Virus record (IMG/VR): IMGVR_UViG_3300021141_000006 | Location: 2,936-66,935 of that record | DNA from: a virus | Length of the DNA: 64,000 nt | Strand: one strand, 5' to 3' | Shown here: positions 1-64,000 of the stretch, piece after piece | How the letters are laid out: each line of letters begins with the position of its first letter | Position numbering within the stretch: position 1 is the first letter of the stretch | Notes under the pieces: model-generated | Databases searched by the model: none | Seen by the model: only the letters and a program-made list of their open reading frames with translations | Told to the model about the DNA's origin: nothing | Position numbers and translations under genes: made by a program

Positions 1-288
1 GGTGGTCTTAGCTACGAGAGATATGGTGCTAAAGACCTTGACAATATATGGTTACACCATTACTATGTTGACCAAGTTAATGATGAGACTTGGGAGTACT
101 ATCGAGACTACGCCACAAGAGGTAGCCGGGGTAAAGATGGTAAGCAACCACTGAAGTGGATACCATTATCAAAGATGGATGACGATTACTTAGAGGCAGT
201 CCTTGATTATGGTGGGGCTGAGTGGCATCTTGACCTGATTAGAAGAGAGATTAAATACAGAGAGGATGAACGAAGTAGTAAAGTTTAA
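1..288 (+). CDS. Hypothetical phage protein, 5'-truncated
   Basis: Frame 1 is open from base 1 to TAA at 286-288 (GGLSYERYG...RGKDGKQPLKWIPLSKM...); it overlaps the next ATG. Confidence 0.75.
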   Translation, partial: GGLSYERYGAKDLDNIWLHHYYVDQVNDETWEYYRDYATRGSRGKDGKQPLKWIPLSKMDDDYLEAVLDYGGAEWHLDLIRREIKYREDERSSKV

Positions 289-619
289 AGAGAGGCTCAG
301 TAAGATTGGCATCGAGATTGAACTTATGGTAAATATTCCATGGATATATCTTGAGTCAGTCAATGGAAATAAAGTGAAAGAAGAAGACTGGATAAACGCA
401 AACCATGGGTATACCATAGGTTGGTATCCTATAAGCGTTGTTGACGAGATATCTCTTAATTGGCACGACATCAAGACAACCTTTATGCTGATCAGAAAGT
501 ACGGCCGGCCGATCCATAAGTATAACAATGGGGTAGGCGCTACGCTGTGCCACGGATGCAGAGTAGTAATATCGAATGGATTTACTAAAGACCTGAGATG
601 CGAAAAATGTAAGTTATAA
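266..619 (+). CDS. Hypothetical protein with C-terminal Zn-ribbon (CxxC...CxxC)
   Basis: 117-aa ORF with CHGC and CEKC motifs. Confidence 0.7.
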   Translation: MNEVVKFKERLSKIGIEIELMVNIPWIYLESVNGNKVKEEDWINANHGYTIGWYPISVVDEISLNWHDIKTTFMLIRKYGRPIHKYNNGVGATLCHGCRVVISNGFTKDLRCEKCKL

Positions 620-722
620 CCTACATAATCGGCAAAAAACAGACTTTATGCATATTATATTACACCTTTTAGGTTACGTTTTGTAACAAAATCAGGGTAA
701 AACCTTAAAAAATAAAAACATT

Positions 723-935
723 ATGAATCAAAAAGTAGAAGACCCAATTGTAATGTCAGTGATGACAAAGTTCTATGAACGTAGTCAAGTTGGTATTAAG
801 AAGTATAACACAATGCTCACGAGAGACGATTTAAGTACCCTAGAATGGATTTCCCACCTACAGGATGAGTTGATGGATGCCACGTTGTATTTGGAGCGCT
901 TAAAACAAGAATTTTATGAAAAAGTGGATAAGTAA
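723..935 (+). CDS. Small MazG-like / nucleotide pyrophosphohydrolase-like phage protein
   Basis: RSQVGIKKY...HLQDELMDATLYLERL motif typical of a common phage family; A-rich start. Confidence 0.6.
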   Translation: MNQKVEDPIVMSVMTKFYERSQVGIKKYNTMLTRDDLSTLEWISHLQDELMDATLYLERLKQEFYEKVDK

Positions 936-1071
936 TCACATCAGTGACCTAAACCAAGAGTTGAGGATGATCAATAAAGAACTTAAAAGACTCATTAATA
1001 AGAGGTCAATTATAAAGAGAAAAATTAAAATGTTCAACAAAGTATTAAATAACACAGATGAAACTGAATAG
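916..1071 (+). CDS. Small basic coiled-coil protein (51 aa)
   Basis: Hand-translated MKKWISNHISDLNQELR...TDETE*; overlaps both neighbours. Confidence 0.55.
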   Translation: MKKWISNHISDLNQELRMINKELKRLINKRSIIKRKIKMFNKVLNNTDETE

Positions 1072-1177
1072 ACAAGACCGCAGAGAAGAAATGGCAGCGT
1101 ATGGAACAATGTTTTTATTGGCAGTTGTATCAATCGTTTGTATCATCGTACTCATAACAACATTGATGTATGGATAG
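1058..1177 (+). CDS. Small membrane protein (39 aa)
   Basis: MKLNRQDRREEMAAYGTMFLLAVVSIVCIIVLITTLMYG*; one hydrophobic helix. Confidence 0.55.
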   Translation: MKLNRQDRREEMAAYGTMFLLAVVSIVCIIVLITTLMYG

Positions 1178-1250
1178 AAGATATGAAATGATGCTGTGCT
1201 TCCTATCAGGAATAACAGTTGGATATATAATGTTTAATGTATTACTATGA
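1170..1250 (+). CDS. Hydrophobic micro-peptide (26 aa)
   Basis: MDRRYEMMLCFLSGITVGYIMFNVLL*; overlaps the upstream stop and has an ATGA overlap downstream. Confidence 0.4.
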   Translation: MDRRYEMMLCFLSGITVGYIMFNVLL

Positions 1251-1321
1251 TCTATACCATCTACAAGTTAGCCGTAGTGCTTACCTTCTTTTACGTCTTG
1301 TTCAAAGATGCATTCAAATAA
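1247..1321 (+). CDS. Hydrophobic micro-peptide (24 aa)
   Basis: MIYTIYKLAVVLTFFYVLFKDAFK*; ATGA coupling. Confidence 0.4.
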   Translation: MIYTIYKLAVVLTFFYVLFKDAFK

Positions 1322-1322
1322 A

Positions 1323-1478
1323 TGTGTCAAATTAAGCATTCCCTATTTATATATATATTTTTATATATAATATTATTTTTTTTCTAAATCTAAAAGAAAA
1401 AAATAACTGACATAATCGACACATAGTAATAAAATCAGTACCTTTGACAATTCAAATCGACAACTAAAACGACACACT
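1323..1478. other. AT-rich origin-like element A with GACA-core repeats
   Basis: TGTCA..TTCCCTAT, (AT)n, T/A tracts, then CTGACATAATCGACAC, TTGACA, ATCGACA, ACGACAC; directly upstream of the primase-helicase gene; homologous to 56709-56830. Confidence 0.5.
1439..1446 (+). promoter_or_regulatory. Bacteroidota -7 promoter element TACCTTTG
   Basis: Matches TAnnTTTG about 33 bp upstream of the ATG at 1480. Confidence 0.55.
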
Positions 1479-1479
1479 T

Positions 1480-3897
1480 ATGTTAAAATACGTCACAATC
1501 TTCCAAAATATTAAGGAAACCTCTACTCCGTTCTTCAGAGATGTTAGTGTAATTCTTGATAGAGTTAAGGAAGGGGCTTCAAAGGACCTCGTAAAACGGA
1601 TACGTTCTGAGAAGAAGAAGCCCGAGAGAAACGAGCTAAAGAAATTGCTTCCGGCAATATGTTTTAGCGGAACATTCAACAAGCGATCTGATGATGCAAT
1701 CACTGAGCACAGTGGTCTAATATGTTTAGACTTCGATGGCTACGAGCGTCAGAAGGATTTACTCAACGACAAGGAGACATTCACAAAGAACAAGTATGTA
1801 TACTCTGTCTTTATCTCTCCATCAGGCAATGGCCTAAAGGTATTGGTTAAGATACCTGCAGATGCCGAGAACCACACCAACTACTTCAATAGCTTAGAAA
1901 GATACTTCAACTCCCCATACTTCGACAAGACATCCAAAAACATTAGTCGTGTGTGCTACGAGTCATACGACCCGCTCATCTACATCAATGAGCATTCATC
2001 ACTATGGGACAAGATTGAGGAACCTGAGTACAATGAGGTGGTCAAGCACCGTGATGCTCCAACCATTCCAATCACTGACGAAAACAAGATTGTTGAAATC
2101 TTGGTCAAGTGGTGGCTAAAGAAATACCCAATGGTTGAAGGTCAGCGTAACGCCAACGTATTTGTCTTGGCATCAGCGTTCAATGACTTTGGTGTCAACA
2201 AAAGCTTAGCGGCATACGTACTCAACCAATACGCCACACAAGACTTTGATATCGGTGAGATACAGCGCACCATTGACTCAGCATATGCACGAACGCAGAA
2301 CTTTGGCACCAAGTACTACGAGGACGAAGAGCGCATCAATCAGATACGTGCTAAGCTAAGACGTGGTGTATCACGCAAAGAGATACGCAATCAGCTCAAT
2401 GATACCAACCTTGATGGTGACGTCATTGAGTCAGTGCTCAATAAAGTTGAGGAAGAGAATTCAAAGCAGACCTTTTGGACCAAGAACGAAAAGGGGGCTA
2501 TAAAAATCGTACACATCCTGTTCAAGCAGTTCTTGGAAGACAACGGGTTCTATAAGTACTGCCCTGAAGGTGGTAAGAACTATGTCTTTGTGAAGGTAAC
2601 CAACAACCTCATCGACCATACCTCAGAGAAAGAGATTAAGGACTTCGTGCTCAACCACCTCATTGAGTTGGATGACATGACAATCTACAACTACTTCGCT
2701 GACCAAACAAGATTCTTTAAGGAGGAGTTCCTATCAATGATCAATACCATTGACATCTACTTTATTGAGGATACACGCAATGCATCATACCTCTACTACC
2801 GCAACTGTGCCGTCAAGATATCTAAGGGTGAGATTATTCCAATTGATTACTTAGACCTTGGTGGCTATGTTTGGAAGGACCACATCATTGACCGTAATTA
2901 CATTGGATGCGAAGTTGGTATCTGTGACTTCAGAACATTCATCAGCAACATCTGCGGTGGAGATGAGAGTCGTGTTGCATCAATGGAGAGTACAATTGGT
3001 TTTATGCTGCACGCATACAAGACCCGTGAGTACTGCCCGGCCATCATCCTCAATGATGAGGTGATCAGTGACAACCCTGAGGGTGGTACCGGTAAGGGTC
3101 TATTTATGAATGCGCTTAGTCAAATGAAGAAGGTCGTCACTATTGACGGTAAGTCTTTTACATTTGAGCGCAGCTTTGCCTATCAGTTGGTATCAGCAGA
3201 TACGCAGATACTTGTGTTCGATGACGTCAAGAAACACTTTGACTTCGAACGCTTGTTCAGTGTAGTGACTGAGGGTCTGACTTTAGAGAAGAAGAACAAG
3301 GACGCTATCAAGATACCATTCGAAAAGTCACCTAAGATTGCCATTACTACTAATTATGCCATAAAGGGGTCCGGTAATTCATTTGCACGTCGCAAGTGGG
3401 AGCTAGAGCTACATCAGTATTACTCGAAAGAGTTCACTCCATTGGATGAATTCAAGAAGTTGATGTTCGGTGATTGGGGTGATGATGAGTGGTGTCAGTT
3501 CGACAACTACATGATTGGCTGCTTGCAGGGATACCTCAACACAGGATTAGTTAAGAGCAAGTTTGTCAATCTCAATGTTCGTCAGCTATCAGCTGAGACA
3601 TGCCACGACTTCATCGAGTGGTGTGGGTTGGTTGACAATGCTGCTCCGAATGGCCTTCTTGATCCGGGTAATCGAGTGTACAAGCAAGACCTATACAATG
3701 AGTTCATCTCTGAGTATCCTGACTACGGTCCTAAGTCACGCATGACAATTAGCCGCACACGATTCTACAAGTGGCTTACTGCTTATGCTATGTTCAAGGA
3801 AGGTGTTCCACCTGAAGAGGGACGTGATCAACAAGGACGATGGATACGCATCAGACGTAAGCATGAACTTGAATACCAAGATACAATGCCATTCTAA
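1480..3897 (+). CDS. Primase-polymerase (BT4734/VirE-N-like) fused to primase C-terminal domain and SF3 helicase
   Basis: SGLICLDFD and FISPSGNGLK prim-pol motifs; EGQRN PriCT-like motif; Walker A GGTGKG, Walker B LVFDD, ITTNY motif C. Confidence 0.88.
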   Translation: MLKYVTIFQNIKETSTPFFRDVSVILDRVKEGASKDLVKRIRSEKKKPERNELKKLLPAICFSGTFNKRSDDAITEHSGLICLDFDGYERQKDLLNDKETFTKNKYVYSVFISPSGNGLKVLVKIPADAENHTNYFNSLERYFNSPYFDKTSKNISRVCYESYDPLIYINEHSSLWDKIEEPEYNEVVKHRDAPTIPITDENKIVEILVKWWLKKYPMVEGQRNANVFVLASAFNDFGVNKSLAAYVLNQYATQDFDIGEIQRTIDSAYARTQNFGTKYYEDEERINQIRAKLRRGVSRKEIRNQLNDTNLDGDVIESVLNKVEEENSKQTFWTKNEKGAIKIVHILFKQFLEDNGFYKYCPEGGKNYVFVKVTNNLIDHTSEKEIKDFVLNHLIELDDMTIYNYFADQTRFFKEEFLSMINTIDIYFIEDTRNASYLYYRNCAVKISKGEIIPIDYLDLGGYVWKDHIIDRNYIGCEVGICDFRTFISNICGGDESRVASMESTIGFMLHAYKTREYCPAIILNDEVISDNPEGGTGKGLFMNALSQMKKVVTIDGKSFTFERSFAYQLVSADTQILVFDDVKKHFDFERLFSVVTEGLTLEKKNKDAIKIPFEKSPKIAITTNYAIKGSGNSFARRKWELELHQYYSKEFTPLDEFKKLMFGDWGDDEWCQFDNYMIGCLQGYLNTGLVKSKFVNLNVRQLSAETCHDFIEWCGLVDNAAPNGLLDPGNRVYKQDLYNEFISEYPDYGPKSRMTISRTRFYKWLTAYAMFKEGVPPEEGRDQQGRWIRIRRKHELEYQDTMPF

Positions 3898-5381
3898 TGG
3901 CTATGGACTACAAGGGCTTGGGTGTTATTGATCGACTCCCAAGCTACTCCAATGAAAAGATGTTGCAATATAGCGAGCAACTACACAAAGTGATGACCCA
4001 AAAAGTTCCTGTGAAAGTTGGCAGAGGTAAGGCTGCTCGCATTGAGTACGAGCTAAAGTACAAGCGCAATGGGGACATCATTGAGAAGATGGAGAACAGC
4101 ATCAAATACTACAAACATTTATACGATAATGAGATGAGTAATACTATTGAACTAAGGCAATACCAAAAGGACATTGTTGAGAAGGCGTGTGAGATTATAA
4201 GAGTAAACAAATTTGTTTACTTGGCAATGGAGGTTCGCACCGGCAAAACACTTACAAGCCTAAGCATATGCGACAACCTAGAGAGTGTGAGCAACGTGCT
4301 GTTCCTTACAAAGAAGAAAGCAATCAAGTCTATTACTGATGATAGTGAGAAGATAGGAGGTGAATACAACCTCCACGTCATAAACTACGAGAGCATCCAC
4401 AAACTACCGGACGTTCGATGGGACGTAGTTGTGTTGGATGAGGCGCATGGCATGGGAGCGTTCCCTAAGCCTAGTGGACGTGCATCGGCAGTCAAGAGTT
4501 TAATTGCCAAGAATGGTTCACGCGTAATACTTCTATCGGGGACACCAACTCCTGAGTCATACTCGCAGATGTTCCATCAGGTGTATGGCATACCAACCAA
4601 CCCATTTAGAGCCTACAGCAACTTCTACAAGTTTGCCAAGGACTATGTGGATGTGAAGCAGCGCAAGATAAACGGACTGATGATCAATGATTATTCAGCA
4701 GGATACCAAACAATCATTGACAAGATGATACCATACACCATACGGTTCTCGCAGAGTGATGCCGGCTTCGTAGTAAAGACCACAGAGAAGATTATTGAGG
4801 TACCTGTTGACCCTAAGGTCAAGAGTATGATAAAGATACTCAAGAAAGATCTAGTCGTTCAAGGTAAGGAAGAGGTCATCCTTGGTGACACGTCTGTCAA
4901 GTTAATGAGCAAATTGCATCAGATGTACAGTGGTACTGTTAAGTTCGAGAGTGGTAACAGCATGGTACTTGCTACAACTAAGGCTGAGTACATTGCTGAC
5001 AACTTCAGCGACAAACGAGTTGGCATCTTCTACAAGTTCAAGGAAGAGCTTGAGGCTATCAAGTCAGTGCTTGGCGACAATGTGGCCACAACACTTGAGG
5101 ACTTTGACAACGACAAGTGTCAGCACATAGCGCTGCAGATTGTGTCAGGGCGAGAGGGTATATCTTTGAGGAGAGCTGACTGCTTGGTGTTCTACAACAT
5201 TGACTTCAGCGCCACATCATATTGGCAGGCCCGGGATAGAATGACAACTAAAGATCGTGAGGAGAACCATGTATATTGGCTATTTTCTGAGGGTGGAATT
5301 GAACACCTTGTATACAAGGCGGTATCCAAAAAGAAGGACTACACAGTATCACATTTCAAAAGAGATTTGCTAACTTTATAG
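3897..5381 (+). CDS. SF2 (SNF2/DEAH-like) helicase with about 80-aa N-terminal extension
   Basis: LRQYQ Q-motif, RTGKT, VVLDEAH, LSGTP, EGISL, QARDR. Confidence 0.88.
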   Translation: MAMDYKGLGVIDRLPSYSNEKMLQYSEQLHKVMTQKVPVKVGRGKAARIEYELKYKRNGDIIEKMENSIKYYKHLYDNEMSNTIELRQYQKDIVEKACEIIRVNKFVYLAMEVRTGKTLTSLSICDNLESVSNVLFLTKKKAIKSITDDSEKIGGEYNLHVINYESIHKLPDVRWDVVVLDEAHGMGAFPKPSGRASAVKSLIAKNGSRVILLSGTPTPESYSQMFHQVYGIPTNPFRAYSNFYKFAKDYVDVKQRKINGLMINDYSAGYQTIIDKMIPYTIRFSQSDAGFVVKTTEKIIEVPVDPKVKSMIKILKKDLVVQGKEEVILGDTSVKLMSKLHQMYSGTVKFESGNSMVLATTKAEYIADNFSDKRVGIFYKFKEELEAIKSVLGDNVATTLEDFDNDKCQHIALQIVSGREGISLRRADCLVFYNIDFSATSYWQARDRMTTKDREENHVYWLFSEGGIEHLVYKAVSKKKDYTVSHFKRDLLTL

Positions 5382-5385
5382 TCAT

Positions 5386-5625
5386 ATGACTGAACAGCAA
5401 ATCCAATCTAAACTAATTAAAGAGCTTGAGGCTCAAGGGTATTACGTTATCAAGTTGATAAAGACCAATAAGAATGGGATACCTGACCTGCTTGCAATAC
5501 CAAAGAAGAGCGATGTTGAGTTCTTCGAGGTAAAGACAGGTGTTGGGAAGGTGTCTGAGTTACAAAAGTATAGACATAAAGAATTAGAAGACCATGGGAT
5601 CTACGTTGAGGTATACAGAGGGTAA
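5386..5625 (+). CDS. VRR-NUC domain nuclease
   Basis: EQQIQ...NGIPDLL...FFEVKT...SELQK. Confidence 0.85.
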   Translation: MTEQQIQSKLIKELEAQGYYVIKLIKTNKNGIPDLLAIPKKSDVEFFEVKTGVGKVSELQKYRHKELEDHGIYVEVYRG

Positions 5626-5917
5626 GGCAGTTTTGTTTGATATTGACTACCCATTTCAAAAGAAAGTAAAAAAGTATTCTGAAGAGACAATAAAACAGAT
5701 TGTCTTTCAGATTGTGGATAATGTAAATTCATTTCCAAAGGACAATGAGTACACTCAGGATGTTTACGGAGTAATAAAGGGTAAAGACCCTTTGTTTTTT
5801 ATGATTGAATACCTGAACGAAGAAGATGAGATACCATTATTGGTAGACTTCTTAGAAGTTACAGTAGATGAATACTTAGATGCAATTAACGAAAACAAAC
5901 ACTTAAAACAATTATGA
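5594..5917 (+). CDS. Hypothetical acidic protein
   Basis: 107-aa ORF overlapping both neighbours. Confidence 0.65.
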   Translation: MGSTLRYTEGKAVLFDIDYPFQKKVKKYSEETIKQIVFQIVDNVNSFPKDNEYTQDVYGVIKGKDPLFFMIEYLNEEDEIPLLVDFLEVTVDEYLDAINENKHLKQL

Positions 5918-6435
5918 ACAACGAAAGCTTTGAAACAACAAAAACACTTGAATTTGTATCTGACTTCTTAGGATTTGACTTAACTCAAAAGTGCAGAAAG
6001 AGATATATAGTCGAGGGACGAATGATGTATGCTAAGCTCATGAAGCGTTATACAAATGTGTCTTTGTCTGACATTGGTCGATCAATTGGCAAAGATCATG
6101 CTACTATTATTCATTATATTAATAACTTTGGACATCTAAAGAAAACTGATCAGCAGTTTGCCTGCAAATTTGATATGATGGCAGACACCTATGAGGAGTT
6201 CCGAGAGACATGGTTTGATGATGTAAAGTTTGATGACAAGAGAAAGATTAAAGTTCTTGAGTCGTCACTTAAAGAACTAGTAGATAAAAAGAATGAATAC
6301 GAACGATACTTCAACAAGATTAAGCGCATTGACTCAATTGTACAGATGATTGAGCAGAGGACACCAAAGGGTGAAGAGGAGTACGTTGAATCAAAAATTA
6401 ATAGAATGTTTAACTCCATAATATATAACCCATAG
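5914..6435 (+). CDS. DnaA C-terminal (domain IV)-like HTH protein
   Basis: RKRYIVEGR...SLSDIGRSIGKDHATIIHY matches the DnaA domain IV signature. Confidence 0.75.
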   Translation: MNNESFETTKTLEFVSDFLGFDLTQKCRKRYIVEGRMMYAKLMKRYTNVSLSDIGRSIGKDHATIIHYINNFGHLKKTDQQFACKFDMMADTYEEFRETWFDDVKFDDKRKIKVLESSLKELVDKKNEYERYFNKIKRIDSIVQMIEQRTPKGEEEYVESKINRMFNSIIYNP

Positions 6436-6636
6436 ATGGCAAAGGGCAGCGGTATAGAGAGAGCTAAACTCATCCTTGTTTACATGGACCGTATACACGA
6501 CTGCCTAGATGACATCTACGAGGCGCTAGTTGACCGTGAATACCAAAAGTTTAGAGACGAGGTAGAGTCAGCGATCGAGCATCTCGAGCATTTACTTGAG
6601 AAAAAAGATGACTTATTTCGAGACAGAAGAGGATAG
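6436..6636 (+). CDS. Hypothetical protein
   Basis: 66-aa ORF abutting the upstream stop. Confidence 0.65.
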   Translation: MAKGSGIERAKLILVYMDRIHDCLDDIYEALVDREYQKFRDEVESAIEHLEHLLEKKDDLFRDRRG

Positions 6637-7024
6637 GTTACGTGAGAAAAAAGCGATTGAGCGCTTCGTGTCTATCTTTGATGGCAAATACCAAAAGTTA
6701 GGCGATCACGATATTGACTACAAAGTATTTGACAGTAAAGGAGCTCTTATCTCATACGTTGAGGTAAAGGGTCGCAAGAAGAATATTGCCAATGCTTATC
6801 CGTTGCCTGTCGGATGTAGAAAACTACTGAAGCTTATTGACAAGCGTCTCAACCCTGTGGTGATTTGGGCCTGCGATGATGGCATCATCTACGGCGAGGT
6901 ACAAAAACTAAAAGGTAAAGTCCTGTTCAGTGGTAGGCAAAATAGATTAAACGCAGTTAATGACGATGAGCTAATGGCCTACTATGACAAGCAGAAAGCT
7001 TTAAAATATATTCGCTACGATTAG
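6608..7024 (+). CDS. PD-(D/E)xK-like nuclease-fold protein
   Basis: DIDYKV...YVEVKGR; ATG at 6608 preferred over the upstream GTG. Confidence 0.6.
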   Translation: MTYFETEEDRLREKKAIERFVSIFDGKYQKLGDHDIDYKVFDSKGALISYVEVKGRKKNIANAYPLPVGCRKLLKLIDKRLNPVVIWACDDGIIYGEVQKLKGKVLFSGRQNRLNAVNDDELMAYYDKQKALKYIRYD

Positions 7025-10000
7025 TCTTCTTTTTCTTTGATAAACTCATCACCACCATTCTCCATCTCACTGATGTTTGATTTACCCATGGTGCTCTTAA
7101 TGAATCCAAGTTCATTGATAAGCTCATCGTAGTCAACACCTAATCTATTAGCTGAGTTAATCAAATCCATTAGCTCCTTAGCTTTAGCAGCATACTTTTC
7201 ATTAGCTCTTACCAAAGACTGTTCTGTTTTTTTATTTTGCTCCTGAATATCTTTTTTAGTAGCCTTAGGGTCTTCTTCAATCTCAAGACTCTTGTAATAC
7301 TCAGAGTTGTAGATTTTTCTGATATCTTTGAATGACTCATCAAACTCAGCAAGTTTATATCCAAACTGCTCCTTAACATCTGACTTTCTTACTTTAAGAC
7401 CTGTTGCATCTCCAAAAGCAATTTGACCTAGTGATTGTTCACTAGCAGCCGCTTTTCTTATTGACGTAATTGTTCCCGGTTCAACAACTTTATACACATA
7501 ATCTAATATCTTATCTGCCTTCTCAGAAAACGAATCTTCTTCGTTATAGATTGGCTTTCCGAAGTCATTCTCATTTCCTTTCAATTGAATAGCAAGGTTG
7601 GTTAAGATATCCGGGCCTTGGAATTGACCAACTAATTCAAGTGTTGATTGCTTGAATGAGTCAAGTAAGTCATCTCCTTTTAAAAATGCATTGAGTGCTT
7701 TATTGAGTCCACCGTGTGGATCAGATGCGCTAAAGTCAATATATTCAATCTGACCATCAGCAGCTTTTAATATGATAAGATCAGAGTTCTGAGACCAAGG
7801 AGGTAAGAAACTTCTTACGTCCTTTTCTTTTTTCTTCTCATCATCATCATCAAATAAAGCGCTAAGTACACCTCCAATACCTGTTCCTGCTGCATATCCT
7901 AAGTAAGAGAGCATAGCTGTCTTAGCGGCAAGATAGGAAGACGCACCTGCAACTCTCCTTGCTCCAATATTCTTAATTTTTTTATTCTTTGAACTAAGTT
8001 CATCTTTAGCTAAAGCAATTGTATTGTAAGCAGTACGATATGATTCAGCTTGGAATGATATGAACGATCCAATAAACAATGGGAACCTTCTGAGTCTCTT
8101 GATACCCTCAGGTATTCTACTGTATGTTGGATATGTATTCTTCACATTATTCGCTGCGATGTCAGATACCTCTTGCTTTTCTTTATCAGTCAATTGGTCT
8201 TTTGACTTGTTGTAAAGCGCATCAGCATATCTATTCATCTCAGTCTCATAGGCTGCAATTTTAAACATATCATCTTCAGCTTGATATGCATCTTCCATAG
8301 CAGATATAATTTTAGATGACCTTGATGATATTGCTTGTCTGATTTTACCCATCACTCCTTTGCGCTTCTTCATTGACAATCTTCTTTCTAAGAAACCATC
8401 CATGTCAGCATCCTTGAACATATCCCTAATCTCATTGATTCCAGCTCCCTGACGCATGATGCCTGCCTTGATGTACTCATCAATCTTGGCTTCTACCTCA
8501 GGCTTACTCATTGTCTTAAGGTCTTGCGCAACAACTTTTACTGCCTTACCAATCTCAATGAGACTGTGTCCGTTTACAGCAACAAATCCTAAATTAGAAA
8601 ATATGTTCTTGGCATGGGTTGCGACAGATCCAATTGTCTTAAGCCACTTCACCAAACCCATTGCTTTGTAGTAAACCTTGATTGCTTGTTGAGCCCAATG
8701 ATCTTCACCTTGCTTACCATTATATAAATCAAATGCCTCAGCAATCTCAGGAGTGGTCATAAGACCATTTAATGGTGACATTGTATCACTTCCCTCAGAA
8801 GCAATCTCAGTGTCAAATCCTTTAGGTCTTTGCGAGTCATTCTTCTCAAAGAAGAACTTACCCATACCTGCCTCTTTGACTTGCGTCAAGAACTGATGTC
8901 TTGCAACAAGACTTGAAATATTTAACACTGTTCGTGCATAGTTCATTGCAGGGTCAGAATATTCACCCATAAGCATTCTAATCTGCTCAGGAATCTCTTT
9001 CCTTTCCTTTAATGTAGAAAGGTCCTTAGAACCAAGCTTTGCCCCTTTAACCAAAGCTCCTGTCTCAGCGTCAGCAAAATATTCATCAATCTTATTATCA
9101 ACCAATATATCTAGCGCTTCATTAATAGTTGTTCCGGTACGAGCAGCTTCAGCTTTAGCCAATGAAATCATCCCCGGTTCTGTTCTCAAGAAGTTCTTAG
9201 CAGCTTGAAGTTCTTGTTCTCCTACTTTCTGTCTGAAGTTTTTGTTGTCAAAAATTTCATAAGACCTTGTGATGTAGGTTCCCATGTTCTCTCTAATGGC
9301 ATCAGCCATATCTCCTTCAACAGCACCTGTTGTAATAAGCATTTGAGATAGTCTGTCAATGTGATTACGCATCTCATTAGCTAATCCTGCAAATCCTGCA
9401 GGAAGTTGGATTGACTTGTCACCTCTTAACGCTTTGTCGAAAGCTTTCAATAGAAGTTCTTTGTCACCGGTAAACTTATCGAATAGGACACCAAACTTCT
9501 TAGCTGTCTTAGCAGCGCGATTGGCTTCAGCAGATATCTCACCCTCCATTTTTTCTTTGTAGGTAAAACCAATCTTTGGAAGCAATCCTTTAGATGTAAG
9601 GAATTGTTGCTTAAATCTTCTAGCACCATCAACAAATCTACCTACGAGTCCTTTGACTCCTGACTTCATGAATACCTTCTGTTCCTTGGTATAGTACTTA
9701 GATAAAGCCTCAGTCATCTCCTTGTTGGTGAAACCTGCAGCCTTTCCTTCTTGTCTGATCTCAGCATCAGTTTTCCCTGCCTTAGTTCCACTATCAACAA
9801 TCTTATCAGGGCTTGTTGTCTTCTGCTTTCTTACAGCAAATTTTTGCTTAGGCTCTCTTATCATAGGGAGAGCTTCTCCTTCTTCTTCTAAAACGTAATC
9901 AATTAATTCCTCTTTGGTTTCAAACTCTCCACCAAAGGCTTCTTCTAGATTAGGAGTAAAACCATTCTTTTCATAGAAGCTTATAAGAGCTTCTTTACTA

Positions 10001-13000
10001 AGACCTGTGTCACCAAATGGTTTGGCATCTAATGTCAATGTAATTCCAAGGTCATCGGCAGTATCTGTAATATCTTTCATTACAGATTTGCCCATACCTT
10101 GACCTTTATCCATAGAAGCAATACTTTGTATTGATATTTCTCTTGCTCCGTCTGCTTTATCAAATCTACTGAACTCTAAAAATGCTTTATCTCCGTAGAT
10201 AAATTCTTTACCAATAGGATTTCTTTGAATGTTTCCTTTATCATTAAGTGCAGTCAAGAACTCATTTATAATTTCATCATTGGTATATTGAGTGACTTTC
10301 TTTGTTTCCTCAGCTTTAGTTTCACTATTTCTTTTGACTAATTCGTCTATAGCTTCAGCTTTATTTTCGCCTAGTATGTCTCCATATATTGATTCAAAAC
10401 TATAAGGTTTAAGATTGCGTTTGTCAAATTCAGCATTAACCCATGTCTTCTGACTTCTGTCATAGTACATCTTTCCAATCTTCTTTCCATCCAATGTAAC
10501 AGTTGTTTCACCGTCAAACTCATCAATGGTAGTCTTTATCTTCTGCTTTCTTACAGCAGCCTCACCTTCTTTCTGTTGGCCTACTTCACGAGCTTCAATC
10601 TCTTGACCCGTCTCAACCTTTCTTGATAAGGTATTCATAAACTGAATAGCCTCACGGTCTGTCATTTCTTTGAGACCAATAGCTTTAGCTAATCTGTTTA
10701 AGAATCGAACGATAATGTTCTTGGATGCAGGTGGCAACTGTTTGTAGTTGTCTGCCAATATAGCAAACAATTCAGCTAACTTCTCTTCGTTCTTGATATT
10801 CTCGTCATAGTTACTCTCAAAGTCATCTAAATAACTCATAAGCTCAGTGGTACCCTCAGCTTTCTTGAGTGATTTACGAACTGAGTTAATCATTGAACGA
10901 GTTAGTCTTTGTGCCTCAACATCTGTGTTGACTCTTGATAGTATCAAAGCATGGAATACCTCGTGAGGTACCGTTCTATTGGTTGCCTTCTCAAGATTGA
11001 TGTGTATCTGACCTGTCTTTCTGTCATAAAGACCACCTTCTGATAGTCTTCCGTCCATATCTTTTGTTGCCTCAACAAATGCCTCAGGTGTTGCGTGAAC
11101 AACAATCTTTACCTTTGGTAATACTTTAGCAATTGCCTTGGCAGCTCTTGCAATTTGTGCAACAACTTTTTCCTTTCCTACATTACGTATTTTCGCTGCA
11201 GTAAAGTCATTCTGTGTAAGTACATTGTTTTGCTGAGTAAGATCATCCAATGTCTGATCAACCTGTGGCACTTCCTGTACCTCAATGGTCTCAATCTTTG
11301 CAGTTGGCGCTGCTTGTACAGTAGGTTGTACAACTTCTTCTACTACAGGTGCAACTTCCGCAGCAGGTGCTTGCTGTTCTTCTTGAGTAGGAGTTAACTG
11401 ATTTAAGAACTCAGTATAAGTACCTCCATCATTTTTTCTAGCTTCAGCATATGCTATTGGGTTAGCTTCAAGCTCAGCTGCAAGACCTTGTTTTTCTTCT
11501 TGCGTAACAGTATCTCCAAGATTGTTTATTGATTCCCTCTCCGTTTCAACAAAGCTATCTATAACGATTTGCCTTTCTTCTTCAGTGAGCTTTGTTTGAG
11601 CTTGCCCTCCTTCAGTTTCTTGTCCGACAACTTCTTCTGCGATAGCTTCTCCGGTAACGACTTGAGGTTCTGATTCGGGTACTCTTTCCTCCACTTGTTG
11701 GCCAACTCCGGTTCCTGACTGAACAGGAACCGCATCTGCGCCTTGCTCTTGAACGGCATAACTTAATCCTTTTAATTGTTCGTTAATCTCATCGACTCTA
11801 TCCTTTTGTTTTGCAACAAGGTTAGGGTCTTTATCTTTTATTTCTTTATCTAAACTTTCTCTTTCCATCAATAACCCAAAGGCTTCCCTTTGAGCTCCGA
11901 CTGAAAAGTTTGTTGGTATTTGTCTTAGTGCAGGATACGCTTCATTGATGGATTTTATTTCCTCATCAGCTTGTTCCCTTGTTATTTGATTATCCTCAAC
12001 CTTTTTATTTATTGAAGATATAGCTCCCTCACGGGCATCATCATTTAATATGATATCTCTATATACAGCAAATCTATTATTTGAAACTTTGTTTGATATA
12101 GGTTCTACTACACCGACTGATGCTGTACTACCCATACCACCGGCTACAGCTCCAACAAGAAATGCATTACCTGATTCTTTTAATAGCTGCCCTATACCTT
12201 CAGTAGTTGATAGGTCAGCAGCATCTTTAAAGAATTTATTCTGTACAATTTGATTGTATATTTCTTTGGATACAGTACCACCACCTTCTTCCTTGGCTTT
12301 GTCTAATTGGTTTGATTGGATGATTCTATTAGCTACATCCTTTTCTACTCCCTCAAAAATCTGCTGAGTAAACTCGGTACCACCCTCAACTATACCTGCA
12401 CCTGTAATCTTAAGCATTCCATTAGCTACGCTCGCTGCAACACTTTTGTCAATTGCACTTTTAATTTCTAATAGCGAAGCGTTTTTTGGAAGAGAGCTAA
12501 ATGTCTTTGACATGATATACTCAGAAAACATTCCGAGCGTTTTGTTTTTTGCAGCGCCTGTAGCGACTTTAGCTCCTAACTTCTCAAGAGCTCCAATGAC
12601 TAGACCATAAGGTACAGACATTATTTTCTTTTCATTTTCGCTCAATGCATCAAATTGAGGACCTCTCATTTGGTCTTCAAGTGCATTGTATGACATTGCA
12701 AAGAATCCTGCATTAGTTCCTGCGGTAGCAAGACCACCACCTACAGCTCCTAAGCTTTCTCCTATCGCAAAAGCGGCTTGTTCTATAACTCCTCTATCAG
12801 TTGACTTTGCATATTCTTCAGTAGTTCCCATACCAAATGCATCAGGAACACTTCTTAAAACTTGATTTGCTTTGTTTTTTACTGATTTCTGAATTTCATT
12901 TTTTATCTCATCATCACTGAATCCTAACTCTTTTAGCCTTTCATATTCACCCGGTGTAATTGCATCTGCAAGAGTTTTAGCATCTGTTACAGCTGCTGCT

Positions 13001-14262
13001 CCTGCAATACCAAAGTCAATCATCGCCTGAGACACATCTGTCAATCCTTCTCCAACACCTCTAAGTACAAGACCTGTAAGGCTACCTTGTTTCTCTCTTT
13101 CGGCAGCCGTAATAACTTTGGCATCTTCTAAGTTATTTGTAAGTTTATCAATCTTTTCAGCTTTACCAATGACACTTGACATAATGTCTCTTCTTTGGGT
13201 CAAAGACTTACGTTCATTCTCAAGCGCTGCTGATCTTGAATCAAAATCAGCCTTAGACATTTTACCGCCTTTTACATCCTGATTGAATTTAGCAACTTTT
13301 TGCTCGTATGATTTTAAGTCAGAATCATAAGTATCAGCTTTAGCTCTAGTCATTTCTCCATTAAGAAGTTGTCTTTCTCTTTCAAAATAACTATCTACAT
13401 CCATTCCTTCTAGCAATGATGCTTTGAATTTATTTGGATTAGACCCAACTAATTCGACTAAGTCTTCTACGCTTTGTGCATTTTCAAACTGTTCTCTTTC
13501 TGATTTCTTTACTAGATTGGTAGAGACAAAACTTTTTAATTCCTTGTCAGCATTAGGATCTGATAAGTCAATTGTTTCTTGGTTTAGAATAGTACTATTA
13601 ATACCATCTCCTATTTTTGATGTGACTGTTAGTTGCCAACCTAATTTTTTAAATTCTAAATTTGTTCCTTCAAATTGCTTATTTAAAATATTGGCAGTTG
13701 TCTCCTCATCTAAATCTCTAAGTTTTTTTGAGGATGGAATTTCATTAATAGAAGAATAAGCCTCAAACTCTTTTTTACCAAAGTCTTCAGCCATCATTTG
13801 CATGGCTTCTTTGTCACTCAATGCATCAAATTTTCGGATTGGCTTTGTTTCTTTAGGTTGCTCAAATGTACTTTCAACCTTTTGACTTGGGGCCTTAGCT
13901 TTTTTCTGAGCGTTCTGAACCTGATCTATATAGTCGTCAGTTCTATATTTCTTTTGTGAAGTAGGCTCTTCAGTAACGCCTTCAAATCTTCGAGAAGAAG
14001 AACCCGATGTAGGTTTTTCCAATTTGGAAGCCGATACGGTAGACTCTTTTTTTTTTACAGGTTCTTGATTGAAACCAAGTTCAGGGAACTTTGAATTTAC
14101 AACACCGTAATCGTAATTATTCTTTTCGGCAGTAGCAACATAGTCTTTCAATAATTGCTGATCGTATCCTTTCAATTCAGGGAATTTGCCAAATACAGTA
14201 TTCCAATTGTAATTATACTTCTGTGCAGTAGCAATGAAGTCTTTTAATAGTTGTTCATTCAT
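7021..14262 (-). CDS. Giant virion ejection / polyvalent protein (about 2413 aa) with HExxH zincin-like and GNAT-like domains
   Basis: Last gene of the late block; PHEVFH at 10951-10965; GNAT motifs KGQGMGKSVM...FYEKNGF; N-terminal 32-aa tandem repeat (QLLKD..ATA.K.NY....V..KFPEL x2); ATG at 14262 follows a promoter. Confidence 0.8.
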   Translation of the reverse strand: MNEQLLKDFIATAQKYNYNWNTVFGKFPELKGYDQQLLKDYVATAEKNNYDYGVVNSKFPELGFNQEPVKKKESTVSASKLEKPTSGSSSRRFEGVTEEPTSQKKYRTDDYIDQVQNAQKKAKAPSQKVESTFEQPKETKPIRKFDALSDKEAMQMMAEDFGKKEFEAYSSINEIPSSKKLRDLDEETTANILNKQFEGTNLEFKKLGWQLTVTSKIGDGINSTILNQETIDLSDPNADKELKSFVSTNLVKKSEREQFENAQSVEDLVELVGSNPNKFKASLLEGMDVDSYFERERQLLNGEMTRAKADTYDSDLKSYEQKVAKFNQDVKGGKMSKADFDSRSAALENERKSLTQRRDIMSSVIGKAEKIDKLTNNLEDAKVITAAEREKQGSLTGLVLRGVGEGLTDVSQAMIDFGIAGAAAVTDAKTLADAITPGEYERLKELGFSDDEIKNEIQKSVKNKANQVLRSVPDAFGMGTTEEYAKSTDRGVIEQAAFAIGESLGAVGGGLATAGTNAGFFAMSYNALEDQMRGPQFDALSENEKKIMSVPYGLVIGALEKLGAKVATGAAKNKTLGMFSEYIMSKTFSSLPKNASLLEIKSAIDKSVAASVANGMLKITGAGIVEGGTEFTQQIFEGVEKDVANRIIQSNQLDKAKEEGGGTVSKEIYNQIVQNKFFKDAADLSTTEGIGQLLKESGNAFLVGAVAGGMGSTASVGVVEPISNKVSNNRFAVYRDIILNDDAREGAISSINKKVEDNQITREQADEEIKSINEAYPALRQIPTNFSVGAQREAFGLLMERESLDKEIKDKDPNLVAKQKDRVDEINEQLKGLSYAVQEQGADAVPVQSGTGVGQQVEERVPESEPQVVTGEAIAEEVVGQETEGGQAQTKLTEEERQIVIDSFVETERESINNLGDTVTQEEKQGLAAELEANPIAYAEARKNDGGTYTEFLNQLTPTQEEQQAPAAEVAPVVEEVVQPTVQAAPTAKIETIEVQEVPQVDQTLDDLTQQNNVLTQNDFTAAKIRNVGKEKVVAQIARAAKAIAKVLPKVKIVVHATPEAFVEATKDMDGRLSEGGLYDRKTGQIHINLEKATNRTVPHEVFHALILSRVNTDVEAQRLTRSMINSVRKSLKKAEGTTELMSYLDDFESNYDENIKNEEKLAELFAILADNYKQLPPASKNIIVRFLNRLAKAIGLKEMTDREAIQFMNTLSRKVETGQEIEAREVGQQKEGEAAVRKQKIKTTIDEFDGETTVTLDGKKIGKMYYDRSQKTWVNAEFDKRNLKPYSFESIYGDILGENKAEAIDELVKRNSETKAEETKKVTQYTNDEIINEFLTALNDKGNIQRNPIGKEFIYGDKAFLEFSRFDKADGAREISIQSIASMDKGQGMGKSVMKDITDTADDLGITLTLDAKPFGDTGLSKEALISFYEKNGFTPNLEEAFGGEFETKEELIDYVLEEEGEALPMIREPKQKFAVRKQKTTSPDKIVDSGTKAGKTDAEIRQEGKAAGFTNKEMTEALSKYYTKEQKVFMKSGVKGLVGRFVDGARRFKQQFLTSKGLLPKIGFTYKEKMEGEISAEANRAAKTAKKFGVLFDKFTGDKELLLKAFDKALRGDKSIQLPAGFAGLANEMRNHIDRLSQMLITTGAVEGDMADAIRENMGTYITRSYEIFDNKNFRQKVGEQELQAAKNFLRTEPGMISLAKAEAARTGTTINEALDILVDNKIDEYFADAETGALVKGAKLGSKDLSTLKERKEIPEQIRMLMGEYSDPAMNYARTVLNISSLVARHQFLTQVKEAGMGKFFFEKNDSQRPKGFDTEIASEGSDTMSPLNGLMTTPEIAEAFDLYNGKQGEDHWAQQAIKVYYKAMGLVKWLKTIGSVATHAKNIFSNLGFVAVNGHSLIEIGKAVKVVAQDLKTMSKPEVEAKIDEYIKAGIMRQGAGINEIRDMFKDADMDGFLERRLSMKKRKGVMGKIRQAISSRSSKIISAMEDAYQAEDDMFKIAAYETEMNRYADALYNKSKDQLTDKEKQEVSDIAANNVKNTYPTYSRIPEGIKRLRRFPLFIGSFISFQAESYRTAYNTIALAKDELSSKNKKIKNIGARRVAGASSYLAAKTAMLSYLGYAAGTGIGGVLSALFDDDDEKKKEKDVRSFLPPWSQNSDLIILKAADGQIEYIDFSASDPHGGLNKALNAFLKGDDLLDSFKQSTLELVGQFQGPDILTNLAIQLKGNENDFGKPIYNEEDSFSEKADKILDYVYKVVEPGTITSIRKAAASEQSLGQIAFGDATGLKVRKSDVKEQFGYKLAEFDESFKDIRKIYNSEYYKSLEIEEDPKATKKDIQEQNKKTEQSLVRANEKYAAKAKELMDLINSANRLGVDYDELINELGFIKSTMGKSNISEMENGGDEFIKEKED
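9819..10558. repeat. Perfect 20-bp direct repeat TCTTCTGCTTTCTTACAGCA (9819-9838 and 10539-10558) flanking an in-frame 720-bp cassette
   Basis: Both copies read directly; the 720-bp offset equals 240 codons; both encode AVRKQK. Confidence 0.9.
11559..11759 (-). CDS. Overprinted small basic protein (MPFKSKAQ...), out of frame inside the giant gene
   Basis: 66 aa; N-terminus resembles stand-alone phage MPFKS-type proteins recalled from memory; ATTAAAAGGATTAAGTT directly upstream; locally raised GC. Confidence 0.6.
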   Translation of the reverse strand: MPFKSKAQMRFLFSQEPELANKWRKEYPNQNLKSLPEKLSQKKLSDKKLKEGKLKQSSLKKKGKSL

Positions 14263-14265
14263 ATG

Positions 14266-14273
14266 CAAATATA
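14266..14273 (-). promoter_or_regulatory. -7 element TATATTTG, 3 nt before the ATG (possibly leaderless mRNA)
   Basis: TATATTTG-CAT-ATG on the minus strand. Confidence 0.55.
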
Positions 14274-14277
14274 CTTA

Positions 14278-15873
14278 TTATCTCGGTTTCCCACCACTTG
14301 CTGCAGCACCTCCTCCTGATGATTTGCTACTACCTGATGAAGCTTGACCTGTTCTTTTTTCTCTTTCCTCATCAGTGTATGTTGAAGAGCTATATAGCGC
14401 ATCTTGGCTTAAGCTTATATCAGTAGGTAAATAAGCTCCAAATAATGTAAATCCGTGGATATCTCTAAATTGATTCTTACCTTCTTTGTAAACTTCTTGA
14501 GCTTGCTTTTGATCAATACCATCTAGGTATGAAGCTAAGTCATCAGCATTTGTAACTTTTTTGAATTTTTCAGGCTTGTCTGCATATTTAACATTTCCAC
14601 CTGATGCCACATACATTACATTCTTGCCGCCTGTTTTGTCAAAATAAAAACTGTAGTCTGTAGTATTCAAAGCGCCTAGGTTACCTGTTCTCATGGCATT
14701 GTTTGCCTTCTCATAATAAGAAACCTTATCTGTTTTTTTATCATTACCAGTTCCGCGTCCGTAGTTAGGCGCATATTGGATAGAAGGCTCTGCTTGAAGA
14801 TCAGTCTTTGTCTGTTGGTCTACAGCATTGCGTGTTTGCACGCGAAGGAAGTCACTAGCTGCTTTTGTTTGATTTTCAGTAAACTTAGGGCGAATCATTC
14901 CTGACCCATCATCCTCAAGTAAAATATATTTAGCATTAGTCTTTGCTAACTCAGCATCGAATGTAGGCTCATAAAAATCATTGGTTCCAGGAACCTTATC
15001 AACTGCGTCTGTCAATAAACCAAGTTGGTTAAACGGATTGGCAAGTTCAGCCTTAATCATACCACTCTCCCATTCCTGATACGCAGTCAATGTCTTTTGA
15101 TCCTCATCGCTAAGTCTAGTTCTTAATGTAGGATCAGTCATCTCATCGATGCGAAGCATACGATACGCACCTTTTAACTTTGTGACGCTTGTTTTTAAAA
15201 CCTCTCCCAATGCCTCAACCTGACCATCAACAGCTGCGACATAGTTATACTTGTCGAGCTTTACATTCATTCTATTTCGTAATTGATTGACGCTCATATA
15301 GTTGTCAGGATTTTCATCCATCATCATAACTTCTTTCCCGTCATCTCCTTTTTTCTTTATCATCTTAGCAATACTAACCTGACCATTGGTAGGGTTGATG
15401 TACGCCTTGGTATTAGTAAAGTTGCTAAGACCTTCAATTTGTTCCATAAGCCAAGCCTCAGTTTCCTGTGATTTTCCTAGCTCATATCGCTCCATTAATT
15501 CTTTGGCTTTATCTTGGTATTCTTTTGACACCTCAAACATTTGCTTTGTGCTATCTCCCAAGTTCTGTCTCTGAACTGTATAATCACGAACACTTAGTCG
15601 ACCGCTCTTGAGTAGCCTGTCCTGCATTAAGCGGGCTTGTGCTGCATCATTGGCAAAGTCTAATGTCCATTCATTGGCAGCCTTAAAATCACCTGTAGGT
15701 GCATTGGCCAATGTCTCACCGTATTGACGAGATGCCTCATCAATTGCAGCTTTCTTTTCTTCACGGATAGTTGCCTCAGTATTGAGCATATCCGTTACAT
15801 TCTTCCCTACCTCAGCCCAATTAATTTGTGACTCAGCACTGCGTTCCGCAAACTTATAGTATGTCTTAGCCAT
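14278..15873 (-). CDS. Putative internal virion (ejection) protein, 531 aa
   Basis: Helical protein positioned between the tail genes and the giant protein. Confidence 0.65.
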   Translation of the reverse strand: MAKTYYKFAERSAESQINWAEVGKNVTDMLNTEATIREEKKAAIDEASRQYGETLANAPTGDFKAANEWTLDFANDAAQARLMQDRLLKSGRLSVRDYTVQRQNLGDSTKQMFEVSKEYQDKAKELMERYELGKSQETEAWLMEQIEGLSNFTNTKAYINPTNGQVSIAKMIKKKGDDGKEVMMMDENPDNYMSVNQLRNRMNVKLDKYNYVAAVDGQVEALGEVLKTSVTKLKGAYRMLRIDEMTDPTLRTRLSDEDQKTLTAYQEWESGMIKAELANPFNQLGLLTDAVDKVPGTNDFYEPTFDAELAKTNAKYILLEDDGSGMIRPKFTENQTKAASDFLRVQTRNAVDQQTKTDLQAEPSIQYAPNYGRGTGNDKKTDKVSYYEKANNAMRTGNLGALNTTDYSFYFDKTGGKNVMYVASGGNVKYADKPEKFKKVTNADDLASYLDGIDQKQAQEVYKEGKNQFRDIHGFTLFGAYLPTDISLSQDALYSSSTYTDEEREKRTGQASSGSSKSSGGGAAASGGKPR

Positions 15874-15876
15874 ATC

Positions 15877-16707
15877 TTAGAATTGGAATGGGTTACTCTT
15901 TTGATCTGCTGCTCTGAATAATTTTCTAAATTGAGCATTCTTAATCAACATATCATATTGCTCAGGAGTTAATGCTTTTTTAAATGCATTGTATTCAGAT
16001 TCTGACATTTGACTGATTTTATCAAAGTCAAGATTAGTAAAACCTTCACCTGCAGTACCTAATCCTGCAAAATTAATATTACCAATTTTTTTAATTTCAT
16101 CAGGTGTTAATTGCATTTTCCCAAATGCCTCTTGCTCAGATAAAGAAGTGTCATTGTATAACGCAGGTAATTTAGCAGCTTGACCAATCATGCTAGTTAC
16201 TCCTGCAATTGCTCCTTTAGCAGCCTGTGCAGCACGCTCTTCGTACATTGCTGATGCCTGTTGTGCGCCTTCAGCTTCATCTAAAGCTAATTGAGCCTTA
16301 ATGTCTCTGAGTCTTGAGTCCTCAGCAGCTGATAGCTTCTCAAGGTCCATCATCTCTTGTCCTTGACGTGTTTGGATATCTCTAATTGCATCTGAGTAGC
16401 CGGCATAAACTCGTCCTGCTACCGCTGCAGCACCACGCTCGCTTTCACGACCTGCCTCAATTGACTGTGCACCAACAGATGCCAATGCCTCACGCTCTAA
16501 CTCGTATGGTTTCATTTGAATACCAAGTTGGTCGTAGACATTTACTTCCAAGAATTTATCAGCTTCTTGTCTGAATTTTAAAGCATCAGCGTCAGACTCC
16601 TTTTGGAGCTTTCTCATTCTGCGCATATCTCCAATTGAGAAGGCTGTGGTTAAGGCTGTTGATACAGCGCCACCTATTGCTGCTATTGCTGCGAATCCTA
16701 TTGGCAT
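15877..16707 (-). CDS. Putative internal virion (ejection/pilot) protein, 276 aa
   Basis: Gly/Ala-rich hydrophobic N-terminus and Ala/Gln-rich coiled coil, like podovirus gp14-type proteins. Confidence 0.65.
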   Translation of the reverse strand: MPIGFAAIAAIGGAVSTALTTAFSIGDMRRMRKLQKESDADALKFRQEADKFLEVNVYDQLGIQMKPYELEREALASVGAQSIEAGRESERGAAAVAGRVYAGYSDAIRDIQTRQGQEMMDLEKLSAAEDSRLRDIKAQLALDEAEGAQQASAMYEERAAQAAKGAIAGVTSMIGQAAKLPALYNDTSLSEQEAFGKMQLTPDEIKKIGNINFAGLGTAGEGFTNLDFDKISQMSESEYNAFKKALTPEQYDMLIKNAQFRKLFRAADQKSNPFQF

Positions 16708-16729
16708 TTTATTATTTTTTTATATTATA

Positions 16730-16737
16730 CAAAGATA
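16730..16737 (-). promoter_or_regulatory. -7 element TATCTTTG
   Basis: Intergenic, about 22 bp upstream of the ATG at 16707. Confidence 0.65.
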
Positions 16738-16743
16738 AGTTTT

Positions 16744-17547
16744 TTAAGGGAAACTCTTCATAACCTCTGATTCAACGGCAAATAGCTCAACTTTTGCCGT
16801 ATTGTCGTTTTCTAAAGTGAACAAACAGTAGTGCCCTAACACGCCATGAGATTCAGCCACAGAGTTCTTAATGTATAAGAAATAAGCATTCTGTATGCCC
16901 GGTATAGAGCCACCTGTAACTGTGGTATCTACTACAAAGTAGTTGTCACCTGCAGGATAGTTCTGAACAATATCAACAATCTCACCACACAATACAGGCG
17001 TACTAAAGCTAGGCGGCAAAGCATAGTAAAGGTAGTCGCCTACACTAGCTATGCTACCAATCTGTATCAACGGGTTTATTGAGAAACCAATCTCAACGTT
17101 AGCGCCAGTGCCTGTGACACTTAAGCTTCGTCCTACACCATTCAATGATCTCAATGCATACTCATCAACTCCCGCAGGTACATCTCCTGAGTTTCTAATA
17201 AATGCAAAGTATACCTGCTCTTTCTTTTGAAACCATTCTTCTTGAATGAACCCACTGTTTTGAATGTCAGTCTCAATTGGAGTTGCCTCCCACGTATCAT
17301 CACCCTGCAAAGCAAGTGTCTTGAACAACTTGTTTTCTAGTGGTGAATTATTAAATACGCTAGTTATTTTTGAATTGTATTGTACACCATAGAAATTGTT
17401 TCTAAGCGCATTTACATTATGTCGGTATAGGTTACCACCTTTAAACGTATAAAAGTAATTGTTCATACCAATCATCCAATCAGGCATGAAAGAGTAAAAT
17501 GATGGCCATCCATCAAATGTTTCGCTATATGTTAGTGTATATTCCAT
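16744..17547 (-). CDS. Tail stabilisation / muzzle-associated protein
   Basis: GWPSFYSF.PDWMIGMNNYFYTFKGGNLYRHN..RNNFYG, similar to the C-terminal part of crAss-like stabilisation proteins. Confidence 0.65.
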   Translation of the reverse strand: MEYTLTYSETFDGWPSFYSFMPDWMIGMNNYFYTFKGGNLYRHNVNALRNNFYGVQYNSKITSVFNNSPLENKLFKTLALQGDDTWEATPIETDIQNSGFIQEEWFQKKEQVYFAFIRNSGDVPAGVDEYALRSLNGVGRSLSVTGTGANVEIGFSINPLIQIGSIASVGDYLYYALPPSFSTPVLCGEIVDIVQNYPAGDNYFVVDTTVTGGSIPGIQNAYFLYIKNSVAESHGVLGHYCLFTLENDNTAKVELFAVESEVMKSFP

Positions 17548-17549
17548 AT

Positions 17550-18866
17550 TTAACAACTACATGAATCAAGTGTTACAATTACTCCCGCAGGAGACCCCGG
17601 TACTGAAACGCTTCCGGTTCTAGCGCAAATATAAGCAATTGTGTATGCAGCTACCGCTTGTGTCTGTGGAGCTCCTGCGCAATTGTTATAACTTACAGTT
17701 ACTGAAGAAGCAGTCATATTATCAACGCTATAGTTCTGACATATATCAGCACAAGATTCATAAACAGTAATACTATCAATGGTTACTGTTGCTGTAGTAA
17801 ATGTCTCTGATATCACATTGAATACACATCCTGCGTAAGATGGGTAAGATACTGTAACGAAGTCACCTACTTGAACACCAACTACATCTGAGTTTGCAAC
17901 TATTGTCAAACCATCTCCGCAACGCTCAATAATATATGCATTGTATTGACATTCTCCCATTTGAATAATAATTCCACTTTGTACCAAAAACCAATTGTAT
18001 GAACTAGGTAACATAGTAGGCGCGTGGTAATAACCATCAGTTGCTACAACTTCACCATTAGGATCCAAGAATACCCAATCAAATAGACCAAGCGTTGTGC
18101 CATTTCCATTGACAGGGTAGTTATAGTAAATCAGATCATCCGGATACTCACATACTGAGTCAGCAGTTGGTCTAACTTGACTAGTATAAGTTGGAAACAA
18201 AGGTATAGGGCACGATACGTTTAAATCAATACCACTTGGATTACAAGGAGAAAATACTGTAATGTTCAGCGTAGATGGATTGATAAGTGGTTTAGGTATA
18301 ACCATAATGCAATTGCCCGGTGCATTTATAGATGTCTGAATTTGAGTTGGTAATGCACTGATTGAAGATGTTGTACCATTATACACGTATGTAGATGTTG
18401 ATGGATCCCAATCATAGTTATTTAAAGTATGTGGGCTATTCGCTACAATACCGCAGTCACTGTCTTCATCGCCAACATAAACAGGAAGTCCTGATGGAGC
18501 TGTTAGAAGCCCGTAGACGGGAGAACTGAACGTATTATATGTAATACCATCATAAGAAGCAATAAAGCCCTTAGGCACAGACAAAGAGTTAAATGACACT
18601 ATTATAGCGCCTGTATCTCCAATGTCATTTCCTAAATCAACTTCAATGTTAAATACACCATCTCCTACGATATATCCATCAAAGTCAACTCCGCATCTAG
18701 ACCCGCATGATGGGCAGGGCTTTGCTGATCCCAAAACGCAGGACGTTTGAACTCTTGTAATTGTACCATCAGAGTACACTCCATTTGGAGCGCAAACAGT
18801 AAGCGCCGCGTTAGTATATACTGCGGTCGCTTGAGCTAGTGTTGGTGCGTCTAAGTAATATGGCAT
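17550..18866 (-). CDS. Cys-rich tail-associated structural protein, 438 aa
   Basis: Beta-rich with many Cys; located in the tail module. Confidence 0.7.
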   Translation of the reverse strand: MPYYLDAPTLAQATAVYTNAALTVCAPNGVYSDGTITRVQTSCVLGSAKPCPSCGSRCGVDFDGYIVGDGVFNIEVDLGNDIGDTGAIIVSFNSLSVPKGFIASYDGITYNTFSSPVYGLLTAPSGLPVYVGDEDSDCGIVANSPHTLNNYDWDPSTSTYVYNGTTSSISALPTQIQTSINAPGNCIMVIPKPLINPSTLNITVFSPCNPSGIDLNVSCPIPLFPTYTSQVRPTADSVCEYPDDLIYYNYPVNGNGTTLGLFDWVFLDPNGEVVATDGYYHAPTMLPSSYNWFLVQSGIIIQMGECQYNAYIIERCGDGLTIVANSDVVGVQVGDFVTVSYPSYAGCVFNVISETFTTATVTIDSITVYESCADICQNYSVDNMTASSVTVSYNNCAGAPQTQAVAAYTIAYICARTGSVSVPGSPAGVIVTLDSCSC

Positions 18867-18876
18867 AATAATTTAT

Positions 18877-21800
18877 TTATTCTCTACATCCACACTCTTG
18901 CGATACCTCTATCAATACTCCTCCTGATATTACAGTTGGATTTACTGATGCAAGGCCACATATGATTTGTGTTGCATTTTGTAATATAGTAGCTGTTCTA
19001 TTAACTCCACTGCAATCTCTGTAAGATACAGTAGCTGTTCCGATGCCTACGTTTTGGAATGTCCACTCTCTACAAGGATCAGAACATGGATCGCACTCAC
19101 AGCAAACATAATCAATATCTGCTGTACTTGCAGACCAACATAAGTCAACTTCATTAAAAGTTCTATAATCCCAAATTAAGTATAGGTAGTTACCTACGGT
19201 ACCCGCAGGAACATCTGCGTAGTAGTAATTACCACCCCCCAATATTGTACCTGTACTAGATGCAGTAACCAATGCGTTTATACCCGAGGTATTGTTAGCA
19301 TATAGTGTTGAAGATCTTAGGTATCTAAACTTATTCTGAGAAGGAATAAAGTCATAGTTAGCTAACGCAAACTTGTTAGATATGATTCTAACCGTACTAC
19401 CATTTGTTGGTATATTCGGTTGACCTTGAGGCCCTGTATTGGTATTATATCTAGATACAATAGGATTTACTCCTGATGCAAATATTTGTAAATTACTTTG
19501 TAAAGACCCCGTATATGTACCATCTGTGTATCTCCATTGAGGATAGATGTTTTTGCCCGCATCAACATTTGATGTCAATACCACCTCAACAATAGTAAGC
19601 TGATTAGCCGTAGGGCAATTCACAGTGACTTCTAATACAACAGCTCCTGTAACTAAAATCTCAACATTTACAATATCAACTGTATTTGAGTCTTTATCTA
19701 CAACTAATGTTCCATCAAAAGATGTATCTCCAGTTGTAAATGTATTTCCATCGTATGTGGCTGTAATATTGAACTCAGCATCAGGCTCAATACTTACAAC
19801 ATTGTAAGTAATGTCAACATCACCAACTGCTTGACCTACGTTTACACAGAACTCATTAACCTTTGTGATGTCGCTAATTACAAACTCTTGAGTGATACCA
19901 CAATCTATACAGCTACTGAAGCTTGGTACTTTTTGATTGTTTGAGCTTAATACATACTCATCTAAGTATGGGTCAAAAGCTCCAAGTTTTTGAGTGTCAA
20001 AGTCAGTGTTAAATAAATCTCTAAACCAAGACCCCATCCCCATATCTGAGATGACTTTCAATTGGCCTAGACCTGTCTCGCTATCTTGTATATTAATTAC
20101 AGCTCCACGTTTAACATCGGTAAAGTATCTATTTGATCCCCACTGAATGTAACTCTCAGGGTTAAATGAAATACCAAATTTTTCAACTCGTGCAATTTGC
20201 GTTCCTAATACCTCAGGTACAGACGTAAGTGCTCCACCCGCTCCGGCATCTGATAGCAAATTCTTGCTAGTCAATACATAAGACACTTTGTCTTCTTGTA
20301 AAACAAGTACGTCAGTCTGACGTGCATCAAGAATATAGATAGGGCCAAATAAGCGCTCTAACTGCTTAAAGTTAAGTAGACCAAGGTTGAACTCATTGAG
20401 TTTATTTACGTTGCTCTCATTGTTGTAAATACCACTATAAGTCATATCAGCGTATCTTCTGATAGCCCGATAGTCTTCCGCAGCAATACTTGTGACACGG
20501 TTACCCAATGTGATAAAATTACCTACAATTGAGTCACGAATCTTGTAACTCTCAACACCATTGCCAAAAGCATAACAGTTAAAGAAACCTGTGTCAATGA
20601 CAGCAGGAGACCCTGTTGAGAAGTTTTGGTTCATGATGTTACCCTGATGCTCGCCCTGTGCATTTATTTCAAAAGACAAGTTGTTCTCAAAGAAAACATC
20701 AGGCAAAGTATCTGCCGGCTCAGTCTCAAAAACAAATGTGGACTCAGCTCTAAACACCTCAAAATTAGCTTCAACTAAAGAGTTTTTTGTTCCACAAGCA
20801 GATGTTCCACTTATTTGTAATCCTAAATAGTTGCTAGGGGAATCTCTATAGAATCTGTAATAATTTATACACTCATTAGTAGGCATTGAGCTAGGCCCAA
20901 ATGCTAATGTAGGTATGAATGTATTTTGTATTGTACATGCAGTAGAGTTGCTTACATATGGAGTTCCTTCATCCAATAGGTTAGCTATGTTGTCACCAAC
21001 AAACCACTCATACATATTTCCATAGTTAGCCTGAGAAGTAATTGTTTTTTCTAAAGTGTAAATTCGTGTCTCACAGTTATTGCCACCGCCGTTTTCTTTA
21101 CCTCTTTGGAATTTAATATTCATATTGATAATGGTCCCCTGAGGTATATCATAATCAATAAAAGTACCGGGCAATGCCGTATCCTCCAAGTTCATAGGGT
21201 AATTAAGTATCGGATACTGCCCATTATTTTTTACCTCAACTGCTTTATTCCCTGCTGTTATAAATGCATTTTCAGAAAATATAGCATTGAAATTATTAGG
21301 CTTTATTTTCATATATACACCTGAAGGAACAGGAATATTGACGCCTGTCACAGAACTTGGTATAGTAACAAAGTCTTTAGTTTGAGCTTCTTTTTCTAAT
21401 ACATTTGCATAAGCACATTCATCAACAGCTCCAGAAGAATCTCTCTTGACAATTAGCCTATCACCTGTATTTACTTTTCTAGTATTCTCTCCTTCCAATA
21501 AGAAATAAGCGTAATTTGTTTGAGGGTCAACAAAGAATATATTACTGTAGATTGTCTCATATGTATCTCTATCTGCTTTAATTACAAACTTATATTTTGT
21601 TGCCCAATATGGTGCAACTTGAGGAATTGGGTTACTTGGTATTGTTACAAGTATGCTATTCTTATTTACAGAATTACCACAAGGTACGTGCTCAGTATTA
21701 AACTCACTAACTAAAACAGTTGAAGATCTTCCAAAATCGTCCATATATACAATACCAATCTCATAGTCACGATTGCTATGCAAGCTTTGGTTTTGTGATA

Positions 21801-23493
21801 TGGTTTGAAAAACAACATCTGCTGAGTTTATTTTCATGTACTCATATGCAGTATATGTAGGAGATACCGTGCTATTTACATAGGACACGGCAGGAAATTG
21901 AAATGAAATTACATTGCTACCAAATGTACCTAATGCTGATACCAATAAGTTAGCGGTATTTATACCACTTGTATACTTAACGTAAGAGTTTAAGTTCTGT
22001 GACATAGCACAATTAAATGCATCAGACAAAGTTGTTCCGTTACAAGAACTTGGCATAGGCTGAACGTTGGTGACTAAGCCAATAGCGTCTTGGAATGATA
22101 TGTCATTAACCATGTCAAAAACAGACGCAAAAGTATTAGGTAGATAATACGTGAACGTAATATTTATACTGCTATTTGTTTGCGTTGGAAATGGTGTACT
22201 ACCTGTAAATGTTGAATGACTGAGTGAAAAATCAATTACAATTGATGATCCTTCACTCAATGCTATTCCGGATAAGTCAATATCTAGTACAGTATTAGAT
22301 AAGGTTTGAGATCCATTTATAAGATATGTTCCTGAATCTAAAGAGTTTGGCACTTCACTAATACCAATCTCATCAGTTTTTAAAGCGGTAGAATATTGAA
22401 ATTTTACCGTTTGCCCATTTTTATCAAGTAAGTCATAACCCTCTAAATAATTACCGTACATTAGGCGATTACCCATAATAGTTTGGGCTTTAGCTAACAA
22501 TGGTACGTTGTCGTACAACCTTAGTATCTCAGACTCAGGAAGTACAGTGTATATCTTGCTGTTTGCAAAAGTATAGTCGTAGTCAGTATTGTCCGACAAA
22601 CCAAGCAGTGACTTGTCTAGCTTCTCAATAACTTTGATTACATTACTCTCCATTTCCTTGAAGAGTAGGTCAATGCCAACTACTAATGGGCCACCTGTGT
22701 TGTAAGTAATAATAGCTGCATTAAATGAGTTAACCATACCATTATTTAAGAAACTATCGTTTCCAAACTCAAAAGGTTCAGGTATAAATGCAGGCTCAGT
22801 AAATTGTGATATTGCTGAGTATTCATTGTTTGCATATCTATATCTGTAAGCAAAACAAATGAAGCGCTCAGTTAAAAAGTTTTCTTGACCTGTTACGTTA
22901 GTCAATTGAATCTCAGGCGAAGCCACAGGCGGCTTCTTAATTACTAATAATGACTCAGCTGTAACTTGGTCTATATTGCCAATAGGGTTTGGATAATTAG
23001 TTCTTACATTGATAAATCTAGGTTCATTGTAGTCATCAGTAAAAAACAATAGGTCATCAATTTTATTGATGCCTGTAATCACATACTGCTCGTTAAAATT
23101 CAACGTGGTGTTAATACCTCCACTATCATCAATACTGATGACGTGGTACGTTAGTATGTTTGTAAGTATGTTAAATGAAACAATCAAGTCAAGCTTATCG
23201 GTCGCTCCAACCGGAAAATTTGAGTCGTGCACAAACCAATAAATGGTCTCATTTGCACCGTCCTCAAACGCACCAATGGTTCTAGCATTTGAGCTTAATG
23301 GCGTACCATCAATGTAGATTAAAGATGTAATTTTTAAGTTACCTTTAGTGTTCTCAATGGCTCCAATGCTCTTCTGTTCTGTAGAACCCATTCTTACATT
23401 GAGCGCGTCAATATATTGTCCATCAGGGATTAGTCGTTCATCAACGACTTTGTTCATTTTACCCTGATTGAAGTTTCTTGTAAGTTTAGCCAT
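18877..23493 (-). CDS. Tail stabilisation (muzzle/nozzle) protein, 1538 aa
   Basis: N-terminal NFNQGKMNK..DERL.PDGQY.DALN; GNRLMYGNY; GNGVES..IRD; typical of crAss-like tail proteins. Confidence 0.8.
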   Translation of the reverse strand: MAKLTRNFNQGKMNKVVDERLIPDGQYIDALNVRMGSTEQKSIGAIENTKGNLKITSLIYIDGTPLSSNARTIGAFEDGANETIYWFVHDSNFPVGATDKLDLIVSFNILTNILTYHVISIDDSGGINTTLNFNEQYVITGINKIDDLLFFTDDYNEPRFINVRTNYPNPIGNIDQVTAESLLVIKKPPVASPEIQLTNVTGQENFLTERFICFAYRYRYANNEYSAISQFTEPAFIPEPFEFGNDSFLNNGMVNSFNAAIITYNTGGPLVVGIDLLFKEMESNVIKVIEKLDKSLLGLSDNTDYDYTFANSKIYTVLPESEILRLYDNVPLLAKAQTIMGNRLMYGNYLEGYDLLDKNGQTVKFQYSTALKTDEIGISEVPNSLDSGTYLINGSQTLSNTVLDIDLSGIALSEGSSIVIDFSLSHSTFTGSTPFPTQTNSSINITFTYYLPNTFASVFDMVNDISFQDAIGLVTNVQPMPSSCNGTTLSDAFNCAMSQNLNSYVKYTSGINTANLLVSALGTFGSNVISFQFPAVSYVNSTVSPTYTAYEYMKINSADVVFQTISQNQSLHSNRDYEIGIVYMDDFGRSSTVLVSEFNTEHVPCGNSVNKNSILVTIPSNPIPQVAPYWATKYKFVIKADRDTYETIYSNIFFVDPQTNYAYFLLEGENTRKVNTGDRLIVKRDSSGAVDECAYANVLEKEAQTKDFVTIPSSVTGVNIPVPSGVYMKIKPNNFNAIFSENAFITAGNKAVEVKNNGQYPILNYPMNLEDTALPGTFIDYDIPQGTIINMNIKFQRGKENGGGNNCETRIYTLEKTITSQANYGNMYEWFVGDNIANLLDEGTPYVSNSTACTIQNTFIPTLAFGPSSMPTNECINYYRFYRDSPSNYLGLQISGTSACGTKNSLVEANFEVFRAESTFVFETEPADTLPDVFFENNLSFEINAQGEHQGNIMNQNFSTGSPAVIDTGFFNCYAFGNGVESYKIRDSIVGNFITLGNRVTSIAAEDYRAIRRYADMTYSGIYNNESNVNKLNEFNLGLLNFKQLERLFGPIYILDARQTDVLVLQEDKVSYVLTSKNLLSDAGAGGALTSVPEVLGTQIARVEKFGISFNPESYIQWGSNRYFTDVKRGAVINIQDSETGLGQLKVISDMGMGSWFRDLFNTDFDTQKLGAFDPYLDEYVLSSNNQKVPSFSSCIDCGITQEFVISDITKVNEFCVNVGQAVGDVDITYNVVSIEPDAEFNITATYDGNTFTTGDTSFDGTLVVDKDSNTVDIVNVEILVTGAVVLEVTVNCPTANQLTIVEVVLTSNVDAGKNIYPQWRYTDGTYTGSLQSNLQIFASGVNPIVSRYNTNTGPQGQPNIPTNGSTVRIISNKFALANYDFIPSQNKFRYLRSSTLYANNTSGINALVTASSTGTILGGGNYYYADVPAGTVGNYLYLIWDYRTFNEVDLCWSASTADIDYVCCECDPCSDPCREWTFQNVGIGTATVSYRDCSGVNRTATILQNATQIICGLASVNPTVISGGVLIEVSQECGCRE

Positions 23494-23494
23494 G

Positions 23495-24418
23495 TTACTT
23501 TATCCACTTATTCTGACCACGTAGGTTCATTAATAATCTGCCCGGATGAATATTGCTCAATCTAATTTTTGCATTTCGTAATAAAGAAGATTTTTCTTTT
23601 CTTGCTCTCATTATCACATACTCTTGTACACCAAGCTTTGAATTGAGTATCTCATGCTGAATATATGCGTACACATACTTCTCAAATAACTTGTTTACAG
23701 TAATTAAACTATCATCTCCATTCTCCATACCATCAGATATGTACTCAAGGATGACAGACTCACCTGACATATGTGAGCTAAAGTTAATAACTCCTGACTT
23801 CTTATCAATAGTAAATGTAGGATTTCTATTAGCGGTCTCTGTATTTAAACCATATCTGGCGCCAATACCTGCTTCAAAATACCAATCCCCCTCATAATAC
23901 CAACCTTCTTGCCCGTCAAATTGATGACCCGGATTTAAATAGATACTCTTCTGAGTGCCCGTAATACGATCCCAATCAAGCTCAGAGTACTCAGGCTCAA
24001 GGGCGTTGCCATTCTGATCAAATAAAATCTTACAATTATGGTCTTGAAGATAGGCTTTTGCTGATTGAATTTGAATATTCTCAGTCATTGGTCTAATATA
24101 CCCATCTTTGTATAAAGATATACGAACCCAATTGACGTAGTCAGATGGTAAAACAAATCTTAGCTGATCACAAACGGTAAGCTGAAGTACTTTAATTTCT
24201 TTAAACGCATCGTAGTTAAGCTCTTGTACAGCTCTCTTTGCGTGAAAGATTATCTTGTAACGCTCCTCATTATTAACCAATGAGTGGTTTCCTGTATACA
24301 TCAACAAGAAATTATTGACAATGTCATGCAGACTTACGTACTGATAAGACCCCCAATTAGCGTCCTCAGGCGCATTACCGCCATTCTCGTAATATTGATA
24401 CTGTGAAATATATGCCAT
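23495..24418 (-). CDS. Tail ring / adaptor structural protein
   Basis: FHAKRAVQELNYD...LPSDYVNWVRIS...LRGQNKWIK; position after the capsid genes. Confidence 0.75.
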   Translation of the reverse strand: MAYISQYQYYENGGNAPEDANWGSYQYVSLHDIVNNFLLMYTGNHSLVNNEERYKIIFHAKRAVQELNYDAFKEIKVLQLTVCDQLRFVLPSDYVNWVRISLYKDGYIRPMTENIQIQSAKAYLQDHNCKILFDQNGNALEPEYSELDWDRITGTQKSIYLNPGHQFDGQEGWYYEGDWYFEAGIGARYGLNTETANRNPTFTIDKKSGVINFSSHMSGESVILEYISDGMENGDDSLITVNKLFEKYVYAYIQHEILNSKLGVQEYVIMRARKEKSSLLRNAKIRLSNIHPGRLLMNLRGQNKWIK

Positions 24419-24424
24419 GGTCTA

Positions 24425-25171
24425 TTATTGTTGTTGGCTAAATGCAGGGTTTTCACTCTGTTCTTGTTGAATTGCGTATTGAGCAACTTGAATCTCTCTA
24501 ATTGACATACCGCAGTACTGAAGAATCTTCATTACTACTTTGTACTCATCTTCACCCGGAAGCTCAAAGTCTTGATAGTCAGGTTGTGATTGATCGAATG
24601 CAGGCTCACCATTTGACAATGTAATGTATGTCCACTTAGGGTCTAAAGGCAACCTAAAGTATGAGCACTTCAATGATGATACACCATTGATGGTATCAGG
24701 ATATACACTGATAGTATCACCCTCGATAATATAAGATGGATACTTTGTAGTTGGTGCCGTAAGCATTGAGTCCAATAACATATACAAACGTGCGTTAGCA
24801 ACCTTCTCAGCATCACCTAATCTTGTGGTACCATTAAAACAAGTAAGTCTACTAATCATATAGAAGTTATAACCTGTAGTCGTTAGCGATGGTACATAGT
24901 ATTGGTTTGTTGCAGGCGTAACCTGTGTGAGCGTATCATTACGCAAGAAGCCCTCTAAGACCTCTGCAATAGGATTCTCGATATCAGCATACTCAGTGCC
25001 TGATAGCCTTGCATTCTCTGCATTTATGGTCTTATTATAGCTGCTGTAGTATTCTTCGTATATCTCCATCTGTGCCTGTTTTGCAAACAAATTAAAGTCA
25101 GATGGTGAGATATATCCGTAGTTGTTCTTGTTAAGAACTGACAATACGGTGTTTCTTACTGAGTTAATCAT
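24425..25171 (-). CDS. Tail ring / adaptor structural protein
   Basis: NKNNYGYISPSDFNLFAKQAQ...YFRLP.DPKW...DFEL. Confidence 0.75.
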   Translation of the reverse strand: MINSVRNTVLSVLNKNNYGYISPSDFNLFAKQAQMEIYEEYYSSYNKTINAENARLSGTEYADIENPIAEVLEGFLRNDTLTQVTPATNQYYVPSLTTTGYNFYMISRLTCFNGTTRLGDAEKVANARLYMLLDSMLTAPTTKYPSYIIEGDTISVYPDTINGVSSLKCSYFRLPLDPKWTYITLSNGEPAFDQSQPDYQDFELPGEDEYKVVMKILQYCGMSIREIQVAQYAIQQEQSENPAFSQQQ

Positions 25172-25186
25172 TGAAATATCTTTTCA

Positions 25187-25194
25187 CAAAGATA
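25187..25194 (-). promoter_or_regulatory. -7 element TATCTTTG
   Basis: Upstream of the ATG at 25171. Confidence 0.65.
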
Positions 25195-25195
25195 C

Positions 25196-25228
25196 AAAAA
25201 AATAAAGGTGCCACTAGGACACCTTTAT
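25196..25228 (-). terminator. Rho-independent terminator
   Basis: ATAAAGGTG/CACCTTTAT stem followed by a T-run on the minus strand. Confidence 0.75.
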
Positions 25229-25273
25229 CAAACAAACAAATGAGTAGAACTCTAAAACAACATTACAAATATA
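25196..25273 (-). ncRNA. Candidate ~65-nt sRNA unit (promoter TATATTTG at 25266-25273 to terminator)
   Basis: Promoter and terminator with no plausible ORF between them. Confidence 0.35.
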
Positions 25274-25280
25274 ACATTAT

Positions 25281-26039
25281 TTATGCATTCTCTAAATGGT
25301 GCTCTAACATTTTTAATGCTTCAACACCTTCATCGGTTTTAAGATACATAGCGACTAGCACATATGGGTCTTCACCGTAAGGTATATTCATCATTTTTTT
25401 CTTATTACTTGGTGTGCTATACCAAACCTCTTTGTTTCCACTTCGGAAACCAAGTAACCCCATGTCAAAGAATATATGAACCTGTGATTGTAGGTGTAGC
25501 ATTGGATCTTCAAGAGAATTCAAGAAGCTACCCGGATAGTTACGTGCATAGATAAGCACATCGCGCTTCATTTCTGCTGTGGTAACACGGCTTACATCTT
25601 TGTTGAATAATACTCGATATACTGTCTCAAGTTGATCAATACTTAACTCACGAGCTCTGATTAATGCATCAACCTCAGTTACCAAGAATTCAACCTCTTC
25701 TTGTGCATCACGCTCTTTGTTTACTTCTTCAAATACGATACCATTTTGTGGATGGTAATATAAGAACTCCTGTAGCACAGGATTGTTTCTAGGAACGCTT
25801 AAGAAGCCATTCTCAAAGATAATAGGTTGGATAAGTGGGTTGCCATCTTGCTCATCCTCAAATGGGCTCTTTTGGTTTACTGCGTAACGGAGAGGTCTGT
25901 TTTGATTGGTTTCCTCATCGTACCAAAGGAGTGCTGAGCGTTTTGTGTTTCTTGCTGATAGCATATAAGACAATGGTGCCTTTTCATTTTTGAGTCGATA
26001 GACTCTGTCGGCAGCAGCCAACGTGACTTTTTTTGACAT
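25281..26039 (-). CDS. Conserved protein downstream of the major capsid gene
   Basis: 252 aa; RPLRYAVNQKSPFEDEQ...IIFENG.L.V. Confidence 0.75.
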   Translation of the reverse strand: MSKKVTLAAADRVYRLKNEKAPLSYMLSARNTKRSALLWYDEETNQNRPLRYAVNQKSPFEDEQDGNPLIQPIIFENGFLSVPRNNPVLQEFLYYHPQNGIVFEEVNKERDAQEEVEFLVTEVDALIRARELSIDQLETVYRVLFNKDVSRVTTAEMKRDVLIYARNYPGSFLNSLEDPMLHLQSQVHIFFDMGLLGFRSGNKEVWYSTPSNKKKMMNIPYGEDPYVLVAMYLKTDEGVEALKMLEHHLENA

Positions 26040-26065
26040 AAGATATAATATAATTAAAGTTTACA

Positions 26066-26096
26066 ATAAAAATAGAGAGGGACCGAAGCCCCTCTC
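26066..26096 (-). terminator. Terminator after the major capsid gene
   Basis: GAGAGGG/CCCTCTC stem plus T-rich tail. Confidence 0.75.
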
Positions 26097-26112
26097 ATAT
26101 TTTGAGTGCTAA

Positions 26113-27558
26113 TTAGGCACCGTAACGGAACAAGAAGAAGTTGTTCGCGCCTAAGGTACAAAGTGCACGCTCAGACAAGAAGTTAACTTCCATTGCATCG
26201 AGGTCGCTAGTAGCAGCACCACCGGCAGAACCTGTGATCCAAGTTTTGTAACGACGATCTTCAGTTTCAGACGCACGGTAACGAACGTGTAAGAACGGAC
26301 GCTTAGCGTTTTTACCAAGGATTTGGTCGTATACAGTTGTTGAACCTGCAGGAACAAGCATACCTGTGATTACGTTAGCAGTTGAAGCTCCTGTAGCAGA
26401 TGAAGTCAAACCACCACGCATTGTTGGATCGTTGAGGTATTTCCAATCTGTTTTGTAGAAGTCATAACCACGACGGAATCCTGAGAAACCAAGGTTGAGG
26501 GCCATGTCACGGTCGTTATCAAACAAACCATAAGATGTACCTGCAGCACCGTAAGAGTTCTGAGCAGCCAACATATCGTCGATGTCGAAAGAGAAATCAC
26601 GATTAACGAACAATACGTTCTCTTCGATAGAACCTTGTTTGTCAAGACGAGAAATCATATCATCGAAATCTTGCAATGAAGTTGGGTTACCACCGCCCCA
26701 TACGTTACCACGAGAGTTAACAACGTAGAAAGCACCTTCAGAACCTTTGTTACCATAAGTTGGGTTAAGACCTGAGTTAGCAACACCTGAACCTGATTCA
26801 GCAGGAACAGCTTCTAACATTGCAGTTTCGAGGTAGTCTTCAAAACGGAGACGAGTTTCGTGCTCAGACTTCAAATACCAAAGGTATCCGTTAGCACCAT
26901 TCTCAGTAGTGATTTCAATCCAACCAATCTGAGCCATGTCAGAACCGTTGACAGCATACTTGTCTTTGATGATGATTGGGCTGTTAGAGAAGATTTCGTC
27001 TTCAGCTTCCAATGAACCAATCATACCTGTAGTGCCTTTCTTGAATTCAGAACCGTAAACAAATACGCTAAATTCGTTAGCTGTAGAAGCATTGGTCATA
27101 CCTAATGCCTCATAGAAAGCAACTGTAAATTGGTTAGTAGCAGTGTTAACAGCAGTAACGATAGCTTTGTTTTGGGTAGGACCCGCAACGTTAGGTGTAA
27201 TCATTACAGTTTGACCTGCGCGGATAGCGATACCTGTAACGTTCAAGTCATTGACTTGGAATGTTGCGCTGTCAGCGTTAGACAAAGTAGCTGTAGAAAC
27301 AACTTTAGTGTACTTAGTGTGAAGACGACCTTGTTCTGCCCATTTGATTTGGTCAGAGATAGACGGCATCTCAGCACCTACCATACGAAGGAAAGATGCA
27401 ACGGTACGGTTTCCGTAACGCTCAAATTCTTTCTCATATGTATCAGGTAAATACTGATTCATGAAGTTAAATCCGTTTGACGGGATGTAGTTTGTTGACA
27501 AAGCTACCTGCTCAGCACTTGGCTGTAACTGATAACCGGGTGTAGATAAAACAGACAT
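26113..27558 (-). CDS. Major capsid protein
   Basis: 481 aa after portal and scaffold; high-expression codon bias; WAEQGRLH motif; followed by a terminator. Confidence 0.85.
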   Translation of the reverse strand: MSVLSTPGYQLQPSAEQVALSTNYIPSNGFNFMNQYLPDTYEKEFERYGNRTVASFLRMVGAEMPSISDQIKWAEQGRLHTKYTKVVSTATLSNADSATFQVNDLNVTGIAIRAGQTVMITPNVAGPTQNKAIVTAVNTATNQFTVAFYEALGMTNASTANEFSVFVYGSEFKKGTTGMIGSLEAEDEIFSNSPIIIKDKYAVNGSDMAQIGWIEITTENGANGYLWYLKSEHETRLRFEDYLETAMLEAVPAESGSGVANSGLNPTYGNKGSEGAFYVVNSRGNVWGGGNPTSLQDFDDMISRLDKQGSIEENVLFVNRDFSFDIDDMLAAQNSYGAAGTSYGLFDNDRDMALNLGFSGFRRGYDFYKTDWKYLNDPTMRGGLTSSATGASTANVITGMLVPAGSTTVYDQILGKNAKRPFLHVRYRASETEDRRYKTWITGSAGGAATSDLDAMEVNFLSERALCTLGANNFFLFRYGA

Positions 27559-27578
27559 TTTTTTTCTTTTTTAATAGT

Positions 27579-28661
27579 TTATATTCTTTTTGCACTTGTG
27601 ATTTTCAATCCATTGCCGGAGCCCGGATTTACTTCTCGGATTTGCATTCCTCCTTTGGAGATTGATTCAGGTGCTCTGCGCTCAGACATATTCACATTCT
27701 TTATTTTTTTAGTGACATTATCTGTCGCATCGGCCTGACCTTGTTCGTAGAAGAACTTGGCAAACTTCTCAGGATTCATTGCGATCGCTAAAGCTCTATG
27801 GTATCCCGCAGCATCACTTACCATTCCGCTCTCATCCAAATACTTATTGATAAAGTTTGTTGGAGTTGATTGGAGCTTCTTAAGCTCTGTTGCGTCACCG
27901 GGAGAGAAAACCACTTTCTTGTCGTCAATATTGAACTCAAAACCTTTGAACTCTTGACTAAACACCTCATCAGTTTTCTTTAGGAACCAATCACGTTTGC
28001 GACCATTTTCCTCCTCTAGGGTTTTAGCTTGTTGTATGTATTGTTTATACGCCTCAAACTCTTCTTTCTCTTCAGAAGCAATTGTACTTCCCCTTGACTC
28101 AAGAGGTTGTTTGTATTTCTCCTTTTCAGATGTGAAGTAATCCTTGGCCTTAGCAATAGCCTTTTTCTTAGCAATCTTAGCTTTCTTAATTTTAGAGTCA
28201 TCATCTAGATCCTCATCATAAGCAAACTCTTCCAACATGGCATCAATGTCGTCCTCATCGAGACCAACCTCTGTAGCCATGAGGTATTGCTTTAGCATTT
28301 TATCAGGATTCATGGAATCAAAGTCTTCTTGCAATTTTAAGTAGTCTTGGATACCACGCCCTGTTTCTTTCTTGTACTTCAAGAATGCTTCAACATCTTC
28401 AGGTAACGGTTCGTTTTCCTGACGCTGAGCCATCAACTCGTCAAACGAATTGATTTCCTTGTTGTACCTTTTTCCCAAATATGAAAGAACGTCTTCTTCT
28501 TTTAGCTCAGGTGTCTCAATTGGCGGCTGCTCAATCGGAGGTGTTTCAATCACAGGTGGATCGTTATTTAAACTCTCCTCATGCTTTTGTAATAATTCCT
28601 CTTCAATCTGAGCTGCGCTCTTTTCAACAATTCCTGTTACTTCTTTTACTTTAAATTCCAT
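27579..28661 (-). CDS. Capsid scaffolding-like acidic protein
   Basis: Highly acidic 360 aa between portal and capsid genes. Confidence 0.7.
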   Translation of the reverse strand: MEFKVKEVTGIVEKSAAQIEEELLQKHEESLNNDPPVIETPPIEQPPIETPELKEEDVLSYLGKRYNKEINSFDELMAQRQENEPLPEDVEAFLKYKKETGRGIQDYLKLQEDFDSMNPDKMLKQYLMATEVGLDEDDIDAMLEEFAYDEDLDDDSKIKKAKIAKKKAIAKAKDYFTSEKEKYKQPLESRGSTIASEEKEEFEAYKQYIQQAKTLEEENGRKRDWFLKKTDEVFSQEFKGFEFNIDDKKVVFSPGDATELKKLQSTPTNFINKYLDESGMVSDAAGYHRALAIAMNPEKFAKFFYEQGQADATDNVTKKIKNVNMSERRAPESISKGGMQIREVNPGSGNGLKITSAKRI

Positions 28662-28676
28662 TAGATTTAATTTTTA

Positions 28677-28684
28677 CAAAGTTA
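28677..28684 (-). promoter_or_regulatory. -7 element TAACTTTG
   Basis: Upstream of the scaffold ATG. Confidence 0.65.
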
Positions 28685-28703
28685 TATATTATTTTTTATT
28701 GTT

Positions 28704-31139
28704 TTAACGTGGCTCAAATTCAGCCATGTCAAAGCCATCAAGGGAATCCTCATTGGATTCAAAACTAATTGGTGGTAGATTGTTCTTTCGCTGATTAATC
28801 AACTTAGATTGCTCTGAGTTTTGTTGACTAATACGTTTAGCTTTAGCATCTTCCCTTTCTTTTTCTCTTTTATCCATAGAGTCAACCTCAACGCCCTTAA
28901 GTTGCATTTGCATATCAAACTCAGTCTGCATCAATTGCTGCTTAAGAATGGCCTCATTCTTCATCTTCTCAATTTCAAAAGCCACTTCGGCTTGCTTAAT
29001 CTGCATCTTAGACTGAGTCTCAAGTTGAATCTTCTGCATAGCAGTTTGAGCTGCCATCTGTTGGATTTGAACTTGCTGTTGAGCTTGAATAGCCTGAGTC
29101 TGCATTAAACGCTGTTGCTCTTTCTCCTCTTTCTTAACTCGCTTGAGTTTTAAGAGTTGGTTAGCCAACTTGAGATTTTTAATCTCGCGTATATCAATTG
29201 CATCCTCAAGGTTAATATCACCCTTAGATAAAGCAACTTGAATATTTTGCTCAAGCTGCGCTTTCTCTTCTTCGTCTGGAGAGATGTCGATGAAAATTCC
29301 GAAGTCATATACGTATAGGTCTTTAATTTCATTTAAAATAGATACATTGTATTTGCCAATCTTATTGGCGAAGTCATCTCTAAAGTCAGCGTACTCAAGA
29401 ATATCTGCAATTCTATACGTAAGTGCCTCGGCTATTGATTTGAACATATATAGACTACCGTCAAGAATATGGCGTGTAGCTGTGTTTGAGTTAAGCGCTG
29501 CAAGCTTCTGTACACCAATCAACGCACGCGGATCAGGGTCTGAACCATCACGAGCCTCATTAAGACCTGTTACTGAACGCAACATATCCATATAGTGGTT
29601 GTAGTTTGCAATAAGCATTTGTGTCTTAGCAGCACCGGAGTTACTGTTTAACTCTTGGATTGGAACACGAGCATTGTTGAACTCACCATCTTGAGTATAG
29701 CTACGTCCAATTACACTACCCGTTTGGAAGTATAGTCGGAGTGCATCCTCAGGATTGTAAGCCGCTCCTGTACCAAGGTCAACCTCATTGAGACCATCAG
29801 CATCGATGAACACACCATCAGGTACAACACGTGCAATTACTTGCTGAAGCTTCAAGTGCGTCAACTGAATCAAGTCAGCAAATGGTATCATTCGACGAAC
29901 CATTGACTCAATAACACCTTTGTACATACGTGGAGCAACAGCTACATAGTTTGGTAAAGCGTGCTGAGTAGCTGACTTTGGTCTAACCATATTCTCAGCT
30001 AACTCCCACTTAAGTAGGATATTGGTACCCATAACCATGATACCATTATACCAAACGTCAATTGTTTTCTCAATTTTTTCAAAGCGACCTTCTTCCATCA
30101 TCTCCACAGGAGGATTGAAGTTATCGTCTTTCTCAATTACTCTCGTATTTCCATTGTCAAGAATTTTTTTCTTGTATACAATTTTTTTAGTAGTCTTATA
30201 GTTAAAGTAAAGAAGAGTGCACGTATCACGGTAAAAAACATTATTCTCGTAGAACTGAGCTACATTGTAGTAGTCATACCAACTTTGGCTGTATTTTGAA
30301 ATTTGCTCCAAGTCCTCACGCGTTAGCGATTGGTCAATCTTGTAAAGCTCTGTAATTGAAAGCGTTCTTATTTCACCCCAATAGAAGCAGTCTCTAAAGT
30401 ATGGATCTTCAGTGTAGCTGTAAACAATGTTTGCAGGATCTACGTATGAGATTTGAACACCTGCTCCCGGAAGGAACTCATGCTTCTCTACAGCGATACC
30501 AAGAGTCATTAGGTCGTAGTCACACTGCTTACGAATATTGTCATATCTATTCTCATCAAGAATGGTATTGATAGCCTCCTCTTCTGCAATCTCAATTGCA
30601 GGTTTGTAGTTGAGGTTCATATACAATGATAGCTCTTCGTCAGTGCTTGGAAGCTCATCAGGGTTCATTACAAATGGATCAACACCTGTTTGCTCTTGTA
30701 TATTCATCAGAAGGTCTTTTGCAACCATCTGACTCTCAATCATATCTTGATACTTGTTTCTTTTTGCCTGAGACATTCCATCCTGAGCATATGCCTTAAC
30801 CTTGAATAAACGGTCAGACATTCCATTGACAACAATGTCAACAAACTTAGGAATGATTGGCACAGGTGTCCAATCAAGGTTGATGTATGATAGATCACCA
30901 TCAATAGCAAGCTCATCCTTGTATTTAGCAATAGGCTGCTCACCACGCGCATATAAACGCAAGCGGTGAAAGTCACGCCATTGGCTGTAATATCTACATT
31001 GGTTACCATCCTTGCGGAACCACTCGTATTGTATGGCCTGTCCAACTTGGAGACCAAACTCATCGGTTGCTTTTTCTGCATCAGTTGCGAATTGACTCGG
31101 AAATGATGTAGATGATATGTTTACGATTACTTCTTTCAT
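28704..31139 (-). CDS. Portal protein
   Basis: 811 aa after terminase; WTPVPIIPKFVDIVVNG, TGLNEARDGS, Gln-rich C-terminal coiled coil. Confidence 0.85.
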   Translation of the reverse strand: MKEVIVNISSTSFPSQFATDAEKATDEFGLQVGQAIQYEWFRKDGNQCRYYSQWRDFHRLRLYARGEQPIAKYKDELAIDGDLSYINLDWTPVPIIPKFVDIVVNGMSDRLFKVKAYAQDGMSQAKRNKYQDMIESQMVAKDLLMNIQEQTGVDPFVMNPDELPSTDEELSLYMNLNYKPAIEIAEEEAINTILDENRYDNIRKQCDYDLMTLGIAVEKHEFLPGAGVQISYVDPANIVYSYTEDPYFRDCFYWGEIRTLSITELYKIDQSLTREDLEQISKYSQSWYDYYNVAQFYENNVFYRDTCTLLYFNYKTTKKIVYKKKILDNGNTRVIEKDDNFNPPVEMMEEGRFEKIEKTIDVWYNGIMVMGTNILLKWELAENMVRPKSATQHALPNYVAVAPRMYKGVIESMVRRMIPFADLIQLTHLKLQQVIARVVPDGVFIDADGLNEVDLGTGAAYNPEDALRLYFQTGSVIGRSYTQDGEFNNARVPIQELNSNSGAAKTQMLIANYNHYMDMLRSVTGLNEARDGSDPDPRALIGVQKLAALNSNTATRHILDGSLYMFKSIAEALTYRIADILEYADFRDDFANKIGKYNVSILNEIKDLYVYDFGIFIDISPDEEEKAQLEQNIQVALSKGDINLEDAIDIREIKNLKLANQLLKLKRVKKEEKEQQRLMQTQAIQAQQQVQIQQMAAQTAMQKIQLETQSKMQIKQAEVAFEIEKMKNEAILKQQLMQTEFDMQMQLKGVEVDSMDKREKEREDAKAKRISQQNSEQSKLINQRKNNLPPISFESNEDSLDGFDMAEFEPR

Positions 31140-33397
31140 GTATTCAAGGAGCTAATATTCCCTTTATTATTATATGTAGCAAATTTAATGCTTATTTTTG
31201 ACTCTTTTACCTCAGGTTGATATAAGTGCTTCTGACAAGCCATAATAGCCAATCCTGAGCTAATTGTCGCATCAAACATTGTACGGTCGCTAATATCGAA
31301 TTTAGCCCAATCCTCTAGTGTTTTGTTGAACGGCATAAATCCCATTTCCCCATCTTCTCTAACACCGATGTACTTCTCGATGTGACTTTCAATAGCCGCA
31401 GCGTGCGCCTGCTTGACATCCTCTGATGAGTTTGGTATACCACCTAACTCACGTTCTGTCTTAGACAACTTAGCGTACACCTTGTCAGGACGATTGATAC
31501 AGAAACCACGGTACCCTCTGTTCTTAAAGTGATACAGCAAACGAGGTTTGTTGTTCTCAATCAAAATTGGCATACCATAAAACACACAGGCCATCAATAC
31601 CTCCTCAAAAAATATCTCAGCAGTCTGAGGACGCGCAATGTATTCTAAGAAGAATTGGTTTATAGGCGCCTCATCCATGTGGTATTTGGTTAGACCATGC
31701 AGTGCACCATTTGAACCACGTCCTACCACAACTCCTGAGATGTCATATGAGTCACAGCCAAAGGCACCAATATGTTCATTTCCGGGATACTTAATGCCGT
31801 TCTTTGTGTATACTTGGTTTTGTAAATGCCTTGCAGGAGCCCATGCTATCAAGAACCTTCCCCTTCGATCAGGAGTAAATATCACTTGCGTATCTTTGAT
31901 GCCATCCTTCCAACTAAATGAGCCTCTAGTGTAGTGGTGCTCTTTAATCAATGTATCATTAAAGTCAATCTGCTGATATATCTTAGTCAAGTTAAATAGA
32001 GCAGCCTTGCTTTCATCTCTAAATGCGTGCGACTCTGTTCTTGGGAACTGACGGTAGAATTCGTTAAGTGCGTCAGGGTCGTTCTTCAATGAGTCAACCT
32101 CTGCCTCCCAATAGTCAATGGCCCCATTAACAATCATATTCCCATCAACTCCTTTGATAGGAGCACTTGGTTTACGCAATACAGGCATACCATAAAGGTC
32201 AATGAAGCCCTCCATGTTCCACTCCATCGGGATGAATAGACCATAAAGTCCCGACTTTGTTTGACCATTGGCATTTCGTGTAGACGGCTTAGAATCCTCA
32301 TACAAGTCTTTGTAGTTCTGACCGCCTTTGCTCAATGCATTGGATGTCGAACCCATCATACACTTACCGATAATCTTAGAACCCAATCGCAAACACGTCT
32401 TGGTTACACGCCAATTGTTCAGGATATTATTTGGCTTAGTCCATTTTGCGCTCTCGTCATGTGCTAAAAACAATAGTTTCTCACCATCGTAAGAGTTCTC
32501 ATCTGTGTTCTTCCAATCTATTGTTGTGTCAAGGCCGTCTACGCCATCCTCATCAATCTCATGCATATTCTTTTTGGTGATCTTGGAAGCAGGAACACGA
32601 TAGGCAAGCTCTGTCTTTGGTTTATCCATACCATCCATCACCGGCTTAAAGAAAAACGGCAAGTTACTGTTGATGGGCACAACCTTGTCCGTAAACATCT
32701 TCTTGGCATCGGAACCTGTCTTTGACAAGATACCAACCCGTGAATCTTTAGCGAGAGTTGCAATATTCACGCATTCTGATGATGACATAAAGGAGAACCC
32801 GGAACGACGTATCTTTAAATATACCATACCAAAGCTTCTATAGTCAGCCTTACAGGCCTCCCAATAGATAAAGAAGATGCGATTTGCTTCCCGAAAGTCA
32901 GGGTATCCGACGTCAATCTTAGACCATTGAAGGTACATATAGTGGGACCCCGTCATATATGTAGGAGTGCCATTGTTCATAAACCAATGCCCCTGATCTC
33001 TACGATCAAACTCTTGCTCTATGTAGTCAACGTATTGCGCCTTGAACTCCTTAGGCATCTCATGCCATTGGAAGATTGACTGAATGCGACTCAACTGTTT
33101 TGGTATGTCAACACGCTCCCAATACTGCTCTGATGATTTTGAACTTCTGCTCGTTAATTTTGAAGGCACATCAGGAAGGGCTATATTCACTCCATTGATG
33201 TTGTATATATCACCTATTCTTCCCGTCTTTGACAAGATTACAACGTCATATTGGTCATTATAACCATACTGCCAACTGTGGTTTCGGTTCTTTTGATCCT
33301 TAACCCTCTTTGGGATGTGATCTCTGATAACGCTATATAGCTTATTTAGCTCTTCGCTCTGCGAATCCCTGTTTAATGTCAAGCTTTGGTGATTCAT
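31136..33397 (-). CDS. terL: Terminase large subunit
   Basis: KIRRSGFS Walker A, LAHDE Walker B, MGSTSN, nuclease motifs GCDSYD and FDATISSG. Confidence 0.88.
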   Translation of the reverse strand: MNHQSLTLNRDSQSEELNKLYSVIRDHIPKRVKDQKNRNHSWQYGYNDQYDVVILSKTGRIGDIYNINGVNIALPDVPSKLTSRSSKSSEQYWERVDIPKQLSRIQSIFQWHEMPKEFKAQYVDYIEQEFDRRDQGHWFMNNGTPTYMTGSHYMYLQWSKIDVGYPDFREANRIFFIYWEACKADYRSFGMVYLKIRRSGFSFMSSSECVNIATLAKDSRVGILSKTGSDAKKMFTDKVVPINSNLPFFFKPVMDGMDKPKTELAYRVPASKITKKNMHEIDEDGVDGLDTTIDWKNTDENSYDGEKLLFLAHDESAKWTKPNNILNNWRVTKTCLRLGSKIIGKCMMGSTSNALSKGGQNYKDLYEDSKPSTRNANGQTKSGLYGLFIPMEWNMEGFIDLYGMPVLRKPSAPIKGVDGNMIVNGAIDYWEAEVDSLKNDPDALNEFYRQFPRTESHAFRDESKAALFNLTKIYQQIDFNDTLIKEHHYTRGSFSWKDGIKDTQVIFTPDRRGRFLIAWAPARHLQNQVYTKNGIKYPGNEHIGAFGCDSYDISGVVVGRGSNGALHGLTKYHMDEAPINQFFLEYIARPQTAEIFFEEVLMACVFYGMPILIENNKPRLLYHFKNRGYRGFCINRPDKVYAKLSKTERELGGIPNSSEDVKQAHAAAIESHIEKYIGVREDGEMGFMPFNKTLEDWAKFDISDRTMFDATISSGLAIMACQKHLYQPEVKESKISIKFATYNNKGNISSLNT

Positions 33398-33626
33398 CTT
33401 TTACCTCCTCCAATATAGCCTTCTCGGCTTCGATTTTATTTAGAATTTCGAATGCATCAAATATAGCTAATCGTTTTGACGCAGCAGCGTTCTTTAATTT
33501 GTCCACTGACAAGTCATCTTCAGGATCAGGTTTAATGATATCCTCTTTAGCAACTTTGATGAGTTGTTCAACGGCTCTGTATCCTGCCTCAATAATATTA
33601 CGTCTTAAGTCTTTCTCTCTACTCAT
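33342..33626 (-). CDS. Putative terminase small subunit
   Basis: 94-aa helical protein directly upstream of and overlapping terL. Confidence 0.5.
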   Translation of the reverse strand: MSREKDLRRNIIEAGYRAVEQLIKVAKEDIIKPDPEDDLSVDKLKNAAASKRLAIFDAFEILNKIEAEKAILEEVKDESPKLDIKQGFAERRAK

Positions 33627-34186
33627 AATTTCACTGTGATTTGATGGTCATACATGCGGTATAGCTTCTCATCGTCTACGATAAACTCATACTCACTCTC
33701 AGGCTTAAAGCACACCTTGTCTCCGGCTTTTACTCCGGCCTTTATAAGCGACTCGTTTGGATAGCGCATAATTCCCATCAGTGGTTCTTCGCTTAATGGC
33801 TTGTAGATGTACGACTCCTCAGGTTTTACAGGCTCAACAAAGCAGTACTTGTCGTAGGCCATCCAAGACTCTCCATCATGGAACATATAGAATTGGTCGG
33901 GCTCAATAAAAAATAAATCTTCTTTGAAAAAACTCTTACCGCTCTTGCGACGACCCTTCATGTCGTTGTAAAACTTGAATACGTTGTGATGTACAAGTAG
34001 CTTATGCCCGGGCTTGATAGGCCCTTCATAGCCTAGTGGTATCTCGACAACCTCTGCCTCTCTATTTGAGAACCTGTGGTCTTCCTCTGAAGTGCTTATA
34101 ATAAGGTCGATACCACCAATATCCTTGGTGTTGTTGTATCTCTTCCCCTTAAGTGGTTTAGTGATAAAGTAAAATGGTGATTGCAT
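33623..34186 (-). CDS. Divergent GroES-like co-chaperonin (two GroES-like halves)
   Basis: GGIDLII...AEVVEIP..IKPGHKLLVHH and GVKAGDKVCF.PESEYEFIVDDEKLYRM. Confidence 0.6.
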   Translation of the reverse strand: MQSPFYFITKPLKGKRYNNTKDIGGIDLIISTSEEDHRFSNREAEVVEIPLGYEGPIKPGHKLLVHHNVFKFYNDMKGRRKSGKSFFKEDLFFIEPDQFYMFHDGESWMAYDKYCFVEPVKPEESYIYKPLSEEPLMGIMRYPNESLIKAGVKAGDKVCFKPESEYEFIVDDEKLYRMYDHQITVKL

Positions 34187-34413
34187 TAGATATTTATATT
34201 GTACTCAATGGCAACAGGAACGGTATTATTGAACTCTTTCCAAAGGACAATCTCATTCTTATCATTGGCAATATAAATCTTAATTGATTGCTTGTAGTCG
34301 TCGTACTTAATGAGGTGAATATCTTGAGTATCACCTAGTACTTTCTGACCAACAATGTAATGCATTGCTCCACCCTTGTAGTCCGGTCCGACTGATATTT
34401 TCCTGATTTCCAT
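34186..34413 (-). CDS. Conserved hypothetical phage protein
   Basis: IRKISVGPDYK..AMHYIVGQ. Confidence 0.7.
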   Translation of the reverse strand: MEIRKISVGPDYKGGAMHYIVGQKVLGDTQDIHLIKYDDYKQSIKIYIANDKNEIVLWKEFNNTVPVAIEYNINI

Positions 34414-34449
34414 TGAATTTAATTTCTAAAATAAGTCACCTGACATATT

Positions 34450-34683
34450 TTATTTTTTTGTGACCTCTCCGGTTTGAAGGTTGATTACAGCATCCTCACC
34501 GTACTTGTCCATTAGACCTTTTTCGTGTTGCTGAAACTCTAGTCTTAGCATATCAATATGCTTTAATAGACCGTGCTTCTGTAGCTCAACGTCAGCAAGC
34601 TGAATCTTTAGCTTGTTAAACTCGTTGTGCATTCCTTGAGTAGCCTCTAGCTCCTCCTTAGTTAAAAACTTTTCTACTTTCAT
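34450..34683 (-). CDS. Small coiled-coil protein
   Basis: KYGEDAVINLQTGE C-terminus; promoter TATCTTTG at 34699-34706. Confidence 0.7.
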   Translation of the reverse strand: MKVEKFLTKEELEATQGMHNEFNKLKIQLADVELQKHGLLKHIDMLRLEFQQHEKGLMDKYGEDAVINLQTGEVTKK

Positions 34684-34713
34684 TGGATTTAATTTTTACA
34701 AAGATACAATTTA

Positions 34714-35586
34714 TTAGATAATTATTTTATAAGAGTCAATACTCTTCTCAACTCTATCAATACCACCTTTCATAATACGTACATTTTTAAGTCTAAGTAC
34801 ACGTCCACCAATTGGTTTTGGGGGAGCACCTCTCTCAACGTGCCATCCATGGTGCCCATCCTCATATTCCTCTTTGTATGTTCCTGTGAGCATAAGGTGA
34901 ATCTGACGCTGCTTCATTTGATAACCTAAGTTGGGGTGATGTTGAATCATATCCCTAACGTCATTACGTGAGGCATTCTCATGTATGTGGCCCATTGTAA
35001 ACACGTCAAAATCCTCATATAGCTCTAGCGCTCTTGTTAGATTGATGGCCCCCTTTGTGACAATTCCACCGCCTCCCGAGCCATGAAAATATTTTACTTT
35101 GTAAGTGTGTATTGATCTAGTGCCAATCTTAAATACCAACCACCCGCCGTACCCTCCTACCTGTACATTTGTTCCGCACTTAAGGTTGAGTAAATCAACA
35201 AATCGCTGAAGTATGTCAGTCTCTTGCCACTTTATGACACCTGTCTCGTGATTACCATATCCAATTACTGTTAAGATGTCTGCATATGGCGTCCACCACT
35301 CTACAGCAGTCTCAACAATTGAGTCTAAGTATCTGAAGTTATTGTGTTCAGGCCTAATGTCAGACTTGTTTCTACGATTATCGCCACGACCCTGCATCAA
35401 ACAGAAAAAATCCCCATTTATCATGACTGGTATGTTGTTCTTCTTGAAGTAATCTAGGTGACTTCTCAAGACATCCCAATCGCACTTTGGATTGTCCCAA
35501 TGGATGTCTGATAGCATTGCTATCTGAAAATCATCTGTCGGAATGATTAACTCATGTAAATTTTTTGAGTGCTTGATTAATTGCAT
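34714..35586 (-). CDS. Calcineurin-like metallophosphoesterase
   Basis: SDIHWD, NGDFF, GNHE, FHG and GHIH motifs. Confidence 0.85.
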   Translation of the reverse strand: MQLIKHSKNLHELIIPTDDFQIAMLSDIHWDNPKCDWDVLRSHLDYFKKNNIPVMINGDFFCLMQGRGDNRRNKSDIRPEHNNFRYLDSIVETAVEWWTPYADILTVIGYGNHETGVIKWQETDILQRFVDLLNLKCGTNVQVGGYGGWLVFKIGTRSIHTYKVKYFHGSGGGGIVTKGAINLTRALELYEDFDVFTMGHIHENASRNDVRDMIQHHPNLGYQMKQRQIHLMLTGTYKEEYEDGHHGWHVERGAPPKPIGGRVLRLKNVRIMKGGIDRVEKSIDSYKIII

Positions 35587-36043
35587 ACCTTATGATTATA
35601 GTGAGTATTACACCTGTCACTAAACCAAATAGGAATAGGTTTTGGCTTTTCTTATTTTGTCTAGTTTTTTGCTTAATTAACTTGACATCAGCTTTTAAGC
35701 TGTCACGATGCATTTTGACATCAGCTTTTAAGCTGTTAGAATACATCCTTCTAATGGTCTTGAGGCTATCGCTAAACTTGTGCTTATCCAATCTTATCTC
35801 AAGTCTCGTTTTAGGCACAATACTTTGCTTGTAACGAATGATTGTATCTTTTTGGACCAAGATCTTCTCCCACACAATTGAGTCGTGTACAATTACAGGA
35901 ATTGAGTCTATCGAAGTTATCTGAATTGTATCAGATATCTCCTCGCATCGGTACCCTTTCTTTATGGCCTTGTTTAGGTGGTAGTTTGACGAGCACGCAA
36001 AAAGTAGGTGCAGCGCAGCAAAAGTAAGTGCAAATCGTTTCAT
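35552..36043 (-). CDS. Lipoprotein with C-terminal TM helix (unimolecular spanin candidate)
   Basis: Lipobox LFAC-S; C-terminal FLFGLVTGVILTIII. Confidence 0.6.
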   Translation of the reverse strand: MKRFALTFAALHLLFACSSNYHLNKAIKKGYRCEEISDTIQITSIDSIPVIVHDSIVWEKILVQKDTIIRYKQSIVPKTRLEIRLDKHKFSDSLKTIRRMYSNSLKADVKMHRDSLKADVKLIKQKTRQNKKSQNLFLFGLVTGVILTIIIRYAINQALKKFT

Positions 36044-36324
36044 TACTTGAAAAATGAACGCTTCTTATCAGCGCGGTTCTTTGATTGAGACTGCATACGT
36101 GTACGCGTGCGAGACTTGTGGGCTACGTCCTTACCATCTCCGTTCCCGTAGGTACCACGCTCACGGTTCTCTTTGTTGAGTCCGGCACGATATTCTTTAC
36201 GCTCATCTGAAGAGTGGTATTCTTTGTCATATTTCTCCTTCTTGGCTCTCGCCTCAGGGTTTGACTGATAGTACTTAGCACTCCTTGATGTACCTGTTTT
36301 AGTTCCTGCTAATTTGTTTCTCAT
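36043..36324 (-). CDS. Basic protein with degenerate HNH-like motif
   Basis: GDGKDVAH...KNR; ATG at 36324 preferred. Confidence 0.6.
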   Translation of the reverse strand: MRNKLAGTKTGTSRSAKYYQSNPEARAKKEKYDKEYHSSDERKEYRAGLNKENRERGTYGNGDGKDVAHKSRTRTRMQSQSKNRADKKRSFFK

Positions 36325-36347
36325 CTTTGATAAGGTTATAAACAAAG

Positions 36348-36372
36348 ACAGTAGCCACTAATGAGCTACTGT
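36348..36372. terminator. Hairpin / possible terminator
   Basis: ACAGTAGC/GCTACTGT stem with T-rich flanks on both strands. Confidence 0.5.
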
Positions 36373-36402
36373 ACTTTTTATTTGGTATCCATTTTGCAAT
36401 TA

Positions 36403-36996
36403 TCATCTATAGACAATGTATCGTGAAAATGGTATAGACATCGTTGATGTTGATGCAACGTTTGAAACTGCGACCATAAAATAATTATCAACTGTTACAT
36501 CTATATTGTAAGATCCATCTGCAAAAGGGCTATTAGACTCATCTGTCAAAGCCTCAGATCCAAAATCATATCCTGTTAATACAGAGTTTTTGATATAGAA
36601 TGTTCTAGAAAAAGAAGCACTTCTTGTTGAAGTACTAGCTCCTAAAGCAAAAGCCAAGTTTGTAGATCCTGTTAAGTTATTTGATGTATTTACAAATAAT
36701 CTAACTGTAGAAGAAGTTACATTCGCGTCAGTCTTTAAAAATCTTGAGACAAAATCTAAAGTACAATTATTAGTCAATGAGTTAGCAGGAATCATAACGC
36801 TAGATAATATGACAAGAGTACCTACACCTGTTAAGGTGCCACCAACCATATCATCAAATTTAAACGAAGATACATTTGTTAAAGATAAAATATCAGCAAT
36901 TCTAAAATTAGCTGTAGCATTATTCGTAGAAACATTTGTTCCTATTAATATATCGCTTGGTGTAGGTGCCTCTACAGAATAGTTTTGTATTTTCAT
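36403..36996 (-). CDS. Structural beta-protein, paralog of 52001-52615
   Basis: Shared IPAN, NTSN.LTG and TVDNY motifs. Confidence 0.7.
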   Translation of the reverse strand: MKIQNYSVEAPTPSDILIGTNVSTNNATANFRIADILSLTNVSSFKFDDMVGGTLTGVGTLVILSSVMIPANSLTNNCTLDFVSRFLKTDANVTSSTVRLFVNTSNNLTGSTNLAFALGASTSTRSASFSRTFYIKNSVLTGYDFGSEALTDESNSPFADGSYNIDVTVDNYFMVAVSNVASTSTMSIPFSRYIVYR

Positions 36997-37124
36997 CTTC
37001 CTTGTCCTTTATATGACTTTTTATAATTCTTAGAAGACTTTAACTTAGACGTCTTACACTTAGCGTGAATTCCAGGGCGGCTAACCTTAATATCCTTCTT
37101 AGTTGACTGCTCAATTTTCTTCAT
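36993..37124 (-). CDS. Small basic protein ending YKGQGR (43 aa)
   Basis: Hand-translated MKKIEQSTKK...RPGIHAK...KKSYKGQGR*; promoter TAACTTTG at 37129-37136; ATGA coupling. Confidence 0.7.
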   Translation of the reverse strand: MKKIEQSTKKDIKVSRPGIHAKCKTSKLKSSKNYKKSYKGQGR

Positions 37125-37148
37125 GTAGCAAAGTTAACAAAAAAAATG

Positions 37149-37610
37149 TTACTTGTATGGAACGTAAGTAGTCTTGCCACCTACACGCTTAGCTACAAGG
37201 ATTTGTTTGCGTTGCTTGCCGGTAGACTCATAAGATACGTGAACCCAATCAGGATTCTTATCTGTTCCAAATTCCCAAATCATTTGGTCAAAGTTTAAGT
37301 TGTCCTTGATGAAGTTAAAGATTTGAGCATTGGTGATAGATGTACCATCCATGTCGATATCAATCGCTTCACCAGTGCAATGTTGACTGGATGCGCTGCC
37401 CCCTACGGCCTTGTTCAAAGCAGCAGAGCGATAGCCTGATGAGATGTGAATAGGAACACCAAAGTGCTCGCGGATAGGTTGGAACACATTCTCAGCTAAC
37501 TTCTTGAAGTTCTCCAAGTGCTCAGGTGTTGGCATATTAGAAATGCCTTTACGTTTTGCAGTTTCGCTACGTGTTACTTCTGCTAGTGCTAAATTTTTAC
37601 TCAGTTGCAT
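37149..37610 (-). CDS. Endolysin, peptidase M15A family
   Basis: SSGYRS..LN..VGGS..SQH..GEAID and WVHVSY. Confidence 0.88.
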   Translation of the reverse strand: MQLSKNLALAEVTRSETAKRKGISNMPTPEHLENFKKLAENVFQPIREHFGVPIHISSGYRSAALNKAVGGSASSQHCTGEAIDIDMDGTSITNAQIFNFIKDNLNFDQMIWEFGTDKNPDWVHVSYESTGKQRKQILVAKRVGGKTTYVPYK

Positions 37611-37851
37611 CTTTATCTTTATTTTTAAGTTTCATAATACGCCCGGCAGTTGTGATACCAAACGCTCCCAAAGTTAGTAACATAAATCCATCAAAGATAA
37701 ATTCTTTAATGACAAGTTCGTTACCAATTACACCGGTGATTACATCTGTCAATAAGACAAACACCATTGCGAAAAACGAGATGACGCCAACAAAAGCCTG
37801 CTCGTTAATTTGATTATCGTCCGAAATCAACTCTCTGAAAAACTTTCTCAT
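37597..37851 (-). CDS. Holin-like protein with two TM helices
   Basis: Two hydrophobic helices, basic C-terminus, adjacent to the endolysin. Confidence 0.65.
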   Translation of the reverse strand: MRKFFRELISDDNQINEQAFVGVISFFAMVFVLLTDVITGVIGNELVIKEFIFDGFMLLTLGAFGITTAGRIMKLKNKDKDATE

Positions 37852-38402
37852 AGTTTAAAAATATTTAGTTTAGGTCTTTTTGGTTTTACTACATCGTAGT
37901 GCCAACCAACAGGCGGTTCTTTTTGTTTATCGTCATTAGGGCAGTCTTCTGTTCTTTTATAGAACATTATATCACCCGTATAGTCATCCTTTCTTACAAC
38001 GTAGTCAGATAAGTCCACAGCTACTATCTCATTGTTTATGTATGAGTAGTAGATCCAAGCTCCTTCAATGGCTCTCTTTTGAAGCCACTGACGTATGGTG
38101 TCAAGCTTATCTTCACGTACAATCTGTAGGTCAATCACGTTCTTATACTGCACAACCTGTTGGCTGTAGAACATAAGCACTGTATCTCTAACTGATATAA
38201 TAGAGTCCTTTGTCTTTACATCGGACTTAAATCTTGCAATCCTAGCTTTCTGATTTTCGAATATTGCGTTTATTGTATCAGCCTGTGCCTTTGTTAGTAT
38301 GACAACAGAGTCACCATCAATTACCGTCTGAAGTGGGTAACGTGATTGGCTGAAACTCAAACTGCTTACCAGTAGACTGACTACGAACAATATCTTTCTC
38401 AT
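37848..38402 (-). CDS. Signal-peptide protein in the lysis module
   Basis: Sec signal ending SLSFSQ; overlaps the upstream gene by 86 bp. Confidence 0.6.
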   Translation of the reverse strand: MRKILFVVSLLVSSLSFSQSRYPLQTVIDGDSVVILTKAQADTINAIFENQKARIARFKSDVKTKDSIISVRDTVLMFYSQQVVQYKNVIDLQIVREDKLDTIRQWLQKRAIEGAWIYYSYINNEIVAVDLSDYVVRKDDYTGDIMFYKRTEDCPNDDKQKEPPVGWHYDVVKPKRPKLNIFKL

Positions 38403-38676
38403 TTGCTAGTTCTTTTTTAATATCTTTTACGACCGACTTGGTGCTGTCTAGGTCTCCTATGACCTCAGATACCATGTCTTGTAAGTTCTCTTTATCAGCT
38501 TTTAATTCGTTTACACTATTAGTAAGCTTCTTATTAGCTGTTGTAAGCTTCTTATTTTCCCCGGTTAGCTGTATGTTATCCTCAACCACGACAACGTGAC
38601 CATGTCCGCTTGAGAATACTTGCGTTACCACAAGTATAATAAATAGAGAGCCTACAATGATGAGCTTCTTTTTCAT
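38317..38676 (-). CDS. i-spanin-like protein (N-terminal TM plus coiled coil)
   Basis: KKK-TM followed by heptad repeats. Confidence 0.55.
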   Translation of the reverse strand: MKKKLIIVGSLFIILVVTQVFSSGHGHVVVVEDNIQLTGENKKLTTANKKLTNSVNELKADKENLQDMVSEVIGDLDSTKSVVKDIKKELANEKDIVRSQSTGKQFEFQPITLPTSDGN

Positions 38677-38915
38677 TTCTTACTTAAGAACATCAGAACT
38701 ATCTCCTTGAGACTTTTAGAACTCTCAGTGCTCTCTGTAAGCTTGCTGTCAAGCTTCTCACGATACTCTCCCTCAAGATCATTTACCTTTGCCTTAAGAT
38801 CATCCTCGCTCTGCATTAGGCGATTAAGGAACATCCAACACAGGTAGCCAAGTGCTAATACTGCGAATCCTAGGACACCATACTGCGTTAATACTTCAAA
38901 TGGACCGAATGACAT
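38673..38915 (-). CDS. Single-TM holin-like protein
   Basis: QYGVLGFAVLALGYLCWMF followed by a coiled coil. Confidence 0.6.
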   Translation of the reverse strand: MSFGPFEVLTQYGVLGFAVLALGYLCWMFLNRLMQSEDDLKAKVNDLEGEYREKLDSKLTESTESSKSLKEIVLMFLSKK

Positions 38916-39049
38916 TACTTATTATCTAAATGTCTTTTGATGAATAACCATGCCACATAGCCCAATGCCAATACAACGAGACCCAATGGCCCGTACTCAG
39001 ATAGCTGTGAGAATACACCGAAGTCAGGTGTTGTTGATACTGTATCCAT
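38915..39049 (-). CDS. Short single-TM paralog of the 80-aa protein (44 aa)
   Basis: Hand-translated MDTVSTTPDFGVFSQLSEYGPLGLVVLALGYVAWLFIKRHLDNK*; TAATG coupling at both ends. Confidence 0.7.
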   Translation of the reverse strand: MDTVSTTPDFGVFSQLSEYGPLGLVVLALGYVAWLFIKRHLDNK

Positions 39050-39303
39050 TATCTATTAATTATTAGTTGCTTTACTGCGTCTGATAACTCAGCTACACTT
39101 CTAGCTAAGTTTTTTATCTCTAGTTGAGTTTGCTCCTGAATGGCTTGATATTTGAGACGAGACTCCTGCTCGACAAGCTCAATCTTTCCTTTGAGTTTGC
39201 CGGCATCTTCAGTGTTCTTACGTACATCAGAGTGAACCATCTTTAAAAAATATCCTATAATAGCTATGGCCGTAACCATACCAAATTGAATCAACTCTTG
39301 CAT
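39049..39303 (-). CDS. Single-TM coiled-coil (holin/XhlA-like) protein
   Basis: N-terminal TM plus coiled coil. Confidence 0.6.
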   Translation of the reverse strand: MQELIQFGMVTAIAIIGYFLKMVHSDVRKNTEDAGKLKGKIELVEQESRLKYQAIQEQTQLEIKNLARSVAELSDAVKQLIINR

Positions 39304-39306
39304 TTA

Positions 39307-39639
39307 TTATACATTTTGCTGCCAAGCCGGCGGAAGTGTTACAACAACAGGGTTGATTTGTAAGTCAATATTCTCTTGAAGACTTGCAGTCATCGCAGGA
39401 ACATCTAACTCCGCTTCTAACCATCCAACAACTTGCTCCTCTGTAAGTTGATCGTATGGAGTAAAGTTTTCCGGATCAGGCATACCTACTGAGGTAGCGC
39501 CATAAGTTTCCGCAAAATAATCTTTTTCATCGTGAATCTCATTCCCCTGGAATCTCCAGTGAACAATGATTACAACATCGTCCATGTTCTCTTCATGAAC
39601 TCTACACTCCATAGCGGAGATCACCCAATTAGTTACCAT
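39307..39639 (-). CDS. Tail-fibre-associated acidic protein
   Basis: FTPYDQLTEEQVVGW...PPAW, a type commonly found after tail fibres. Confidence 0.7.
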   Translation of the reverse strand: MVTNWVISAMECRVHEENMDDVVIIVHWRFQGNEIHDEKDYFAETYGATSVGMPDPENFTPYDQLTEEQVVGWLEAELDVPAMTASLQENIDLQINPVVVTLPPAWQQNV

Positions 39640-39769
39640 CTTCTTCCTCTGGCTTCAGTGCCTGAAGCGCTGCTAAAATAGCAGACACATCCTGCAAGTT
39701 AAACGATCCTTTTGTAGTTGCTAAGTTGATTGCATCTACTAATACTTGATAAGCTTGTTCTTTTTTCAT
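39629..39769 (-). CDS. Small protein (46 aa)
   Basis: MKKEQAYQVLVDAINLATTKGSFNLQDV...; promoter TATATTTG at 39786-39793. Confidence 0.65.
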   Translation of the reverse strand: MKKEQAYQVLVDAINLATTKGSFNLQDVSAILAALQALKPEEEDGN

Positions 39770-39799
39770 AATTAGATTTTTTTTACAAATATAATGAAT

Positions 39800-42700
39800 T
39801 TAGTGTAATGGTACCCAACTGCTTCCGTTGTATACTGTTACTTTATTGTTAGTTGTGTCATACACAATTAATCCTGTAGCAGGTGACCCTATACTGTTCA
39901 TTTCTGAATTTGTCATTCTCGGAGGTAAGAAACCTTGCCTTCTTGATGACAAGTCCATTATAGATGATGTATCAGGAGCAGTTGTTCCAACGCCTACACT
40001 ACCGTTAGCAGCTATACGCATCATTTCAGATCCACCAATATTTATGGCAAATGGATTAGCAAATGAAAGATCTAAAGATGATACTCCTGTAGAGTTTGAG
40101 CTTAATGATAATGTCTGAGGAGTTCCAAATGCTTGGCTATGTACAAGTTTCATCGTAGTAGGCACGAATGATGTACCTACAACATGAAGTTTAACATCAG
40201 GACTAGTTGTACCTATACCAACATCCCCAGACCCAGCTACAGCTACTCTAGTTGATCCAAAAGTAGTTAAGTGAACAGAACTAAATCCTGCAACAGTTAA
40301 TATATTAGAGCTATCTCTTCTTATAAAATTAGAAGTGTTACCGAAATACAAGTAATTGTTCTCAGGTAATCTAATATCTCCAACAACATCTAATTTATAA
40401 GTTGGAGCAGCAGTACCAATACCTACATTACCTGATCCATTTAATATTGTAAATCTTTTTAGTTGACTTTCATAAATATTGAATGAATCACCATTAGTGA
40501 CATAAATATTATTTGTTTGAGACTGGGAAACAATTAAAACATGATCAAGATATGTGTCTGTTACTCCTGTTTGCCAATCTATCCATCTTAACTCATAAGA
40601 AGATGAATCATTACTACAAGTAAAAGGTATATCAATATAGTAATAATCACCTCCACTTGGTAACATATTAGGCCTAAGCTCTATAGCATTTCCAATAATA
40701 TTTGTTCCTACAACGTCAATATATCCTATATAAGATGAACTAGAGTTATTAGCAAATTTTATTCTAAATCTTGCTACATAACTACCAGCGTCTAATGCTG
40801 CGTAAGGACCGTAGAAAAATGTATTACTAGGAGAAGAGCTATATCTTACAGCTGCAGTACCATCTGATGCCTGAGAATCACTTACAGCAGATCCAATAAT
40901 TGCAAGTGAACTATAAGGTATTTTAATAGCAACAGGAGTGGAACCTATATATTGCCCATTTGAAGCAATAATATTACCTTGAAAACGCGCAGTACCATTA
41001 ACATCTAATTTATAAGTTGGAGTAGTAGTCCCAATACCTACGTTGCCACCTGAGGTGATGCGCATACGTTCTGCTCCACCTGTTTCAAATGCCATAGGAA
41101 CATAAGAAGATGAGCCGATATATGATGAGCTTAAATATGCTGCATTTCCGTCTATACTAAATATAAATTGTTGTGTATTTGCAGTTCCATTTGTAACACC
41201 TACTAACCCATTTACTGTTAATGTTCTATTTGGCGATGTAGTGCCTATACCTACATTGCCTGATGGTACATAAAAATTAGTATTAGCTGCTATAGATACG
41301 ACATTTGTAGTATATCCAGCTATTGTATCAACAAATAAATTTCCAGATTCAATATAAGTATTTCCTACAACGTGTAATTTAGCTCCAGGACTAGTAGTGC
41401 CTATACCTACGTTGCCAGCTGCTGTTAGGTACATTATATTACTTGCCGTACTACTATGGAATGCTATTTGGCCTTCATTAAATAGATTTAAAGCATTAAT
41501 GCCTCCGTAAGCACCATATCCATTTGAATTTTTAAAAATATAAGCTGAACTGTTTGCGCTTTGTAAACGCATTTCAGCATAAAGATTGGATACTGTGTTT
41601 GATAGCGTTAATCCAGTTCCTGTAGTATAATTTATGTGAAGCTTAGTTGCAGGACTAGTAGTACCGATTCCTACGTTACCTGATGCATCAATAATTGCTC
41701 TTACTTCAGCAGCAGCATTGGAATAAAATCGTAATGTTCCAACACCCCATGTTATTGTAGGGTTTGTGCTATCTAAGAATAGATCATCAGTTAATCTTAT
41801 TTTACCAGCTACATCTAGTTTTTGAGATGGACTAGTAGTCCCAATACCTACGTTAGTACCATTATCATACAACAATGAATTACCAATGCTATTAGCACTT
41901 GTGAATTTAGATATATAGTTTGTTGTACCTGAGATATCTGCGCTGTATGCTATTTTCTTCCAAGATCCCCATGTACCATTTGCTCTAACACGAGTGTATA
42001 CTTCGTTTGCTGTATTTCCTGAACCAAATGATGTGGCTGTTTGATGTATCCAGTTATTGTCTCCACTATAGGTTTCAACAGTAACATAGAACCAACCTGA
42101 ATTTGGTGCATTTGACATATTTTCCCCATCATAAAAACCTGCTGTAGTTAATGAATTTAAATCTCCACTACTATAATCTATAGCTTTTGTATATTGGAAA
42201 CGATCAACAAGTGCTCTGCCTGCTACGTGAAGTCTTTGAGATGGACTAGTAGTACCAATACCTACGTTATTTTTAAAATAAGAAACTCCGCCTTTTACAA
42301 ATACAACGTCAGGGTCATACCATAATCCAAATGTAGCACCATTTACAGCATCGAAATTTAATGCACCAGATGATGAGTTAAATACTGTTCCACCTTGCCA
42401 AGCCTGTGAAAAAGAATGTATTGTGCTATAATTAGCACCGTTTTGATAAAATCTAATTCTTCCATAATCACTAATTCCATTACCATGATCTATATCTATA
42501 CCCAAATCATTTCCTGATGTAGCTCCAAATCTACCATTTCCAATTACTTGAAGTTTTTCTGAAGGTGCAGTAGTACCAATACCTACATTACCACCAGCGG
42601 TGATGCGCATACGCTCAGAAGAGTTAGCAAAAAACTTTACAGGACCACCTGTTGCAAAAACACTTGCACTATTATCTGATCCATCTCCAAAAAATAATGC

Positions 42701-45700
42701 TGTATTCTTTGAATTTATATTTCCATTAACAACTAATTTATCTCCTGGGGAATCAGTACCAATACCTACGTTTCCGCCGCCTGAATCACTTCCTTGAAGG
42801 ATTAAATGACCATTTGTTATTTGGTTAGCTATTTCAAAAGTATTACCACCTACATTGTAAATCAAGCTAGCCTTTCTATTACTTGCCCCAGGTGTTAATG
42901 CTGCTGAATTATAGAATGTTATTTGAGCATAATTATTTGAGGCAATTTGTAATTGGCCAGCATATGCAACATTAGCTCCACTTATTGTCAATTTAGTTTG
43001 TGGTGCAGTTGTGCCTATTCCTACGTTACCAGCAGCGGTAATCTTCATCCAATCTGTAGAGTGAAGTTCATTTCTGAATACGTGTGATACAGCTGAATAA
43101 TAATTTGTACCATCAGTAAATGGTAACCAGTTATGATTAGTTGAGCTATCTAAAGCTATTAAGTTTGCTCCACCGCTTCCAGCTGCAACTTCAATTCCTG
43201 TAGCACTTGGATGAGCTTCAGCTCCAACTTGAAGTTTTGCTGTTGGATTAGTATTGCCAATACCTACGTTACCACCTGAGGTGATACGCATTCGTTCAGT
43301 ATTGTTAAAAAATCTAACACTTGAAGCAACAGTAGGAGTGCCAAATATACCTAATACCAAATCAGTTGGAGCTGCTGCACTTGAATACTCAAATCCAATC
43401 CCCCCCTTAGCTGTTTGTGTTGCACCCGGTATGCCTGTTGCAGCTACAATATTTGAAGATAAATATAATGCAGGTTCAGCTCCTATTGAAGCAATACTCC
43501 AAGCTCCCCCATTTAAAGCTAAGTCGGGTGTTGAAGAACCTGCCGTTAAGTTTACAATTTTACCTGCGGCTGTATTTGTAGTAGAAGATGTTCCAACTAG
43601 TAATGCGCCAGCTGAGGTGATGCGCATTCTTTCAAGATACGAAGTACCAGTAGCAAATATGATATTTTTAGCTAAACCTGCTGTTCCAAATCCTAAATCA
43701 TCTGACGCGCCTGTTGGAGTAACAGAATTACCAGAACCCATTTGAGCAAATGTAGTTCCGTTATTAGCAAAACTAATAGCCATCTGACCATACGATGAAT
43801 CAAAAGTAGCTACATTAAATCCACTACTTGAGACATATAGTTTATCAGCTGGGGTAGTTGTACCAATACCAACGTTGCCTGTAGAAGTTATCCTAACTTT
43901 TTCAGTTCCACCTGTCTCAAGGACAATGTGTCCTAATGCTGATGGCCCATAAGAACCTACTATAAGTTTCCCTAAAGAATAATTATACTCTAAATATGCA
44001 GGCGTAGAACCCCCTGCTAAATTATCACTAAAAGAAAGTAGGTTTCCTGTTAATGCAACATTTCCCGCAACCTGTAATTTTGCCCAACTACCTAAAGCAG
44101 TTGTTGCAATACCAACATTGGTGCCGTTGTCATACAACACACCTGTACTAATATTAGAAGATGATGTCCATCTAGCCACATAGTTAGCTGTGCCTGTACC
44201 TGTGACAGGGTTAGTAATGACTGACTGATATTGTGGGATATTGAGAACACCTGTTGAGCTATTATAAGTAGCCGCTCCACTTGTTCCGCTTGTTGTTAAG
44301 CTTATTGATCCTCTAGCTCTTGCGTCAGTGAAATATAAATTGCTACCCTCAGCAATGTCATCTGTAGTTAATGTTTGCGAGCCAATACCTAAGATATGGC
44401 CGAATTCATCAAGCATTATGTTCTGAATGACAGTACCTCTATAGTTAAATGTACCTAAAGGCGTAGACAAATCACCCAACTCACCTAGAGTTGTAGCTAA
44501 ACATCTGAATGCCTCAAAGTCACCTCCATCATCTTCAGTTCTGTTCAATAGATCTTGAGCAGTCTGAACGTCAAGGCCTTGACCAATACCGTGAGAGATT
44601 GTAATGTTGCCTGATGATGTAATAGGGCCGTCCTCAGAGACGATTCTAGGGCCTGCAGTTACGCCAATGCTAGTAACAGTACCAACGCTCCATGATCTGT
44701 CAGCAGAGAGGTCGTATGACGTGCCATTTATTGTCAACTGACGGCTTGTCGGAACATAGCCACTTAATGCCGATGAGTAGTTTGGTATATTTAAAGTACT
44801 TCCAATAAGCGTAGCCGCTCCACTTGATCCTGTAGTGGTAAGTGTAATTGCGTTCTGCTTATTGTTGAAGGTATTCCAATCAGTTGAACTTAAGAACCCG
44901 TTTGTTGACGCTCCTGCTTGACTAATTGAGAAAGTTTTTGTAGCACCATTAAAGCTCAAAGGAGCTGTAGTGTTTAACTGAGTGTATGCTAAATTACTTC
45001 CGTTAAAAAACACAAAATCATTTGTAGTAGCACCACCTGCAATCAATCCTGCTGTAATTGTCCCTGTGTTCTGCTGTGTGAGCACAAGGCTTGTTGAAGC
45101 AATGCCATAGTTTACAGCGGCAGAAACAATTGATCGGTTATATGCAGTTGTCCAGTTAGATTGATTAGCTGTTGTTGGTATTGAATACCCTGATTGAAGA
45201 CCTAATGCAAATGTGCCTGATGATGTTATTGGAGATCCCGTAACAGTTAATCCCGTAGGGACAGTCATCGCAATGTTAGTTACAGTACCAACGTTCCAAG
45301 ATCTATCTGCACTTAAGTCATATGCAGTACCGTTAATAGTTAACTGCCTAGTAGTCGGAACGGGAGTATAGCCTAATGCTGTATCAATACTCTTATTCTT
45401 CCAAAGCTGTGTAGCTGTCTCGTAAAATAAGCCCTGATTGTTTAAAGGATTGTTGATGTAAACATTATGAAGCTCATCAAGCTCCCATCCGTTCATGATC
45501 TTCACATATATCTTACCGTGATTAGCATGAGCGTACTCAACGTAACCAATTACGACAATGTGCCCTGTAGACCCATTTGGCTTAACATTTGTCAGGCCAC
45601 CCGGAATGGTAGGGCTTAAGTATAATACGTCACCATCTGCCCAAGTTTCACCTTGCAATGATCCGGTTGTATTGATATCCTCAAGATGACCAACAGTAAT

Positions 45701-47083
45701 AATAAAGCCTTCTTGATTTGTAGCAATAGTCTCTGTAACCAAACCAATGGTGTCAGCGCTATTAGCATCGCTGTCAGCCTGAGCGTATGCTACAGCTAAT
45801 CGCTGACCTTGAGCACCACTTACCCTAACAGCAGCATACCCTGCCTTTGTTAGTGTTGTATTAGGTGTGACCTTGTTGACCACTCTAGCCACCAAGTCAA
45901 CACCGTTCTTTAGTATAACGCTGCCGCCTTTTAGTGTGGTCTCGCTAGATCCAATTGTGTTGTTCCACCTAGTTGTACCTACAACAGCAGTGCCCGTAGG
46001 TGATACGTCAAGTGTCAACTGACCTGCAGTCAAACCAAACTCACCTAAGTTTACATCTTGTGTAGCACCAATATAAGGAACATAACCACCTAATGCTGTT
46101 GAGTAGTTAGGTATATTGAGCACACCTGTAGTATTGTCATATGTTGACAAACCACCGGTGCCTAATGTTGTTAAACTTAATGCCTGACGCGAACGCAAGC
46201 TAGTAAAGTAAAGATTGGTAGCGCCCTCAGGTATGTTATCAGTCGTCAAACTGACAGCACCGGTCTGCCCGTTGACAGATGTAACTGAGTCAGTGTTGTC
46301 AACCTGTTGCCATGCTGTGCCATCAAATATAGCCCAGTCACCTACGTTCCAGTCAGTGATGCCGTCAAGGTTAGTACTACCTGCCACGTTGACAATGTAG
46401 TAGTAACCACGAGTACCAACACCGCTAGTTAAGGCAGGTGTATTTGTCAAAGCGTTCCACGTACCTTGATAGATTGAACTACCGATTAGTCCATTGATTT
46501 GGTTCTGCAACTTACCAAATGCAGTAAGAATGCTGTCAGAGGCATTTATAGAGCCTCCAGTGACATTTACACCCGTCAACACCTTAGCGGTTACCGAAGC
46601 GTTATTCAGTGTCACAGAAGCCGTCCCCGGGCCTGATCCTGTAGCCTCACCACTTAGTGCAGTGATATAGTTACCTGCAGGCTGCTTGCTATTGAAGGTA
46701 TTCCAATCAGTAGCGCTTAAGAAACCACTAGTGCTAATGTTAGCCTGTGGTATTGTGATATTAGGAGTAGTACCACCTGATGAGCTTAGAGGAGCTGATG
46801 CGGTGACTGCTGTCAAAGTTCCAACATTCCAAGTTCTATTTGCGCTTAGATCATATGTTGTACCATTAATAGTAAGTGTCCTACTATTTGGCACATAACC
46901 ACTCAAAGCTGTTGAGTAGTTTGGAATGTTTAAGATGTTATTTACAAAAGTAGAAGGCCCTGAAGAGCCTAATGTTGTAAGTGTGATTTTATTTTGAAAT
47001 ATGGACTTTACATTTCCGTATTTATCAGTTACAACAAGCTCTTTATTATTAGAGCCGAGACCATACTTATTTATTTTTTCCAT
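39800..47083 (-). CDS. Long modular tail fibre, 2427 aa
   Basis: About 16 NVGIGTT-type repeats; TLTT.G..G...LNIPNY and TINGT.YDLSA.R.W repeats; pyocin-knob-like DLNSL...GFY...NAP...WGSWKK module. Confidence 0.88.
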   Translation of the reverse strand: MEKINKYGLGSNNKELVVTDKYGNVKSIFQNKITLTTLGSSGPSTFVNNILNIPNYSTALSGYVPNSRTLTINGTTYDLSANRTWNVGTLTAVTASAPLSSSGGTTPNITIPQANISTSGFLSATDWNTFNSKQPAGNYITALSGEATGSGPGTASVTLNNASVTAKVLTGVNVTGGSINASDSILTAFGKLQNQINGLIGSSIYQGTWNALTNTPALTSGVGTRGYYYIVNVAGSTNLDGITDWNVGDWAIFDGTAWQQVDNTDSVTSVNGQTGAVSLTTDNIPEGATNLYFTSLRSRQALSLTTLGTGGLSTYDNTTGVLNIPNYSTALGGYVPYIGATQDVNLGEFGLTAGQLTLDVSPTGTAVVGTTRWNNTIGSSETTLKGGSVILKNGVDLVARVVNKVTPNTTLTKAGYAAVRVSGAQGQRLAVAYAQADSDANSADTIGLVTETIATNQEGFIITVGHLEDINTTGSLQGETWADGDVLYLSPTIPGGLTNVKPNGSTGHIVVIGYVEYAHANHGKIYVKIMNGWELDELHNVYINNPLNNQGLFYETATQLWKNKSIDTALGYTPVPTTRQLTINGTAYDLSADRSWNVGTVTNIAMTVPTGLTVTGSPITSSGTFALGLQSGYSIPTTANQSNWTTAYNRSIVSAAVNYGIASTSLVLTQQNTGTITAGLIAGGATTNDFVFFNGSNLAYTQLNTTAPLSFNGATKTFSISQAGASTNGFLSSTDWNTFNNKQNAITLTTTGSSGAATLIGSTLNIPNYSSALSGYVPTSRQLTINGTSYDLSADRSWSVGTVTSIGVTAGPRIVSEDGPITSSGNITISHGIGQGLDVQTAQDLLNRTEDDGGDFEAFRCLATTLGELGDLSTPLGTFNYRGTVIQNIMLDEFGHILGIGSQTLTTDDIAEGSNLYFTDARARGSISLTTSGTSGAATYNSSTGVLNIPQYQSVITNPVTGTGTANYVARWTSSSNISTGVLYDNGTNVGIATTALGSWAKLQVAGNVALTGNLLSFSDNLAGGSTPAYLEYNYSLGKLIVGSYGPSALGHIVLETGGTEKVRITSTGNVGIGTTTPADKLYVSSSGFNVATFDSSYGQMAISFANNGTTFAQMGSGNSVTPTGASDDLGFGTAGLAKNIIFATGTSYLERMRITSAGALLVGTSSTTNTAAGKIVNLTAGSSTPDLALNGGAWSIASIGAEPALYLSSNIVAATGIPGATQTAKGGIGFEYSSAAAPTDLVLGIFGTPTVASSVRFFNNTERMRITSGGNVGIGNTNPTAKLQVGAEAHPSATGIEVAAGSGGANLIALDSSTNHNWLPFTDGTNYYSAVSHVFRNELHSTDWMKITAAGNVGIGTTAPQTKLTISGANVAYAGQLQIASNNYAQITFYNSAALTPGASNRKASLIYNVGGNTFEIANQITNGHLILQGSDSGGGNVGIGTDSPGDKLVVNGNINSKNTALFFGDGSDNSASVFATGGPVKFFANSSERMRITAGGNVGIGTTAPSEKLQVIGNGRFGATSGNDLGIDIDHGNGISDYGRIRFYQNGANYSTIHSFSQAWQGGTVFNSSSGALNFDAVNGATFGLWYDPDVVFVKGGVSYFKNNVGIGTTSPSQRLHVAGRALVDRFQYTKAIDYSSGDLNSLTTAGFYDGENMSNAPNSGWFYVTVETYSGDNNWIHQTATSFGSGNTANEVYTRVRANGTWGSWKKIAYSADISGTTNYISKFTSANSIGNSLLYDNGTNVGIGTTSPSQKLDVAGKIRLTDDLFLDSTNPTITWGVGTLRFYSNAAAEVRAIIDASGNVGIGTTSPATKLHINYTTGTGLTLSNTVSNLYAEMRLQSANSSAYIFKNSNGYGAYGGINALNLFNEGQIAFHSSTASNIMYLTAAGNVGIGTTSPGAKLHVVGNTYIESGNLFVDTIAGYTTNVVSIAANTNFYVPSGNVGIGTTSPNRTLTVNGLVGVTNGTANTQQFIFSIDGNAAYLSSSYIGSSSYVPMAFETGGAERMRITSGGNVGIGTTTPTYKLDVNGTARFQGNIIASNGQYIGSTPVAIKIPYSSLAIIGSAVSDSQASDGTAAVRYSSSPSNTFFYGPYAALDAGSYVARFRIKFANNSSSSYIGYIDVVGTNIIGNAIELRPNMLPSGGDYYYIDIPFTCSNDSSSYELRWIDWQTGVTDTYLDHVLIVSQSQTNNIYVTNGDSFNIYESQLKRFTILNGSGNVGIGTAAPTYKLDVVGDIRLPENNYLYFGNTSNFIRRDSSNILTVAGFSSVHLTTFGSTRVAVAGSGDVGIGTTSPDVKLHVVGTSFVPTTMKLVHSQAFGTPQTLSLSSNSTGVSSLDLSFANPFAINIGGSEMMRIAANGSVGVGTTAPDTSSIMDLSSRRQGFLPPRMTNSEMNSIGSPATGLIVYDTTNNKVTVYNGSSWVPLH

Positions 47084-47368
47084 TTACTCTATATTAAGAG
47101 TATAAAAAGTATTAGCTACAGATGATCTAGCCAATATTTTATCTCCTTGTGCTAGTTCGTATTTTAAATTGTCAGTTACAACATCTCCTGCGTCAAGTAT
47201 TAGCGTATACAAATCTACTGTTCTGTCTTCTTTTGCGACATACAAAAAAACTTCTAACGTGTAGCTAATGTCATTTGTAAATCGCATACTCAAGACATCA
47301 TTACCTATCTTATCCACGCAAGTAAAGATACTTGCTGTTACAGTAGTTACTGATCCGCTTTTAGTCAT
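47084..47368 (-). CDS. Small structural protein
   Basis: 94 aa, abuts the tail fibre start. Confidence 0.7.
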   Translation of the reverse strand: MTKSGSVTTVTASIFTCVDKIGNDVLSMRFTNDISYTLEVFLYVAKEDRTVDLYTLILDAGDVVTDNLKYELAQGDKILARSSVANTFYTLNIE

Positions 47369-47727
47369 TACTCTTCAATTTGCACTATTGGCTCATATGG
47401 AAACTCCTCTGTTATTGCGTGTCCGGCAAAAGCGTGTTTTGGGTTCTTAGGTTCTACTAAGTTAGCACCGAAGTCGTAAAGCTCTGAAGACATAACGTCG
47501 TAGTGGTAGCCGTCAGCGTAGATAGGTTCTTCGATTACTTCCATTCCTTCCATTACTGGAGGGGTCAATACGATGAGACCGATTTCGACCACAGCAGCCA
47601 CACCCGGGCCATAAGCTTCATGCAGTTCACCATCAGGTCCTTCAACCTCGATAAGAATATTTTTAGCGTAAAGGTCAGCAACTGCTGCGGCCTTGTCTGT
47701 GTACGATAGTTTAAAGATATTTTCCAT
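47368..47727 (-). CDS. Acidic protein accompanying the LamG proteins
   Basis: ADGYHYDVMS...PKNPKHAFAG. Confidence 0.7.
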   Translation of the reverse strand: MENIFKLSYTDKAAAVADLYAKNILIEVEGPDGELHEAYGPGVAAVVEIGLIVLTPPVMEGMEVIEEPIYADGYHYDVMSSELYDFGANLVEPKNPKHAFAGHAITEEFPYEPIVQIEE

Positions 47728-47729
47728 AG

Positions 47730-49532
47730 TTATAAAGTTGTGAGCTCAGCGAGCTGTGTATTTGTTAATGCTTCATCCCATAAAGCGATTGCGTTAATTC
47801 CATCACTTAATTGATATTGTGCAATGTTTGAATAGTTACCTAATTCCAAAATGTTCAAACCAGTGGCTTTTGTTGCTACAACATTGGTTCCTATTTGAAC
47901 TCCATTAACATAAAAAGCAAAATTATTGTCTTCAATCCTTGCAGCCATTTTTAATCTTTTAGTTGTATTTGTTGGAATGGCATTGCTTAAGGCTATATCT
48001 ACTGAAGAAGTTGGATTTGTATATTGAAAATGTAGTTGATTATTTACGAAATAACGAAAGTAACCCTCATAGCTACCACCACGAATTGTCAAGACCATAC
48101 AACTATTGCTTCCGTTTATTTGTAAATAGCTTAAGTCAGCGTCAGCAAACCAAGTTTTTGCACTTTCCGCTTGTGCACAAGGATTTTTACCTATTGAATC
48201 TGCGTTTCGTGTTACACTTGCTGAGGTTGTAGGTATGTATGAAGTAGGGTAGCTTCCGAGTTCAGCTTGTGCGCCCCAAATGTATACGCCTTTTGTTCCC
48301 GTTCCCGTAAATGTAAAATCTCCAGCATCGTTTAAAAGTCCGTAACCGTAAGTTCCGCTTGTGCTTGTTGTTGCACTTAATCTATACCATCCGTTGCCGT
48401 AGTTTTCAATTTTTGCGTTGCTAAAATTAGCACCCGTTGAAATAACGCTGCCAGTAGATAAATTGAATTTAACATACTCACTTGATGATAAATTAGCAAT
48501 AGCAAACCTTGTATATTCCGCTGCCTTTGCAAAAATAGAAAGAGTTGTTGCGGTTGTAATTATAAAAAGTGACGATGTAGCGCGGATTCTATGCTCATTA
48601 TTTGCTGTGGTGTCGGTTATTTTATCAGCATTTTGCGTTCCATCGGGCGAAATAACACTATTTGCCGTAACTGTTAATTCAGTTTTAAGCCATTCCGCAT
48701 TATCAAACTGCTCTGAATAATACCACAAATTAGTCCTTTGCGGTTCTACAAGTAAACTCGGACAAGTTCCATTTGAGTAGTCAAGTCTTGGGATGTTTAG
48801 GCGTGTTTCCGTTTTTTGGTAGTCTTTAGCGGTTGAGCCTTCGACAAGTTGTGCGCCCCAAATGTATATGCCAGTTCCACTACCAACATAGCCAGCAGTA
48901 GCAAAAGTCGATTGATTGAGAAGCATACCTAAAACATAGGCATTGCCACCATCTAAAGCAGTTGCATAAGTTAAAGTCCCAGTAACTCTATACCAACCAT
49001 TGCCTACACTTGTTATTGTACTTGTAAGAGTATCTAAACCAGAAGACTTGTAATTTTCTGTAATTGTGCCATTCATTAAATCCACAACCACTTGAGACCT
49101 ATAATTAGAATCATCCGTAACACCAAAAGACGTATATTGGTGGTCTTTGTATTTTAAATAAACTGAAAACGAAATAGTTTGAGGTTCACCTAAATTAGAT
49201 AAAGGCCCTTGATAATACCTATGGAAAGCATTTGTATTGTTATTTACAATAGTGTCAGCAGTCAAAGTCCCGTCGGGCGCGGCAATAGTATTTGCACTTG
49301 GTGTGTTATTGTCGTAAGCCCAAACGCTTGTAAAGTCTTGGCTATTTCGCAATAAATTATAAGGCACTAACTCCACCAAGCCTTGTGCATTAATTCGAGT
49401 AGCTGTGGTCGCTCTTACTGCATCAATCTCACGAGCATAGTACTTCCCGTCAATCAGCTTATAGCCCAATAGACTGCCCTCTTTGTTCGCCCAATTGCAA
49501 TTTCCAATTACTAAGCTTGCTTGTTCTATCAT
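47730..49532 (-). CDS. Head-spike / LamG (ConA-like) fibre protein B
   Basis: RATTATR, IPRLDY, LLVEPQRTN, GNGWYR, WGAQ, SYIPTT, C-terminal LamG-like FYVNG. Confidence 0.8.
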   Translation of the reverse strand: MIEQASLVIGNCNWANKEGSLLGYKLIDGKYYAREIDAVRATTATRINAQGLVELVPYNLLRNSQDFTSVWAYDNNTPSANTIAAPDGTLTADTIVNNNTNAFHRYYQGPLSNLGEPQTISFSVYLKYKDHQYTSFGVTDDSNYRSQVVVDLMNGTITENYKSSGLDTLTSTITSVGNGWYRVTGTLTYATALDGGNAYVLGMLLNQSTFATAGYVGSGTGIYIWGAQLVEGSTAKDYQKTETRLNIPRLDYSNGTCPSLLVEPQRTNLWYYSEQFDNAEWLKTELTVTANSVISPDGTQNADKITDTTANNEHRIRATSSLFIITTATTLSIFAKAAEYTRFAIANLSSSEYVKFNLSTGSVISTGANFSNAKIENYGNGWYRLSATTSTSGTYGYGLLNDAGDFTFTGTGTKGVYIWGAQAELGSYPTSYIPTTSASVTRNADSIGKNPCAQAESAKTWFADADLSYLQINGSNSCMVLTIRGGSYEGYFRYFVNNQLHFQYTNPTSSVDIALSNAIPTNTTKRLKMAARIEDNNFAFYVNGVQIGTNVVATKATGLNILELGNYSNIAQYQLSDGINAIALWDEALTNTQLAELTTL

Positions 49533-51283
49533 TGTAATACGTAATTATAATATGAAGCCATTTCGGCATATGTGTTGAATCCTGTACCTGTTAAAGCCTC
49601 AAGCTGATCATTTGTAAGGCGAGTTTTCCAAAGGGCTACTGCGTTGTGTGAAATATTTGCTCCGCCAAAAAGGTCTGACAAATTAAACACGCTTGTAGCT
49701 GGAACTGTTGCTGAAGTATCGCTGCCAACTTCAATGCCATCAACATAAAAAACATAGTCGTTTAATTTATAAGCTAAAGCAAATTTATGTTTTCCATTTG
49801 TTAAACCAAAAGAGGGTAGGTCAATGTTTACTAATAAAGACCCACTAACAAAAACAGCGGCTTGAATACGCCCATCTTGGTAATAACCAACCGCAATAAC
49901 ATTTGAACTTGTCCCGTTATTAAGAAGAATTCCAGCATAACTTGATGAGTCACCCGTTATAGTAACATAAGAATCAAAAAACAAAGTCCCCTCAGTTTGC
50001 CCTATAAGCGAACTAATACCAGTCTTTGAAATAACATCTGCATTTCGTGTTACACTTGCTGAGGTTGTAGGTATGTAACTTGTACTATAATTTCCGACTT
50101 CGAGTTGTGCTCCCCAAGCATAGATGCCTTTTACTCCGTCTGCACCTGGTGTTTGGTCACTAGCATTTGAATTAGCAATATAAATATGAGGCTGTGCTGA
50201 TGTAGCAACACTTGTAAAAGTCATAGAACATCTGTACCATCCATTTCCGTAAGGAACAATAGAAGAGCTTATGACCCCACCAATTGTTGAACCAACAACA
50301 CCAGTTTCAAGATTAAACCAAGCATTGAAATCAGATGGTGAATTTGATACCCTTGCAAAACAAAAATTATACCCAGCTGCTTTAGCAAAAAACGAATAAG
50401 TATATGTGGTTGAATTTGCTATGCTTAGGGATTGGTAAATACCACCAGCATCATTAGCACCACTTTGTTGTATTAACTTTTCAGCATTTGAATTACCATC
50501 TGGAGATATTGTAGCATTTGCAGTTACGCTACTTCTAAATGTAGGCCACGCCGCATTATCAAAAGACGAACTATAAGTGAGTAGGTTTGTCTTCTGCGGT
50601 TCTACTAACAAACTTGGACAAGTTCCGTTTGAGTAGTCAAGTCTTGGGATGTTTAGTCTTGTTTCCGTTTTTTGGTAGGGTAGAGCGGTTGAGCCTTCGA
50701 CTGCTTGACCTCCATAAATATAAATAAAATCAGAAGTTGAAGCTGCGGAAAAGTATGGATTCAAAGTATTCGTTAAAGAAATCGAGCTTCTATTTGTTGA
50801 GCATCGATACCAACCATTTCCTACACTTGTAATTGTACCAGTTCCAGAAGTTACTGAACCATTGGCTAAATCAAATGTTACTGCACTACCTATCCAAATA
50901 TTTAAAATGCTTGTACTTCCAGCTTTTGCGTAAATACTAATATTGCAAACATCTGCACCAGTAGAAAATGATTGACTTAATTGAGTTACCCCAATTGCTG
51001 ACGAGTTCCATTTGTAAGCATTATTACCTCCAAATGGGTCTGATTGACCACTTGTTAAAGTAGTTGTAATTTTAATCCACGCTGCATTTGTAAAATCCTC
51101 CGAGTATTGCAATAGATTATAAGGCACTAACTCCACCAAGCCAGCAGAGTTCACTCGTGTTGCTGTGGTCGCTCGTGTTACTGACATATCGCCAGAACCA
51201 TCGGACGGAATAACGGAATAAAGTTTGCCCTCTTTATATCCGTTTGGCGTTATGCAAATACTAGCCTGTGATAATAGACTCAT
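49529..51283 (-). CDS. Head-spike / LamG (ConA-like) fibre protein A
   Basis: Same motif series as the 600-aa paralog. Confidence 0.8.
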   Translation of the reverse strand: MSLLSQASICITPNGYKEGKLYSVIPSDGSGDMSVTRATTATRVNSAGLVELVPYNLLQYSEDFTNAAWIKITTTLTSGQSDPFGGNNAYKWNSSAIGVTQLSQSFSTGADVCNISIYAKAGSTSILNIWIGSAVTFDLANGSVTSGTGTITSVGNGWYRCSTNRSSISLTNTLNPYFSAASTSDFIYIYGGQAVEGSTALPYQKTETRLNIPRLDYSNGTCPSLLVEPQKTNLLTYSSSFDNAAWPTFRSSVTANATISPDGNSNAEKLIQQSGANDAGGIYQSLSIANSTTYTYSFFAKAAGYNFCFARVSNSPSDFNAWFNLETGVVGSTIGGVISSSIVPYGNGWYRCSMTFTSVATSAQPHIYIANSNASDQTPGADGVKGIYAWGAQLEVGNYSTSYIPTTSASVTRNADVISKTGISSLIGQTEGTLFFDSYVTITGDSSSYAGILLNNGTSSNVIAVGYYQDGRIQAAVFVSGSLLVNIDLPSFGLTNGKHKFALAYKLNDYVFYVDGIEVGSDTSATVPATSVFNLSDLFGGANISHNAVALWKTRLTNDQLEALTGTGFNTYAEMASYYNYVLQ

Positions 51284-51435
51284 GATAAGCTATTTAGAAA
51301 TGATATTAAACAGTTTTGTGCCTCAAATGTACCGCCATCAGCTTGAACTCTGTTGATGAACAACATTGTGATATAGTTAGGCTGACCCATAAAGTCATTC
51401 CCTATGGCGTTTGATATGGAGATCTGCATATTCAT
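51280..51435 (-). CDS. Small protein with RV.ADGG.FEA..CL motif (51 aa)
   Basis: Hand-translated MNMQISISNAIG...NRVQADGGTFEAQNCLISFLNSLS*; ATGA coupling to the LamG gene. Confidence 0.7.
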   Translation of the reverse strand: MNMQISISNAIGNDFMGQPNYITMLFINRVQADGGTFEAQNCLISFLNSLS

Positions 51436-51436
51436 A

Positions 51437-51910
51437 CTACCAAAGAGCTACGAAGTTCGATGCAGTCGTTCCTGTTGAGAATACTTTTAATACCTGAACA
51501 GGCAAGAAAGTTCCACCTAAAACATTAGAGAATAATACTGTTTGGCCACCTGCGGTAAGCACTGTTAAATTCCCTCCTGAGCCAATGTAAAGTACACATC
51601 CTCCTTTGTTTACATTTGAATATATAACATAAGAGTTTGTTGCTCCTGAGAAAATATTCGCATTTAATGTCAAGTTTTCCTCGCTTATAACATATACAAC
51701 TGTAGCAGACGCTCCTGTTGTTGTATTATACACAATATCTCCAATCTGAACATTAGATGTAATGAAAGATCCTGTTGAATTATCCTCAAGTTCATTAGCT
51801 ATAGGAGCAAATCCTGTACCTGATGTTACAATACTTGGGGATGGGATTTCTGCGTTATCAGACTTAACAATATTAATAGCTGTAGATGTCTGTAATTTTT
51901 GATATGCCAT
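51437..51910 (-). CDS. Structural (spike-base-like) protein
   Basis: LYIGSGGNL.V...GTFLPVQV..V..TGTTA; promoter TATCTTTG at 51930-51937. Confidence 0.7.
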   Translation of the reverse strand: MAYQKLQTSTAINIVKSDNAEIPSPSIVTSGTGFAPIANELEDNSTGSFITSNVQIGDIVYNTTTGASATVVYVISEENLTLNANIFSGATNSYVIYSNVNKGGCVLYIGSGGNLTVLTAGGQTVLFSNVLGGTFLPVQVLKVFSTGTTASNFVALW

Positions 51911-51954
51911 GTCTTTTTAATTTATAAGACAAAGATAGGCAATATTTTAAAACG

Positions 51955-51978
51955 AAAAAGCCACCGGTTAAGGTGGCT
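51955..51978 (-). terminator. Terminator
   Basis: AGCCACC/GGTGGCT stem plus T-run. Confidence 0.7.
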
Positions 51979-52000
51979 CGACTTTTCGTAGTAGGTTATT

Positions 52001-52615
52001 TTATTCGTATTTCACCGCTCTAGCCATTTCAACTACCGCTGAATCAGTCCCATCGTTTAATTGAACAGCAAATAATAAATAATTGTCAACAGTTGGGTCA
52101 AATGCAACCGATGTTTGTGCTGTACTTGTTGCAGCATAATCAGACAATGCAGTTGTATTTGCAGGATAAACAGTTAGTGTATTTGCACTTATTCTAGCAG
52201 TTCTAATACCCTGAATTAAAGTATTTGGATTTGAACTAAACCATGCTAAAGCATTTGCTCCTGTTAATGTATTAGATGTATTAATATAAACAGTAGAAGA
52301 ATAATTTGCAGCAGTACCTGTTTTTTGATACCTAGCCATAAACTCAAGAGCTCCTCCTGCAGATGTAAATGTATTTGCAGGAATAAGAATAGTTTGAGAG
52401 ATTGTAGTGTTTGTCGTACCTGTTACAGCCGTTCCGTTTGTTACTTTTAAATCAATAACAGATGGATTTGCTGAAACGCTCTGAGACACAGTGTCAACGA
52501 TATCTTGCATTGTATACGGTTGACTCTCATTGTTGATTAACGCTGAGCGACGCTCTACAGTCTGATATGTAGGCGCTAAGCCAATAAACTTAGTGCCTGA
52601 TGGGATAAGTGCCAT
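52001..52615 (-). CDS. Structural beta-protein, paralog of 36403-36996
   Basis: 204 aa; own promoter TATATTTG at 52630-52637 and own terminator. Confidence 0.7.
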   Translation of the reverse strand: MALIPSGTKFIGLAPTYQTVERRSALINNESQPYTMQDIVDTVSQSVSANPSVIDLKVTNGTAVTGTTNTTISQTILIPANTFTSAGGALEFMARYQKTGTAANYSSTVYINTSNTLTGANALAWFSSNPNTLIQGIRTARISANTLTVYPANTTALSDYAATSTAQTSVAFDPTVDNYLLFAVQLNDGTDSAVVEMARAVKYE

Positions 52616-52641
52616 GATTATTTTTTTTACAAATATACGAG

Positions 52642-52818
52642 TTATTTTTTATAAGGAAATGCCTTGTTGAGGGCCTGACGTCGCTTCTCACATGGACTAC
52701 ACTCAGACGTTCCCTTCTTTACTTTAGCAATTGTGTCAGCTATCTTTTTGATACCCGTAGCACTAGTGACCTTGTGGATTGTATCACCAAGGCCACGGCT
52801 AGTACTAGTAAGTTTCAT
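52642..52818 (-). CDS. Small basic CxxC protein (58 aa)
   Basis: SRGLGDTIHKVT.ATGIK...CSPCEKRRQALNKAFPY. Confidence 0.7.
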   Translation of the reverse strand: MKLTSTSRGLGDTIHKVTSATGIKKIADTIAKVKKGTSECSPCEKRRQALNKAFPYKK

Positions 52819-52913
52819 TACTTCTTCTTTGACATTGGTTTCTTAGCAGTGTACACAGGTGCACTCTTCTTAGTAGTAGCACCCATCTTAGTGCCGCAGC
52901 TTGACTTTTTCAT
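52818..52913 (-). CDS. Lys-rich micro-protein (31 aa)
   Basis: MKKSSCGTKMGATTKKSAPVYTAKKPMSKKK*; TAATG coupling. Confidence 0.55.
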   Translation of the reverse strand: MKKSSCGTKMGATTKKSAPVYTAKKPMSKKK

Positions 52914-52918
52914 GATAT

Positions 52919-53260
52919 TTATTTTTTAACGTTACTTACTCTATTACCCATACCAACTCTTGACTTCTCTGCCTTCTTGGCCGCAAGTTTTGATGGACTC
53001 ATTTCACTTCTTGTGACAGGAGTCTTTGCAGACACCCTTTTTGATGGTCGACAGTACTCATTCTTACCACCACCACCACAGGCCTTACCCGTGCGCGTGT
53101 CAATCCACTTCTCCTTCTCCCATCTCTTAAGACTAGCTCCCTTCTCAGTCTTCTTTACGTTTCCTGATGCCTTACGGCACTTAGCAATAGCCTGCGAAGC
53201 TCGAGCTGAGGGGAACACATCATAAGATGCCTTTACTTTTTTGTAGCAGGCGTCCTTCAT
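52919..53260 (-). CDS. Basic conserved phage protein (DUF5872-like)
   Basis: DACYKKVK..Y.VFPSA.AS...LKRW.KEKW.D...CRP. Confidence 0.7.
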   Translation of the reverse strand: MKDACYKKVKASYDVFPSARASQAIAKCRKASGNVKKTEKGASLKRWEKEKWIDTRTGKACGGGGKNEYCRPSKRVSAKTPVTRSEMSPSKLAAKKAEKSRVGMGNRVSNVKK

Positions 53261-53550
53261 TAGTACTTGCCTCTACGTGTTGATGGTGATGACTTGGTTG
53301 ATCCACCCGGACCTGCCCATAATTTCTTACAAGCCCAATATCTTGGTGTTAATTTGTCATTGGCAGTGTCGCAGCTATGACGCGCTTTAAAGCTCTTACG
53401 TGCAGCCGCGCTATAATTGTGACCGTAGCCCTTCGCGCCAAAATGCAGTAGCTTCTCAGTTCCTCCTGAGCACGCCTTTACCATCATCTTCTTACCTGCG
53501 CGGTCAGAAGGACGTGGGGAGTTGCATTTCATTTTACTTTTGTCAGCCAT
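53260..53550 (-). CDS. Basic conserved phage protein (RKSF.ARH.C family)
   Basis: HFGAKGY...ARKSFKARHSC...KLTPRYWAC..LW. Confidence 0.75.
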   Translation of the reverse strand: MADKSKMKCNSPRPSDRAGKKMMVKACSGGTEKLLHFGAKGYGHNYSAAARKSFKARHSCDTANDKLTPRYWACKKLWAGPGGSTKSSPSTRRGKY

Positions 53551-53553
53551 GTC

Positions 53554-53811
53554 TTATTTTCTTGGTCGTTGGTACCCCTGAGGCATCTTCATGCCTACTG
53601 AACTGCCGAGCTGTGCGAGGCCGCGCTCCGCGTAGGCCCCTGCAATATTGCGTTTTTTGCGTCCCACGTCGTTTTTAACGGCGTATTTTGCGTCCAAAAG
53701 TTTCATTGCCTGCGCATTTTTCACATTTAGCGCATCTAATGTAGCCTTTAAGTTATCTGTCTTCTCAGAAGTTGGGACTTTTTTGGTTTCTTCTTTTTTA
53801 TCTTCGGCCAT
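53554..53811 (-). CDS. Hypothetical basic protein
   Basis: 85 aa; promoter TAAATTTG at 53831-53838. Confidence 0.65.
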   Translation of the reverse strand: MAEDKKEETKKVPTSEKTDNLKATLDALNVKNAQAMKLLDAKYAVKNDVGRKKRNIAGAYAERGLAQLGSSVGMKMPQGYQRPRK

Positions 53812-53853
53812 TAGTTGTAATTTTACACAACAAATTTAATAAAATTTAATAAC

Positions 53854-54297
53854 ATGGATGACTACCTAAAGTATTGGAAGGTCATACGCCAATATGTCAA
53901 GATAAAGTATGGACTAAACCAAGCTGATCTTGATATGATCCTGTTTCTCTACTCAGAGGCGTACTTCAATAAGGATAAATTTGATGAGTTCACCCGCCTA
54001 GTCGGATGGGACTCGAAGCGCTTCAAGCGAATGCTCAAAGAGGGATGGCTTGAGTCGTTCCGTAAGACTGACCCAAAAACACATAGGAGAGCCCTGTATA
54101 AGCTCTCCTTTAAAGCGAAGCATCTTGTGACGCTGATCTATAAATACCTGAACGGTGAACAGCTCATCGCTGAGTCTTACGTCAACAACCCACTAATGCT
54201 CAGAAAAAACAAGAGATACCGCGATGCTGTGATGAGAGGTGCCGTGCTAAAGCTCAACGACTCTATACGACAACAACAACATCTCGCTCGTGAATGA
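53854..54297 (+). CDS. Winged-helix (MarR-like) DNA-binding protein
   Basis: YGLNQADLDMILFLY...LKEGWL...ALYKLSFKAK; A-rich start; only credible + strand gene in the late block. Confidence 0.65.
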   Translation: MDDYLKYWKVIRQYVKIKYGLNQADLDMILFLYSEAYFNKDKFDEFTRLVGWDSKRFKRMLKEGWLESFRKTDPKTHRRALYKLSFKAKHLVTLIYKYLNGEQLIAESYVNNPLMLRKNKRYRDAVMRGAVLKLNDSIRQQQHLARE

Positions 54298-54520
54298 TGG
54301 TGTACGGCTTGTCTTTGATCACCATCGTGTAGGAGTGCCCCTTGTCGTAGTAAATCTCGTCACCTGACTTGATAGCCGCCACCTCAGTGCCCGCCACCAC
54401 GACCTTGCCAATCTTGTAGCGAAAGTCATTGGCGTCATGTGCACTCAATAGGAGGCCTGACTCAGTCTTGACCTCCTTCTCAATTGTCTCAATAATTATA
54501 TTTTTCCCGATAGCGATCAT
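54263..54520 (-). CDS. groES: Co-chaperonin GroES
   Basis: KTESGLLL mobile loop, GKVVVAG, IKSGDEIYY, IIHERDV; directly downstream of groEL. Confidence 0.88.
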   Translation of the reverse strand: MIAIGKNIIIETIEKEVKTESGLLLSAHDANDFRYKIGKVVVAGTEVAAIKSGDEIYYDKGHSYTMVIKDKPYTIIHERDVVVVV

Positions 54521-56136
54521 TGTGCTTGATATGTTCGCGCCATTGTGATAATAGCGTCAGTTGATAAAATTGTCGTAGCCACACTCACAGCGTTCTGTAG
54601 GGCTGAGCGCGTCACCTTGAACGGGTCAATGACACCCATCTGCAATAGGTCACCGTAGCTATTTGTCTTCAAGTTGTACCCATACCCCTCATCCATGGTG
54701 CCATCACCAAACTGATAGATGTCCTCAAACTTAAGGCCGGCATTCTCAAGAATTTGCTTCACAGGTGTCCTCAACGCCCTGCTCATGATCTCAAACGCAA
54801 TATGAAGCTCAGCACTGTCAGCCTGCATGCCATTGAACGCAATGGCCTCTTCAAGTAGTGCCTTGCCACCACCCGGTAGCACACCCTCTTCCAAGGCAGA
54901 GCGAACCGCCGACACAGCATCATCGACCCTGTCGTATAGCTCCTTCTGCTCAATGTCAGTCGTGCCACCTACAAAGATGACACCAACACCGCCTGTGAGC
55001 GAGGCAATGCGCGACAGAATAAAGTCCTTCTCATGCTTCTTAGTCGCCTCACCATGCGCTGCCCATAGTTGCTCCACGCGCTCAGCCAATGCCTCTTCGT
55101 CAGTACGCACCGGTGAGTTAATGATCACAGTGTTCTGCGAGTCCACAATAATCTTGGCAGCATGACCAAGGTCAGCATACGTCATTAGGCTCAAGTCATC
55201 ACCGGTCTTCTCACTGAAGTACTTTGCACCCACCGCTAGGGCAATGTCACCCATCAGCTCATGCTTCTTGTATCCAAAGTTAGGCGGCTCAATAGCACAC
55301 AGATTTAAGACACCCTTAGCCACGTTCGCTGCTAATGTGTTGACCACCTGTGTCGCACACGGCGCAATAATGAGAAGGCGCTTGCCCTCTTGAATAATTG
55401 GCTTGAGAATATTCTCTAACTGCAAAATATTATGGATCTCAGCGTCACACACCAAGACCATCACGTCCTCGAACACACACTCATCACGCTTGTGGTCATT
55501 GATGAAGTATGGCGAGTAGTACCCACGCTGTACCTTGAAGCCATGAGTGCTCTCAGCATATGTCTCATTAGTCTGCGACTTTTCCACGGTCACAATACCA
55601 TTGGTTCCAATCTCATTGTACACTCGTGAGATGATGCCACCAATATGCTTGTCGTTGTTCGCCGAGATTGTCGCCACGTCATTGAGCATCTTTTTGGTCA
55701 CCTTCTTCTTCTTCTTCTTTAAACTCTCCACCACCTCATCAGATATCTCCACCATGTGGCGTAGCACCTGTATGCGGTTCAAGTCAGACGTAATGAGATC
55801 ATCACCCGCCTTGACCAAGGCCTCAGTCAACACAATGGCCGTAGTCGTTCCATCACCCGCATTCGTAGCAGTCTTGTCAGCAGCCTCCTTCATCATCCTT
55901 ACAGCTAAGTTCTCAACCGGATCAATCAAGTCAACAGCCTTCGCGACAGTTACACCATCCTTCGTTACAGTAATACCACTCGTATGATTCGCTGACTCGA
56001 TCAGCACTGTGTTGCCCCTTGGGCCTAAAGTGCTCTTGACAGCACCTGCGATTTTTGTGATTCCACTGATGAGCCTCGCTCGCCCATCATCCCCGAAACG
56101 GATATCCTTCGGAGAGTAACCTAAGTTCTCAGTCAT
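54517..56136 (-). CDS. groEL: Chaperonin GroEL
   Basis: TLGPRG, TKDGVTVAK, GDGTTTA, EEGVLPGGG, GVIDP.KV.RSALQNA; lacks the GGM tail; promoter TAAATTTG at 56159-56166. Confidence 0.95.
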   Translation of the reverse strand: MTENLGYSPKDIRFGDDGRARLISGITKIAGAVKSTLGPRGNTVLIESANHTSGITVTKDGVTVAKAVDLIDPVENLAVRMMKEAADKTATNAGDGTTTAIVLTEALVKAGDDLITSDLNRIQVLRHMVEISDEVVESLKKKKKKVTKKMLNDVATISANNDKHIGGIISRVYNEIGTNGIVTVEKSQTNETYAESTHGFKVQRGYYSPYFINDHKRDECVFEDVMVLVCDAEIHNILQLENILKPIIQEGKRLLIIAPCATQVVNTLAANVAKGVLNLCAIEPPNFGYKKHELMGDIALAVGAKYFSEKTGDDLSLMTYADLGHAAKIIVDSQNTVIINSPVRTDEEALAERVEQLWAAHGEATKKHEKDFILSRIASLTGGVGVIFVGGTTDIEQKELYDRVDDAVSAVRSALEEGVLPGGGKALLEEAIAFNGMQADSAELHIAFEIMSRALRTPVKQILENAGLKFEDIYQFGDGTMDEGYGYNLKTNSYGDLLQMGVIDPFKVTRSALQNAVSVATTILSTDAIITMARTYQAQ

Positions 56137-56187
56137 ATACAATTAAATTTAATTGCCACAAATTTAAAAATAATTGTGACACAAAAC

Positions 56188-56215
56188 AAAAAAAAAGCCA
56201 TCCCGAAGAATGGCT
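56188..56215 (-). terminator. Terminator
   Basis: AGCCAT/ATGGCT stem plus T9. Confidence 0.75.
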
Positions 56216-56235
56216 CTAATTTTAGCTAAGCACAA

Positions 56236-56532
56236 TTACGCAACAGTGACAGCACTGATAGCACGTGGAACTTGAGCCACATATACCACATTAGTCCAAG
56301 ATGTCTGCAATGCATTCTTCACAGCATCCTGAATAACATCACGCATGTCATAAGCCACCTGCGCAGCATGCGTCAATGTGATAGCACGGCCTGTTTGGTA
56401 AGTAATGACAGTTGTTGTTGCAGTAGCCGTGTTGTTAGTTGCACCTGTACCCGCAGATACCATGGCAATGCCAACTACACTAATCAACTGATTTGGTTGT
56501 CCCGTTACAGGGACCGAAATAAACTTTTCCAT
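56236..56532 (-). CDS. Small Thr/Ala-rich probable virion (decoration-like) protein
   Basis: 98 aa, monocistronic with promoter TATCTTTG at 56564-56571 and a terminator. Confidence 0.7.
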   Translation of the reverse strand: MEKFISVPVTGQPNQLISVVGIAMVSAGTGATNNTATATTTVITYQTGRAITLTHAAQVAYDMRDVIQDAVKNALQTSWTNVVYVAQVPRAISAVTVA

Positions 56533-56573
56533 CTTAAAAAAATTAATGGGTTAAACAATACCACAAAGATACC

Positions 56574-56652
56574 AAAAAAATAATGGGGTACCGCTTTCAA
56601 CTGATACCCCAATTACTCCGTTTTGAAACGACTAAAGTAGAACTCAAATTTA
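56574..56652 (-). ncRNA. Candidate ~65-nt sRNA unit (promoter TAAATTTG at 56645-56652, terminator at 56574-56612)
   Basis: Imperfect GGGGTA..TACCCC stem plus T-run; no ORF. Confidence 0.35.
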
Positions 56653-56708
56653 CAAACTATTTTTCATTAGACCAAACCCATAACGTTCCCAAAAGTATCT
56701 TTTAGTAG

Positions 56709-56830
56709 CATGTCAGAATTAGGGTTCCCTATATATATATATATTTTATTACCTCCTTTTATTATTTTTTTTAATTATAATTCATTTTTAAAATCGACAT
56801 TATCGACAAAATATTAATAATCAATAAGTT
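56709..56830. other. AT-rich origin-like element B
   Basis: TGTCAGAATTAGGGTTCCCT(AT)7...AAATCGACATTATCGACA...TAATAATCAATA, colinear with element A. Confidence 0.5.
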
Positions 56831-56990
56831 AAATAACATTCTAATAGCATTTTAATGTCAATAATCTATCATAATAGTAGTAGTAAGAGTAAAAACCATA
56901 CTTTTTACAGTAGTAAAAAAAGACCCATTTTTAGAGGGTAGGTGAAGAAATTTATTCAAAGTGCATTACTCGTGCATTCAGTTTTAGGGC

Positions 56991-57014
56991 AAAAAGAAGG
57001 GGGATCACTCCCCC
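56991..57014 (-). terminator. Terminator
   Basis: GGGGGA/TCCCCC stem followed by a T-rich tail. Confidence 0.6.
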
Positions 57015-57035
57015 ATTCCAACCTTTCTAGTTTAA

Positions 57036-57233
57036 TTAAGACTCGTATCCCATCATCTTCTCGCGCATAGATGCACGTACATCAGCCTCTACCATCATCT
57101 CAATCTTCTGCTCACGCTTCATCATCTTTCTGAGGTCTATAGCCTGCTGAATGCCAGTGACTCCACACGGTCTCTCATTAATCAATCGTCCGTTCTTCAT
57201 AGTCAACCCGGACATGTCAGTGTACTTTTTCAT
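57036..57233 (-). CDS. Hypothetical protein, first gene of the late strand
   Basis: MKKYTDMSGLTMKNGRLIN...; promoter TATCTTTG at 57248-57255. Confidence 0.7.
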   Translation of the reverse strand: MKKYTDMSGLTMKNGRLINERPCGVTGIQQAIDLRKMMKREQKIEMMVEADVRASMREKMMGYES

Positions 57234-57382
57234 AATTATCGTTTTTACAAAGATAAGCATTTCAGATATATGGGGGCTGAGGGTTATATATAGGTCTGAC
57301 GAGGTCGACCCCCGTCGCGGAAACGGCTTTTAAAAAGGGGGTGGGGGGTGCATTTCGACCGCCTTTGCCCGATTTTTTTGGC

Positions 57383-57695
57383 TTTTTGTACATAGTACAA
57401 TAAGTAGTTATGGTACAAAGTACAATAAGTCCCGCACCCCTACGCACGCACGCATACGCACGTACACACGCGCGCCCGCGCACACGCACACGCACGCGCA
57501 CACACATGAGATTGATTTAGTTATGGTACAAAGTACAATAAGGTTAGTGTCATTCGGACACTAAGTAACGCATTTAGTTATTGTATAAAGTACAATAAGT
57601 AGTTAGTGTCATTCTTACACTAAGGTAGCTCATTTAGTTAGTGTCATATCTACACTAAGTCGACCAAATAGTAGTAAGTGTCATTTGGACACTAA
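57383..57695. repeat. Array of eight 21-bp dyads, consensus TTA(T/G)TGT-N7-ACA(A/C)TAA
   Basis: Copies start at 57383, 57408, 57521, 57544, 57578, 57603, 57638 and 57675. Confidence 0.88.
57441..57508. repeat. Alternating purine-pyrimidine (CA/CG) tract
   Basis: TACGCACGCACGCATACGCACGTACACACGCGCG...CACACACATG. Confidence 0.85.
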
Positions 57696-57837
57696 GTCGT
57701 TAACTCCCCCAAAATTTCCCCCTAATCAAAAAATTTACACCCCCTTACAAAATTTTTTTTTCGCGCTGTATCCCTTATAAACACTAAGGTATAATGAAAT
57801 TTTATGTTGGTCATAAATAATTTTAATGAAAAAAGTT

Positions 57838-57868
57838 TTTGTTTATCCAAATAGTCGCCGTAGTATTG
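57838..57868 (+). promoter_or_regulatory. Putative early promoter TTTG-N19-TAGTATTG
   Basis: Bacteroidota -33/-7 spacing with one mismatch in -7; upstream of the first early gene. Confidence 0.55.
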
Positions 57869-57910
57869 CACCATCAAACAACGATAAACACACACACAAA
57901 CAACAGCAAC

Positions 57911-58141
57911 ATGAACACTAACATACGTATTGAGGTACATAACAACAAAGATAAGAGTGTAATAACATTTACAGATAGTCGTAAAATTAAACACTCACAG
58001 AAAGACACAACAAACGGCGCGAAGCGGGTTAGAATTGAAAACTACAAAGACATGGCATTGAACGCAGTTGTGCGCGTAATGCAAAAAAGTGACCGCGCAA
58101 ACAAACAACGCGAAGAGCGAAGAGCGAAGCGCAACAAGTAA
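57911..58141 (+). CDS. Basic early protein (76 aa)
   Basis: MNTNIRIEVH...; A/C-rich leader; ATG at 57911 preferred. Confidence 0.6.
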   Translation: MNTNIRIEVHNNKDKSVITFTDSRKIKHSQKDTTNGAKRVRIENYKDMALNAVVRVMQKSDRANKQREERRAKRNK

Positions 58142-58304
58142 GACATATTTACGCCCATGCGGGCAAAGTGGTGACCACACTATAAACGGACGGAAGCAAG
58201 ATAGGTGCATATACCTACGCGCTCATGCGCTTTGGTATAGGTCTATAGCTACGGCTATGGGTTTAGGTCTTAACGATGCTCAAACCTATAAATATTTTTC
58301 AATT

Positions 58305-58706
58305 ATGAACACAACAAAATTATCAATTGAATTCGTGCAAGGCGCGAATAAATTAAACGTTTCAAACGTGAAAATTAATTCAATCAACATTGGACAAATT
58401 GCGGAGACATTGGCGGGCAAAATTTTGACAGCGCGCTCAAATATGAAACGTTACGGCATGAGCATCAAAGGCTTTTCTTTTAACCGAAAGTTTGACGTGG
58501 TATTAAACATTGACGGGTGCGAAGCTGTGAACGTTTCCGACCTATTCGCGGGCTTATTCGATGCAAAAATAACTTTGCAAGCAAATGAGAATTCGTATAG
58601 ACGTTTTGCGAACATCTTGCACGACATGACCTTTTGCGCCATGACATCGGCAAAGAGTGACGTATTAGAATTGGGCGAAGTTAACGTACAAAAATTACTT
58701 GCATAA
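58305..58706 (+). CDS. Early hypothetical protein (133 aa)
   Basis: MNTTKLSIEF...; the upstream extension in the ORF track crosses a hairpin-rich region. Confidence 0.7.
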   Translation: MNTTKLSIEFVQGANKLNVSNVKINSINIGQIAETLAGKILTARSNMKRYGMSIKGFSFNRKFDVVLNIDGCEAVNVSDLFAGLFDAKITLQANENSYRRFANILHDMTFCAMTSAKSDVLELGEVNVQKLLA

Positions 58707-58708
58707 TC

Positions 58709-58798
58709 ATGACAACAGGCGAATTCATCTACCTATCTATGTTATTGAACATAGTGCTATTCATTAAGTATTTACAATATAGACCAAAGAACAAATGA
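58709..58798 (+). CDS. Micro membrane protein (29 aa)
   Basis: MTTGEFIYLSMLLNIVLFIKYLQYRPKNK*; ATGA coupling. Confidence 0.5.
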   Translation: MTTGEFIYLSMLLNIVLFIKYLQYRPKNK

Positions 58799-58968
58799 GA
58801 ACAAACATAGCTTTATTACTTGCCATTGTGGCAACATTGGCATTGGCTTTGACATCATGCAAGAGTACAAAGTACCATACTTGCGATGCGTACAAAGTGC
58901 AGTACAAACCATTGAAAGCTGAGAAGCACAAGAACCACCACCACAACCTTTGCGATGCTTACAATTAG
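58795..58968 (+). CDS. Small early lipoprotein (57 aa)
   Basis: Signal peptide with lipobox LTSC; two CDAY motifs. Confidence 0.65.
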   Translation: MRTNIALLLAIVATLALALTSCKSTKYHTCDAYKVQYKPLKAEKHKNHHHNLCDAYN

Positions 58969-59128
58969 TGCAGTATACAACGCATTCGAAACTTGGATAA
59001 GTGACGGAAATGCTGTGGAATCAAACGGCTATTGGTCAACGCAGGATGCGCAATGGCGCAACAAGATTGAGGGCAAACAAGAACTTTTTAAATACTTTCT
59101 AAAACAATTTTATTATGAGTTTATCTGA
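58955..59128 (+). CDS. Hypothetical protein (57 aa)
   Basis: MLTISAVYNAFETWISDGN...STQDAQWRN...; overlaps both neighbours. Confidence 0.6.
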   Translation: MLTISAVYNAFETWISDGNAVESNGYWSTQDAQWRNKIEGKQELFKYFLKQFYYEFI

Positions 59129-59303
59129 GGCATTAGTGCATCAGGGCTATGACCCTACGTACATTCACGAGATTATTGACGACATGAGAGACCGCGTGGT
59201 TATCTTATGCGAGTGGCCCGATGACGTGCTACTTGACTATGGGCTAGACCCGAACTTTATTTTCCAACTATTAAACATTAAGCAATGCAATTACCTGAAT
59301 TAA
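59115..59303 (+). CDS. Hypothetical acidic protein
   Basis: PDDVLLDYGLDPNFIFQL. Confidence 0.65.
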   Translation: MSLSEALVHQGYDPTYIHEIIDDMRDRVVILCEWPDDVLLDYGLDPNFIFQLLNIKQCNYLN

Positions 59304-59725
59304 GAATCAAGGTCGAGCGCAAAGATGGCGACGGCCAAGTATACCAAGTGAAGTCAAGCAATGATGCGGCGACATTCTTTCGCACAATATTCAACGCAGA
59401 CACAATGCTATGGACTGAGGAGAGTGCAATGATCTGTTTGAACCGAGCCAATGAGGTCATCGGCTACTTCAAAGTGAGCAGTGGTGGCACGGCATCAACA
59501 ATTATGGATGCAAAGGTCATCTTCACTCAGGCATTGCAGTCGGGCGCGCACTCAATCATCTTGGCGCACAATCATCCGAGCGGTAACCGAACGCCTAGTG
59601 ACAATGACATCAAGTTAACCAAGCAATTGGTGAAGGGTGCTGAGTTGCTTGACATGAGGGTACTTGACCACATTATACTAACTGAGACAAGCCACATGAG
59701 TATGGCTGATGAAAATTATATCTAA
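59285..59725 (+). CDS. radC: RadC-like JAB/MPN domain protein
   Basis: E...LNRAN.VIG, IILAHNHPSG..TPS.ND, LDHIIL; JAB domain only, no HhH. Confidence 0.88.
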   Translation: MQLPELRIKVERKDGDGQVYQVKSSNDAATFFRTIFNADTMLWTEESAMICLNRANEVIGYFKVSSGGTASTIMDAKVIFTQALQSGAHSIILAHNHPSGNRTPSDNDIKLTKQLVKGAELLDMRVLDHIILTETSHMSMADENYI

Positions 59726-59737
59726 AAACAAAACAAC

Positions 59738-60034
59738 ATGAGAAAAGTAACAAGTGAGGCTGTGTACGCATTTGAGAATGCGCGCAGATTTAAGAAAGGC
59801 AACATGAGCGTTGAGGTAATGCCGAACGTGACTGTGATGAAGTTGTATGGCAATGCAATTGCGTACCTATACAATGACCCTGAGCGCACGCTCTCAATCA
59901 CCAGTGCGGGTTGGTTTACTGACACAACAAAAGAGCGCCTGAACGGCATCAAAGGCGTGCATATACGCCAACACAAATGGGATTGGTATCTCAATGGTGA
60001 GGTATGGGATGGCAAATTAATTGACGTAAAATGA
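59738..60034 (+). CDS. Conserved early phage protein
   Basis: LYGNAIA...AGW.T.TTKERLNG...Q..W.WYL. Confidence 0.75.
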   Translation: MRKVTSEAVYAFENARRFKKGNMSVEVMPNVTVMKLYGNAIAYLYNDPERTLSITSAGWFTDTTKERLNGIKGVHIRQHKWDWYLNGEVWDGKLIDVK

Positions 60035-60243
60035 AAACATTTAAGATTGGAGAGTACTGCATGGGTGGTATCATCAAGGCTGACAACAAGAAAGGAGTAA
60101 TGCATATTCAAGTCATCAACGTAGGTACTAAAGAGGTGCTACGAGATTGGAAATGCACCGACCAAATGGAAGCATATGAGTATCTCGCTGAGGTGACTAC
60201 TCACTACTATGCAGATAAAGTATTAAACTATTTAATTAAATAA
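60031..60243 (+). CDS. Hypothetical protein
   Basis: KTFKIGEYC.GGII; ATGA coupling. Confidence 0.7.
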   Translation: MKTFKIGEYCMGGIIKADNKKGVMHIQVINVGTKEVLRDWKCTDQMEAYEYLAEVTTHYYADKVLNYLIK

Positions 60244-60245
60244 CT

Positions 60246-60605
60246 ATGGGACGATATTATTCAGGAGACATTGAGGGTAAGTTTTGGTTTGGATTGCAAG
60301 CAAGCGATGCGGCCGATAGGTTTGGGTCAATTGGTCAAGTGCCTGACTACCTAACATATTGGTTTGATGAAGACCACAGGCAACGCCTTGAGAGTGAATT
60401 AAAATCTATTGAGGGTGAGATGGGCACTCAACTTGAGTTATTCAATAAATTCTTTGAGAATAACACAACATATAGTGATGAGAAGATGGCAGGTGCAGGC
60501 CTTGACCTCAGCTTGTTCAGCGACTATGCGGACTACTTGTTGGGCAAGAAAATACTTGACTGTATTAATGAGCATGGCTCTTGCCATTTCTCAGCTGAAT
60601 TATAA
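60246..60605 (+). CDS. Conserved early phage protein
   Basis: MGRYYSGDIEGKFWFG.Q.SDAADRFG...C.F.AEL. Confidence 0.75.
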   Translation: MGRYYSGDIEGKFWFGLQASDAADRFGSIGQVPDYLTYWFDEDHRQRLESELKSIEGEMGTQLELFNKFFENNTTYSDEKMAGAGLDLSLFSDYADYLLGKKILDCINEHGSCHFSAEL

Positions 60606-60656
60606 TTAGGTTGGAGGGGTGCGACTCCGTTAACGCACACTTTTTATACTTTGGAT

Positions 60657-61328
60657 ATGAAACTATTAAGCAATGGGAAAAGCAATGCAAAGATTGCGAA
60701 GAATCCAATTAATTCCTACATCATGCACCTATCTCCTTACAAGGAGAATAGTCATGGCAAGAATGTGTGTGGGCATGCGAGTAATGGATGTGCTTCGGCC
60801 TGCTTAAACACAGCAGGTCGTGGTGCATTCTCAAATGTACGCAATGCAAGGATAAAGAAAACTGACTACTTATTTGACGACATGACTAGCTTCTTAGCTA
60901 CGTTATCAGGTGAGTTACGCAAGGCCAACAATAAACCAAGTGCTGTGCGCCTGAATGGTACGAGTGACCTTGACTTCATATCTTTACTACGTGCGAAGCT
61001 CGGAGTAGATGTCCTCACTGATATGCCGAACCTTAAGTTCTATGACTACACCAAGAACCTTAAGCGAGCGCTCAAGTATTTGGGCACTGACTACCATCTG
61101 ACCTTCTCACGATCTGAGAGTAATGATGCTGAGTGCTTGGAGTATTTGCGTGCCGGTGGGCAGGTAGCTGTGGTCTTTGACAAGTTACCTGAGACATGGC
61201 ATGGGTTCAATGTCATTGACGGAGATGATGATGACCTGAGGTACTTGGACATGGGCGGAGTAGTCATTGGACTCAAGGCTAAGGGCAAGGCAAAGAACGA
61301 CACGAGTGGGTTTGTAGTACGAACATGA
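60657..61328 (+). CDS. Gp88-like protein (Cys cluster, radical-SAM-like fold)
   Basis: C..AS.GC...CLNTAGRG, RLNGTSD, FYDYTK, YHLTFSRSE, DGD..DLR.LD, GLKAKG.A..D.SGFV. Confidence 0.8.
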   Translation: MKLLSNGKSNAKIAKNPINSYIMHLSPYKENSHGKNVCGHASNGCASACLNTAGRGAFSNVRNARIKKTDYLFDDMTSFLATLSGELRKANNKPSAVRLNGTSDLDFISLLRAKLGVDVLTDMPNLKFYDYTKNLKRALKYLGTDYHLTFSRSESNDAECLEYLRAGGQVAVVFDKLPETWHGFNVIDGDDDDLRYLDMGGVVIGLKAKGKAKNDTSGFVVRT

Positions 61329-61504
61329 GACTATATAGGATAAAGTGGTACGTCAACGGGGTGTTGACTGAGACCAAGGAGGAAGCCTATTGGGCTGACT
61401 CTGAATTGAAGGAGAGATACGACGGGCTCATCAATGGCATTAGTGACATTGTGGGCTACGAGTATGAGTTTATTAAACAAATTAAATTACCTAATCTATT
61501 ATGA
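61325..61504 (+). CDS. Hypothetical protein (59 aa)
   Basis: MRLYRIKWYVNG...; ATGA overlaps at both ends. Confidence 0.6.
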   Translation: MRLYRIKWYVNGVLTETKEEAYWADSELKERYDGLINGISDIVGYEYEFIKQIKLPNLL

Positions 61505-61818
61505 CAACACAAGAAAAAGTAATCAAATGGTTTTATCTCAAGGAGATACCAACAAGAGTAGATGATGGCGATATCAGCATCTATGTAGAGGGCTTATCAA
61601 TGAAGCTATCACCCTTTCAAGTTCAGTATATCGCCGAGGAGTATGACAAGATGTACGGCCCGAAGACTAACGCACGAGTCATTGAGGACATTGGCGATGC
61701 CATTGTCTACATCGAGGCATGCCTTGACCATTGGCATTATAACCCTGATGCCCTTAGAGAATACAAGGAGATGCTCAGAGGTTTAGGACAAGCAATTAAT
61801 TTAATTAAACAACTATGA
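61501..61818 (+). CDS. Hypothetical protein
   Basis: 105 aa, translationally coupled. Confidence 0.7.
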   Translation: MTTQEKVIKWFYLKEIPTRVDDGDISIYVEGLSMKLSPFQVQYIAEEYDKMYGPKTNARVIEDIGDAIVYIEACLDHWHYNPDALREYKEMLRGLGQAINLIKQL

Positions 61819-62093
61819 CAAAGTACGCAAGACGATGTGATGCAACAGGACGTGGTATGAATGAAGGCTACGTATGTGGCGATGGCGAGCTATACTTCGT
61901 TGAGGTAACAGACCTACTAATTCACCTCAGGACACTTGATTGGGTAGATGCTGATGGCAACCGTTCACTTGACATTGATGATGATGACGAGTTGCTTGAC
62001 TTCTTCTATAGAGAAGAGTACTACTACCACACTGAGTGGGATGAGTTAGACGACGTATACTATGACGCTGAAGGTCATGAATATGAATCCTAA
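61815..62093 (+). CDS. Acidic hypothetical protein
   Basis: ARRCDATGRGMNEGY...YYYHTEW. Confidence 0.7.
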   Translation: MTKYARRCDATGRGMNEGYVCGDGELYFVEVTDLLIHLRTLDWVDADGNRSLDIDDDDELLDFFYREEYYYHTEWDELDDVYYDAEGHEYES

Positions 62094-62096
62094 TCG

Positions 62097-62315
62097 ATGA
62101 TAGTGAACACTAAGAAAATGGTATTAGGTAGCCTAATGCTTGGCTATGTAGCAATCATTGCCACGCTTGGCTACCACCACACACACCAACCTCAGGTAGA
62201 GGCGGAGACATCCTATGATTACGTTCCATTGGATGAGAACTTCGAGAAGAATCAGAACGATATTATTAAATGGTATGCTAAAATAATTTACGAAAATGAC
62301 CAGAGAGCAAAATGA
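62097..62315 (+). CDS. Single-TM membrane protein
   Basis: N-terminal hydrophobic helix. Confidence 0.6.
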   Translation: MIVNTKKMVLGSLMLGYVAIIATLGYHHTHQPQVEAETSYDYVPLDENFEKNQNDIIKWYAKIIYENDQRAK

Positions 62316-62478
62316 TGAAGAGCGTAAGCTAAAAGTACAAGCACTAATTGATAGGATGTTGTACCTTAATGATGCTGACTATCAGGAGTTTATGAATAAA
62401 TATGAGAGCCTTGTAAATCAGTATGCACCCAACCAAGTTGAGGTTGATGGTGTGAAATATTTTCGCGCAACGTGTTGA
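62296..62478 (+). CDS. Hypothetical protein
   Basis: 60 aa, overlapping the upstream gene. Confidence 0.6.
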   Translation: MTREQNDEERKLKVQALIDRMLYLNDADYQEFMNKYESLVNQYAPNQVEVDGVKYFRATC

Positions 62479-62497
62479 TTATGTTGTTTGAATGTTG

Positions 62498-62505
62498 TAT
62501 ATTTG
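62498..62505 (+). promoter_or_regulatory. -7 element TATATTTG
   Basis: Intergenic, TTG about 21 bp upstream, A/T-rich leader to the ATG at 62533. Confidence 0.65.
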
Positions 62506-62532
62506 TTTTTTAAAATCTAATCTAATTTAATT

Positions 62533-62808
62533 ATGACAATGAGAGTTATCATCAAACATGATGAGGATGTTGTAGAACGTGCATACGGAATTGACTCCGA
62601 TGCATTCCCACAGAAGATGGGAAAACTAATCAAAAAATACCTTGACGGCCCTGACGACAAGATGAGCTCCTTAGGGGAGTACATCCAAGATGAGCTTGAC
62701 TACAATGAGATATTGTACTTGGCTCAGCAGGCTATCACCAACAAGCTAGACCAAATGCAATCCGACATGGAGCGCATGGATGAGTTAGCTAAAAGACTTG
62801 GGCTATGA
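62533..62808 (+). CDS. Hypothetical acidic protein
   Basis: 91 aa. Confidence 0.7.
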   Translation: MTMRVIIKHDEDVVERAYGIDSDAFPQKMGKLIKKYLDGPDDKMSSLGEYIQDELDYNEILYLAQQAITNKLDQMQSDMERMDELAKRLGL

Positions 62809-63203
62809 CAATTGACTTGAAGATTGATGTTTCTCGAGAGGTTCTCGAGAGCATCTTCATAACTGCAATGGAAGGTGGAAGTAACTATTGGTACTACATT
62901 GGAGAAGAAGCAGTTAGAGCAATCAACAATGTATCTCCTCGTGCATCAGGAATGGCATTCAGTGAGCGCTTGTTCACTGCGGTCTATGACTATGATGTTG
63001 AGGTTCCCATCCATGACATTGAGGACATTGATGGTGAGCCAATTGGTGTCATCAACAAAGAGACTTTCAAGGAAAGATTGGAGCGCTGCGCTAACGAGGG
63101 TGGTATGTGGGCCTTGCAGCAGGAGATTGACGAGCAGGGCGATGCTACTACAAGTGACGCTGTGTTTCAGTATTTAGCACTTAATGACTTAGTATATGGA
63201 TAG
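62805..63203 (+). CDS. Conserved acidic phage protein
   Basis: TAMEGGSNYW...DA..SD..FQ.....LVYG. Confidence 0.75.
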   Translation: MTIDLKIDVSREVLESIFITAMEGGSNYWYYIGEEAVRAINNVSPRASGMAFSERLFTAVYDYDVEVPIHDIEDIDGEPIGVINKETFKERLERCANEGGMWALQQEIDEQGDATTSDAVFQYLALNDLVYG

Positions 63204-63399
63204 AGATGTAAAGATTGAGGGAAAGTATCTGATTGATGCCAATACCTCTGAGACTGTTGGTCGTGTGATTGTACAAGATGGTGTGCAATATACTGTGCCA
63301 CTTGACTACAACCCTAAGTTCACTCAACGAGATGTGACTGTGGCCAAGACAATGGTGCACGAGGGATATTTGTACATCAGACTAAATGATATCATATGA
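63196..63399 (+). CDS. Hypothetical protein
   Basis: 67 aa, translationally coupled. Confidence 0.6.
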   Translation: MDRDVKIEGKYLIDANTSETVGRVIVQDGVQYTVPLDYNPKFTQRDVTVAKTMVHEGYLYIRLNDII

Positions 63400-63605
63400 G
63401 AAAGTATTTTTTAATTCCCTTATTGTGCTCTACGTATGTTACAATGTCACTACTCACGGGTAGTGTGCTATTCAATATATTAAAAGAGTGCTCAGGTATA
63501 TTTGACTACATCACTTATGGCTTTATATCATTCATATGGATAGGTCTTTTGCTTTTGGGTTGGATATTATTAATCAACTACATCAATGAAGACAGAAATA
63601 TTTAA
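63396..63605 (+). CDS. Membrane protein with two TM helices
   Basis: Two hydrophobic segments. Confidence 0.6.
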   Translation: MRKYFLIPLLCSTYVTMSLLTGSVLFNILKECSGIFDYITYGFISFIWIGLLLLGWILLINYINEDRNI

Positions 63606-63894
63606 CAAGTATGTTGACAGCATTTGTAAGCTGTTCGACATCGACAAAGAAGAATTGTTCAGCAAGAAGCGAACAGGAGTATTGGTTGATGCGCGTCAGT
63701 TGTTGTACTATATGTGTGTTGATAGACGTATGCAAATTACGACTATTCAAAAGCTCATGCGTGACAACGGCTACGACACCAACCATTCAACGATCATCAC
63801 GGGTGTCCGGTCCATGAGGGTCAAGATGCAAGATGATCCGGACTATAGAGTAGTAATTTATAAACTAAAAGACAATGCAGAAATCAGTATTTGA
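63586..63894 (+). CDS. DnaA domain IV-like HTH protein
   Basis: ELFSKKRT..LVDARQLLYY...NHSTII.G. Confidence 0.7.
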   Translation: MKTEIFNKYVDSICKLFDIDKEELFSKKRTGVLVDARQLLYYMCVDRRMQITTIQKLMRDNGYDTNHSTIITGVRSMRVKMQDDPDYRVVIYKLKDNAEISI

Positions 63895-64000
63895 GTCGCT
63901 AAATGCGATTAACGTCAACGACAAAGTTGAGAAGAAGAGTAACCTCACATACCTATCATGGGCATGGGCATGGGCTGAGGTCAAGAAGGTTCATCCTAGT
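63875..64000 (+). CDS. Sak3/DUF1071-like single-strand annealing protein, 3'-truncated
   Basis: FESLNAINVNDKVEKKSNLTYLSWAWAWAEVKK. Confidence 0.75.
   Translation, partial: MQKSVFESLNAINVNDKVEKKSNLTYLSWAWAWAEVKKVHPS

Follow-up and report, generated by a model that had tools for sequence, protein, structure and literature searches.

An out-of-frame small gene, probably genuine, inside the acidic linker of a giant virion protein gene of aquatic phages

In the window, a stretch of 64,000 nucleotides of the virus record IMGVR_UViG_3300021141_000006 (positions 2,936 to 66,935), a giant virion protein gene contains a second open reading frame in another register of the same strand. The locus raises the question of whether this short frame is a gene in its own right or an accident of the sequence that encodes the larger protein. 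The two features are:

7021..14268, minus strand: host gene of 2415 codons for a giant virion structural protein, phrog_22602 match
11559..11759, minus strand: candidate embedded small gene, ATG start, 66 codons and a stop, shifted to the +1 frame of the host gene

Translation of the window placed the ATG of the small ORF at 11759 and the end of its stop codon at 11559 on the minus strand, and gave the product MPFKSKAQMRFLFSQEPELANKWRKEYPNQNLKSLPEKLSQKKLSDKKLKEGKLKQSSLKKKGKSL, which confirmed the same-strand, shifted-frame ORF with a Lys-rich tail reported in a preliminary description of this DNA. The small ORF lies wholly within the 2415-codon ORF 7021..14268, and the distance between the two starts (14268-11759 = 2509 = 3x836+1) puts it in the +1 frame. 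Its 66-aa product is strongly basic (17 K and 2 R, pI 10.3, net charge +13). The host frame over the same DNA reads ...LSYAVQEQGADAVPVQSGTGVGQQVEERVPESEPQ..., with pI 4.05 and net charge -11, and host residues about 837-903 are thus an acidic linker read from the DNA of the small gene. GC content is 0.48 in 11600-11799 against 0.32-0.43 in the flanks, so that both the acidic main-frame linker and the raised GC claimed earlier for this site were borne out. In the host gene, phrog_22602 ('virion structural protein') matches residues 1654-2272 with an E-value of 5e-33. Polyvalent phage proteins are injected giant virion proteins that carry a string of enzymatic or anti-defence domains; with regard to domains of this type, phrog_22602 was the sole significant match of the host gene, a GNAT match was weak (E 0.048) and an HEVFH motif is visible.

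The length of 66 codons is by itself unremarkable. Five further alternative-frame ORFs of 51-62 codons occur on the same strand of the giant gene, which speaks for a chance open frame that seems conserved only because the host-frame peptide is conserved, and the same can be said of the weak individual E-values (0.06-0.3) obtained by tblastn against cultured phages. What raises the small ORF above chance is its conservation elsewhere. Related loci were collected by a pattern search, in which 366 of at least 595 matches were confirmed and 80 loci were kept; the pattern used for some of these loci did not demand the Met. The preliminary description had proposed conservation of the alternative-frame ATG and ORF as a check, and a homologous ORF starting with ATG was present in all 80 related viral contigs kept. 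The ORF lies in a giant ORF in 66 of them, in a gene of 392-431 codons in 11, and is free-standing in three. The out-of-frame arrangement, with the whole ORF inside a larger ORF of the same strand, was therefore found in the window and in 77 of the 80 viral loci, and the register is identical in all 77 nested copies. Two deposited genomes illustrate it: elemovirus MT497067.1 has an unannotated 42-aa ORF inside a 3694-aa 'structural protein' CDS, and the complete genome MW202828.1 has an unannotated 43-aa ORF inside its giant CDS. As judged from sequence comparison, the unannotated nested arrangement recurs in hundreds of aquatic phages, including cultured Flavobacterium elemoviruses. The family went unannotated in hundreds of aquatic phage genomes because gene callers forbid long overlaps on the same strand.

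The alternative host gene of about 400 aa is a scaffold-like gene that follows the portal gene, and the small ORF lies there in an acidic N-terminal linker. A homologue of this gene is present in the window without the cassette:

27579..28661, minus strand: post-portal scaffold-like gene, 360 aa, without the cassette here, homologue of the L074 host gene

Its product is 35% identical (E 8e-55) to the 409-aa host gene product of locus L074, and the window and L074 have in common the gene order of portal, scaffold-like gene and phrog_13704 protein. The small ORF is absent from five full-length homologues of the giant gene, and two of these five records, 91-100% complete, contain no copy of the small gene anywhere. 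It is also absent from the Cellulophaga phages phi38:1, phi46:3 and phi18:3. The cultured phages that share a homologous portal, 86 in number, have Flavobacteriia as hosts without exception.

The small protein itself consists of two parts, which were delimited by the alignment of 78 sequences and by structure prediction:

11646..11759, minus strand: conserved N-terminal domain, codons 1-38 (78-sequence alignment and AlphaFold2)
11562..11645, minus strand: Lys-rich basic tail, codons 39-66 (pLDDT 52-61)

In the alignment of 78 sequences, M1, P2, F3, K4, S5, K6, Q8, L35 and P36 of the head are invariant. AlphaFold2 gave pLDDT values of 86-96 over residues 1-40 and predicted two short helices (residues 6-15 and 17-26). 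The tail differs among relatives in both sequence and length, and their ORFs encode 41-66 aa.

Selection on the two frames was analysed in 64 distinct 111-nt cores. Entropy at the three codon positions of the small frame was 0.60, 0.36 and 0.96, so that variation is highest at its third position, and amino-acid identity was 0.73 in the small frame against 0.48 in the host frame. Stop codons interrupt the third frame in 57 of the 64 cores and the host frame in none. For the small frame, all pairs together gave a dNN/dNS ratio of 0.28 (bootstrap 0.23-0.34) and the 169 close pairs one of 0.14, values biased downwards since the loci were found via small-frame similarity, whereas the dNN/dSN ratio of the host frame was 1.2 (all pairs) and 1.38 (close pairs). 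Purifying selection thus acts on the small frame, and none is detectable on the host frame in the overlap. The only visible constraint on the host frame there is the avoidance of stop codons; otherwise it evolves as a free acidic, disordered linker would. All 88 nested copies, a set that includes unreliable 'nested' calls from high-GC contigs (host frames 151-701 codons) and whose loci average 40% GC, use TTC for F3, while the free-standing copies have TTC in 30 cases and TTT in 15. TTC is kept in the nested copies because TTT would make TAA in the host frame. In the same set of 88, no copy has a stop in the host register, as compared with 25 of 45 free-standing copies and all five forms in which the peptide is an N-terminal domain.

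An independent comparison, free of the bias of locus discovery, was obtained from population variants in contigs of four lake/freshwater metagenome runs. Among the variants listed, those outside the small ORF comprised 21 synonymous and 6 non-synonymous changes in the host frame, and those inside it 2 and 11 (Fisher p = 3.7e-4, among variants listed). For the small frame, 7 of the 13 listed variants inside the ORF, a small sample, are synonymous; the SNPs in the head domain comprise five synonymous changes and three non-synonymous ones, all at the variable codon 21. In these lake metagenomes the constraint switches frame at the small ORF, which matches the result between loci. The earlier proposal of a dual-coding locus with a linker shaped by the hidden gene is therefore supported by the conservation of ATG and ORF at all 80 loci, by the substitution ratios, by TTC at all 88 F3 codons, by the population variants and by the large number of free-standing homologues described below.

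These results bear directly on the chance reading, since the host-frame peptide from which the conservation would have to derive is the less conserved of the two (0.48 against 0.73 identity) and has a ratio of at least 1 where the small frame has 0.14-0.28. The host sequence next to the small ORF gives the same answer:

11760..12209, minus strand: host-frame domain ending directly before the small gene (...GLLMERESLDKEIKDKDPNLVAKQKDRVDEINEQLKGLS), from BLASTP

When this domain was compared by BLASTP with the upstream 150 aa of the other loci, 25 of 73 other sequences matched, and most of the matches end at the cassette. This domain type occurs in roughly 25 of 78 giant contexts (22 recognised by motif, three by eye) and the other contexts differ; at locus L085 the same domain is followed by a linker without the small ORF. 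Except in the three closest relatives (L006 and L007, 99% identity; L038, 81%), the flanking domain is 25-37% identical to that of the window, whereas the identity of the small ORF among relatives is 58-85%. Furthermore, the family also occurs free-standing, without any host gene. Taken with the highest variation at the third codon position of the small frame, these observations make a chance origin of the open frame extremely improbable.

Another reading is that the conserved stretch is a nucleic-acid element rather than a coding sequence, for instance a structured RNA, a site for packaging or regulation, or a hotspot of recombination. The cassette indeed contains the best-conserved nucleotides of the region, with an entropy of about 0.5 against about 1.3 upstream, although the upstream alignment was ungapped and shifted and serves for overall conservation only, and it is found in varied flanking contexts, as such an element could be. 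However, the three-base periodicity of the variation tracks the small frame, synonymous change in that frame has almost reached saturation (0.64) with the peptide preserved, and the ATG and the stop are conserved while the length of the tail varies. Moreover, the region is unusually unstructured, not structured. We consider a non-coding element scarcely credible as the explanation.

For translation of the small ORF by internal initiation, the relevant sequence is the one before the ATG:

11760..11784, minus strand: likely translation initiation region, A-rich and weakly structured, a leader inside the host coding sequence

The string ...ATTAAAAGGATTAAGTT directly precedes the ATG. The SD-like element noted in the preliminary description is real in the window, where AAGGA stands 7 nt before the ATG, but it is not conserved, for an SD-like 4-mer was present in only 11 of 68 distinct upstream regions. 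A more general feature is an A at -3 in 72% of the 68 upstream regions. At 63 loci, the minimum free energy of -25..+16 was -1.31 kcal/mol compared with -4.82 kcal/mol in control windows of the same genes, and the A content of -20..-1 was 0.59 against 0.36; at 57 of the 63 loci the start region falls in the least structured quartile. An A-rich, unstructured start agrees with passages of PMC6847099 and is what would be expected in SD-blind Bacteroidota, and the putative start region of the small gene fits internal initiation in hosts of this phylum. A search for RNA sequencing runs that cover 10800-12800 of the window found none.

A different way of expressing the peptide would be programmed +1 (or -2) frameshifting, in which case it would exist solely as the C-terminus of a shortened giant protein. 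Phage structural modules often yield frameshift products, and the peptide stands in frame behind host-like sequence in two database proteins, at residues 1034-1074 of P0011 (1075 aa) and in P0034 (99 aa). Two relatives of P0011 that cover the site in metagenome contigs are, however, ordinarily nested, with a stop 5 codons upstream; the contig of P0011 itself was not found among the viral contigs. All 80 loci, among them those found with a pattern independent of the Met, have an ATG at the start of the peptide, and the start region resembles an initiation site. A stop in the small frame lies 0-1 codons before the ATG in the window and several loci, and within 31 codons upstream in all but a few loci. 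The 68 upstream regions contain no conserved slippery motif, so that the pattern of programmed frameshifting, with the frame open upstream as far as such a site and with no start of its own, was not found. Most members of the family, moreover, are free-standing genes. Frameshifting as the only route to the peptide is thus very unlikely. We conclude, with a probability of about 0.85 as judged from the sequence evidence, that 11559..11759 is a real dual-coding gene, out of frame (+1) and with its own start codon.

To place this gene among its relatives, a profile was built from the 78-sequence alignment. It matched 2715 cluster representatives at E<=1e-3, of which 159 reach E<=1e-10, and the stand-alone homologues mentioned in the preliminary description were in this way found in large numbers. 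The majority of the family consists of free-standing proteins or of N-terminal domains in longer, unrelated ones, and members occur in Streptomyces phages and, beside terminase genes, in high-GC contigs. 'Nested' calls from the high-GC contigs were not counted as dual coding because long open frames arise there by chance. In high-GC contigs the small ORF more likely lies just upstream of a TerS-like HTH gene or of TerL. Against the PHROGs library the small protein matched phrog_1375 with an E-value of 0.05 (15 bits; 7.4e-4 per genome), and within this genome phrog_1375 matches the small-gene site only. Free-standing relatives matched phrog_1375 with E-values of 1e-2 to 4.9e-8, and the link of the window protein to it is transitive, through the 78-sequence profile.

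The gene had also been called 'overprinted', which would mean de novo birth inside the giant gene and, given the free-standing copies, a later escape. Such an origin is the one usually put forward for overlapping genes of viruses, according to passages of PMC8227390 and PMC3494269, and the tree of 127 peptides (45 columns, unrooted), with 71 of 124 inner branches open, is too poorly resolved for the direction to be read, although it pairs L096 with L050 (SH-aLRT 97) and its labels cluster. The family is nevertheless far wider than the giant genes, as it reaches Streptomyces phages, terminase-adjacent high-GC contigs and the N-terminal domains of unrelated proteins, and the same cassette is found in two host genes that are unrelated, and beside many unrelated flanking domains. 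The small frame is neither restricted to the lineage of its host gene nor less constrained than the host frame; it is the host frame that lacks constraint, whereas a young overprint should show the reverse. De novo birth in the giant gene is therefore improbable as the origin, and this sense of 'overprinted' is probably wrong. Because most family members are free-standing genes or N-terminal domains, the small gene probably predates the overlap.

These observations can be brought together if an older small gene entered structural genes by capture, insertion or fusion. The only other frame of its sequence that is able to stay open would then encode a harmless linker, and we propose that the register is constant for this reason. 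Translation would start independently at the invariant ATG, on the late mRNA of the structural gene, and would yield a product of 41-66 aa with a net charge of about +13, in which a two-helix head is conserved and the Lys-rich tail varies. An extension of this explanation, which is speculative and on balance unlikely to hold in full, is that the MPFKS unit is an autonomous 'gene in a linker', able to move by recombination between disordered linkers in late structural genes, with a basic product that is a DNA- or portal-bound component of the head interior and leaves with the DNA. Its hosts would be giant injected proteins and the scaffold-like protein, and its gain would be late co-expression at zero cost in genome length.

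Database searches gave no indication of function. Neither the small protein nor any other of the 78 sequences in the alignment had a match in Pfam, a Foldseek search of the PDB gave nothing below E 6.5, and the Atlas returned viral hypothetical proteins only. The best fold matches in BFVD were uncharacterised phage proteins of 44-97 aa. Sequence matches in the PDB were spurious, being to designed repeat proteins in which each single stretch is insignificant. In the papers covered, on phrog_1375, overlapping virion genes and nested small proteins of phages, giant or polyvalent virion proteins and elemoviruses, the embedded gene is not described. Charge, gene neighbourhood and domain fusions, on which a functional guess can be based, point tentatively to a protein that is expressed late and associated either with nucleic acid or with the inside of the virion, a suggestion that has somewhat less than even chances. 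A role specific to the giant protein, such as that of chaperone, inhibitor or packaging partner suggested in the preliminary description, is made less likely by the occurrence of the small gene in the absence of any giant gene.

The locus would be an unusually clean natural case of dual coding, in which the embedded gene is conserved and the linker of the giant protein is a passenger, reversing the usual picture of overprinting. The acidic low-complexity linkers of giant virion proteins may be dictated by a gene in another frame, which would bear on how such proteins are interpreted, and, should the 'gene in a linker' idea be true, such linkers in giant phage proteins would be a general hiding place for genes invisible to annotation. 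The proposal is testable, as elemoviruses and their host are cultured and a single base change, synonymous in the host frame, removes the start codon of the small gene.

With regard to known families, the phrog_1375 profile gives a borderline match to the conserved head of the small protein; its members are annotated free-standing genes, whereas the embedded copies are unannotated in the records examined. DUF3008 (PF11450) has a similar N-terminal MP.KS..Q motif and C-terminal LP.K motif, and 15% of the members of an Atlas viral cluster with a score of 0.80 carry DUF3008, which is a lead only. An HMM search with DUF3008 gave no match at E<=1 for the small protein, the 78 members or the genome. 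Small basic proteins inside phage heads are known from T7 (gp6.7) and T4 (internal proteins). The small protein resembles them in being small, basic and encoded in or near the head-morphogenesis module, which makes a functional analogy plausible, while no similarity of sequence or fold to them was found.

The Escherichia coli microprotein GndA is likewise encoded out of frame in a larger annotated gene, from an altORF in gnd, according to passages of bioRxiv 10.64898/2026.10.22.760973. As described there, GndA is cellular, narrowly distributed and reported to act on the product of its host ORF; the small phage gene differs in that it also occurs without the giant gene, so that nothing implies a partnership with the host protein.

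Further parallels are classical phage genes. The lysis gene E of phiX174 lies inside the scaffolding gene D, and Rz1 of lambda lies inside Rz. As in these pairs, a small +1-frame gene lies within a larger late gene of the same strand, both frames are open, and the small gene would be expressed by internal initiation on a shared mRNA. In contrast to E and Rz1, the embedded gene appears to be older, is more widespread and more constrained, and has as its partner a host frame that is a neutral linker; its cassette occurs in two unrelated host genes as well as free-standing, and its product, without a membrane segment or lipobox, is not obviously a lysis protein. The host also differs from D and Rz in encoding a giant virion protein, with a length of 2400 to more than 3600 aa.

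The source record is a complete virus of 66,935 bp with direct terminal repeats, and most of it is covered by the window. Its structural module is ordered as terminase, portal, a 360-aa scaffold-like protein, a phrog_13704 protein, more virion proteins and, last, a giant gene, whose product matched phrog_22602 'virion structural protein' (E 5e-33). The small ORF lies on the same strand as this gene in the +1 register.

11559..11759, minus strand: small ORF, ATG at 11759, 66 codons, frame ending at 11559
7021..14268, minus strand: giant host ORF, 2415 codons, enclosing the whole small ORF

The preliminary description had proposed a basic hidden gene overprinted on an acidic low-complexity linker of the giant gene with raised GC. 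Its translation of the small ORF was identical to the recomputed one, and the composition was as described: the small product is basic (pI 10.3, net charge +13), the host-frame linker over it is acidic (pI 4.05, net charge -11), and GC at the small ORF is 0.48. The length of the small ORF is uninformative alone: the giant gene contains another five alternative-frame ORFs that are 51-62 codons long. A whole-genome search of the record gave no further copy of the small gene.

Several features were also recorded around the locus. The giant protein begins with two tandem units of ~32 residues each, LLKDFIATAQKYNYNWNTVFGKFPELKGYDQQ / LLKDYVATAEKNNYDYGVVNSKFPELGFNQE (residues ~5-70; window ~14060-14260, minus strand). 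In the host frame, residues ~1090-1100 (window ~10950-11000, minus strand) include an HEVFH (HExxH-like) motif; this and a weak GNAT acetyltransferase match (E 0.048, residues 1389-1438) hint that the giant protein may be a multi-domain, possibly enzymatic, injected protein. A 21-base gap at window 11331 (plus-strand coordinates) in one run's contig is an in-frame 7-codon deletion in an A/P/E/Q-rich stretch of the giant gene downstream of the cassette, which fits a length-tolerant linker. A second giant gene (window 39800-47083, minus strand, 2427 aa) carries tail-fibre-like repeats matching phrog_9942 and phrog_18345, six stretches each. A GroES-like co-chaperonin gene (window 33623-34186, minus strand; phrog_13932, E 6.8e-21) is located just upstream of the terminase; groEL-like and chaperonin-10-like genes are both present in the related record MW202828.1.

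A profile-guided scan of IMG/VR contigs gave at least 595 pattern matches and 366 confirmed relatives, the best 80 of which were analysed as loci; together these bear over 50 distinct metagenome identifiers. A small ORF of 41-65 aa starting with ATG was present in 80/80 of these viral loci, so the alternative-frame start and ORF were conserved in relatives. It was nested in a very long open frame in 66 loci (762 to >3300 codons, often cut by the locus end), nested in a 392-431-codon gene in 11 and free-standing in 3, and the register of the host frame relative to it was identical in 77/77 nested loci. Among cultured or deposited phages, tblastn matched 68 Flavobacterium elemovirus records, and all the elemovirus matches listed lay under a giant 'structural protein' CDS. 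For example, MT497067.1 carries a 42-codon copy at +1 to a CDS of 3694 aa, and MW202828.1, the deposited phage most closely related to the window (portals 76% identical), has a 43-codon copy inside its giant CDS. Both copies are unannotated, in agreement with the expectation that standard annotation would miss the gene.

MT497067.1 also contains, at 5605-5637 of its locus L001, a truncated 10-codon ORF with the same first six residues (MPFKSK...), ~400 nt upstream of the real copy and in the same register, which may be due to chance or be the remnant of a second cassette. The giant CDS of MW202828.1, a complete phage genome (741..12320, 3859 aa), is labelled 'reticulocyte binding/rhoptry protein', evidently an annotation artefact. 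Its small gene belongs to a two-cysteine subtype also seen in elemoviruses, whereas that of the window is cysteine-free, despite the similarity of the portals.

Selection was analysed on 64 distinct 111-nt cores. Variation at small-frame codon positions 1, 2 and 3 was 0.60, 0.36 and 0.96 bits, lowest at the second and highest at the third, and mean peptide identity was 0.73 in the small frame vs 0.48 in the host frame. Stops occurred in 57/64 cores in the third frame and in 0/64 in the host frame. When sites were divided by the effect of a change in both frames, the rate was 0.18 for changes non-synonymous in both, 0.64 for those synonymous in the small frame only and 0.15 for those synonymous in the host frame only. 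Small-frame omega was 0.28 (bootstrap 0.23-0.34), or 0.14 in 169 close pairs, against a host-frame omega of 1.2-1.4, estimates biased toward small-frame conservation because the loci were found via the small peptide. These frame-specific statistics exclude both chance and a side effect of conservation in the host frame as explanations of the small ORF. A non-coding element would leave the codon periodicity unaccounted for.

Codon choice and population variants are free of this search bias. Nested copies encode Phe3 by TTC without exception (88/88), even though the mean GC of their loci is 40%; a TTT codon at this place would introduce TAA into the host frame. Among free-standing copies both codons occur (TTC 30, TTT 15), and 25/45 have stops in the host register. 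The difference shows active maintenance of an open host frame. In contigs of four lake/freshwater metagenome runs, covering 2 kb around the small ORF, 21/27 of the variants listed outside it were synonymous in the host frame, whereas 11/13 of those inside were host-frame non-synonymous (Fisher p = 3.7e-4); 7/13 of the latter were synonymous in the small frame. The listing covered all but 12 of the variants. Three listed variants were non-synonymous in the conserved head (codons 1-38), all at the variable codon 21. A real dual-coding locus, as had been proposed, is thus supported by the small-frame omega (0.14-0.28), the stop-free host frame and the agreeing population variants.

The conserved peptide begins at an ATG, and in the window and several relatives a small-frame stop lies 0-1 codons upstream of it. 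It could be argued that the peptide is made solely as a frameshift product, since two database proteins, P0011 (1075 aa) and P0034 (99 aa), carry it in frame behind host-like upstream sequence (the giant N-terminal part and a scaffold-like N-terminus, respectively). This is contradicted by the invariance of the ATG at the peptide start, by the upstream stops and by relatives of P0011, which have the ordinary nested layout. Given that layout, the in-frame form probably reflects an indel or an assembly error, and a natural fused variant is less probable. Among 68 distinct upstream regions no conserved motif was found, an SD-like 4-mer occurred in only 11, and A stood at -3 in 72%. The start region (-25..+16) is weakly structured (mean MFE -1.31 kcal/mol vs -4.82 in control windows of the same host genes; least structured quartile in 57/63 loci), and the 20 upstream bases are A-rich (59% vs 36% in controls; top quartile in 61/63 loci). 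Every cultured phage whose portal is homologous (86 in total) has a host in Flavobacteriia. Bacteroidetes are described as being without SD sequences, initiation being tuned by mRNA structure and upstream nucleotides, A at -3 among them (PMC6847099). Given these hosts, these initiation rules and the unstructured A-rich start, internal initiation on a late mRNA would be the likeliest mode of expression.

The cassette does not follow the giant gene. In 11 loci with giant-protein homologues collected through the C-terminal domain, the small ORF was present in only two, the nearly identical ones, and it was absent from five full-length giant homologues of 30-37% identity. In one of these (L085) the upstream domain is retained, and an A/P/E/Q-rich linker lacking the small ORF comes after it. 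Of the five records, one (G005) carries the small ORF instead in the acidic N-terminal region of a 385-aa post-portal gene. The 360-aa post-portal protein of the window is homologous to that gene and to the 392-431-codon host of the 11 nested loci (35% identity, E 8e-55), and its own gene lacks the cassette. No copy was found anywhere in two of the five records (91% and 100% complete), nor in three Cellulophaga phages. The sequence just upstream of the cassette in giant genes is of many unrelated kinds, the domain type of the window preceding it in ~25/78 contexts. A tree of 127 peptides had weak resolution; on it, context labels were clustered (17 changes vs a shuffled mean of 50) and not monophyletic, and the scaffold-embedded copy of G005 paired with a giant-embedded copy (SH-aLRT 97). 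The small gene is a portable unit, independent of the giant gene.

A profile built from 78 sequences and searched against 1.84 billion proteins matched 2715 cluster representatives at E<=1e-3 and 159 at E<=1e-10; 104/150 of the matches listed were <=100 aa, and the match nearly always started from residue 1. The sole library family matching was phrog_1375, with E 0.05 for the small protein of the window. The predicted stand-alone homologues do exist: in a second sample of 79 viral loci of the commonest subfamily, 47 were free-standing, 6 were N-terminal-domain forms, 13 lay inside frames >1500 codons and 13 were doubtful, the last being high-GC contigs with the small ORF just before terminase genes. 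Two free-standing examples carry an annotation: gene 48 in Streptomyces phage FlowerPower, flanked by 'peptidase' and holin, and, in phage 023Pt_psg01, a 39-aa gene with portal and head genes on either side. The head also fronts other modules in longer proteins, namely Gly-zipper or membrane-like segments, DUF5661, DUF6321, zinc ribbons and, in one case, a LigD phosphoesterase plus ligase module. Given this family range, an origin by de novo overprinting is unlikely; both the range and the neutrality of the host frame point to a small gene that probably predates the overlap.

In four high-GC viral contigs (L104, L112, L113 and L166), the small gene is immediately upstream of a TerS-like HTH protein or the large terminase and may slightly overlap the downstream gene, a further tie to the DNA-packaging module.

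The AlphaFold2 model (with alignment) was confident for the head, where pLDDT is 86-96 across residues 1-40; helices span 6-15 and 17-26, and the basic tail has a low-confidence helix. Sequence, fold and cluster searches found no resemblance to a characterised protein. From its consistent position among packaging and morphogenesis genes, its extreme basicity with a variable Lys-rich tail, and the use of the head as an N-terminal module on proteins resembling internal/ejected proteins or nucleic-acid enzymes, we tentatively suggest a late protein that might bind nucleic acid or be located in the head interior. Because the small gene is also found where a giant gene is absent, the earlier proposal that its product partners specifically with the giant protein loses support.

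Judged from its sequence record, the small ORF is best read as a real, conserved, unannotated embedded gene. Out-of-frame nested phage genes are a known class, to which it belongs as an unusual variant: here the embedded gene is the old, constrained partner, and it is found again, in a single register, within unrelated host genes.
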